The notes under the pieces: generated by a model
What the model was told of the DNA's origin: nothing
Seen by the model: the letters and a program-made list of their open reading frames with translations, nothing else
The model's database searches: none
Origin: Bilabrum cf. latius
Taxonomy: Eukaryota
Direction: 5' to 3'
DNA length: 27,831 nt
Assembly: GCA_965178125.1 (NCBI GenBank)
Contig: OZ237746.1
Location: 1,302,001-1,329,831, forward strand
Position numbers and translations under genes: made by a program
Shown: positions 1 to 27,831 of the stretch, piece by piece
Position numbering within the stretch: position 1 is the first letter of the stretch
Layout of the letters: each line of letters begins with the position of its first letter

Positions 1-2
1 CA

Positions 3-1217
3 AGACTTGGTCTTGGAACTTCAGTGTTCGCTTTAGTGAAAGACGCAAGGAGTGATACAGAATCCTTGCATCTAGCTGCCTCTGCCAGCAGCTCTTCTAG
101 TGCAGGCGGCAGCAGGCGAGTTTACAGTCTGTGCAAGCAATATCGGATGTGCATGGCGATTGAGTGGCTGTCTAACCAAGTAACGTACAATGGACACTTG
201 TCGGCAGGAAGTAAAGCAATTTCAAGGCAAACTATAGGATCCATGTAGACGAGAGCTCTGATGGCACCGCTGGGCGATGCACCTGTAGAGACCGAGCTCT
301 GCGCCCTGTTGGCTGTGTGCAGCCCCAGAGCTGAGTGCTCGGTAGTTTGGCTAGACGGTGGGTATGCAGCACCTCTTGCTGCGACCGTGGCTTCTGCGCT
401 GGTTTCGTAGCCCATATCTGTCTCAGTGACGGCCGCAAGGTTGGCTGGCCCTCGTATAGCTGCTGCCGCGTTGGCGTGCATGCGCGGTGAGTCGGCAGGC
501 ACGGCAGTTGCACCAAGTGCAATTCAAAGGGCCATTTGCTCGTTGTAGTCGCAAAGTACCCCGTCCATGAAACGGTAGACTGACACCAGCAAGGTGAACA
601 TGATGGAATTGCTGCGAGGCGTTGCCGTATTCGTGGCTCTGCTACGCACGGGCATTCCACCTGCTGCCATGTGTTTCATTTCGCCATTTCGATCGCAAGT
701 AGAGGCGATGCGGGAGACTCTGCGCGTTCTTAGTGCGGCTTCTGGCTCTCGTGGGAGTAGTAATGACAGCAAGAGTCCCGCTGTAATTCCTGCGGGGGCT
801 ACAGACGTGACCTCTGGTATAGACTGGCTTTCCTAGCTCGCAACTATAGATGTGGGCACAGTGGATGCGTTTCAAGGGCAGGATCGGGAAGTGGTTGTAC
901 TCAGCATTGTAGACTCTTTTACTGAAAGCCGAAAGTCTGGCAGAGACAGGGATGCAACCACCCTGACACTGCAGGCGCGTCGCGAGCTGGATGGCACTCA
1001 TGTCGGCAACCCGGCCCGGCTGAATGTCAGCATAACACGTGCAAAGAGCAAGCTTGTTCTGTTGGGCTGCATGGGGGATGTCGGCACGAGATCTGAGGAC
1101 TCACAGACCGCTTTTGGTCGCCTGTGCAAGGCTGTTCGAAGGCAGAGGTGGCGGCACGATGCCGGGCGAGCTTTGCATAGTGTGCGGCTTGCTGCGGCGT
1201 GTGAGTTGGATGAGTGA
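3..1217 (+). CDS. DNA2: SF1 DNA2/NAM7-like helicase, C-terminal part (5' end outside window); read with TAG=Gln
   Basis: One frame joins ORFs 24..248, 594..836 and 852..1217 through TAGs at 246, 408, 546, 576 and 834, ending at TGA 1215-1217. Motifs GLGTSVF, QYRM..IEWLSNQVTYNGHL, ISPFRSQV, TVDAFQGQDRE and RLNVSITRAKSKLVLLG. The DNA2 subfamily call comes from motif resemblance only. Confidence 0.8.
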
Positions 1218-1294
1218 GGGATTCATCGCAAGTTGAATTGCTCACTTTATTCTGCTATATACCCGTATAGGACGTTATGGTCGTGCTGAAAGCC

Positions 1295-4200
1295 TCATCT
1301 TCGCTAATAAATGCAACAACTCCCAAATACCTACGTCAGCAGCGCCACCCCAACAGCGGCTGCCAGAATACCCAAGTACTGTTGCCACCTATCCTAGAAC
1401 GTGCTCGCAACAAAGTTCTCCACGAAGCCCTCTGCGGTTACCCTTCGAACACCACCGCTACTGACCCAATCAAAGGATGGACAGCCTGCCTATAGCCTCT
1501 GATCCTCAGTTGCGTGGGCACCAGCCTGGTAGCAGTGTGCTTGTGTCAGGCCCATGGGCGCGTTCGCCATGAAGGTCGGGTTAAAGTATGTTGCAATAAA
1601 TCTTGGAACGGCACTATAGTTTTTCACTCCCCCCACGAAGATGCTATTGAATAGCGCTGCCAGGTTGTTCAGGATTCCTGTGAAAACATGGGCAACCAAA
1701 GCGTCTTCAATGAGCACAGAGCTCAAGTGAGACGTCCAGCTGAGCCACAAGCCACAACCGAGAAAAACTGCAATCATTTCAAGGATGGGCCCAGGCTAGT
1801 CAAGCCTCAGTCCAAGCAGCAAGTACATGATTGGGGCCGTGAGCATGGCAAAGCAGGCGAGGTACAGGGTCTCCTTGATGACCAGAGCAGCGTAGTAGCT
1901 GTGCGGCGAGTACAGTCCAATCGACTGCTCTCTGTAAAACAAAGGACGTGCCTTGAACAACATCGATACCTGCGAGTTGAATACTCCGGCGCAAAAGAAA
2001 CTCATCGTCATCTGGGTCACGCCCAACATGGACAACACAGAGGCTTGGTCGTTCAATGAGTCGCGGCCCTGCCCGAAGAACATAATGCCAACCATGGACC
2101 CGAGAATGACCAGCGTAACAAATCGAGAGCCATTGAACTCGATATTACGAAACTCTCCCACAAGCAGTCGATGCAGCACTAAGCTGAACCTTGCACAGTG
2201 GCCAACCCGCCTGACCTTGATACGACTCGTTGTCTCGGATTGAGAGGTCGGACCTACTGCCAAATGACCGACCTGCCCAGCGTTGTCAAAAGAATGAGCA
2301 CTCTCTATTCCTGCTGAGTCTTTGTCTGACGAGTCAAAGAGACCCAACCCTGGGGCAGCTAGGCCAAAAGGGGCAGATGCTCTGTTGCTCTGCTCGATCG
2401 CCTTTTCCCGATCGTCCTGATACTGCTCGAACAACAGGAGGCTCCTGGCTTGCCGGCTTAAAACTGTCTGAAGATCTTCATCGTGATACTTGGTTGAAGC
2501 TTTGCGGTCGAATCCTCTCGGGGACTTGGGTGATGCCTGTGCTTCCTGCATCGACACAGCCCCTGTGTCTACAGCCAGGCCAGCGAGAGTGGACTTGCCA
2601 CATTTGGCTTGACCAGAAGTGGTACCTCCAACCTGCCGCTGGGCTGATCCAGCCATCCGTAGAGTCCGCTACCTTCCACGTCCACGCTGTGCTGCAGCGC
2701 TGATCTGTGCACAACTGCTCGTCTTCACTGCGCCCATAGCTTCAGTTGCGATCAAAGACACGCGTGCCGACTCAGCCTCCAATTCGTGCAGCATCCACGT
2801 GCCGGGATTCACACGAGGTGGCAAAGGTCGCACCGTCGGACACCGCGTGAAGAAGTCCACCATACGCTGTGCGTTCTATCCAATCGACCCCGAGTACACC
2901 TGGCGACCACCGGGAGACAGCAGCACGAGGTCATCAAAGGCTGTGAACACATCGTAGCTCGGCTGATGAATCGTGCAGACAATGGTGCGGCCCATGTCTG
3001 CAACATTACGCAGGGCCCGCATGACCTGCGAAGCCGACCTGGCGTCCAGTCCTGTGGTTGGCTCGTCAAGAAACAGAATGCTAGGATTGGCTGCCAGCTC
3101 GACTCCCACCGATAGTCGCTTCGACTCTCCAGCAGAAAGCGTGCCAGCTGCTCTGTGTCTTGCGCCCTGCAGCTCTAGAATCTCCAGCAACTCTTCAACT
3201 AGCTGCTTCACGACCTCATCATCGCAACCTAGCTCGGCAGCGAGGCGCAGCCTGGCGTTGAATGCAAGAACCTCCTCTACCTTCGCCGTCGGCATGTGCT
3301 CATCTGTTTGCTCGCAGTAAGCAATCACCGTAGCTCTTCTTCGCTTGCTCAACTCCCTTCCATTGATGCTTATTTTACCCCGTTCCTTGCCTTGGGTCTT
3401 CCTACCTGCCAGCACGTCCATGAGTGTGGTCTTGCCTGCGCCAGTGGCGCCCATTAAACACGTGAGGCGACCAGGAAGCGCCACTCCAGAGACACCTCGT
3501 AGCAGCGGCATGTCTACGGTTGCTGCATTATAAGATTGTTTTCGGGGCTACCCTTCTATACTACGGGCTTTGACTCCTGCATGAGACCTCACCTGGTTAA
3601 ATATAGCGAACTGCCTAGCGTTCTGCTGCATCCGCCTTGCGTGTGCACTCGAGACTCCTACGGAAACTGAGTACCTAACTCCTTCAAACGCAAGTGTACA
3701 TCGCTTGAAGCGGTTCGATATGTGTGACAAACCGCTCCTAGAGACTTGGCTTGCGGCACGTGACCGACCGGGATCGCTGGATACAGAGCTTGTCTCTGAT
3801 GCACTAGCGTACGGGCTCTGGCGGACCGAACCTAACGAGCTACCTGTGGACGCTCGGCGCATCCTAAGCGCCTAGTGAGCCTCAGCATCATGCTCTCGCC
3901 GCGTCCCTGGGCTATAATCGTACTTGCATCCGCGAAGCGCAAGCACCGAAAGAATGAATCCATACAGGATCCACTGCCCGTATAGCATGGGTATTCCCCC
4001 TATCTTCCACGGCAGCTCAGGGTCATGCTGGATCTCAAAAACGTCCAAATAGGCATCTCCTTTCGTCCGGCCAGTCGATGCGGTTGTGATGTTCACTCGC
4101 AGCACAGGGTCAACCAAGCCAGTGTCGTTGCCACCTTGACTGTCTACAACACCGGCAGTGACGTCCGCAGTCACAGTGCCCACCAAACCCAGCGAGTCCT

Positions 4201-6442
4201 GGTACCTTGAGGAGGCAAACTCGTTGATGGCCAGGGATCGAAGCCCCCAGCTAAATGGCGAGATCCAGTAGCACCACCTCATGCCCCAGGGAATGTTGGT
4301 ACGGGTGGCCAAGAATCCACCCATCAGCAGGAAAATGGACGTAAGCAAACCGGTAGCAGACTGCGCTTGCTCCACTGTTGGCAGGGCAAAGGACAGCACC
4401 CTGTCGATGCCAGCCACCGCTAGTTCAACACCAAGCACAATCAAGAAGAAGAATGCCGCTCTTTCAAACTCTGGGACGAAGTCTGCTAGCCAGTATACGA
4501 TACAGCTCAGCACGAGAGAGTTGGCAGCTGCTCTAGGAAGGTGCGTGAGAAATACTGAGAGGACGTAGAACGTCTCGTCCAGCAGACCAGCTCGAGAGAG
4601 CTTGTATGCGACTGCTCTTCCATCAAGCACGGCCTGCATCTCGGGGAAAGCGCCGAATGAAACGTTGAGGCATGCGAACATAGCCATCTGCGGTGAGGTG
4701 GGAATGGGGTACAAACCTGCCCAGGTGTAGGATCCATGCTATGAATCTGTCTATTGCCTGCCAGTAGGAGGTTGCTCACCCCAATTCGAAGCTGAAAGTC
4801 ATCAAGGGACGGGCGGAAGAACACAAGGCCCACTATGGTGGCGAGCACAGCTGTCTGAACAAGTCGAGATATCACAAGCAGTGGATTTCGCATCGTCAGG
4901 AGCATCTACCTACTCATCACAGCGGCCAGTCTGGCACATGCTCCCTATCCAGCTCCCCATCCGTACTTGGCTTGCAGGAATTGGCTGGCCTGCACGGATT
5001 GCTGCAGGTCGTCCCAGTCGCTTGTGGTCTGGCCGTCCTGGGTGCGTCCCAAATACACCCTGCCACCAGCACGCCTGTTTGAGTCGGAGAAACGGGCTGG
5101 TGACTGCCTAGCCAGGGTACGCTACTGCATCGCAGATCCATACCAGGCCAGAGAGTTTCCTGCAACGGAGAGCTCGGCTGGAGTGGGCATGGCGCTGCGA
5201 TCGAATCGGCGGTCGGGGGGCAGTGCCAGAACTGGGTCGGTCACCAAGCCGGCCAGCCAGTCGGCAAAGTCGCCCTCTTCCGGTGCGGAGAAGCCCCTAC
5301 TCGCGAGGTTGTCCTCTAGCTCCTCCCTGGGCCCGTGGTAGATCACGTGCCCATCGCTGAGGAGCACCACGTCGTCGAAGAGCGCATACGTCTCTGGTGT
5401 GGGCTGCTTGAGTGCGAGGACAACGGTGGCGTCCGACACCTTGGCATAATCGCAAAGAGTCTGAACAACATACTCCGCCACCGCTGCATCAAGCCCTGCG
5501 GTAATCTCGTCGCCACAGAACACCCTGGGGGCTGCGATGAGAGCCTCCGCAACTGAGAGGCGGCGGCGCTGGCCACCACTAATGCCACGAACGTTGCGAC
5601 CTCCAACAATGGTGTCTGCGCAGCTCTCTAGGCCGAATAGTCTAATGAAAGCCTCTGCTCTGGTTTGTGGGAAGGAGAACCCCGGGTCAGTGGGGCCGTC
5701 AGCTGCTGCAGCAACTGAGCCGAGAGAAGAGGCTGCTGCAAACTACAGCGTCTCGCGAACAGTGAAGCGAGCCTCATGCAGGTCGTTTTGCGCACAGTAT
5801 GACGCCACTCGTCGAACATCAGCTCCTTGCCCATGCAGCTCAGCAGGATTGGTGCCGTTGAATCGCACGTTCCCGTCAAACGGCTGTTCATTTCCAGCGA
5901 TAACCCTGAGCAGTGTCGAAGATCCCCCGCCCGGGCCTGCCAAAACCAGAGTTGTTGTACCAGGCCTTATTTTCACTGCTCGTGGAATGTAGGCGAAGCA
6001 AAAGCTGCAGTTGTGGAAATGTCAGAGCATTTAGCACCATCTATCAAGCATATCGCCAAGGCCACGGTGATGACTTACTGGTGGTACCGGCGAGTGCATC
6101 AAAGGCAACATGATCAGATGGTTGATAGCTACCACAATAGAGCATGTTCCAGAGCCAGCTAGCGAGGTTCATCGGCTCTGGTGCGCGCCGTTCAGTGGAC
6201 CTCTTGACCTGAACACCATCCAAGTGCACCAGAATACGCGGTGGCATCGCTTCCGCGCATTCATGCTCAATTTTTTGGTACAGTTGCCAGTTCTATCGGC
6301 CTTTTGGCATCGTTGAAACCTTTGCATCGGACGTCACACTTGCATACAGTGGATTCACCACCGTCGAGGTAGTTGGCTGCTTAATCGCCCGTCCTGCAGT
6401 CTTTTTCACGGAATCTTCACTACTTTCTGGAAAAAATTGCAT
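1295..6442 (-). CDS. Full-size ABCG/PDR-type transporter (NBD1-TMD1-NBD2-TMD2), ~1650 aa, exons 6442-6079, 5975-4780 and 4687-1295; TAG=Gln
   Basis: NBD1 has GPGGGSSTLL, TVRETL*FA, CADTIVG, RGISGGQRRR, DEITAGLD and LKQPTPETYALFDD. NBD2 has LMGATGAGKTTLMDVLAGRKT, LFLDEPTTGLD and TIHQPS. Contains 14 in-frame TAGs and ends IY*RR-TGA. The spliced length of 4953 nt is divisible by 3. The start ATG at 6442 is the first after an upstream in-frame TGA. Confidence 0.9.
4688..4779 (-). other. Spliceosomal intron (92 nt) in the ABCG gene
   Basis: GTGAGC...CACCGCAG. Removal joins FQLRIG to MAMFACLNVSFGAFPEM and explains the frame change. Confidence 0.85.
5976..6078 (-). other. Spliceosomal intron (103 nt) in the ABCG gene
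   Basis: GTAAGT...GAGCAG. Removal gives FDALAGTT-M-KIRPGTTTLVLAGPG, the expected lead-in to Walker A. Confidence 0.8.
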
Positions 6443-6620
6443 CTTGTAGGTTCAAAACAGCTCTCGAAGCGATGCAAGGCCGGTTATGACTGCGTTCTCG
6501 AATCAAGAATTCCGCCGCGCGCAACCAACGGAACCTGCGAGTCAGGTGTTCCGTTGGTATCAGCTACAAGTGCTCCTGGATCCAAAAGTCAACTGCACGC
6601 ACCACACCACGTAGCAGGAT

Positions 6621-8042
6621 TCACTCATTCTTATCGTGCCCGCCTGCATGAGCATCTACTTCTCTTCCTTGCCTGCCTTTGCCCGCGGGTACCTCTTCGC
6701 TGCTCGCGTACCAGTCATCGTACTCGGGGTGCTTCTCGCGCATCAGCGGGTGCGAGCTGCCGTACCGCATAAATTGCTGGCAGAACCCGACCAGCGATGT
6801 ATCGAAGTGGTGCTGCATTGGTGGACAGCTGCCCTCCACTGCGAGCAGCACGCGCACTCCCCTCTTCCTGCCGCGCACACACACCTCCACGTCCTCGAAT
6901 GCAGCCGAGGGGAATCCCTCGTCAAAGCCACCGGCTTGCTGCAGCACCTGGACATGCGCGCACATGTTGCAGGTGGGCAGGTAGAGCGCCTCGCGCACCC
7001 TGCCCTCGCCTTGCCTGGCCTCTGGCCCGCCGGGCTGGGCGACCGACCCCATAGCTGGATCTGGATCCGAGCGGGTCTCAACGCCGGCACTGTCACGATC
7101 GCTCTCAGGATCTTCTTCATGTACCTGCTCGTGCGCCCGTCCCTTTCCCTGCTCCTATTCATCTTCACGTGCCTCTTCATGTACCTGTGTCTGCAGAGCT
7201 AGTGTCCTTGGGTTCAGCGTGCCCATGAGGTCGTGGAAGCGAGACACATAGTCAGTGCCATGCGCGCGCGTGATGCCTCCCAGCAGGCAGGGTCCGTGCT
7301 CGCGCTGCAGACAGGCCATGCCACGGGCCCATGCGGGGCTGCCCTCGCAGTCCGCGTCCATGAAGAGAACCGACGTGGCGCCCAGGCGCAGTGCAGTTGT
7401 CCATCCGGTGTTGCGGGCTGCACCAGGGCCTAGGTTGCGGCTGTGTCGGAGCAGCAGCACGCGGTGCTATTCCCTCTGGTGTGAGCCCTCCTGTGAGTCA
7501 TCTCTCCTCCTAGACTTCAAAGCGGCAGGTGATCCATCGTCGATGACGACCACCGGAACAGGCCTAACAGAATCTACGGCTCGCCACAAGCTCTTAACGT
7601 CTTCCGGCGTTCGTGCAAGCACGGGAATGATAATAAGCGCATGCTCATTATCGTTCACTGCTTGCGCGAATGCAGGAATCGATGACTGCATTGAATGTCC
7701 GGCAAGTGGAAGTGTTTCGATAGGATCCAGATCCGAAGCACCAAGACAAGGCTACTGACCCCCGTCGCGATCTGCTTCGTTGATAGATACATGTGAGAGC
7801 TAGAGGTCCTTGTGCGTACTGGACGACAGGCTGCATAGCTCGCGCAGTGCTTGCTGTCTGCAGACAGCGATGCGCCGGCGCTCCGCTTGCCACCACTGCT
7901 GTCCAAAATGGTAGCAAGTTACCGCAAGAATCGCTAAGACAACGTTCAAGGTACGATCACTGTACGGAGATGCATGAAGTACATGTATCACCGCATAGTA
8001 TACGGACAGGGCAAGGGAGCTTGCCGACAGGGTCCAAGTCAT
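6621..8042 (-). CDS. Glycosyltransferase family 2 (GT-A fold) with N-terminal hydrophobic segments, ~473 aa; TAG=Gln
   Basis: One frame through TAGs at 7800, 7752, 7467 and 7155, ending TGA. Motifs IIIPV, VVVIDDGS, NLGPGAARNTG, VLFMDADC and GGFDEGF..AFEDVE. The start is uncertain. Confidence 0.82.
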
Positions 8043-8316
8043 TTCACGAACAGCCCGGGTCTTGCAGATTTGCTTCACGTCCAATTGCAAGTCAACAAAC
8101 TAGATGCTAGAGGCGATCCCCTAGCGTCTAATTTGTAAACTTTAATTGTGATCCGACTCGTAAGTCGACAAAAAGAATCCGGAATCCGGATATCTCGGAT
8201 ATCTGGATCCCCGATATGAGTTCCGGTTTGGCTTCAGTCACAAATCTGGATCTAGATCATCGAGTGGATAAAGTACATCCCCAGACGTAGCAAACAGCAA
8301 CTTCATAACAATTGTT

Positions 8317-8507
8317 CATCGCCGCGGGCCATCCACCGCGCATTCCCCCCGTCCACCAGACAGCGCTGTCATGACACGTACACTCCCAGCACATCACCGC
8401 GGGCCATCCACCGCGCATTCCCCCCGTCCACCAGACAGCGCTGTCATGACACGTACACTCCCAGCACATCACCGCGGGCCATCCACCGCGCATTCCCCCC
8501 GTCCACC
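8317..8507. repeat. 75-bp subtelomeric tandem repeat, ~2.5 copies
   Basis: GGGCCATCCACCGCGCATTCCCCCCGTCCACC recurs at 8326, 8401 and 8476. Confidence 0.9.
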
Positions 8508-8702
8508 GCCGCTCCCACCAACCATGTGCTGCCATCCACGGCTCACTCAGCCCTTCCACCGCCGCTCCCACCAACCATGTGCTGCCATCCACGGCTCACT
8601 CAGCCCTTCCACCGCCGCTCCCACCAACCATGTGCTGCCATCCACGGCTCACTCAGCCCTTCCACCGCCGCTCCCACCAACCATGTGCTGCCATCCACGG
8701 CT
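8503..8702. repeat. 53-bp subtelomeric tandem repeat, ~3.8 copies
   Basis: CCACCGCCGCTCCCACCAACCATGTGCTGCCATCCACGGCT recurs at 8503, 8556, 8609 and 8662. Confidence 0.9.
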
Positions 8703-8707
8703 TGGAG

Positions 8708-8785
8708 TTAGGGTTAGGGTTAGGGTTAGGGTTAGGGTTAGGGTTAGGGTTAGGGTTAGGGTTAGGGTTAGGGTTAGGGTTAGGG
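8708..8785 (+). repeat. Interstitial telomeric tract 1, (TTAGGG)13
   Basis: Perfect TTAGGG repeats. Confidence 0.97.
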
Positions 8786-8979
8786 TATCTGGGGGTCATG
8801 TTAGGATCGGGGCACGCCCTTTTTTGGACCAAAAATAAAAACGCCGCACATTATATATATTTAGATAGCCCTTGATCAGGAGAGTTGATATATGGTTGGT
8901 TGGCGGCACTCATTTCCAATATTGAGCGAGATATGGGGAGGTTTCGGGTCACCAGTTGAGCGGATGATTTTGGCAGGTC
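8786..8979. mobile_element. Short diverged telomere insert (copy 0)
   Basis: Same TTAGGG|TATCT junction as the other inserts, with partial terminal similarity (TATCT..GTCA.G..AGG.TCGGGG). Flanked by telomere tracts. Confidence 0.5.
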
Positions 8980-9387
8980 TTAGGGTTAGGGTTAGGGTTA
9001 GGGTTAGGGTTAGGGTTAGGGTTAGGGTTAGGGTTAGGGTTAGGGTTAGGGTTAGGGTTAGGGTTAGGGTTAGGGTTAGGGTTAGGGTTAGGGTTAGGGT
9101 TAGGGTTAGGGTTAGGGTTAGGGTTAGGGTTAGGGTTAGGGTTAGGGTTAGGGTTAGGGTTAGGGTTAGGGTTAGGGTTAGGGTTAGGGTTAGGGTTAGG
9201 GTTAGGGTTAGGGTTAGGGTTAGGGTTAGGGTTAGGGTTAGGGTTAGGGTTAGGGTTAGGGTTAGGGTTAGGGTTAGGGTTAGGGTTAGGGTTAGGGTTA
9301 GGGTTAGGGTTAGGGTTAGGGTTAGGGTTAGGGTTAGGGTTAGGGTTAGGGTTAGGGTTAGGGTTAGGGTTAGGGTTAGGGTTAGGG
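8980..9387 (+). repeat. Interstitial telomeric tract 2 (~68 units)
   Basis: TTAGGG repeats. Confidence 0.97.
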
Positions 9388-10695
9388 TATCTAATATAAA
9401 GTCAGGGACAGGGTCGGGGAAAAAATATTTTCATCTTCATTTTTTTGTCGAAAATGTGCCCTCTGCGATCTCAGCAACTAGAATAGGTATGAAGATGATT
9501 CAATTTGTTTTGGGACGGCCTAGGGCCATATCATGGGGCAAATGTTCCCCAGGTTCCGTTTTGACCGAGCGGCGACGATACTGGCTGATGAAGATTTACA
9601 TGCCGAAAATGTGCCCTCTGCGATCTCAGCAACTAGAATAGGTATGAAGATGATTCAAACTGTTTTGGGACGGCCTAGGGCCATATCATGGGGCAAATGT
9701 TCCCCAGGTTCCGTTTTGACCGCGCGGCGACGATACTGGCTGATGAAGATTTACATGCCGAAAATGTGCCCTCTGCGATCTCAGCAACTAGAATAGGTAT
9801 GAAGATGATTCAAACTGTTTTGAGACGGCCTAGGGCCATATCATGGGGCAAATGTTCCCCAGGTTCCGTTTTGACCGCGCGGCGACGATACTGGCTGATG
9901 AAGATTTACATGCCGAAAATGTGCCCTCTGCGATCTCAGCAACTAGAATAGGTATGAAGATGATTCAAACTGTTTTGGGACGGCCTAGGGCCATATCATG
10001 GGGCAAATGTTCCCCAGGTTCCGTTTTGACCGCGCGGCGACGATACTGGCTGATGAAGATTTACATGCCGAAAATGTGCCCTCTGCGATCTCAGCAACTA
10101 GAATAGGTATGAAGATGATTCAAACTGTTTTGGGATGGCCTAGGGCCATATCATGGGGCAAATGTTCCCCAGGTTCCGTTTTGACCGCGCGGCGACGATA
10201 CTGGCTGATGAAGATTTACATGCCGAAAATGTGCCCTCTGCGATCTCAGCAACTAGAATAGGTATGAAGATGATTCAAACTGTTTTGGGACGGCCTAGGG
10301 CCATATCATGGGGCAAATGTTCCCCAGGTTCCGTTTTGACCGCGCGGCGACGATACTGGCTGATGAAGATTTACATGCCGAAAATGTGCCCTCTGCGATC
10401 TCAGCAACTAGAATAGGTATGAAGATGATTCAAACTGTTTTGGGACGGCCTAGGGCCATATCATGGGGCAAATGTTCCCCAGGTTCCGTTTTGACCGCGC
10501 GGCGACGATACTGGCTGATGAAGATTTACATGCCGAAAATGTGCCCTCTGCGATCTCAGCAACTAGAATAGCCGTCCCCGTGAAATCTCCCAGAAATTTC
10601 TGGATTCCGGGTCCACATTTGCGACCCAACGACACTCAGGGTCAAATATATCTAAAACAAATGAGTGGAATATAACTATAACCACTAAATAGATT
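9388..10695. mobile_element. Telomere-inserted element copy A1 (non-coding: terminus, 155-bp array, ~124-bp tail)
   Basis: Begins TATCTAATATAAAGTCAGGGACAGGGTCGGGGAAAAAATATTTTCATCTTCA and is flanked by telomere tracts. Confidence 0.75.
9449..10571. repeat. 155-bp satellite subfamily A, ~7.2 units
   Basis: Near-identical units with period 155 (ORF starts at 9533, 9688, 9843 and so on). Confidence 0.95.
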
Positions 10696-11343
10696 TTAGG
10701 GTTAGGGTTAGGGTAGGGTTAGGGTTAGGGTTAGGGTTAGGGTTAGGGTTAGGGTTAGGGTTAGGGTTAGGGTTAGGGTTAGGGTTAGGGTTAGGGTTAG
10801 GGTTAGGGTTAGGGTTAGGGTTAGGGTTAGGGTTAGGGTTAGGGTTAGGGTTAGGGTTAGGGTTAGGGTTAGGGTTAGGGTTAGGGTTAGGGTTAGGGTT
10901 AGGGTTAGGGTTAGGGTTAGGGTTAGGGTTAGGGTTAGGGTTAGGGTTAGGGTTAGGGTTAGGGTTAGGGTTAGGGTTAGGGTTAGGGTTAGGGTTAGGG
11001 TTAGGGTTAGGGTTAGGGTTAGGGTTAGGGTTAGGGTTAGGGTTAGGGTTAGGGTTAGGGTTAGGGTTAGGGTTAGGGTTAGGGTTAGGGTTAGGGTTAG
11101 GGTTAGGGTTAGGGGTTAGGGTTAGGGTTAGGGTTAGGGTTAGGGTTAGGGTTAGGGTTAGGGTTAGGGTTAGGGTTAGGGTTAGGGTTAGGGTTAGGGT
11201 TAGGGTTAGGGTTAGGGTTAGGGTTAGGGTTAGGGTTAGGGTTAGGGTTAGGGTTAGGGTTAGGGTTAGGGTTAGGGTTAGGGTTAGGGTTAGGGTTAGG
11301 GTTAGGGTTAGGGTTAGGGTTAGGGTTAGGGTTAGGGTTAGGG
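10696..11343 (+). repeat. Interstitial telomeric tract 3
   Basis: TTAGGG with variants TAGGG (10714) and TTAGGGG (11109). Confidence 0.97.
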
Positions 11344-11876
11344 TATCTAATATAAAGTCAGGGACAGGGTCGGGGAAAAAATATTTTCATCTTCATTTTT
11401 TTGTCGAAAATGTGCCCTCTGCGATCTCAGCAACTAGAATAGGTATGAAGATGATTCAAACTGTTTTGGGACGGCCTAGGGCCATATCATGGGGCAAATG
11501 TTCCCCAGGTTCCGTTTTGACCGAGCGGCGACGATACTGGCTGATGAAGATTTACATGCCGAAAATGTGCCCTCTGCGATCTCAGCAACTAGAATAGGTA
11601 TGAAGATGATTCAAACTGTTTTGGGACGGCCTAGGGCCATATCATGGGGCAAATGTTCCCCAGGTTCCGTTTTGACCGCGCGGCGACGATACTGGCTGAT
11701 GAAGATTTACATGCCGAAAATGTGCCCTCTGCGATCTCAGCAACTAGAATAGCCGTCCCCGTGAAATCTCCCAGAAATTTCTGGATTCCGGGTCCACATT
11801 TGCGACCCAACGACACTCAGGGTCAAATATATCTAAAACAAATGAGTGGAATATAACTATAACCACTAAATAGATT
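11344..11876. mobile_element. Telomere-inserted element copy A2 (~2.2 units of 155-bp subfamily A, same tail as A1)
   Basis: Both ends are identical to A1. Confidence 0.75.
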
Positions 11877-13249
11877 TTAGGGTTAGGGTTAGGGTAGGGT
11901 TAGGGTTAGGGTTAGGGTTAGGGTTAGGGTTAGGGTTAGGGTTAGGGTTAGGGTTAGGGTTAGGGTTAGGGTTAGGGTTAGGGTTAGGGTTAGGGTTAGG
12001 GTTAGGGTTAGGGTTAGGGTTAGGGTTAGGGTTAGGGTTAGGGTTAGGGTTAGGGTTAGGGTTAGGGTTAGGGTTAGGGTTAGGGTTAGGGTTAGGGTTA
12101 GGGTTAGGGTTAGGGTTAGGGTTAGGGTTAGGGTTAGGGTTAGGGTTAGGGTTAGGGTTAGGGTTAGGGTTAGGGTTAGGGTTAGGGTTAGGGTTAGGGT
12201 TAGGGTTAGGGTTAGGGTTAGGGTTAGGGTTAGGGTTAGGGTTAGGGTTAGGGTTAGGGTTAGGGTTAGGGTTAGGGTTAGGGTTAGGGTTAGGGTTAGG
12301 GTTAGGGTTAGGGTTAGGGTTAGGGTTAGGGTTAGGGTTAGGGTTAGGGTTAGGGTTAGGGTTAGGGTTAGGGTTAGGGTTAGGGTTAGGGTTAGGGTTA
12401 GGGTTAGGGTTAGGGTTAGGGTTAGGGTTAGGGTTAGGGTTAGGGTTAGGGTTAGGGTTAGGGTTAGGGTTAGGGTTAGGGTTAGGGTTAGGGTTAGGGT
12501 TAGGGTTAGGGTTAGGGTTAGGGTTAGGGTTAGGGTTAGGGTTAGGGTTAGGGTTAGGGTTAGGGTTAGGGTTAGGGTTAGGGTTAGGGTTAGGGTTAGG
12601 GTTAGGGTTAGGGTTAGGGTTAGGGTTAGGGTTAGGGTTAGGGTTAGGGTTAGGGTTAGGGTTAGGGTTAGGGTTAGGGTTAGGGTTAGGGTTAGGGTTA
12701 GGGTTAGGGTTAGGGTTAGGGTTAGGGTTAGGGTTAGGGTTAGGGTTAGGGTTAGGGTTAGGGTTAGGGTTAGGGTTAGGGTTAGGGTTAGGGTTAGGGT
12801 TAGGGTTAGGGTTAGGGTTAGGGTTAGGGTTAGGGTTAGGGTTAGGGTTAGGGTTAGGGTTAGGGTTAGGGTTAGGGTTAGGGTTAGGGTTAGGGTTAGG
12901 GTTAGGGTTAGGGTTAGGGTTAGGGTTAGGGTTAGGGTTAGGGTTAGGGTTAGGGTTAGGGTTAGGGTTAGGGTTAGGGTTAGGGTTAGGGTTAGGGTTA
13001 GGGTTAGGGTTAGGGTTAGGGTTAGGGTTAGGGTTAGGGTTAGGGTTAGGGTTAGGGTTAGGGTTAGGGTTAGGGTTAGGGTTAGGGTTAGGGTTAGGGT
13101 TAGGGTTAGGGTTAGGGTTAGGGTTAGGGTTAGGGTTAGGGTTAGGGTTAGGGTTAGGGTTAGGGTTAGGGTTAGGGTTAGGGTTAGGGTTAGGGTTAGG
13201 GTTAGGGTTAGGGTTAGGGTTAGGGTTAGGGTTAGGGTTAGGGTTAGGG
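11877..13249 (+). repeat. Interstitial telomeric tract 4 (~1.37 kb)
   Basis: TTAGGG with a TAGGG variant at 11895. Confidence 0.97.
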
Positions 13250-13310
13250 TATCTATTATAAAGTCAGGGACAGGGTCGGGGAAAAATATTTTCATCTTCA
13301 CTTTTTGACA

Positions 13311-15117
13311 AAATCCTGCGGGATACGATCTCGGCAACCACAGGAGATATGAAGACCGTTCAAATTGCGTTGGGACGGCCTAGGGCCACATCATTGGCCA
13401 AATGTTCCTCAGGTTCCGCTTTTGACGCGCGGCGCCAATATTGGGCCTTGAAGATTTTCATGCTGAAATCCTGCGGGATACGATCTCGGCAACCACAGGA
13501 GATATGAAGACCGTTCAAATTGCGTTGGGACGGCCTAGGGCCACAACATTGGCCAAATGTTCCTCAGGTTCCGCTTTTGACGCGCGGCGCCAATATTGGG
13601 CCTTGAAGATTTTCATGCTGAAATCCTGCGGGATACGATCTCGGCAACCACAGGAGATATGAAGACCGTTCAAATTGCGTTGGGACGGCCTAGGGCCACA
13701 ACATTGGCCAAATGTTCCTCAGGTTCCGCTTTTGACGCGCGGCGCCAATATTGGGCCTTGAAGATTTTCATGCTGAAATCCTGCGGGATACGATCTCGGC
13801 AACCACAGGAGATATGAAGACCGTTAAAATTGCATTGGGACGGCCTAGAGCCACATCATTGGCCAAATGTTCCTCAGGTTCCGCTTTTGACGCGCGGCGC
13901 CAATATTGGGCCTTGAAGATTTTCATGCTGAAATCCTGCGGGATACGATCTCGGCAACCACAGGAGATATGAAGACCGTTCAAATTGCGTTGGGACGGCC
14001 TAGGGCCACATCATTGGCCAAATGTTCCTCAGGTTCCGCTTTTGACGCGCGGCGCCAATATTGGGCCTTGAAGATTTTCATGCTGAAATCCTGCGGGATA
14101 CGATCTCGGCAACCACAGGAGATATGAAGACCGTTCAAATTGCGTTGGGACGGCCTAGAGCCACATCATTGGCCAAATGTTCCTCAGGTTCCGCTTTTGA
14201 CGCGCGGCGCCAATATTGGGCCTTGAAGATTTTCATGCTGAAATCCTGCGGGATACGATCTCGGCAACCACAGGAGATATGAAGACCGTTCAAATTGCGT
14301 TGGGACGGCCTAGGGCCACATCATTGGCCAAATGTTCCTCAGGTTCCGCTTTTGACGCGCGGCGCCAATATTGGGCCTTGAAGATTTTCATGCTGAAATC
14401 CTGCGGGATACGATCTCGGCAACCACAGGAGATATGAAGACCGTTCAAATTGCGTTGGGACGGCCTAGAGCCACATCATTGGCCAAATGTTCCTCAGGTT
14501 CCGCTTTTGACGCGCGGCGCCAATATTGGGCCTTGAAGATTTTCATGCTGAAATCCTGCGGGATACGATCTCGGCAACCACAGGAGATATGAAGACCGTT
14601 CAAATTGCGTTGGGACGGCCTAGGGCCACAACATTGGCCAAATGTTCCTCAGGTTCCGCTTTTGACGCGCAGCGCCAATATTGGGCCTTGAAGATTTTCA
14701 TGCTGAAATCCTGCGGGATACGATCTCGGCAACCACAGGAGATATGAAGACCGTTCAAATTGCGTTGGGACGGCCTAGGGCCACATCATTGGCCAAATGT
14801 TCCTCAGGTTCCGCTTTTGACGCGCGGCGCCAATATTGGGCCTTGAAGATTTTCATGCTGAAATCCTGCGGGATACGATCTCGGCAACCACAGGAGATAT
14901 GAAGACCGTTAAAATTGCATTGGGACGGCCTAGGGCCACATCATTGGCCAAATGTTCCTCAGGTTCCGCTTTTGACGCACGGCGCCAATATTGGGCCTTG
15001 AAGATTTTCATGCTGAAATCCTGCGGGATACGATCTCGGCAACCACAGGAGATATGAAGACCGTTCAAATTGCGTTGGGACGGCCTAGGGCCACAACATT
15101 GGCCAAATGTTCCTCAG
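13311..15117. repeat. 155-bp satellite subfamily B, ~11.7 units
   Basis: Period 155. Shares TTGGGACGGCCTAGG, CAAATGTTCC.CAGGTTCCG and CGCGCGGCG with subfamilies A and C. Confidence 0.95.
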
Positions 15118-15154
15118 ATTCATTGTACTTCATTCAGTGCAAGTATGGCGTATT

Positions 15155-17432
15155 GAAACCTACTCGGGGGAGGTTTCAAAACCTACCCAGGGCGGTTTCA
15201 AAACCTACCCAGGGCGGTTTCAAAACCTACCCAGGGCGGTTTCAAAACCTACCCAGGGCGGTTTCAAAACCTACCCAGGGCGGTTTCAAAACCTACCCAG
15301 GGCGGTTTCAAAACCTACCCAGGGCGGTTTCAAAACCTACCCAGGGCGGTTTCAAAACCTACCCAGGGCGGTTTCAAAACCTACCCAGGGCGGTTTCAAA
15401 ACCTACCCAGGGCGGTTTCAAAACCTACCCAGGGCGGTTTCAAAACCTACCCAGGGCGGTTTCAAAACCTACCCAGGGCGGTTTCAAAACCTACCCAGGG
15501 CGGTTTCAAAACCTACCCAGGGCGGTTTCAAAACCTACCCAGGGCGGTTTCAAAACCTACCCAGGGCGGTTTCAAAACCTACCCAGGGCGGTTTCAAAAC
15601 CTACCCAGGGCGGTTTCAAAACCTACCCAGGGCGGTTTCAAAACCTACCCAGGGCGGTTTCAAAACCTACCCAGGGCGGTTTCAAAACCTACCCAGGGCG
15701 GTTTCAAAACCTACCCAGGGCGGTTTCAAAACCTACCCAGGGCGGTTTCAAAACCTACCCAGGGCGGTTTCAAAACCTACCCAGGGCGGTTTCAAAACCT
15801 ACCCAGGGCGGTTTCAAAACCTACCCAGGGCGGTTTCAAAACCTACCCAGGGCGGTTTCAAAACCTACCCAGGGCGGTTTCAAAACCTACCCAGGGCGGT
15901 TTCAAAACCTACCCAGGGCGGTTTCAAAACCTACCCAGGGCGGTTTCAAAACCTACCCAGGGCGGTTTCAAAACCTACCCAGGGCGGTTTCAAAACCTAC
16001 CCAGGGCGGTTTCAAAACCTACCCAGGGCGGTTTCAAAACCTACCCAGGGCGGTTTCGAAACCTACCCAGGGCGGTTTCAAAACCTACCCAGGGCGGTTT
16101 CAAAACCTACCCAGGGCGGTTTCAAAACCTACCCAGGGCGGTTTCAAAACCTACCCAGGGCGGTTTCAAAACCTACCCAGGGCGGTTTCAAAACCTACCC
16201 AGGGCGGTTTCAAAACCTACCCAGGGCGGTTTCAAAACCTACCCAGGGCGGTTTCAAAACCTACCCAGGGCGGTTTCAAAACCTACCCAGGGCGGTTTCA
16301 AAACCTACCCAGGGCGGTTTCAAAACCTACCCAGGGCGGTTTCAAAACCTACCCAGGGCGGTTTCAAAACCTACCCAGGGCGGTTTCAAAACCTACCCAG
16401 GGCGGTTTCAAAACCTACCCAGGGCGGTTTCAAAACCTACCCAGGGCGGTTTCAAAACCTACCCAGGGCGGTTTCAAAACCTACCCAGGGCGGTTTCAAA
16501 ACCTACCCAGGGAGGTTTCAAAACCTACCCAGGGAGGTTTCAAAACCTACCCAGGGCGGTTTCAAAACCTACCCAGGGCGGTTTCAAAACCTACCCAGGG
16601 CGGTTTCAAAACCTACCCAGGGCGGTTTCAAAACCTACCCAGGGCGGTTTCAAAACCTACCCAGGGCGGTTTCAAAACCTACCCAGGGCGGTTTCAAAAC
16701 CTACCCAGGGCGGTTTCAAAACCTACCCAGGGCGGTTTCAAAACCTACCCAGGGCGGTTTCAAAACCTACCCAGGGCGGTTTCAAAACCTACCCAGGGCG
16801 GTTTCAAAACCTACCCAGGGAGGTTTCAAAACCTACCCAGGGCGGTTTCAAAACCTACCCAGGGCGGTTTCAAAACCTACCCAGGGCGGTTTCAAAACCT
16901 ACCCAGGGCGGTTTCAAAACCTACCCAGGGAGGTTTCAAAACCTACCCAGGGAGGTTTCAAAACCTACCCAGGGAGGTTTCAAAACCTACCCAGGGAGGT
17001 TTCAAAACCTACCCAGGGAGGTTTCAAAACCTACCCAGGGAGGTTTCAAAACCTACCCAGGGCGGTTTCAAAACCTACCCAGGGCGGTTTCAAAACCTAC
17101 CCAGGGCGGTTTCAAAACCTACCCAGGGCGGTTTCAAAACCTACCCAGGGCGGTTTCAAAACCTACCCAGGGCGGTTTCAAAACCTACCCAGGGCGGTTT
17201 CAAAACCTACCCAGGGCGGTTTCAAAACCTACCCAGGGAGGTTTCAAAACCTACCCAGGGCGGTTTCAAAACCTACCCAGGGAGGTTTCAAAACCTACCC
17301 AGGGAGGTTTCAAAACCTACCCAGGGAGGTTTCAAAACCTACCCAGGGAGGTTTCAAAACCTACCCAGGGAGGTTTCAAAACCTACCCAGGGAGGTTTCA
17401 AAACCTACCCAGGGAGGTTTGAAACCTACCCT
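15155..17432. repeat. 22-bp minisatellite (GGTTTCAAAACCTACCCAGGG[C/A]), ~100 units
   Basis: Direct tandem array without spacers. Confidence 0.97.
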
Positions 17433-17697
17433 AGGTGTGGGTTTGGGAATCCAGTGGTTATTGACCGATATTCAATGTTGTGGCTCGTTCTACGTAGCCA
17501 TATGTATGCGTTAACCTCCTTGGTCGATACATCGCTTTGACATCAGGTATTCGTTGGCTTATAGTCAAGACTAAATAGATTGCGTCCTGGCTCCTACTAT
17601 CCCGTCCTAACGGGTCACTGGCTGGCACTCTGGCAAGCTCCTCTCACAAGCTGGCCCAGCTGCCACTGACCTCAATTGGTATCCGCCTGGCTGCTTT

Positions 17698-19233
17698 TCA
17701 CTCGTTATCGGAGGAGGGTTCCGCATCGACAGCTGCCAGGAGCGCCTCAACAGCGTCCACGTCTGCTGCATTGAGATCTCCTTCCGCCGTCTTCTCGAGG
17801 GCCGTCATCAGGCCTACGAGCGTGCCCAACCCGTCGTCCCTCTCTTGAATTGTTTCCTGCACGTCCTCGAGCATGTCGTCGAGAGTTCGGCTGACGCCCA
17901 GCGCTATGTCATCGCAGGCAGCGAGGATGCGGTCCACCAGGTGCCGCTGCTAGTCGGTGAAGCCGTTGTCATCCACTCCACCGTCGTTCTCAGAGTCGTC
18001 TTGCTGGTTCTGGGCCTCGTTCTCTTCTTCCTCATCCAGCTCGTCCTGATCCTCCTCGTCCTGCTGCACGAGTTCTATCGGAGCCTCATCCTCGTCCTCT
18101 TCATCGGCTGCGTCTGCGTGGTATCGATCACCGATCTCCTCTTCATCCTCCTCAGAGTCCTGTCGAGGCAGTGATGCTGCTGCTCCACTCCTTGCGCCTC
18201 TTGCTCCCCTCTTGTCCTGGCCAACGGCGTGGCGAGCTCCTCCGCCATAGCCCGGTTGGAGAATGGGCGATCGCTTGTGCTGTATCTTAGCCCGAGGTGC
18301 CGCTTCAGTCGCCTTCCTGCGCTCCGGTTCTGCCGGTTGCGCACCTTCATCCCTCGGCTTTCCCTTTGACTTTCCCTTTGACTTGCCCGCGGCCTTGGTC
18401 CTGGCCTTCAATTTGGCCTTTGCCTTTTCCCTGGCCTTGGCCTCCGCTCTCCGCTTGGGGCCGAGTAGGTCGTTGTTCAGTCGCTCGGTCTATGAGTCGC
18501 TGGACTCTGAGCCGTCTGAATCTTGCTCGCCTCGTTTCCTCTGGGCCTTGTAGGCACTGTGGTCCGCGACACCGTCGTCGGGGTCGTCCTCGTCGTCGTC
18601 GACCATGGCACTCCGTTTGTCCTTGCCAGCACGGGGTGCTCCACTCGGCGAAGCAGCAGCGGCTCCCGCAGAAGCATCTTGGTCCCCTGCGGCTGCCGCG
18701 GCAGAGTCCTTGACTGCCATGTCAAACACGTCTTGGAACACAGCCTGCATGCCTCCACGCGCACGCACAGAGGCTTTCCCAGCTCCGTAGTCGCAGACGA
18801 ACTTGATCGCGGTCTTGTAGTTCCTCCGCAAGCCATCCATGCCTGCCTTGAACCAAGGATTGTGGCTGGTAGAGTAGCCGCTGTCGCGCAGGCCCATGAG
18901 CATCTAATTCATCTTGCGGTAGCCTGGCGAGCTGGTGCCGCTAGTTGATGCAGCCGGATATAGGCGGTGACTCAGCACCTTCAGCATGTCAGGCGGCAGA
19001 TCGGACTCATTCAGGTCCAGCATGGCATCCACGCAGGCTTTGATGCCCTCTTTCTTGGTCCCCTAGTAGTGCTCGGTAGACCCGCAGAGTAACCCGCAAT
19101 CTTGGTGGAGGCCCACGAGGGAGATCAGCAGGACTTGCTTGGCAGCAGACGTGCTGACGCCTGAAGCCAGGGCAGCCACGACGGGGCGGGAGGCCTTGGT
19201 GTGCTTGACGCTGTAGCTCTTTGCGGCGGCCAT
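17698..19233 (-). CDS. Element ORF1, 511-aa hypothetical protein with Lys/Ala-rich and Asp/Glu-rich tracts; TAG=Gln
   Basis: ATG at 19233 (MAAAKSYSVK), in-frame TAGs at 19063, 18904, 18490 and 17950, TGA at 17698. The frame is preserved in diverged copies C1 and C2. Confidence 0.75.
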
Positions 19234-19442
19234 AGTACTCTGCGGTGCTGGGGGAACACGGGTAAGGCCACGAACAGGCGCTTGGATGCGGCAGCGAACA
19301 CGGACATGAGACCCAGGGAGTCTCCAGGGCAAGCTCGAGGGCAAAGAAAAAGAAGGCCACGACCCCGCGCACTCGGTCTCAGACCCGGGACCCATGATGT
19401 TAGGTCGATCCCCCAGTCGTGGGGGGGCGGACCCCAGCCCAG

Positions 19443-19457
19443 AAAAAAATTAAAAAA
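19443..19457 (-). terminator. Putative Pol III terminator (TTTTTTAATTTTTTT)
   Basis: T runs start 3 nt after the tRNA-like sequence. Confidence 0.55.
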
Positions 19458-19460
19458 GAT

Positions 19461-19540
19461 CGCCCCAACGGGAATCGAACCTCGGGGGTAGGCCTGGGTG
19501 CGATTACCAACCGTACGCAATACCACTACACCACCACAGC
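19461..19540 (-). ncRNA. tRNA-like or pseudo-tRNA Pol III unit (nominal anticodon GGT)
   Basis: A box TGGTGTAGTGG, B box GGTTCGATTCC, 7-nt loop TTGGTAA and downstream T6/T7 runs. Acceptor and T stems pair poorly. Confidence 0.6.
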
Positions 19541-20114
19541 AACCCACGCGAAACCGAAAAAAAAATACAGATTCGCATCAAAAGTGCACGCAACTTGCAC
19601 TTGTCACGCCGAAACCTACCCGTTCACCCAACGAGCAGCGCGAAATCAGAAACACTCATATTGCGCTCCTTGTATTCAATTGCAGAGGCGCATACTTGGC
19701 ATATAGCTACTATAGCATATTGTGCATACAACCCTAAAGCAAACGTGAGTCAAATCGATGGGGTATGCGTGGGGATTGCCTTGCGCAATGCGCTTGCTGC
19801 AACGTGGTTCAGACGTTTGGCTCAATTGCGCGACGGCAAGCACTCGTTGGAACTAATCTCGCGCATATTATCAAATAATATAACATACTGCAAACAATTG
19901 CGCGGCGATATATAGGCTGCGCGCCCAATGCTCACTTTGCTTGCGGCAGGTGTGCTGCGACAACATTTGTGGTGGCCCGGATCAGGTTGCGGAACCTGAT
20001 GCGCGGCACCGCCGTGACGAGTGCGCCACCAGGGAACAACGCATCGTACCATCATACTAATCACATCCCAAGTATATTATATATCCTTGTGGCATCTCTG
20101 TCCGCAGTCTGGTC

Positions 20115-22370
20115 ATGGCGCAGTCCACGTACGACGCCACCAAGCATGTGAAGGCTCTCGACTACCTTCGGGCCTTCCTGGACCGCCGCGCGAAGGGCTA
20201 CGCTCAGAACCCGCATCGCGTGCGCATCGGAGTCCCAGGGCCACTTCAACCAGGAGGTGCCGCCCTGCCTGGCCCGCCGGCCGGCGAGGCGCAGGCCCAG
20301 ATCCCGGCCCAGGTGGGGCCAGCGCCAGGCGGCCATGCCGCCGGGGGGGGCGATGCGGCAGGCCTGCCGGCCCCCGCCCCAGCCATCGGCGAGCATGCTC
20401 CGGAGCCCCAGCACCAGCAGCAAGAGGGCGCCCACCAACCACCACCTGGTGCAGCTCTTGCTGCTGGCCAGCAGGCGATGGCCGCCGCCCCGCCCCAGCA
20501 CCCCGCTGGTCCGGGTGCCAACCTGCCGGTCCCAGGAGGCTTGCAGCCCGAGCCGCCAGCTGGCGATGCCGACGCCTTCCTCCCGATCCCGGAGCCCCAG
20601 CAGGAGCCTGCAGGTGGGCCAGCCGGCGTCGGTCCGGCCCCTCCAGCAGCCGAGCAGCAGCCAGCTGCCCAGGCTGCCCAGCACCAACTCGTCCCTGGGC
20701 CCGTGCCTCTCGCCGAGGTGCCCGTCCTGGCCGGGGTCGGCGCAGGGGAGGACGCGATGGAGGACGACGAGCCCCCAGAAGCGGTCCAGGCCATCTTCCT
20801 CGGGCGCCAAGCCGCCCACGCGGCCACCCAGGCAGCTCGGCAGGCCATGGTCTGGGATGCTCAGGGCCAGCAGCCGCTCTTCGGGGCAGAGGGAGGAGCG
20901 CCCGAGCTGCCCATCCCCGGAGTCGTGTTCGCTGCCGGTGCAGAGGCAGCCGGCGCCCAAGGCGGTGGCGCAGGCCCAGACGCCGGAGGGGAGGTCGGTG
21001 CGCCACCCGTGCAGGCGTGGAACCTGGTCGTCGGCGACCCGGGGGGAGCGCAGGGAGAGGAGGCCCTGGCCGTCAACCTCCCGCCCGAGTACCGGTTCGG
21101 CATGCACGAGGCGACGGACGACCTCGCGCAGCACCCCATGCTGGCCTACCACATATGGGAGGTGGACGACGAGGCGGTGCAGGCCCTGCAGGGCCTGCTG
21201 ACCTGCGTTGGCAGGCAGGAGCTGCCTCCCGAGGTGTGGAGGGCGCTCGCACCTCCAGTGATGGAGACGGTGACCATGCAAGGCATGCGGCGCTGGTGGG
21301 CGTACCAGAGGCGCGCCGTTGTCGTCGTGGACAGCCTCCTGCATGCCGAGACTGATGCTGCCGGCGTGGAGCAGCGCGCGCAGAGGCGCGGCCGCTTTCT
21401 CGTGCAGCTCGTTGGCTGGACTGACATCACCAAGATGCTGGAGAGCGAAGACCTGAACGAGGAAGGGGCTGCCTTCATTCGGAGCAAGCTGGCTTCGGTG
21501 GCGGTCAGCTTCTGGCCGTCTCCGATGCTGGCGGAGCCCGGGCTGCACAGCCACAAGCTCTCTCCGCTCCGCACGGAGTGGGATCACTACATCGAGTACA
21601 ACCGCGTGGACGAGACGGTCTTTGACGCGGTCGGGCTCTCCGAGCAGCCTCCAGCGTTCGTGTACGAGGACGAGGACGAGGACGAGATGGAGGAGGGGCC
21701 GGCGGCGCAGCCGGCTGGGGCGGAGGAGCATGCAGAGGGCGACGAAGATGCCGGGTATGAGGCTGGAGAAGGCGAGTGGGGTGGGGAAGGCCAGTGGGAC
21801 TCGGACGGAGACCAAGGCGGCGACGAGGAAGCGGATGGTGGAGATCCTGCCGCGGGGGCTTTCGGAGCTGCGGATGCCGAGCTGGAAGGCGAGCCTGAAG
21901 AGGAGCAGGAGGCCGCCCCGGATGTGCTGCGGAACCCACCAGACGGCATGGCGGCCCCCGTGGCGGTCCGCTCTGAGCTCTCCGATGTCGACGCCATGGA
22001 GGTGGTCGGGATCCTAGCCGGCGCCGGAGCCTCCCAGGAGGTGCAGACCAGCCCGTTCATGCTGGTGCTTGGGGGGCCGGTGTCACGGCTCCTGCTGGAC
22101 GAGCCGCTGGACCAAGCCTACGGCCTCATCGACGTGCTGATTGGAGCCGACTCGGCGACGCAGGATGGGGTCCTCTGCGGGCGCAGGGGTCTGCAGAGGG
22201 ACGGGGGGCAGATCAGGGTGCAGTCGGCCACGCAGCAGCACCAGCGCACCGAGGTGGAGACGAGCGGCTCATCCAGGCCCCGGCTCGGCTACAGCATCGT
22301 CTTCAACCGGCACATCCCCACGTAGGAGCGGGACAATCCCGGCACGCCGAGGACTCACGGCGCGTACTAC
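20115..22370 (+). CDS. Element ORF2, >750-aa hypothetical protein (P/A/Q/G-rich N-terminus, globular core, acidic tract), truncated by telomere
   Basis: 736-codon GC-rich ORF. TAG at 22323 reads through to ERDNPGTPRTHGAYY and then TTAGGG. A TATATTATATAT stretch lies ~30-40 nt upstream of the ATG. Confidence 0.75.
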
Positions 22371-22647
22371 TTAGGGTTAGGGTTAGGGTTAGGGGTTAGG
22401 GTTAGGGTTAGGGTTAGGGTTAGGGTTAGGGTTAGGGTTAGGGTTAGGGTTAGGGTTAGGGTTAGGGTTAGGGTTAGGGTTAGGGTTAGGGTTAGGGTTA
22501 GGGTTAGGGTTAGGGTTAGGGTTAGGGTTAGGGTTAGGGTTAGGGTTAGGGTTAGGGTTAGGGTTAGGGTTAGGGTTAGGGTTAGGGTTAGGGTTAGGGT
22601 TAGGGTTAGGGTTAGGGTTAGGGTTAGGGTTAGGGTTAGGGTTAGGG
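22371..22647 (+). repeat. Interstitial telomeric tract 5
   Basis: TTAGGG with one TTAGGGG variant near 22389. Confidence 0.97.
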
Positions 22648-22708
22648 TATCTAATATAAAGTCAGGGACAGGGTCGGGGAAAAAATATTTTCATCTTCAC
22701 TTTTTGTC

Positions 22709-23469
22709 AAAAATATGCAACATAGGATCTCGGTAACCACAGGAGATATGAAGACCGTTGAAACTGCATTGGGACGGCCTAGGTGCACAACATTGGCCAA
22801 ATGTTCCCCAGGTTCCGTTTCTGCCGCGCGGCGCCAATATGGGCCAATGAAGATTTGCATGCTGAAAATATGCAACATAGGATCTCGGCAACCACAGGAG
22901 ATATGAAGACCGTTGAAACTGCATTGGGACGGCCTAGGTGCACAACATTGGCCAAATGTTCCCCAGGTTCCGTTTCTGCCGCGCGGCGCCAATATGGGCC
23001 AATGAAGATTTGCATGCTGAAAATATGCAACATAGGATCTCGGTAACCACAGGAGATATGAAGACCGTTGAAACTGCATTGGGACGGCCTAGGTGCACAA
23101 CATTGGCCAAATGTTCCCCAGGTTCCGTTTCTGCCGCGCGGCGCCAATATGGGCCAATGAAGATTTGCATGCTGAAAATATGCAACATAGGATCTCGGCA
23201 ACCACAGGAGATATGAAGACCGTTGAAACGGCATTAGGACGGCCTAGGTGCACAACATTGGCCAAATGTTCCCCAGGTTCCGTTTCTGCCGCGCGGCGCC
23301 AATATGGGCCAATGAAGATTTGCATGCTGAAAATATGCAACATAGGATCTCGGCAACCACAGGAGATATGAAGACCGTTGAAACTGCATTGGGACGGCCT
23401 AGGTGCACAACATTGGCCAAATGTTCCCCAGGTTCCGTTTCTGCCGCGCGGCGCCAATATGGGCCAATG
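22709..23469. repeat. 155-bp satellite subfamily C, ~4.9 units
   Basis: Period 155. Confidence 0.95.
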
Positions 23470-23736
23470 GTGAAGTTGATGTCTACATGAATTGCGTTGT
23501 TTGTGTATTGAAAGTATTGGTGGAGATGGCATTGCATTTGATTTATGGATTGTTTTGATATGAGGTACTGATTGGCTTACAGTCAAGACGAAGGGTTGGG
23601 CTAACCGAAACCCTCATACTGCGTCCTAACGGGTCACTGGCCGACACATTGGCAAACCCCTCTCACAAGCTGGCCCAGCAGCCACTGATCTCATGTGCCA
23701 TTCTTCTGGCTGGCTCTCACTTCGCCTGGCTGCTTT

Positions 23737-24045
23737 TCACTCGTCATCGGAGGAGGGTTCCGCACCGACAGCTGCCAGGAGCGCCTCCACAGCGTCCACG
23801 TCTGCCGCATTGAGATCTCCTTCCGCCGTCTTCTCGAGGGCCGTCATCAGGTCTGCGAGCATGCCCAATCCCTGGTCCCTCTCTTGAATTGTTTCCTGCA
23901 CGTCCTCGACCATGTCGTCGAGAGTCCGGCTGACGCCCAGCGCGGTGTCATCGCAGGCAGCGAGGATGCGGTCCACCAGGTGCCGCTGCTAGTCGGTGAA
24001 GCCATTGTCCTCCACTCCACCGTCGTTCTCAGAGTCGTCTTGCTG
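23737..24045 (-). pseudogene. 5'-truncated ORF1 paralog fragment
   Basis: DRILAACDDTALGVSRTLDDM... matches the ORF1 C-terminus. No start, cut by telomere. Confidence 0.8.
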
Positions 24046-24090
24046 TTAGGGTAGGGGTTAGGGGGGGGTAGGGGGTTTAGGTTAGGGTTA

Positions 24091-24121
<31 letters not shown>

Positions 24122-24729
24122 GGTTAGGGTTAGGGTTAGGGTTAGGGTTAGGGTTAGGGTTAGGGTTAGGGTTAGGGTTAGGGTTAGGGTTAGGGTTAGG
24201 GTTAGGGTTAGGGTTAGGGTTAGGGTTAGGGTTAGGGTTAGGGTTAGGGTTAGGGTTAGGGTTAGGGTTAGGGTTAGGGTTAGGGTTAGGGTTAGGGTTA
24301 GGGTTAGGGTTAGGGTTAGGGTTAGGGTTAGGGTTAGGGTTAGGGTTAGGGTTAGGGTTAGGGTTAGGGTTAGGGTTAGGGTTAGGGTTAGGGTTAGGGT
24401 TAGGGTTAGGGTTAGGGTTAGGGTTAGGGTTAGGGTTAGGGTTAGGGTTAGGGTTAGGGTTAGGGTTAGGGTTAGGGTTAGGGTTAGGGTTAGGGTTAGG
24501 GTTAGGGTTAGGGTTAGGGTTAGGGTTAGGGTTAGGGTTAGGGTTAGGGTTAGGGTTAGGGTTAGGGTTAGGGTTAGGGTTAGGGTTAGGGTTAGGGTTA
24601 GGGTTAGGGTTAGGGTTAGGGTTAGGGTTAGGGTTAGGGTTAGGGTTAGGGTTAGGGTTAGGGTTAGGGTTAGGGTTAGGGTTAGGGTTAGGGTTAGGGT
24701 TAGGGTTAGGGTTAGGGTTAGGGTTAGGG
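24046..24729 (+). repeat. Interstitial telomeric tract 6, first ~60 bp degenerate
   Basis: TAGGGG, TTAGGGGGGGG, TTTAGG and TTAGG variants, then perfect repeats. Confidence 0.95.
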
Positions 24730-24790
24730 TATCTAATATAAAGTCAGGGACAGGGTCGGGGAAAAAATATTTTCATCTTCACTTTTTGTC

Positions 24791-25551
24791 AAAAATATGC
24801 AACATAGGATCTCGGTAACCACAGGAGATATGAAGACCGTTGAAACTGCATTGGGACGGCCTAGGTGCACAACATTGGCCAAATGTTCCCCAGGTTCCGT
24901 TTCTGCCGCGCGGCGCCAATATGGGCCAATGAAGATTTGCATGCTGAAAATATGCAACATAGGATCTCGGCAACCACAGGAGATATGAAGACCGTTGAAA
25001 CTGCATTGGGACGGCCTAGGTGCACAACATTGGCCAAATGTTCCCCAGGTTCCGTTTCTGCCGCGCGGCGCCAATATGGGCCAATGAAGATTTGCATGCT
25101 GAAAATATGCAACATAGGATCTCGGCAACCACAGGAGATATGAAGACCGTTGAAACTGCATTGGGACGGCCTAGGTGCACAACATTGGCCAAATGTTCCC
25201 CAGGTTCCGTTTCTGCCGCGCGGCGCCAATATGGGCCAATGAAGATTTGCATGCTGAAAATATGCAACATAGGATCTCGGCAACCACAGGAGATATGAAG
25301 ACCGTTGAAACTGCATTGGGACGGCCTAGGTGCACAACATTGGCCAAATGTTCCCCAGGTTCCGTTTCTGCCGCGCGGCGCCAATATGGGCCAATGAAGA
25401 TTTGCATGCTGAAAATATGCAACATAGGATCTCGGCAACCACAGGAGATATGAAGACCGTTGAAACTGCATTGGGACGGCCTAGGTGCACAACATTGGCC
25501 AAATGTTCCCCAGGTTCCGTTTCTGCCGCGCGGCGCCAATATGGGCCAATG
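24791..25551. repeat. 155-bp satellite subfamily C, ~4.9 units
   Basis: Period 155. Confidence 0.95.
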
Positions 25552-25818
25552 GTGAAGTTGATGTCTACATGAATTGCGTTGTTTGTGTATTGAAAGTATT
25601 GGTGGAGATGGCATTGCATTTGATTTATGGATTGTTTTGATATGAGGTACTGATTGGCTTACAGTCAAGACGAAGGGTTGGGCTAACCGAAACCCTCATA
25701 CTGCGTCCTAACGGGTCACTGGCCGACACATTGGCAAACCCCTCTCACAAGCTGGCCCAGCAGCCACTGATCTCATGTGCCATTCTTCTGGCTGGCTCTC
25801 ACTTCGCCTGGCTGCTTT

Positions 25819-26577
25819 TCACTCGTCATCGGAGGAGGGTTCCGCACCGACAGCTGCCAGGAGCGCCTCCACAGCGTCCACGTCTGCCGCATTGAGATCT
25901 CCTTCCGCCGTCTTCTCGAGGGCCGTCATCAGGTCTGCGAGCATGCCCAATCCCTGGTCCCTCTCTTGAATTGTTTCCTGCACGTCCTCGACCATGTCGT
26001 CGAGAGTCCGGCTGACGCCCAGCGCGGTGTCATCGCAGGCAGCGAGGATGCGGTCCACCAGGTGCCGCTGCTAGTCGGTGAAGCCATTGTCCTCCACTCC
26101 ACCGTCGTTCTCAGAGTCGTCTTGCTGGTTCTGGGCCTCGTTCTCTTCTTCCTCATCCAGCTCGTCCCCATCCTCCTCGTCCTGCTGCATGAGCCCTATC
26201 GGAGCTTCATCCTCGTCCTGCTCTCTGGCTGCGTCTGCGTCGTACCGACCACGGATCTCCTCTTCATCTTCGTCAGAGTCCTGTCGAGGCAGTGATGCTG
26301 CTGCTCCACTCCTTGCGCCACTTGCTCCCCTCTTCTCCTGGTCATCGGCGCGGCGAGCTCCTCCGCCATAGCCCGGCTGGAGGACGGACGTTCGTTCGGG
26401 CTGCCTCTTAGCCCTAGGCGCGGCTCCAGCCGCCTTCCGGCCCTTCGGTTCTGGCGGTTGGGTACCCACATCCCTCGACTTGCTCTTGGACTTGCCCTTG
26501 GGCTTGCCCGTCGACTTTCCCGCAGCCTTTGCCCGAGCCTCGGCCTTGGCCTTAGCCTTTTCCCTCGCCTTGGCTTC
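25819..26577 (-). pseudogene. 5'-truncated ORF1 paralog (C-terminal ~250 codons)
   Basis: Collinear with 17698 to ~18445. Retains the TAG at 26071 and ends at TGA 25819. Confidence 0.8.
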
Positions 26578-27831
26578 GGGTTAGGGTTAGGTTAGGGTTT
26601 TAGGTTAGGGTTAGGGTTAGGGTTAGGGTTAGGGTTAGGGTTAGGGTTAGGGTTAGGGTTAGGGTTAGGGTTAGGGTTAGGGTTAGGGTTAGGGTTAGGG
26701 TTAGGGTTAGGGTTAGGGTTAGGGTTAGGGTTAGGGTTAGGGTTAGGGTTAGGGTTAGGGTTAGGGTTAGGGTTAGGGTTAGGGTTAGGGTTAGGGTTAG
26801 GGTTAGGGTTAGGGTTAGGGTTAGGGTTAGGGTTAGGGTTAGGGTTAGGGTTAGGGTTAGGGTTAGGGTTAGGGTTAGGGTTAGGGTTAGGGTTAGGGTT
26901 AGGGTTAGGGTTAGGGTTAGGGTTAGGGTTAGGGTTAGGGTTAGGGTTAGGGTTAGGGTTAGGGTTAGGGTTAGGGTTAGGGTTAGGGTTAGGGTTAGGG
27001 TTAGGGTTAGGGTTAGGGTTAGGGTTAGGGTTAGGGTTAGGGTTAGGGTTAGGGTTAGGGTTAGGGTTAGGGTTAGGGTTAGGGTTAGGGTTAGGGTTAG
27101 GGTTAGGGTTAGGGTTAGGGTTAGGGTTAGGGTTAGGGTTAGGGTTAGGGTTAGGGTTAGGGTTAGGGTTAGGGTTAGGGTTAGGGTTAGGGTTAGGGTT
27201 AGGGTTAGGGTTAGGGTTAGGGTTAGGGTTAGGGTTAGGGTTAGGGTTAGGGTTAGGGTTAGGGTTAGGGTTAGGGTTAGGGTTAGGGTTAGGGTTAGGG
27301 TTAGGGTTAGGGTTAGGGTTAGGGTTAGGGTTAGGGTTAGGGTTAGGGTTAGGGTTAGGGTTAGGGTTAGGGTTAGGGTTAGGGTTAGGGTTAGGGTTAG
27401 GGTTAGGGTTAGGGTTAGGGTTAGGGTTAGGGTTAGGGTTAGGGTTAGGGTTAGGGTTAGGGTTAGGGTTAGGGTTAGGGTTAGGGTTAGGGTTAGGGTT
27501 AGGGTTAGGGTTAGGGTTAGGGTTAGGGTTAGGGTTAGGGTTAGGGTTAGGGTTAGGGTTAGGGTTAGGGTTAGGGTTAGGGTTAGGGTTAGGGTTAGGG
27601 TTAGGGTTAGGGTTAGGGTTAGGGTTAGGGTTAGGGTTAGGGTTAGGGTTAGGGTTAGGGTTAGGGTTAGGGTTAGGGTTAGGGTTAGGGTTAGGGTTAG
27701 GGTTAGGGTTAGGGTTAGGGTTAGGGTTAGGGTTAGGGTTAGGGTTAGGGTTAGGGTTAGGGTTAGGGTTAGGGTTAGGGTTAGGGTTAGGGTTAGGGTT
27801 AGGGTTAGGGTTAGGGTTAGGGTTAGGGTTA
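26578..27831 (+). repeat. Terminal telomere (TTAGGG)n, probable chromosome end
   Basis: G-rich strand runs 5'->3' to the end of the window. Confidence 0.92.

What the first reader, a model, noticed from the sequence alone, without database searches (positions are those of the whole stretch)
3..8042. Non-standard nuclear genetic code: TAG read as sense, most likely Gln
Seen: three unrelated genes are interrupted only by TAG (5 in the helicase, 14 in the ABCG, 4 in the GT2), show no frameshifts beyond two canonical introns, and all end in TGA. Pseudogene decay would give a mix of TAA, TGA and indels. The amino acid is inferred from PDR-family context: VMSR*MLLTMRN (4906) fits the R-Q/E-x-x-L-x-x-R-N motif, C-terminal IY*RR (1304) fits the NFQRR/HQKR ending, and TVRETL*FA (5743) tolerates Q, E or D.
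Basis: partly seen in the sequence, partly recalled or inferred. Interest (0 to 1): 0.9.

Follow-up and report, generated by a model that had tools for sequence, protein, structure and literature searches.

The report
TAG stop codon read as glutamine
Genes at this chromosome end are interrupted only by the stop codon TAG, which the cell very probably reads as glutamine, a rare but already known kind of change to the nuclear genetic code.

Summary
Three homology-supported genes carry 5, 14 and 4 in-frame TAG codons: an SF1 helicase C-terminal part, a full-size ABCG transporter and a GT2 glycosyltransferase. None has an in-frame TAA or TGA, and all three end in TGA. A fourth ORF (17698-19395) shows the same pattern with 4 TAG.

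Spliced contigs from two other public runs skip exactly the two GT..AG introns. They keep all 14 ABCG TAGs unchanged, so editing and splicing-out are excluded. Random nonsense decay gives 23 of 23 TAG with P of about 1e-6 or less. RIP indices are negative.

A 48%-identical ABCG on an unrelated metagenome contig (L001) also has TAG-only interruptions, at different positions, and ends in TGA.

Glutamine is the best reading. There are reciprocal TAG/CAG or TAG/CAA matches with L001, and Q stands at two helicase TAG sites in 79-85% identical relatives.

TAA never occurs in frame, so this may be a UAG-only code. The sample cannot show whether TAA terminates. The lineage is undetermined: a non-ciliate eukaryote with TTAGGG telomeres. 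No tRNA or eRF1 could be examined.

The scan earlier noted a TAG=Gln, TAA=stop giant virus on other DNA.

The parts
3..1217 (+). C-terminal 404 codons of an SF1 (AAA_11/AAA_12, Dna2/Upf1-like) helicase gene, cut by the window start. It has 5 in-frame TAG (246-248, 408-410, 546-548, 576-578, 834-836) and a TGA stop at 1215-1217.
   Evidence: Translation. Pfam AAA_12, E 1.1e-26, spans residues 184-356 across two TAGs. TAG coordinates. Relatives P0139, P0140, P0138 and P0288 are 79-91% identical. They have Q at sites 136 and 278, and their ORFs end just before sites 82 and 182.
1295..4687 (-). ABCG exon 3 (TMD1, NBD2, TMD2). It has 9 in-frame TAG and a TGA stop at 1295-1297.
   Evidence: Pfam ABC2_membrane and ABC_tran. 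X5 contig 1286-4479 and X6 contig 1283-4458 match with 0 differences.
4688..4779 (-). ABCG intron 2, 92 nt, GTGAGC..CAG. It contains in-frame TAG triplets and shifts the frame if retained.
   Evidence: One X5 contig skips it (table 5). Sequence.
4780..5975 (-). ABCG exon 2 (NBD1 and the start of TMD1). It has 4 in-frame TAG, at 5743, 5122, 4945 and 4906.
   Evidence: RNA-type contigs X5 4780-5116 and 5323-5975, and X6 5013-5347, match with 0 differences.
5976..6078 (-). ABCG intron 1, 103 nt, GTAAGT..CAG. It contains TGA, TAG and TAA triplets.
   Evidence: Skipped by contigs of X5 and X6 (table 5). Sequence.
6079..6442 (-). ABCG exon 1, with the ATG at 6442-6440 and 1 in-frame TAG at 6293-6295.
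   Evidence: X5 and X6 contigs reach 6436 and 6471.
6621..8042 (-). GT2-family glycosyltransferase gene. It has 4 in-frame TAG (7800, 7752, 7467, 7155) and a TGA stop at 6621-6623.
   Evidence: PF00535, E 2.3e-10, spans one TAG; P0126 is 46% identical over residues 152-487, across two TAGs. X5 contigs 6668-6879 and 6878-7993 match with 0 differences.
17698..19395 (-). 565-codon ORF of unknown family with an acidic low-complexity tail. It has 4 in-frame TAG (19063, 18904, 18490, 17950) and a TGA stop.
   Evidence: (no Pfam). At the off-frame TGA+TAA rate (142 of 5,092, about 2.8% per codon), an open frame of this length is very unlikely by chance; this is my own arithmetic on that call's counts. 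No homology or RNA support was obtained.
26578..27831 (+). Terminal TTAGGG array of 209 copies, with the G-rich strand running towards the window end. It marks a eukaryotic, non-ciliate-type chromosome end.

Best explanation
The organism reads UAG as glutamine in nuclear genes and terminates at UGA.

Shown here: TAG lies in frame, at about 0.9% of codons and about 18% of inferred Gln codons, in expressed, spliced, homology-supported genes. It exchanges with CAG or CAA between homologues.

Inferred from other lineages: a tRNA-Gln with anticodon CUA, charged by GlnRS, decodes UAG, and eRF1 has lost UAG recognition.

TAA is absent from all coding frames examined. The code is therefore more likely UAG-only (my estimate about 0.55) than the common UAR-to-Gln code. 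This sample cannot show whether TAA terminates.
For: 1. 23 in-frame TAG, 0 TAA and 0 TGA in 2,543 internal codons of three genes, all ending in TGA. Off-frame rates predict about 60 TGA and 11 TAA.
2. Homology runs across the TAGs. The ABCG aligns end to end with 119 homologues. NBD2 and TMD2 (Pfam ABC_tran and ABC2_membrane) lie downstream of seven or more TAGs. Pfam domains span TAGs in the helicase and GT2.
3. Contigs of runs X5 and X6 skip both introns at GT..AG. They leave gaps at the intergenic spacers, so they behave as mRNA. They cover all 14 ABCG TAGs and the 4 GT2 TAGs with 0 differences. None of the 10 variant places listed is a TAG codon.
4. Nonsense-decay models give P(23 of 23 TAG) between 8e-8 and 1e-6, including a model with only C>T and G>A changes. 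RIP indices are negative: TpA/ApT 0.70 and (CpA+TpG)/(ApC+GpT) 1.40.
5. Second locus: L001 encodes an ABCG that is 47.8% identical over 1,512 aligned pairs. Its introns lie elsewhere, and it has 4 in-frame TAG at other positions and a TGA stop. Its upstream gene fragment has 6 TAG and a TGA stop.
6. Amino acid.
   - The 17 TAG sites, taken in both directions, pair with Q 6, E 4, D 2, and T, S, K, A, G once each.
   - Log-likelihoods are Q -37.6, E -42.6, L -79.8, W -97.7.
   - In the control, 17 real Q sites were called Q in 442 of 500 trials and 17 real E sites were called Q in 5 of 500.
   - The family profile over 9 occupied columns gives Q +2.0, E -0.4, D -2.5.
   - Helicase relatives at 79-85% identity have Q at window sites 136 and 278.
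7. 6 of 6 gene ends are TGA: helicase, ABCG, GT2, ORF 17698, and two in L001.
8. The bases after TAG share no context: the +4 base is C 11, A 7, G 7, T 2.
Against: - Only about 8 kb of genes plus one 6.9-kb contig were available. No whole genome is held, so genome-wide use is extrapolated.
- No tRNA gene was found in the window or in L001-L003, and eRF1 was not seen.
- Most TAG sites lie in variable or gapped columns: 5 of the 14 ABCG sites fall in columns gapped in most homologues. The Q-over-E margin from the ABCG alone is therefore modest.
- GT2 site 208 pairs with L and site 312 with K in its closest relative.
- A Q-to-TAG correspondence is also what CAG>TAG nonsense mutation would give. 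The amino-acid tests alone do not separate a code change from decay.
- The genes sit next to a subtelomere, where pseudogenes are common.
- One X5 contig lacks one base at 124 in the helicase poly-Ser tract, at depth 6.4.
- The ORF 20115-22325 ends at TAG under the standard code. It lies in a 70% GC island with overlapping ORFs in other frames, has no Pfam match, and stops 46 nt before an interstitial TTAGGG array.
- The run kinds of X5 and X6 are guesses. The tool labels X5 'RNA? (probably DNA)'.
Confidence: 0.87

Rival explanations
1. The common UAR-to-Gln code (NCBI table 6 type). Both TAA and TAG encode Gln and TGA is the only stop. TAA is simply rare in this GC-rich genome, so none fell in the sample.
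For: All 6 gene ends seen are TGA and none is TAA, as in UAR-to-Gln lineages where TGA is the functional stop (PMC8271138, passages). TAA is the rarest of the three triplets in every frame. Most known non-ciliate cases are UAR-to-Gln (PMC5304391 and PMC11687900, passages).
Against: There are 0 in-frame TAA against 37 in-frame TAG: 23, plus 4 in ORF 17698, plus 10 in L001. CAA makes up 38 of 107 standard Gln codons. If TAA:TAG followed CAA:CAG, P(0 TAA) would be 4e-5 for the 23 sites and 9e-8 for the 37. TAA does occur off frame (22 times) and in intron 1.
Confidence: 0.3
2. Subtelomeric pseudogenes of an organism with the standard code. The TAGs are premature stops produced by a biased mutation process (CAG>TAG or TGG>TAG, RIP-like or deaminase-like), and the transcripts are non-functional.
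For: The genes lie within 8 kb of subtelomeric repeats. TAG pairs with CAG or CAA in homologues, as C>T decay would also give. There is a possible 1-nt deletion at 124 in one run.
Against: - No TAA, no TGA and no frameshift occur in about 7.6 kb of coding sequence.
- P(all TAG) is 1e-6 or less even under C>T and G>A changes only.
- There is no RIP signature.
- The NBD2 ABC_tran domain is still detected downstream of many TAGs.
- Predicted proteins of the roughly 85% identical helicase copies stop at the same two sites, and their ORFs stay intact.
- An independent locus at 48% identity shows the same TAG-only pattern at different sites.
Confidence: 0.03
3. TAG is a sense codon for another residue (Glu, Ser, Leu, Trp or Lys), or is decoded ambiguously.
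For: E is the second-best reading. Four of 17 pairwise partners are E. The family columns at ABCG sites 199 and 478 are mostly D or E. UAG=Ser, Leu and Glu codes exist in other eukaryotes (PMC11687900, passages).
Against: Q is best in both likelihood tests. Real E sites mimic the observed score in only 5 of 500 resamples. Ser is 18 nats worse, Leu 42 and Trp 60. Relatives at 79-85% identity show Q at 2 of 2 testable sites.
Confidence: 0.05
4. Standard code with recoding at the RNA or ribosome level: mRNA editing of UAG (for example to UGG or CAG), or programmed readthrough at each site.
For: None specific. Stop-loss editing and readthrough are known phenomena (my own knowledge).
Against: Spliced contigs keep every TAG unchanged. 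The 27 sites share no downstream context. A density of about 1% of codons is far beyond known programmed readthrough.
Confidence: 0.01

Closest known systems
UAG-only to Gln nuclear codes (NCBI table 15 type): Iotanema spirale (Fornicata), Protocruzia tuzeti, and two phyllopharyngean ciliate lineages (PMC5304391 and PMC11687900, passages read)
   Same: UAG is in frame at Gln positions, UGA terminates, and UAA is not seen as a sense codon.
   Different: In those lineages UAA is shown to terminate, and in I. spirale it is the main stop. Here 0 of 6 gene ends are TAA. This DNA has long TTAGGG telomere arrays, 55-57% GC, roughly 100-nt GT-AG introns and a full-size PDR-type ABCG. On my own knowledge of ciliate telomeres and composition, that does not look like a ciliate. 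Its lineage is unknown.
UAR to Gln codes (NCBI table 6 type): Ulvophyceae (Dasycladales, Trentepohliales + Cladophorales + Blastophysa), hexamitin diplomonads, oxymonads, many ciliates, and the aphelid Amoeboaphelidium protococcarum (PMC8271138, PMC11687900, PMC6299283, passages read)
   Same: A stop codon is read as Gln, and TGA is the stop in every gene seen.
   Different: No in-frame TAA among 37 reassigned codons. If the window does come from one of these lineages, the finding is a rediscovery, with the added point that TAA is hardly used.
UAG to Ser (Scotinosphaera), UAG to Leu (rhizarian exLh, some ciliates), UAR to Glu (Blastocrithidia, peritrichs)
   Same: UAG is reassigned, in some of these independently of UAA.
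   Different: The amino-acid tests here reject Ser, Leu and Trp and disfavour Glu.

Membership tests
UAG-only to Gln nuclear code (table 15 type) | In-frame UAG inside homology-supported coding regions of several unrelated genes | tested here: met
   23 TAG in three genes, with Pfam or homologue alignments spanning them. L001 adds 4.
UAG-only to Gln nuclear code (table 15 type) | UAG positions correspond to Gln in homologues | tested here: met
   Q is best in the profile and pairwise likelihoods, with a control. Q stands at 2 of 2 sites in 79-85% identical relatives. There are six reciprocal TAG/CAG or TAG/CAA pairs with L001.
UAG-only to Gln nuclear code (table 15 type) | UAA is kept as a terminator and is not used as a sense codon | tested here: inconclusive
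   0 in-frame TAA against 37 TAG, but 0 of 6 gene ends are TAA. 'Not sense' is supported. 'Terminator' is not shown.
UAG-only to Gln nuclear code (table 15 type) | UGA terminates | tested here: met
   6 of 6 gene ends are TGA. The ABCG C-terminus coincides with that of L001.
UAG-only to Gln nuclear code (table 15 type) | A tRNA-Gln with anticodon CUA and an altered eRF1 | not testable with these tools
   No genome is held. No tRNA was found in the window or in L001-L003.
UAR to Gln nuclear code (table 6 type) | In-frame UAA as well as UAG at Gln positions | tested here: not met
   0 TAA in 2,543 internal codons, ORF 17698 and L001. P is 4e-5 to 9e-8 if TAA:TAG tracked CAA:CAG. The sample is small, so a rare TAA cannot be excluded.
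Decayed or RIP-mutated pseudogenes | A mixture of stop types and indels; for RIP, TpA/ApT above about 0.89 and (CpA+TpG)/(ApC+GpT) below about 1.03 (thresholds recalled from memory) | tested here: not met
   Only TAG and no frameshift. The indices are 0.70 and 1.40.
mRNA editing or splicing that removes the stops | TAG absent from mature transcripts | tested here: not met
   Intron-skipping contigs of X5 and X6 retain all the TAGs they cover, with 0 differences. These are contigs, not raw reads, and the RNA label is a guess.

The most novel reading that the evidence does not exclude
A so far unrecognised non-ciliate eukaryotic lineage has uncoupled UAG from UAA. It has TTAGGG telomeres and a compact, GC-rich genome. 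Its ABCG sits in an unnamed environmental clade next to oomycete PDRs. UAG supplies about a fifth of its Gln codons, UAA is kept out of coding frames, and UGA ends every gene seen. This would be one of very few UAG-only-to-Gln cases outside ciliates. It could also be a candidate host type for the TAG=Gln, TAA=stop giant virus that the scan noted on other DNA.
Probability: 0.35. Interest if true: 0.75.

Novelty: new member of a known kind. Interest (0 to 1): 0.6.

Why it matters
Nuclear code changes are rare. Cases where UAG and UAA have different fates are rarer still, and they bear on how release-factor specificity and suppressor tRNAs co-evolve.

In practice, any annotation of this assembly with the standard code will shatter its genes. 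The public protein collection already holds the helicase relatives as fragments that break at TAG sites.

If the organism belongs to a lineage whose code is already published, the value is limited to correct annotation and to the observation that TAA is avoided.

Tried and rejected
- Whole-genome route: no genome is held, so there was no Codetta-like inference, no tRNA-Gln(CUA) search and no eRF1 search.
- tRNA scans of the window and L001-L003 found none. The Rfam scan of the window found none.
- Earlier scan notes for this genome and for look-alike stretches: none.
- Run search: no RNA holder is listed as such. The kinds of X5, X6 and X7 are guesses.
- Helicase search among longer proteins gave only 3 weak hits, carrying Dna2-type Pfam families.
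- GT2 TAG sites were uninformative against the closest relative P0126, pairing with L and K.
The look-up of database protein P0126 returned only bacterial GT2 clusters and gave no lineage clue.
- L002 and L003 (28-29% identical) were not used.
- A repeat search of the whole window only re-listed the satellites.
- ABCG tree (FastTree, 121 sequences, 1,249 columns, unrooted; P0004 was left out because it is longer than 1,700 aa). The window and L001 group together (support 1.0) inside a clade of 24, of which the other 22 are unnamed environmental sequences. That clade lies next to oomycete PDRs (0.865). This is a weak lead on lineage, not a placement.
- Literature searches for a stramenopile or other non-ciliate UAG-to-Gln report beyond those cited found none in the held library. 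Subscription papers and supplements were not visible. That includes the original aphelid report and any later aphelid genome paper.

Full report
**What the window is.** The 27.8-kb window is a eukaryotic chromosome end.
- A terminal array of 209 TTAGGG copies lies at 26578-27831, with the G-rich strand running outward.
- Four interstitial TTAGGG arrays, 155-nt satellites and a 22-nt satellite with 103 copies lie inward of it.
- The first 8.1 kb is ordinary gene-dense DNA of 55-60% GC.
- No whole genome is held for the window. This scan had no earlier notes on this genome.

**The observation.** Read with TAG open, the left 8 kb holds three genes.
- The last 404 codons of an SF1 helicase lie at 3-1217 on the plus strand (Pfam AAA_12, E 1.1e-26).
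- A full-size ABCG transporter of 1,650 residues lies on the minus strand (two ABC_tran and two ABC2_membrane regions).
- A GT2 glycosyltransferase lies at 8042-6621 on the minus strand.
- There is no internal TAA or TGA in 2,543 codons, and all three end in TGA.
- On the same strands, the two other frames hold TAG 66, TAA 22 and TGA 120 in 5,092 positions. An unconstrained frame would therefore carry about 60 TGA and 11 TAA. TAG in frame (23) is close to its unconstrained rate of 33.
- A fourth ORF of 565 codons (17698-19395, minus strand, no Pfam family) has 4 TAG and ends in TGA.

**Introns and transcripts.** The ABCG frame is broken twice.
- Contigs of public runs X5 and X6 join 4687 to 4780 and 5975 to 6079. 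They skip 92 and 103 nt that begin GT and end AG on the gene's strand.
- The DNA-type run X1 shows no such joint.
- The same runs leave the intergenic spacers 1256-1285 and 6437-6667 uncovered, so they behave as mRNA assemblies. Their kind is only a guess on record, and the tool marks X5 'probably DNA'.
- Their contigs cover all 14 ABCG TAGs and the 4 GT2 TAGs with 0 differences. X5 covers 1286-4479, 4505-4687 joined to 4780-5116, 5323-5975 joined to 6079-6436, 6668-6879 and 6878-7993. X6 covers 5013-5347.
- None of the 10 variant places listed by the tool is a TAG codon.
- The TAGs are therefore neither spliced out nor edited in these assemblies.
- Intron 1 itself contains TGA, TAG and TAA triplets.

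**Decay versus code.**
- I took each TAG back to CAG and counted all one-step routes to a stop. TAG makes up 49-55% of nonsense mutations under transition:transversion ratios of 1-5, or under C>T and G>A changes only. 23 of 23 TAG then has P between 8e-8 and 1e-6.
- RIP-type indices are negative: TpA/ApT is 0.70 and (CpA+TpG)/(ApC+GpT) is 1.40 over 1-8100. The thresholds are recalled from memory.
- The Pfam ABC_tran domain of NBD2 (exon-3 residues 407-554) lies downstream of seven TAGs.
- The bases following the 27 TAGs share no context. That argues against programmed readthrough.

**Independent loci.**
- A scan of metagenome contigs found L001, 6,898 nt and 57% GC. It encodes an ABCG that is 47.8% identical to the window's over 1,512 aligned pairs.
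- Its introns lie at other positions. It has four in-frame TAG at positions different from the window's, no other stop in the aligned exons, and a TGA stop.
- Its upstream gene fragment, which is Q-, M- and G-rich, has six TAG and a TGA stop.
- An exhaustive profile search with the helicase found three fragments at 79-91% identity, and a cluster look-up found a fourth at 85%.
- P0139 ends exactly before window site 82. P0140 ends exactly before site 182 and has Q at site 136. P0138 and P0288 have Q at site 278.
- These proteins were predicted under the standard code. Their break points imply stop-type codons at two of the window's TAG sites in copies that have otherwise diverged by about 15%.

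**Which amino acid.**
- Against 119 ABCG homologues, nine TAG columns are occupied. The summed profile log-odds are Q +2.0, E -0.4, D -2.5, L -10.9 and W -20.7.
- Against L001, 17 TAG sites taken in both directions pair with Q 6, E 4, D 2, and T, S, K, A, G once each. Log-likelihoods from the alignment's own substitution table are Q -37.6, E -42.6, D -47.1, S -55.7, L -79.8 and W -97.7.
- Two rows lay in L001's intron and were dropped. Site 199 was re-read as E from the splice junction.
- In a resampling control, 17 true Q sites were called Q in 442 of 500 trials, and 17 true E sites were called Q in 5 of 500.
- Window TAG 478, 1639 and 1648 are CAG in L001. L001's TAGs at 2411, 3714 and 3936 face window CAG, CAG and CAA.
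- With the 2 of 2 Q in the close helicase relatives, Gln is well supported and Glu is the only serious alternative.
The column at 4906 is E 72 and Q 40. The column at 1304 is Q 89 of 119. The column at 5743 is D 66, E 30 and Q 12.

**TAA.**
- No TAA is in frame among 37 reassigned codons (23, plus 4, plus 10). CAA supplies 38 of 107 standard Gln codons. If TAA:TAG followed that ratio, P is 4e-5 for 23 sites or 9e-8 for 37.
- None of the six gene ends is TAA either.
- The data therefore lean towards a UAG-only reassignment but do not show that TAA terminates.

**Against my reading.**
- The sample is small and lies next to a subtelomere.
- Most TAG sites are in variable columns.
- One X5 contig lacks a base at 124.
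- ORF 20115-22325 ends at TAG under the standard code. It lies in a 70% GC island with overlapping ORFs, has no family match, and stops 46 nt before an interstitial telomere array. It may be a truncated remnant.

**Comparison with what is known.**
- I read passages of four papers: PMC5304391, PMC11687900, PMC8271138 and PMC6299283.
- UAG-only-to-Gln is reported for Iotanema spirale, Protocruzia tuzeti and two phyllopharyngean ciliate lineages.
- UAR-to-Gln is reported for several ulvophycean orders, hexamitins, oxymonads, many ciliates and Amoeboaphelidium protococcarum.
- UAG is also read as Ser in Scotinosphaera and as Leu in a rhizarian.
- Six literature searches found no further non-ciliate case in the held library. 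Supplements and subscription papers were not visible.
- The lineage here is undetermined. In an unrooted ABCG tree, the window and L001 sit in a clade of 24 whose other 22 members are unnamed environmental sequences, next to oomycete PDRs.
- The kind of code is known. Whether this lineage is new cannot be told from the window.

**Mechanism.**
- Shown: TAG is a frequent in-frame codon in expressed, conserved genes and interchanges with CAG and CAA. TGA ends the genes.
- Inferred from established cases (PMC5304391, passage on Tetrahymena tRNA-Gln(CUA)): a tRNA-Gln with anticodon CUA reads UAG alone, and eRF1 no longer recognises UAG.

**Verdict.** My confidence that TAG is read as Gln is about 0.87. 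This is a new member of a known kind, and I score interest at 0.6.

Noticed in passing
window 8300-27831: Layered chromosome-end architecture. Five TTAGGG arrays all face the same way (8980-9388, 10696-13250, 22371-22648, 24073-24730, and the terminal 26578-27831). They are separated by two families of 155-nt satellites, 75-nt and 53-nt repeats (8317-8702) and a short GTTAGG variant array (8707-8786). This suggests repeated breakage and healing, or subtelomere duplication.
   Followed up: partly
window 22650-26800: Tandem duplication with a period of 2,082 nt. ORFs and the 155-nt arrays recur at that exact offset: 22710-23469 against 24792-25551, and 23695 against 25777. Each unit ends in a TTAGGG array.
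   Followed up: no
window 15156-17431: A 22-nt satellite of 103.5 copies at 99% identity. It produces spurious ORFs of 771-849 codons on the plus strand.
   Followed up: no
window 20115-22325: A 736-codon ORF in a 68-72% GC island with no Pfam family. It ends at TAG 46 nt before an interstitial telomere array. Read with TAG open, it runs on through the TTAGGG repeats to 22736. It may be a gene truncated by a healed break.
   Followed up: partly
window 5900-5940 (ABCG NBD1) and L001 about 1170-1210: The N-terminal Walker A of both ABCGs lacks the lysine: GPGGGSSTLL in the window and NPGGGSSTLL in L001. The second NBD keeps GAxGAGKTTL. This suggests a degenerate first ATP site shared by this clade.
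   Followed up: no
window 2918-2992, 3384-3454, 5250-5409: Extra contigs in all four runs match only these conserved NBD stretches at about 85-90% identity and then run on unlike the window. The organism therefore carries paralogous ABCG genes (tables 3, 7, 8).
   Followed up: no
window 124: One X5 contig (depth 6.4) lacks one base inside the helicase poly-Ser (AGC) tract. This may be an assembly slip, or a frame-shifting polymorphism in that run (table 4).
   Followed up: no
window 1218-1294 and 6443-6620: Very short spacers. There are 77 nt between the convergent helicase and ABCG stops, and 178 nt between the GT2 stop and the ABCG start. This indicates a compact genome.
   Followed up: no
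window 6621-8042: Apart from one unnamed 46%-identical relative, the GT2's detectable relatives and look-alike clusters are bacterial-type GT2 enzymes. It also carries a charged insert of about 60 residues. It may have been acquired from bacteria.
   Followed up: no

Follow-up and report, generated by a model that had tools for sequence, protein, structure and literature searches.

UAA and UAG are almost always reassigned together, and a change limited to UAG is rare. The window analyzed here (a stretch of 27,831 nucleotides of Bilabrum cf. latius, positions 1,302,001 to 1,329,831 of contig OZ237746.1, assembly GCA_965178125.1) raises the question of whether UAG has been uncoupled from UAA in the nucleus of this organism. 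A first-pass annotation, made from the letters alone, had counted 28 in-frame TAG codons and no in-frame TAA across five reading frames and had proposed a UAG-only reassignment. This proposal holds: judging from sequence analysis, the nuclear code is very probably one in which UAG encodes glutamine while UAA and UGA are stops (the Iotanema type, old NCBI table 15).

In-frame TAG codons of the window

The gene to which the annotation was attached is a full-size ABCG/PDR-type transporter gene (Table 1). When spliced, it reads from ATG 6442 to TGA 1297-1295 and contains 14 TAG, 0 TAA, 22 CAA and 48 CAG codons. The first bases of the TAG codons are at 6295, 5745, 5124, 4947, 4908, 3874, 3550, 2878, 2671, 1798, 1492, 1396, 1333 and 1306, the last being the third-last sense codon. 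The introns, predicted at ~100 nt, are of that size and are joined in public contigs. The contigs of runs X5 and X6, some of which are spliced and whose RNA nature is inferred from the GT-AG joints, show no letter differences and no strain differences at the transporter TAG sites; the differences listed at 5281-5359 stem from paralogue-like short contigs.

Table 1. Features of the window, its contig and the genome (window positions unless a contig is named)
Feature	Position	Strand	Remarks
Superfamily-1 helicase-type gene (AAA_12), 3' part	3..1217	+	5 in-frame TAG, 0 TAA, TGA end
Full-size ABCG/PDR-type transporter gene	1295..6442	-	1650 codons; PF00005, PF01061
Transporter exons	6442-6079, 5975-4780, 4687-1295	-	
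Transporter intron 1	5976..6078	-	103 nt, GT..AG; joint in contigs of runs X5 and X6
Transporter intron 2	4688..4779	-	92 nt, GT..AG; joint in contig of run X5
Glycosyltransferase family 2 gene	6621..8042	-	4 in-frame TAG past first ATG (8042), 0 TAA, TGA end
Subtelomeric ORF, no Pfam match	17698..19395	-	4 in-frame TAG, 0 TAA, TGA end; weak evidence
Incomplete copy of the 17698 ORF (82% aa), truncated by telomere array	25819..26580	-	1 TAG
Terminal TTAGGG array	26578..27831		209 copies, at end of contig C12
18S array	on the window's contig		1700-nt
tRNA gene, anticodon CUA	G000:C23:907607-907679	-	69.8 bits, single copy, nuclear

The count of 28 is reproduced as 14+5+4+4+1 with no TAA in any frame, if our guess at the five frames is right; of these codons, only 14 lie within 1295..6442. 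The window genes are 53-60% GC, and a Pfam search left two of the five frames without a match. In the two copies of the subtelomeric ORF, the single aligned TAG is TAG in both and there is no TAG/CAG exchange. As annotated, the TTAGGG repeats are telomeric in position and reach the contig end. The caution that no gene here ends in TAA was also correct, as all five frames end in TGA. By hand calculation, the transporter gene would be expected to contain ~6 TAA codons (from the CAA/CAG ratio) or ~4 (from an off-frame TAA:TAG ratio of 12:44). The window by itself is only suggestive of TAG-TAA uncoupling.

Meaning of UAG and UAA across the genome

TAG occurs in frame at glutamine positions throughout the genome. 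Nineteen dynein frames (57,933 codons) contain 262 TAG codons, which make up ~10% of their Gln codons, and the TAG share in these dyneins follows the CAA share (Spearman 0.68). The catalytic Gln of the Ras G3 motif is encoded by TAG at nine of 18 sites, by CAG at six, by CAA at three and by TAA at none.

At 43 marker-defined gene ends, the stop codon is TGA in 33 cases and TAA in ten, so that UGA is the main stop and UAA the minor one. That TAA is a stop, which could not be shown from the window, is now seen directly: it comes directly after four prenylation motifs, three conserved dynein termini, the termini of two types of histone and that of eRF1. A dual reading of UAG, in which the codon would encode Gln within genes but also terminate some of them, as in the context-dependent codes of Condylostoma and Blastocrithidia, is very unlikely. 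Some UAG recognition could remain, as the eRF1 N domain keeps T32, E55, NIKS, Y125, C127 and F131, and the ends tested number only 43; however, TAG is found at none of these, and it stands within the last codons of genes, three codons from the end of the transporter gene and at most 20 codons from the end in loci L098 and L142.

The amino acid was read from dynein columns of at least 90% conservation, using a method that decoded 61 of 61 sense codons correctly. TAG is opposite Q in 22 of 36 such columns, as are CAG in 314 of 480 and CAA in 31 of 52; the 14 non-Q columns (E in six, R in three and five singles) are slightly above the CAG rate. The log-likelihood of TAG is +16.8 for Q, -137.8 for E and -414.4 for Y, and none of Tyr, Leu, Glu or Ser is favoured at conserved dynein positions. 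A neighbour-codon test for Gln runs (107 coding-like ORFs out of 200 long ORFs, 67,656 codons) did not favour Gln, with a Q enrichment of 1.23 vs 1.40 for Y. A Tyr identity kept by the CUA tRNA could make UAG mean Tyr or a Gln/Tyr mixture: in the acceptor stem of this tRNA, 12 of 14 positions are those of the organism's tRNA-Tyr, among them C1-G72, which is a Tyr identity element in eukaryotes (PMC9976931), and in the anticodon stem eight of ten are. This reading is less likely still, for three reasons. First, Tyr is found in none of the 36 columns and lies 431 log units below Gln. Second, half of the Ras sites have TAG for the catalytic Gln. Third, the tRNA lacks both A73 and G34, which are Tyr determinants (PMC9976931).

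It is hardly credible that the code is the ordinary table 6, with UAA and UAG both Gln and TAA simply rare in a GC-rich genome. Codons ending in A are disfavoured (CAA 367 vs CAG 2082) and the window alone is low-powered, but the in-frame TAA count that the annotation had suggested gave none in the dynein codons where ~46 would be expected under table 6, and the doubt left by the window is thereby removed. In-frame TAA at conserved Gln positions, the observation named beforehand as contradicting a UAG-only change, was looked for in the dyneins and in 241 Pfam matches and was not found: the matches hold no exonic TAA, all three of their TAA codons being intronic. Five TGA codons also lie inside these matches, and the two inspected are both intronic. 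No nuclear tRNA with a UUA anticodon was found among 48 Rfam hits or in two pattern scans, from which intron-bearing or odd tRNAs would escape; the tRNA survey scored 63 of 780 candidates. The ten terminal TAA codons already refute table 6, unless the genes concerned prove to be read through.

Assembly errors, pseudogene lesions or a removal of the TAG codons by RNA editing are just as improbable as an explanation, even though contigs drop rare variants and runs X5 and X6 are not certified as RNA. The codons are unchanged in the spliced contigs, which come from two studies, and the single eRF1 gene needs two of them to be read. TAA, TGA and frame breaks show no comparable excess in the dynein frames, and in a relative whose DNA is 82% identical, the one in-frame TAG, at a site of its own, lies opposite CAG. 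A contaminant source of the TAG genes was rejected, as TAG-bearing matches are spread over dozens of large contigs and the contig that carries the second 18S type is 17.9 kb long.

The CUA tRNA and eRF1

The genome contains a tRNA gene with the anticodon CUA (Table 1) and a GlnRS-type gene. ARAGORN calls this tRNA "tRNA-Pyl", which is merely its label for any CUA anticodon. The tRNA matches the organism's own tRNA-Tyr at 37 positions and its own tRNA-Gln(CUG) at 31, and its acceptor and anticodon stems are closer to tRNA-Tyr than to tRNA-Gln, while its D arm resembles those of Gln(UUG)/Glu and its G73 is as in Gln(UUG). A derivation from tRNA-Tyr (by GUA to CUA, A73 to G and a Gln-like D arm) and not from tRNA-Gln(CUG) is conceivable from these matches, though doubtful. 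If true, the stop codon would have been taken over for Gln by way of a tRNA whose amino acid had changed.

There is only one eRF1 gene, which ends in TAA and has two TAG codons that must be read for a full-length protein. One of these encodes Q44, a site with Q in 82 of 86 homologues. Standard gene callers produce truncated proteins in this genome, among them the partial eRF1 calls P0002 and P0019. Inspection of the N domain, suggested by the annotation, found changes in both TASNIKS and YxCxxxF; the changes in the domain include G29A, N30D, I35V, S60V, F117P, N129S and K130H. Gln at residue 69 was rejected as a cause because many eRF1 loci that lack internal stops have it too, and N129S alone is weakened as a cause because S129 also occurs in other loci (e.g. 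L210 and L198). In yeast eRF1, N30A has no effect (PMC4381064).

In the preferred reading, with UAG as Gln, the CUA tRNA would be charged with Gln and would pair with UAG but not with UAA, and UAA would therefore never have been dragged along. Some of the seven changes listed above may have cost eRF1 most of its grip on a G that follows A in the third position. The spread of TAG to the level of a minor Gln codon would have come next, probably by C-to-T changes in CAG codons.

Placement, known codes and significance

The organism is a bicosoecid stramenopile near Cafeteria, where two protein trees place it. In the eRF1 tree it groups (support 97/87) with Cafeteria and another clade, the three having no settled order and long branches; in the dynein tree, from a quick search, its sister group is the Cafeteria clade (SH-aLRT 99). 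Cafeteria is the nearest named relative (69% for eRF1, 66% for dynein). The 18S of the window's contig presumably resembles that of Cafeteria. A cox1 search gave no close named relative (other hits at 94% and 89%). Cafeteria apparently uses the standard nuclear code, based on full-length database proteins and on the portions of PMC6972860 consulted, in which a non-standard code (UGA as Trp) is named for the mitochondrion only; in keeping with that mitochondrial code, a mitochondrial tRNA with the anticodon TCA is present here. In contrast to the present organism, Cafeteria roenbergensis/burkhardae has canonical eRF1 motifs and no nuclear reassignment reported there, and its genomes are of 34-36 Mb with 70-71% GC, compared with 48.6 Mb here. 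An independent origin, which the annotation had raised, is supported because the organism groups next to Cafeteria, distant from fornicates and ciliates, and the reassignment would date from after the Cafeteria split. In a neighbouring clade (L216), two in-frame TAG codons were found; whether they mark a second, separate UAG-to-Gln event is, on two codons, evenly balanced. If so, amber reassignment would have a hot spot outside the ciliates, among the relatives of Cafeteria.

The comparisons that follow draw on the sections consulted of PMC5304391 and PMC11687900. The fornicate Iotanema spirale has the same codon assignments (UAG as Gln, UAA and UGA as stops) and likewise no sign of a UAG stop (PMC5304391). 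It belongs to an unrelated lineage, however, and its main stop is UAA whereas that here is TGA (33/43). Its eRF1 carries T32G, an explanation that does not apply here because T32 is intact. Its CUA tRNA was only predicted, with tRNA-Gln(CUG) as its predicted source, while the gene is seen here and is closer to others than to tRNA-Gln(CUG). The ciliates Hartmannula sinica and Trochilia petrani, with which Protocruzia tuzeti is listed, have the same code on the same kind of alignment evidence, but no suppressor tRNA was found in the first two (PMC11687900). In the UAG-reassigned genomes of that study, UAA ends 86.9-98.3% of genes, which is given as the reason why it stays a stop; here TAA is minor (10/43). 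UAG is uncoupled from UAA, as here, in the rhizarian exLh and TARA phyllopharyngean ciliates (Leu) and in Scotinosphaera (Ser; PMC11687900), with amino acids that are not favoured here. Table 6, used by many ciliates, ulvophytes, hexamitins, Streblomastix and Amoeboaphelidium (PMC11687900), shares UAG as Gln and UGA as stop, unlike UAA, a stop here and never found in frame.

A literature search, with supplements and subscription journals outside its scope, found no nuclear reassignment in a stramenopile, and none is mentioned in the consulted portions of PMC11412368, PMC13768787, PMC6723347, PMC8547959, PMC6972860, PMC10120064, PMC12817076 and PMC12220804. If unreported, this would be the first case of a reassigned stop codon in the nuclear code of a stramenopile. 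It is unsettled in general how a release factor drops UAG yet keeps UAA and UGA, and the portions of PMC5304391 and PMC11687900 covered show no suppressor tRNA for their cases of a UAG-only change to Gln. With a CUA tRNA, a GlnRS-type gene, an altered eRF1 and a relative with an apparently standard code, the question becomes directly testable here. In a GC-rich genome, UAA can evidently remain a stop even where it is the less used of the two stops. In practical terms, standard gene callers shorten the proteins of this genome, and a candidate kind of host is added for viruses in which TAG is read as Gln.

The ABC-transporter gene and the chromosome end

The window is the terminal part of contig C12, in a genome of 48.6 Mb and 111 contigs. 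When TAG is taken as a sense codon, long frames are obtained: those of a helicase-type gene, of ABC-transporter and glycosyltransferase genes, and of two subtelomeric ORFs. Together these five frames give the same 28 TAG and zero TAA codons that the first-pass annotation had counted, and the interval 1295..6442 that it had given is exactly that of the spliced ABC-transporter gene from start to stop.

Features of the ABC-transporter gene
Feature	Position	Strand	Remarks
Intron	5976-6078	-	GT-AG; skipped in contigs of sequencing runs X5 and X6
Intron	4688-4779	-	GT-AG; skipped in X5 contigs
Gene, exons joined	ATG 6442 to TGA 1295	-	1650 codons: 14 TAG, 0 TAA, 22 CAA, 48 CAG

Every TAG of this gene (14/14) is spanned by contigs of X5 or X6 with zero differing letters, and four of them (at 6295, 5745, 4947 and 4908) sit in contigs that are themselves spliced. 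Because just 4 to 6 TAA codons would be expected here if their use were unrestricted (hand calculation), the window alone is suggestive rather than decisive.

At 8707-27831, TTAGGG arrays in alternation with 155-bp satellite blocks make up a chromosome end that also contains a 22-bp array at 15156-17431. Inserts bearing ORFs lie at 17698-19449, 20061-22370 and 25819-26580, and two of them are cut directly by telomere repeats. None of these inserts had a Pfam match.

Stop codons within and at the ends of genes

Genome-wide, hand counts, from tables, of internal stops in Pfam matches gave 85 TAG, 2 TAA and 3 TGA for kinases (n = 148), 20 TAG with no TAA or TGA for dynein AAA_6 (n = 28) and 48 TAG, 1 TAA and 2 TGA for Ras (n = 65). 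Each of the three TAA codons is intronic or lies at an exon edge, as is the case for one kinase TAG; of the five TGA codons, the two inspected are both intronic. With TAA and TGA as the sole stops, 19 dynein genes have frames of 2,070 to 3,333 codons, some of which may read through in-frame introns. These frames (57,933 codons) contain 262 TAG and no TAA codons, where the CAA/CAG ratio would predict approximately 46 TAA, in support of the uncoupling of TAA from TAG proposed for the window. Histone domains contain a single TAG in 34 matches and PRP8 has 4 TAG versus 129 CAA/CAG, whereas some dyneins are far higher, with 43 TAG in one; such a pattern is expected for a minor codon with one tRNA gene.

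Gene ends were counted only where a marker fixed them, which left out 30 kinase tails. Among 30 Ras loci, the 20 with a Cys prenylation-type motif end in TGA (16) or TAA (4). The conserved C-terminus is reached in 13 of 19 dyneins (10 TGA, 3 TAA); of the other six, five overrun the stretch and one is broken earlier. Histone ends from 29 of 30 loci, representing 8 distinct types, are 6 TGA and 2 TAA, and one H3 with a TAA end has last residues identical to those of TGA-ending paralogues. PRP8 ends in TGA, judged against its usual C-terminus, and eRF1 ends in TAA at a point where 79/86 homologues also stop. In total, the 43 ends comprise 33 TGA, 10 TAA and no TAG, which supplies the direct indication of TAA as a stop that the first-pass annotation had found missing from the window.

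Decoding of UAG

The 19 dynein frames, with TAG as X, were aligned to at most 40 each of 120 homologues, placing 157 of 262 TAGs in columns where 20 or more rows were aligned. Where column conservation was 90% or higher (n = 36), TAG stands opposite Q 22 times, E six, R three and five others once each; in such columns CAG is opposite Q in 314/480 cases and CAA in 31/52. The summed log-likelihood favours Q (+16.8) over E (-137.8) and Y (-414.4), with 61/61 sense codons correctly decoded as a control. A neighbour-codon test did not help in choosing the amino acid. For the catalytic Gln of the Ras G3 motif, a pattern limited to TAG, TAA and the Gln codons gave 18 sites in 30 loci, with TAG (9), CAG (6), CAA (3) or TAA (0). 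The in-frame TAGs of eRF1 fall at Q44 (Q in 82/86 homologues) and position 69 (L in 82, Q in 4), and in one dynein (L095) the Cafeteria protein has Gln opposite 8/18 TAG sites. A nuclear code with UAG = Gln is very probably real.

One nuclear tRNA with a CTA anticodon was found (G000:C23:907607-907679, equivalent to L009:1501-1573; 69.8 bits, the top nuclear match; single copy), together with three tRNA-Gln genes, one with TTG and two with CTG. Among 48 matches (63/780 candidates scored) there was no nuclear TTA tRNA, and two pattern scans found none either. The 48 matches include two nuclear tRNA-Ile genes with GAT (L015, G000:C32:91173-91245; L081, C4:952092-952164) and none with AAT, an unusual situation in a eukaryote; Ala and Thr tRNAs use A34. 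In an arm-by-arm comparison with 28 tRNA genes of the same organism, the CUA tRNA is nearest Tyr(GTA) overall (37 positions, next best 31), in the acceptor stem (12/14, reached by 3/358 background pairs) and in the anticodon stem (8/10). The D arm resembles Gln(TTG) and Glu, the T arm is Ser-like, and G73 is as in Gln(TTG), so that the tRNA looks mosaic. A Tyr origin is no more than a lead, since 10/358 background pairs score as high overall and the set has no His, Asp, Trp or Leu tRNAs. An E. coli amber tRNA-Tyr with A73G is reported to take Gln. The available text of PMC9976931 gives A73, C1-G72, G34 and U35 as eukaryotic Tyr determinants; its determinants for bacterial Gln include G73 and U35, and it has no eukaryotic Gln set. 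Of two class Ib synthetase genes identified, we read one as GlnRS (L254) and the other as GluRS (L255).

The single-copy eRF1 gene (human numbering) is unchanged at G31-T32-S33, E55, NIKS, S70, Y125, C127 and F131. Substitutions of the kind the first-pass annotation had suggested looking for in the N-domain are present, including S60V (1/86 homologues), N129S (2/86) and K130H, which like G29A, N30D, I35V and F117P occurs in 0/86. According to the portion of PMC4381064 available, N129 is among residues proposed for third-position G reading, and N30A is without effect.

Lineage, relatives and known codes

The top named match is Cafeteria roenbergensis (eRF1 69%, dynein 66%). An eRF1 tree built on 43 rows, out of 121 available, places the organism with Cafeteria and a second neighbouring clade (97/87, long branches), and a quick-search dynein tree (37 rows, approximately 1,200 columns) places it as sister of the Cafeteria clade (SH-aLRT 99). 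A second 18S type (L004, 1802 nt, G000:C95:6099-7900, on a 17.9-kb contig), presumably dinoflagellate-like, is probably from a co-cultured organism. Runs X5-X7, which contain the window, bear other organism codes, consistent with a culture hitchhiker.

The mitochondrial contig (G000:C111, 38,401 bp, L267-L270) has 24% GC, recognisable genes all on one strand and TAA at the ends of 28/28 plus-strand ORFs. ARAGORN identified only 10 tRNAs, suggesting heavy tRNA import. A TCA tRNA is present, in agreement with UGA = Trp as described for Cafeteria and Cafileria mitochondria in the sections available of PMC6972860 and PMC6723347.

Of 377 metagenome eRF1 loci, 80 were kept. L174 (82% DNA identity, TGA end) has TAG at L174:209 opposite CAG here, and this one codon suggests that the code predates this strain. 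The neighbouring clade includes P0019, to which L216 is identical. L216 has TAG at L216:122 and L216:1250, both opposite Gln of L210, which lacks internal TAG and ends in TAA. It has no in-frame TAA, ends in TGA and is strongly altered in its N-domain motifs. L216 may represent a second origin of UAG reassignment. Internal stops also occur in L230 and L234; in L230 they are both TAA and TAG, as in an ordinary table-6 organism.

As far as the texts available describe them, equal codon assignments are found in Iotanema spirale (PMC5304391), Hartmannula sinica and Trochilia petrani (PMC11687900; PMC10089648) and, as listed in PMC11687900, Protocruzia tuzeti. In contrast to Iotanema and the ciliate cases as reported there, the present organism is of another lineage, TGA is the main stop, T32 is intact and a CUA tRNA gene is identified. 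No stramenopile nuclear reassignment was found in the literature searched (main texts, with few subscription journals), and the code in this organism is probably previously unreported. It is an independent addition to the rare group of UAG-only Gln codes.

What the first reader, a model, noticed from the sequence alone, without database searches (positions are those of the whole stretch)
8786..26577. Head-to-tail chain of a telomere-targeted element with a fixed proximal end and variably truncated, telomere-capped distal ends
Seen: inserts at 9388, 11344, 13250, 22648 and 24730 start with the same ~60 bp, in the same orientation and TTAGGG register. Distal ends differ, and B, C1 and C2 stop inside ORFs (22370, 24045, 26577) before a new TTAGGG tract. 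Inference: the chromosome 3' end repeatedly primes copying of an element template, synthesis stops or erodes, and telomerase re-caps it. This polarity resembles Athena/Terminon PLEs, MoTeR, HeT-A/TART or yeast Y', but the cargo (two satellites, divergent ORFs, tRNA-like unit) matches none I recognise. No mobilising enzyme is in the window.
Basis: partly seen in the sequence, partly recalled or inferred. Interest (0 to 1): 0.9.

Follow-up and report, generated by a model that had tools for sequence, protein, structure and literature searches.

The report
Stacked telomere-capped subtelomeric blocks at chromosome end
This chromosome end carries six head-to-tail copies of one subtelomeric DNA block, each starting at the same base after a run of telomere repeats and most cut short and re-capped, a layout best explained by telomere-primed DNA copying plus telomerase healing, not by a self-sufficient jumping gene.

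Summary
The window ends in a terminal (TTAGGG)n array. Each insert follows a perfect TTAGGG tract of 78-1373 bp, and the junction is always TTAGGG|TATC. B, C1 and C2 end inside reading frames once TAG is read as a sense codon, as the host genes require.

The mobile-retroelement reading is only partly supported.
- A1 and A2 share their distal junction and the same irregular first telomere repeats, so they are a DNA-level duplicate.
- None of the 22 ORFs scanned has an RT or nuclease domain.
- There is no ribozyme, poly(A) or stable 3' fold.
- The cargo is a divergent pair of orphan genes, one with a GT..AG intron.

My best reading (0.55) is Y'/TALT-like break-induced copying from internal telomere tracts, with terminal truncation and telomerase healing. 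A trans-mobilised telomere-primed retroelement stays open (0.25). Its main support is that the first 52 nt are identical between subfamilies whose next 163 nt are only 74.5% alike. Genome-wide chromosome-end data, which I could not get, would decide.

The parts
8708..8785 (+). T0: first internal (TTAGGG)13 tract, added to a break inside the 53-bp satellite
8786..8979 (+). A0: 194-bp relic insert. It starts TATC and has a diverged head (TATC..TCGGGG). It is truncated and capped.
8980..9387 (+). T1: perfect (TTAGGG)68
9388..10695 (+). A1: head, 155-bp satellite x7.2 and a 124-bp tail ending ...AAATAGATT
10696..11343 (+). T2: tract starting (TTAGGG)3 TAGGG, the same scar as T3
11344..11876 (+). 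A2: duplicate of A1 (99.5% identical) with 2.2 satellite units and the same distal junction
11877..13249 (+). T3: tract starting (TTAGGG)3 TAGGG, then 225 perfect units
13250..22370 (+). B: longest copy (9121 bp), truncated at 22370
13250..13301 (+). 52-nt head of B (50/53 identical to A and C). It contains the telomere-like hexamers TCAGGG ACAGGG TCGGGG.
13311..15121 (.). 155-bp satellite, 11.7 units (86% identical to the C type, 77% to the A type)
15156..17431 (.). 22-bp satellite, 103 units; absent from C1 and C2
17698..19233 (-). ORF1: orphan protein (511 aa from the first ATG, 4 in-frame TAG, TGA stop). dN/dS is 0.40 against the C2 copy.
19458..19542 (-). Degenerate tRNA-like sequence followed by T-runs (weak)
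19745..20107 (+). GT..AG intron (363 nt) in the 5' leader of ORF2. It is missing from one contig of run X6.
   Evidence: (table 5)
20115..22370 (+). ORF2: G+C-rich (GC3 0.80) orphan frame, 752 codons, open into the telomere tract. A 97% identical paralogue is P0001.
22371..22647 (+). T4 tract
22648..24045 (+). C1: head, 155-bp satellite x4.9 and the 3' part of the ORF1 homologue, truncated at 1398 bp
24046..24729 (+). T5 tract; its first ~55 nt are irregular repeats
24730..26577 (+). C2: differs from C1 at 3 of 1398 bases and runs 450 bp further into the ORF1 homologue
26578..27831 (+). T6: terminal telomere array with an irregular start, running to the window end

Best explanation
This is a true chromosome end on which copies of one subtelomeric block have been stacked by DNA-templated, telomere-primed copying, with telomerase healing in between. 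The proposed cycle has four steps.
1. A telomeric G-strand 3' end pairs with an internal TTAGGG tract that already precedes the block on a sister chromatid, a homologue or another chromosome end.
2. Break-induced replication or D-loop extension copies from that tract through the head and on to the donor's end. The junction TTAGGG|TATCT is therefore inherited unchanged.
3. Terminal loss or breakage inside a block is healed by telomerase. This gives arbitrary distal ends followed by irregular first repeats.
4. The new telomere can start the cycle again.

The block itself is not a self-sufficient transposon. It consists of a 52-nt head, two satellites and a divergently transcribed pair of lineage-specific genes.

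Shown: the anatomy, the junction identities, the A1/A2 duplicate with its shared scar, the existence of longer copies elsewhere, and the lack of recognisable mobilising domains.

Inferred: BIR as the copying process, telomerase as the capping enzyme, and the identity of the donors.
For: - A1|T2 and A2|T3 share the distal junction and the same tract start, (TTAGGG)3 TAGGG. This unit was therefore duplicated as DNA, together with its healing scar. The same criterion was used to call BIR/D-loop events in MoTeR arrays (PMC7367193, passages).
- All 6 tract-to-insert junctions are identical and in register, as expected when the junction is copied rather than re-made.
- Distal junctions lie at unrelated sequences. 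T5 and T6 begin with irregular repeats, as expected of de novo addition.
- No RT, endonuclease, helicase or polymerase domain in 22 frames. No Rfam family. No T-run at the head.
- ORF2 lies antisense to any minus-strand template. It has its own leader intron with GT..AG ends, which is skipped in one X6 contig.
- ORF1 and ORF2 sequences occur with other flanks in four public runs. The loose ends at 17615, 18966 and 20297 are absent from the window. The cargo is therefore a gene family not confined to this element.
- Contigs of X1 and X2 run 1993 nt beyond 22370 (records 8 and 16), so longer donor copies exist.
- The head is identical in A and C, but B differs from both. In the satellites, B and C are the closer pair. 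This incongruence is what exchange between copies would give.
- Precedent: C. elegans TALT blocks flanked by telomere-like tracts are copied in tandem onto telomeres (PMC4595603, passages).
Against: - Passive BIR does not predict that the first 52 nt are 52/52 identical between A and C while the next 163 nt are 74.5% identical (P about 2e-5 under even divergence). It needs an added assumption: gene conversion spreading from the tract and stopping at an indel.
- The origin of the first tract-to-head junction is unexplained.
- C2 is longer than the more internal C1, so its donor must lie outside this window and was not seen.
- No genome, no long reads across the tracts and no other chromosome end could be examined. 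An RT encoded elsewhere cannot be excluded.
- ORF1 and ORF2 were compared by sequence only, not by fold.
Confidence: 0.55

Rival explanations
1. Telomere-primed retrotransposition of a non-autonomous element family. A minus-strand RNA whose 3' end is the complement of the head is reverse-transcribed from the chromosome's G-strand 3' OH, by an RT encoded elsewhere or by telomerase itself. Incomplete synthesis leaves 5'-truncated copies that telomerase caps. The 52-nt head is the recognition tail shared by the subfamilies.
For: - The polarity and register fit: a fixed end towards the centromere and variable ends outwards.
- C1 and C2 differ at only 3 of 1398 bases yet stop at different points.
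- Copy lengths are skewed to short: 194, 533, 1308, 1398, 1848 and 9121 bp.
- The head is 52/52 identical between subfamilies whose adjoining sequence is 74.5% identical. This resembles the shared 3' tails of partner elements.
- ORF1 lies in the sense of that RNA and is under some constraint (omega 0.40).
- Terminons also carry varied cargo and are 5'-truncated by telomeric repeats (PMC6431247, passages).
Against: - No RT or EN in 22 frames.
- No hammerhead or other Rfam match.
- No poly(A) complement at the junction.
- In 4 of 4 folds, the putative RNA 3' end folds no better than shuffles.
- A1/A2 are DNA duplicates.
- The RNA would need about 4.4 kb of satellite as its 3' region and an antisense, intron-bearing gene.
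- The ORF1/ORF2 pair also occurs in other flanks.
Confidence: 0.25
2. Circle-based or unequal-exchange amplification only. Recombination between two tracts releases a circle of one element plus one tract, which is re-integrated or copied by rolling circle. Alternatively, sister chromatids exchange unequally within tracts. Either way, identical units multiply with no copying from other chromosome ends.
For: A1 and A2 are the same unit with the same distal scar, and differ only in satellite copy number and tract length. Rolling-circle and D-loop routes are discussed for identical MoTeR units (PMC7367193, passages).
Against: It cannot produce C2, which is longer than C1. It also cannot produce three subfamilies plus A0 in one chain. 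At most it explains the A1/A2 step.
Confidence: 0.08
3. Assembly artefact: telomere-bearing reads from several chromosome ends were chained through their TTAGGG tracts.
For: No read spanning a tract could be examined.
Against: - The tracts are only 78-1373 bp, short compared with typical long reads.
- All six junctions have the same orientation and register.
- Every head needs a real tract-to-head junction somewhere.
- The irregular repeats sit only at tract starts.
Confidence: 0.05

Closest known systems
C. elegans TALT (template for ALT) blocks, Seo et al. 2015 (PMC4595603; passages read)
   Same: A block of ordinary genomic DNA, including part of a gene, is flanked by telomere-like tracts in one orientation. 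It is copied in tandem into telomeres by a recombination-based route.
   Different: TALT amplification was seen in telomerase-deleted survivors, and the units are whole. Here telomerase-type capping is evident, the units are truncated at different points, the tracts are long and perfect, and three subfamilies share one head.
Yeast Y' elements and type I survivors (recalled; mentioned in PMC4595603 passages, and in the abstract start of PMC13177704 in the listing)
   Same: A subtelomeric element carrying ORFs lies in head-to-tail arrays separated by internal telomere tracts and is spread between ends by recombination.
   Different: Y' units have two defined ends and encode a helicase. Here the distal ends are arbitrary and the ORFs match no family.
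MoTeR arrays in Magnaporthe oryzae telomeres (PMC7367193; passages read)
   Same: - TTAGGG telomeres with head-to-tail arrays and interstitial telomere tracts.
- Telomere repeats at every 3' terminus.
- 5'-truncated copies capped by telomere.
- Array growth by BIR/D-loop, recognised by shared truncation points and variant repeats.
   Different: MoTeR1 encodes an RT, the variant repeats sit at the distal (5') end, and the interstitial tracts are at most about 18 repeats. Here no RT is seen, the telomere-like hexamers sit in the proximal head, and the tracts have 13-229 repeats.
Athena/Terminon EN-deficient Penelope-like elements of bdelloid rotifers (PMC6431247; passages read)
   Same: Large telomeric elements with varied cargo ORFs, mostly 5'-truncated by telomeric repeats, in head-to-tail arrays, attached by the 3' end to G-rich overhangs.
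   Different: Terminons encode an RT and end in a hammerhead ribozyme motif followed by reverse-complement telomeric repeats. Neither the RT nor the ribozyme was found here.
Stacked relic chromosome ends / subtelomeric duplicons with internal (TTAGGG)n islands
   Same: Blocks capped by relic telomere repeats lie behind the present telomere, all in one orientation.
   Different: There the tracts are short and decayed, and the blocks begin at different sequences. Here the tracts are long and perfect, and every block begins at the same base.
Zepp LINE-like elements at a Chlorella telomere (recalled; only a search listing seen)
   Same: Telomere repeats are added directly to 5'-truncated element copies at a chromosome end.
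   Different: Zepp is a poly(A) retrotransposon with an RT. There is no poly(A) complement or RT here.

Membership tests
Penelope-like EN-deficient telomeric elements (Athena/Terminon) | Encodes a PLE-type reverse transcriptase | tested here: not met
   0 of 22 element frames have any RT domain in Pfam. B is truncated, and the 1993 nt that longer copies carry beyond 22370 could not be read.
Penelope-like EN-deficient telomeric elements (Athena/Terminon) | Hammerhead ribozyme motif at the 3' end, followed by reverse-complement telomeric repeats | tested here: not met
   No Rfam family in the whole window at gathering score, nor at E<=1 around the heads. Folds of the minus-strand terminus are no better than shuffles. 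Only degenerate C-rich hexamers lie 14 nt inside the end.
Penelope-like EN-deficient telomeric elements (Athena/Terminon) | Head-to-tail copies, 5'-truncated and capped by telomeric repeats | tested here: met
Telomere-specific non-LTR retrotransposons (HeT-A/TART, SART/TRAS, Zepp) | Poly(A) tail at the junction facing the centromere | tested here: not met
   All heads start TATCTAATATAAAG, not a T-run.
Telomere-specific non-LTR retrotransposons (HeT-A/TART, SART/TRAS, Zepp) | gag-like and/or EN-RT ORFs in the sense of the template RNA | tested here: not met
   ORF1 (sense) has no Pfam family and no homologue in two large protein libraries apart from paralogue fragments. Its fold was not examined.
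MoTeR | RT-encoding master copy, with variant telomere-like repeats at the 5' (distal) end | tested here: not met
   No RT. Distal ends are arbitrary unique sequence.
Recombination-amplified telomere-flanked blocks (Y', TALT) | Block flanked by telomere tracts in one orientation, in tandem at the chromosome end | tested here: met
Recombination-amplified telomere-flanked blocks (Y', TALT) | Units duplicated as DNA together with their flanking tract features | tested here: met
   A1|T2 and A2|T3 share the junction and the (TTAGGG)3 TAGGG start. This is shown for this one pair only.
Recombination-amplified telomere-flanked blocks (Y', TALT) | The same units and scars shared between different chromosome ends; dependence on recombination genes | not testable with these tools
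   No genome is held for this window. No related locus was found in the collections.

The most novel reading that the evidence does not exclude
The inserts are three subfamilies of a new, non-autonomous telomere-primed element. Its only shared cis requirement is the 52-nt terminus next to the telomere tract. It is copied onto chromosome 3' ends by an enzyme not encoded in the element: an unrecognised RT or telomerase itself. The organism reads TAG as a sense codon. This would be a telomere-specific mobile element without any of the known hallmarks (RT, ribozyme, poly(A)).
Probability: 0.25. Interest if true: 0.85.

Novelty: new variant of a known kind. Interest (0 to 1): 0.55.

Why it matters
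If the DNA-copying reading holds, this is a natural, apparently telomerase-proficient genome in which ALT-like copying of a telomere-flanked block, terminal truncation and telomerase healing have alternated at least five times at one chromosome end. The internal tracts left behind, up to 1.4 kb long, are still perfect. That makes the organism a natural system for studying how recombination-based and telomerase-based end maintenance coexist, and how subtelomeric gene families spread.

If the conserved 52-nt head proves to be a cis-acting site, it would point to a sequence-specific way of adding DNA to telomeres that none of the known telomeric element families uses.

Tried and rejected
- Whole genome: none is held for this window, so no other chromosome end could be checked.
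- Head pattern: 0 matches in JGI metagenome contigs and in prokaryote genome contigs.
- ORF2 as a protein query found no locus in metagenome or viral contigs. The unique part of B has no match in the phage collection.
- Earlier notes of this scan: nothing for this genome or for the head sequence.
- ORF1: no hit among 8000 scored candidates. Its N-terminal 188 aa were scored against 1.84 billion representatives. That gave only an 87-aa paralogue fragment (P0002) and one repeat protein at E 3.8e-05, which I take as spurious.
- ORF2: its only hit is the 97% identical, frameshifted paralogue P0001.
- ORF1 and ORF2 were not compared by language-model features or by predicted structure, so a fold-level relation to a polymerase, nuclease or capsid protein remains untested.
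- RNA evidence: no RNA holder is listed on record. X6 is of uncertain kind. It has no cover at 17432-17596 or at 19247-19576, and I draw nothing from those gaps.
- None of the 22 loose ends listed is telomeric. However, 21 more were not shown and human-like (TTAGGG) reads are filtered out, so this says nothing about other capped truncation points.
- Considered and set aside: telomerase reading through its template boundary into its own RNA. This would give a fixed head of fixed length. However, the head-to-satellite junction is homologous in all subfamilies, so the head was not added separately each time.
- Considered and set aside: endonuclease-mediated insertion into an existing array (SART/TRAS style). 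The distal tracts start with irregular repeats at arbitrary sequence instead of continuing the array.
- The literature searches turned up comparators only. No supplementary files were consulted.


Full report
**What is there**

The window is a chromosome end. Bases 1 to about 8300 carry ordinary genes:
- a helicase C-terminal part (AAA_12) on the + strand;
- a full-size ABCG-type transporter on the minus strand, in two overlapping frames;
- a family-2 glycosyltransferase on the minus strand.

These genes are open only if TAG is read as a sense codon. They carry 26 in-frame TAGs, and 4 of 4 checked frames end in TGA. The three minus-strand frames have no in-frame TAA.

After two short satellites (75 bp and 53 bp, 8317-8702), the rest of the window alternates between (TTAGGG)n tracts and inserts. 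There are seven tracts, all G-rich on the + strand, and the last runs to the end of the window.

**The inserts**

| Insert | Coordinates | Content |
|---|---|---|
| A0 | 8786-8979 | diverged relic |
| A1 | 9388-10695 | head, 155-bp satellite x7.2, tail |
| A2 | 11344-11876 | as A1, with 2.2 satellite units |
| B | 13250-22370 | longest copy (see below) |
| C1 | 22648-24045 | head, satellite x4.9, 3' part of ORF1 homologue |
| C2 | 24730-26577 | as C1, 450 bp longer |

All are in one orientation.
- A1 and A2 are 99.5% identical.
- C1 and C2 differ at 3 of 1398 bases.
- B is 86% identical to C in the head and 155-bp satellite. It is 84-85% identical in the part behind the satellites (B 17536-18444).
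- C lacks the 22-bp satellite.
- A is about 77% identical to B and C.

B holds, in order:
- the head;
- 11.7 units of the 155-bp satellite;
- 103 units of the 22-bp satellite;
- ORF1 on the minus strand;
- a degenerate tRNA-like stretch;
- ORF2 on the + strand, which is still open where the telomere tract begins at 22371.

**Check of the observation**

The five named inserts begin with the same sequence. A 43-nt pattern spanning the junction matches 5 times (4 exact, 1 with one mismatch), against none in 100 shuffles. All 6 tract-to-insert junctions, including A0, read TTAGGG|TATC.

The distal ends of B, C1 and C2 fall inside reading frames. The C2 copy of ORF1 keeps its frame up to the telomere junction. 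Over 248 aligned codons against B it gives dN 0.088, dS 0.222 and omega 0.40. ORF1 therefore is, or recently was, a constrained coding sequence.

The tRNA-like unit is weak. I rate the observation as confirmed, with two additions: the relic A0, and the fact that A1 and A2 share their distal end.

**Evidence that bears on mechanism**

1. *A1/A2 are a DNA duplicate.* A1 and A2 end at the same base (...AAATAGATT). The tracts that follow both open with (TTAGGG)3 TAGGG before becoming regular. Two independent truncation-and-capping events would not give this. The unit was duplicated as DNA, scar included.

2. *The caps look newly made.* The tracts after C1 and C2 open with irregular repeats (for example TTAGGGTAGGGGTTAGGGGGGGG...). 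The sequences before the tracts are unrelated to each other. This fits de novo telomere addition at arbitrary ends. By contrast, the distal end of every tract is perfect and in one register.

3. *No mobilising function is recognisable.*
   - ORF1 and ORF2 have no Pfam family.
   - Twenty further frames gave only one sub-threshold DUF465 match in an alternative frame. In all, 22 of the 84 frames of at least 80 aa listed were scanned. Most of the unscanned frames are repeats of the satellite frames.
   - ORF1 has no homologue among 8000 scored candidates. Its N-terminal domain finds only a paralogue fragment among 1.84 billion representatives.
   - ORF2 finds only a 97% identical, frameshifted paralogue.
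   - No Rfam family is present.
   - The head does not begin with a T-run.
   - The minus-strand terminus folds no better than shuffles in 4 of 4 cases.

4. *The cargo looks like host genes.* One contig of run X6 skips 19745-20107 with GT..AG ends, just upstream of the ORF2 start codon. X6 is of uncertain kind. The contig is therefore either a spliced + strand mRNA or a processed copy. Either way, ORF2 has its own intron and runs antisense to any minus-strand template.
   - ORF1 and ORF2 sequences also occur with other flanks in four runs. Loose ends at 17615, 18966, 20297 and elsewhere are not found in the window.
   - Contigs of X1 and X2 continue 1993 nt beyond 22370, so B is a truncated version of a longer block present in related genomes.

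5. *The head is unusually conserved.* Its first 52 nt are 52/52 identical between A and C, while the next 163 nt are 74.5% identical (P about 2e-5 under even divergence). B differs from both at 3 positions, although B and C are the closer pair elsewhere.

**Interpretation**

Points 1 to 4 favour a DNA-level process of the kind described for three known systems:
- yeast Y' arrays;
- C. elegans TALT blocks (PMC4595603, passages);
- part of MoTeR array dynamics, where shared truncation points and variant repeats were the criteria for BIR and D-loop events (PMC7367193, passages).

In this reading, a telomeric 3' end invades an internal tract that precedes the block on another molecule and copies to that molecule's end. 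Truncation and telomerase healing then create new ends, and the cycle repeats. This explains four features:
- the inherited junction and register;
- the shared A1/A2 scar;
- the irregular caps;
- the absence of an enzyme.

It requires donors outside the window. C2 is longer than C1, so it cannot have been copied from C1.

Point 5 is the main difficulty. A passive passenger needs no conserved terminus. Conversion spreading from the perfectly homologous tract into the head, and stopping at the T-run indel at position 53, would explain both the sharp boundary and the incongruent pattern (A equals C, B differs). This is an added assumption.

The alternative is that the head is a cis-acting recognition tail shared by non-autonomous retroelement subfamilies. 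It fits the polarity, the near-identical C1/C2 with different stops, and the excess of short copies. It resembles Terminons in cargo and truncation (PMC6431247, passages). However, it fails the tested defining features of every known telomeric retroelement family.

I put the odds as follows:

| Reading | Odds |
|---|---|
| DNA-templated copying with healing | 0.55 |
| RNA-templated copying | 0.25 |
| Circle or unequal-exchange amplification alone | 0.08 |
| Misassembly | 0.05 |

**Comparison and novelty**

The layout belongs to a known kind: telomere-flanked blocks stacked at chromosome ends. Earlier notes of this scan describe short, decayed versions in another protist (e1-682752; not tested here).

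Four features set this case apart:
- the number of stacked units;
- the length and purity of the internal tracts (13 to 229 repeats);
- three subfamilies plus a relic sharing one start base;
- the conserved 52-nt head.

I class it as a new variant of a known kind.

**Limits**

- No genome, other chromosome end or read spanning a tract was available.
- The sequence beyond 22370 could not be read.
- ORF1 and ORF2 were compared by sequence only.
- The papers were read as passages found by term search, not in full. Y', Zepp and the human duplicon literature are recalled or known only from listings and earlier notes.

Noticed in passing
window 3-8141 (host genes), e.g. 1295-4798 (-): TAG is a sense codon in this organism. 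There are 26 in-frame TAGs across four Pfam-supported frames, 4 of 4 checked frames end in TGA, and the three minus-strand frames have no in-frame TAA. One TAG sits where ABCG proteins, as I recall them, have Gln (..RETLqFAA..). This hints at Gln but does not prove it. The status of TAA is open.
   Followed up: partly
window 4507-4798: The ABCG transporter is split into two overlapping minus-strand frames (4507-6021 and 1295-4798). This implies a short intron or a frameshift between its first nucleotide-binding domain and first membrane domain.
   Followed up: no
window 8317-8702: Two further satellites (75 bp x2.5 and 53 bp x4.2) lie directly before the first telomere tract. The native chromosome appears to have been broken inside the 53-bp array and capped.
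   Followed up: no
window 20115-22370: ORF2 is far more G+C-rich (about 70%; GC1 0.81, GC3 0.80) than the host genes (about 55%). Several other long frames are open across it on both strands. The coding strand is supported mainly by the intron joint just upstream of its ATG.
   Followed up: partly
window 18057-18584: One X6 contig replaces this low-complexity middle part of ORF1 with 25 other letters. A shorter ORF1 variant therefore exists in a related organism (table 5c).
   Followed up: no
window 17432-22370 in runs X1, X2, X4, X6: The unique part of B is held at 0.81-0.92 of sampled words by runs labelled as two different organisms, with only 1-3 differing letters in about 1.9 kb of ORF2. 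The block is thus nearly identical across differently labelled sources. I did not pursue whether these are strains or species.
   Followed up: no
window 9388-9448 vs 9449-9603: The end of the head (TTCATCTTCA) is the reverse complement of a motif (TGAAGATGA) that recurs in each 155-bp satellite unit. Its significance is unknown.
   Followed up: no
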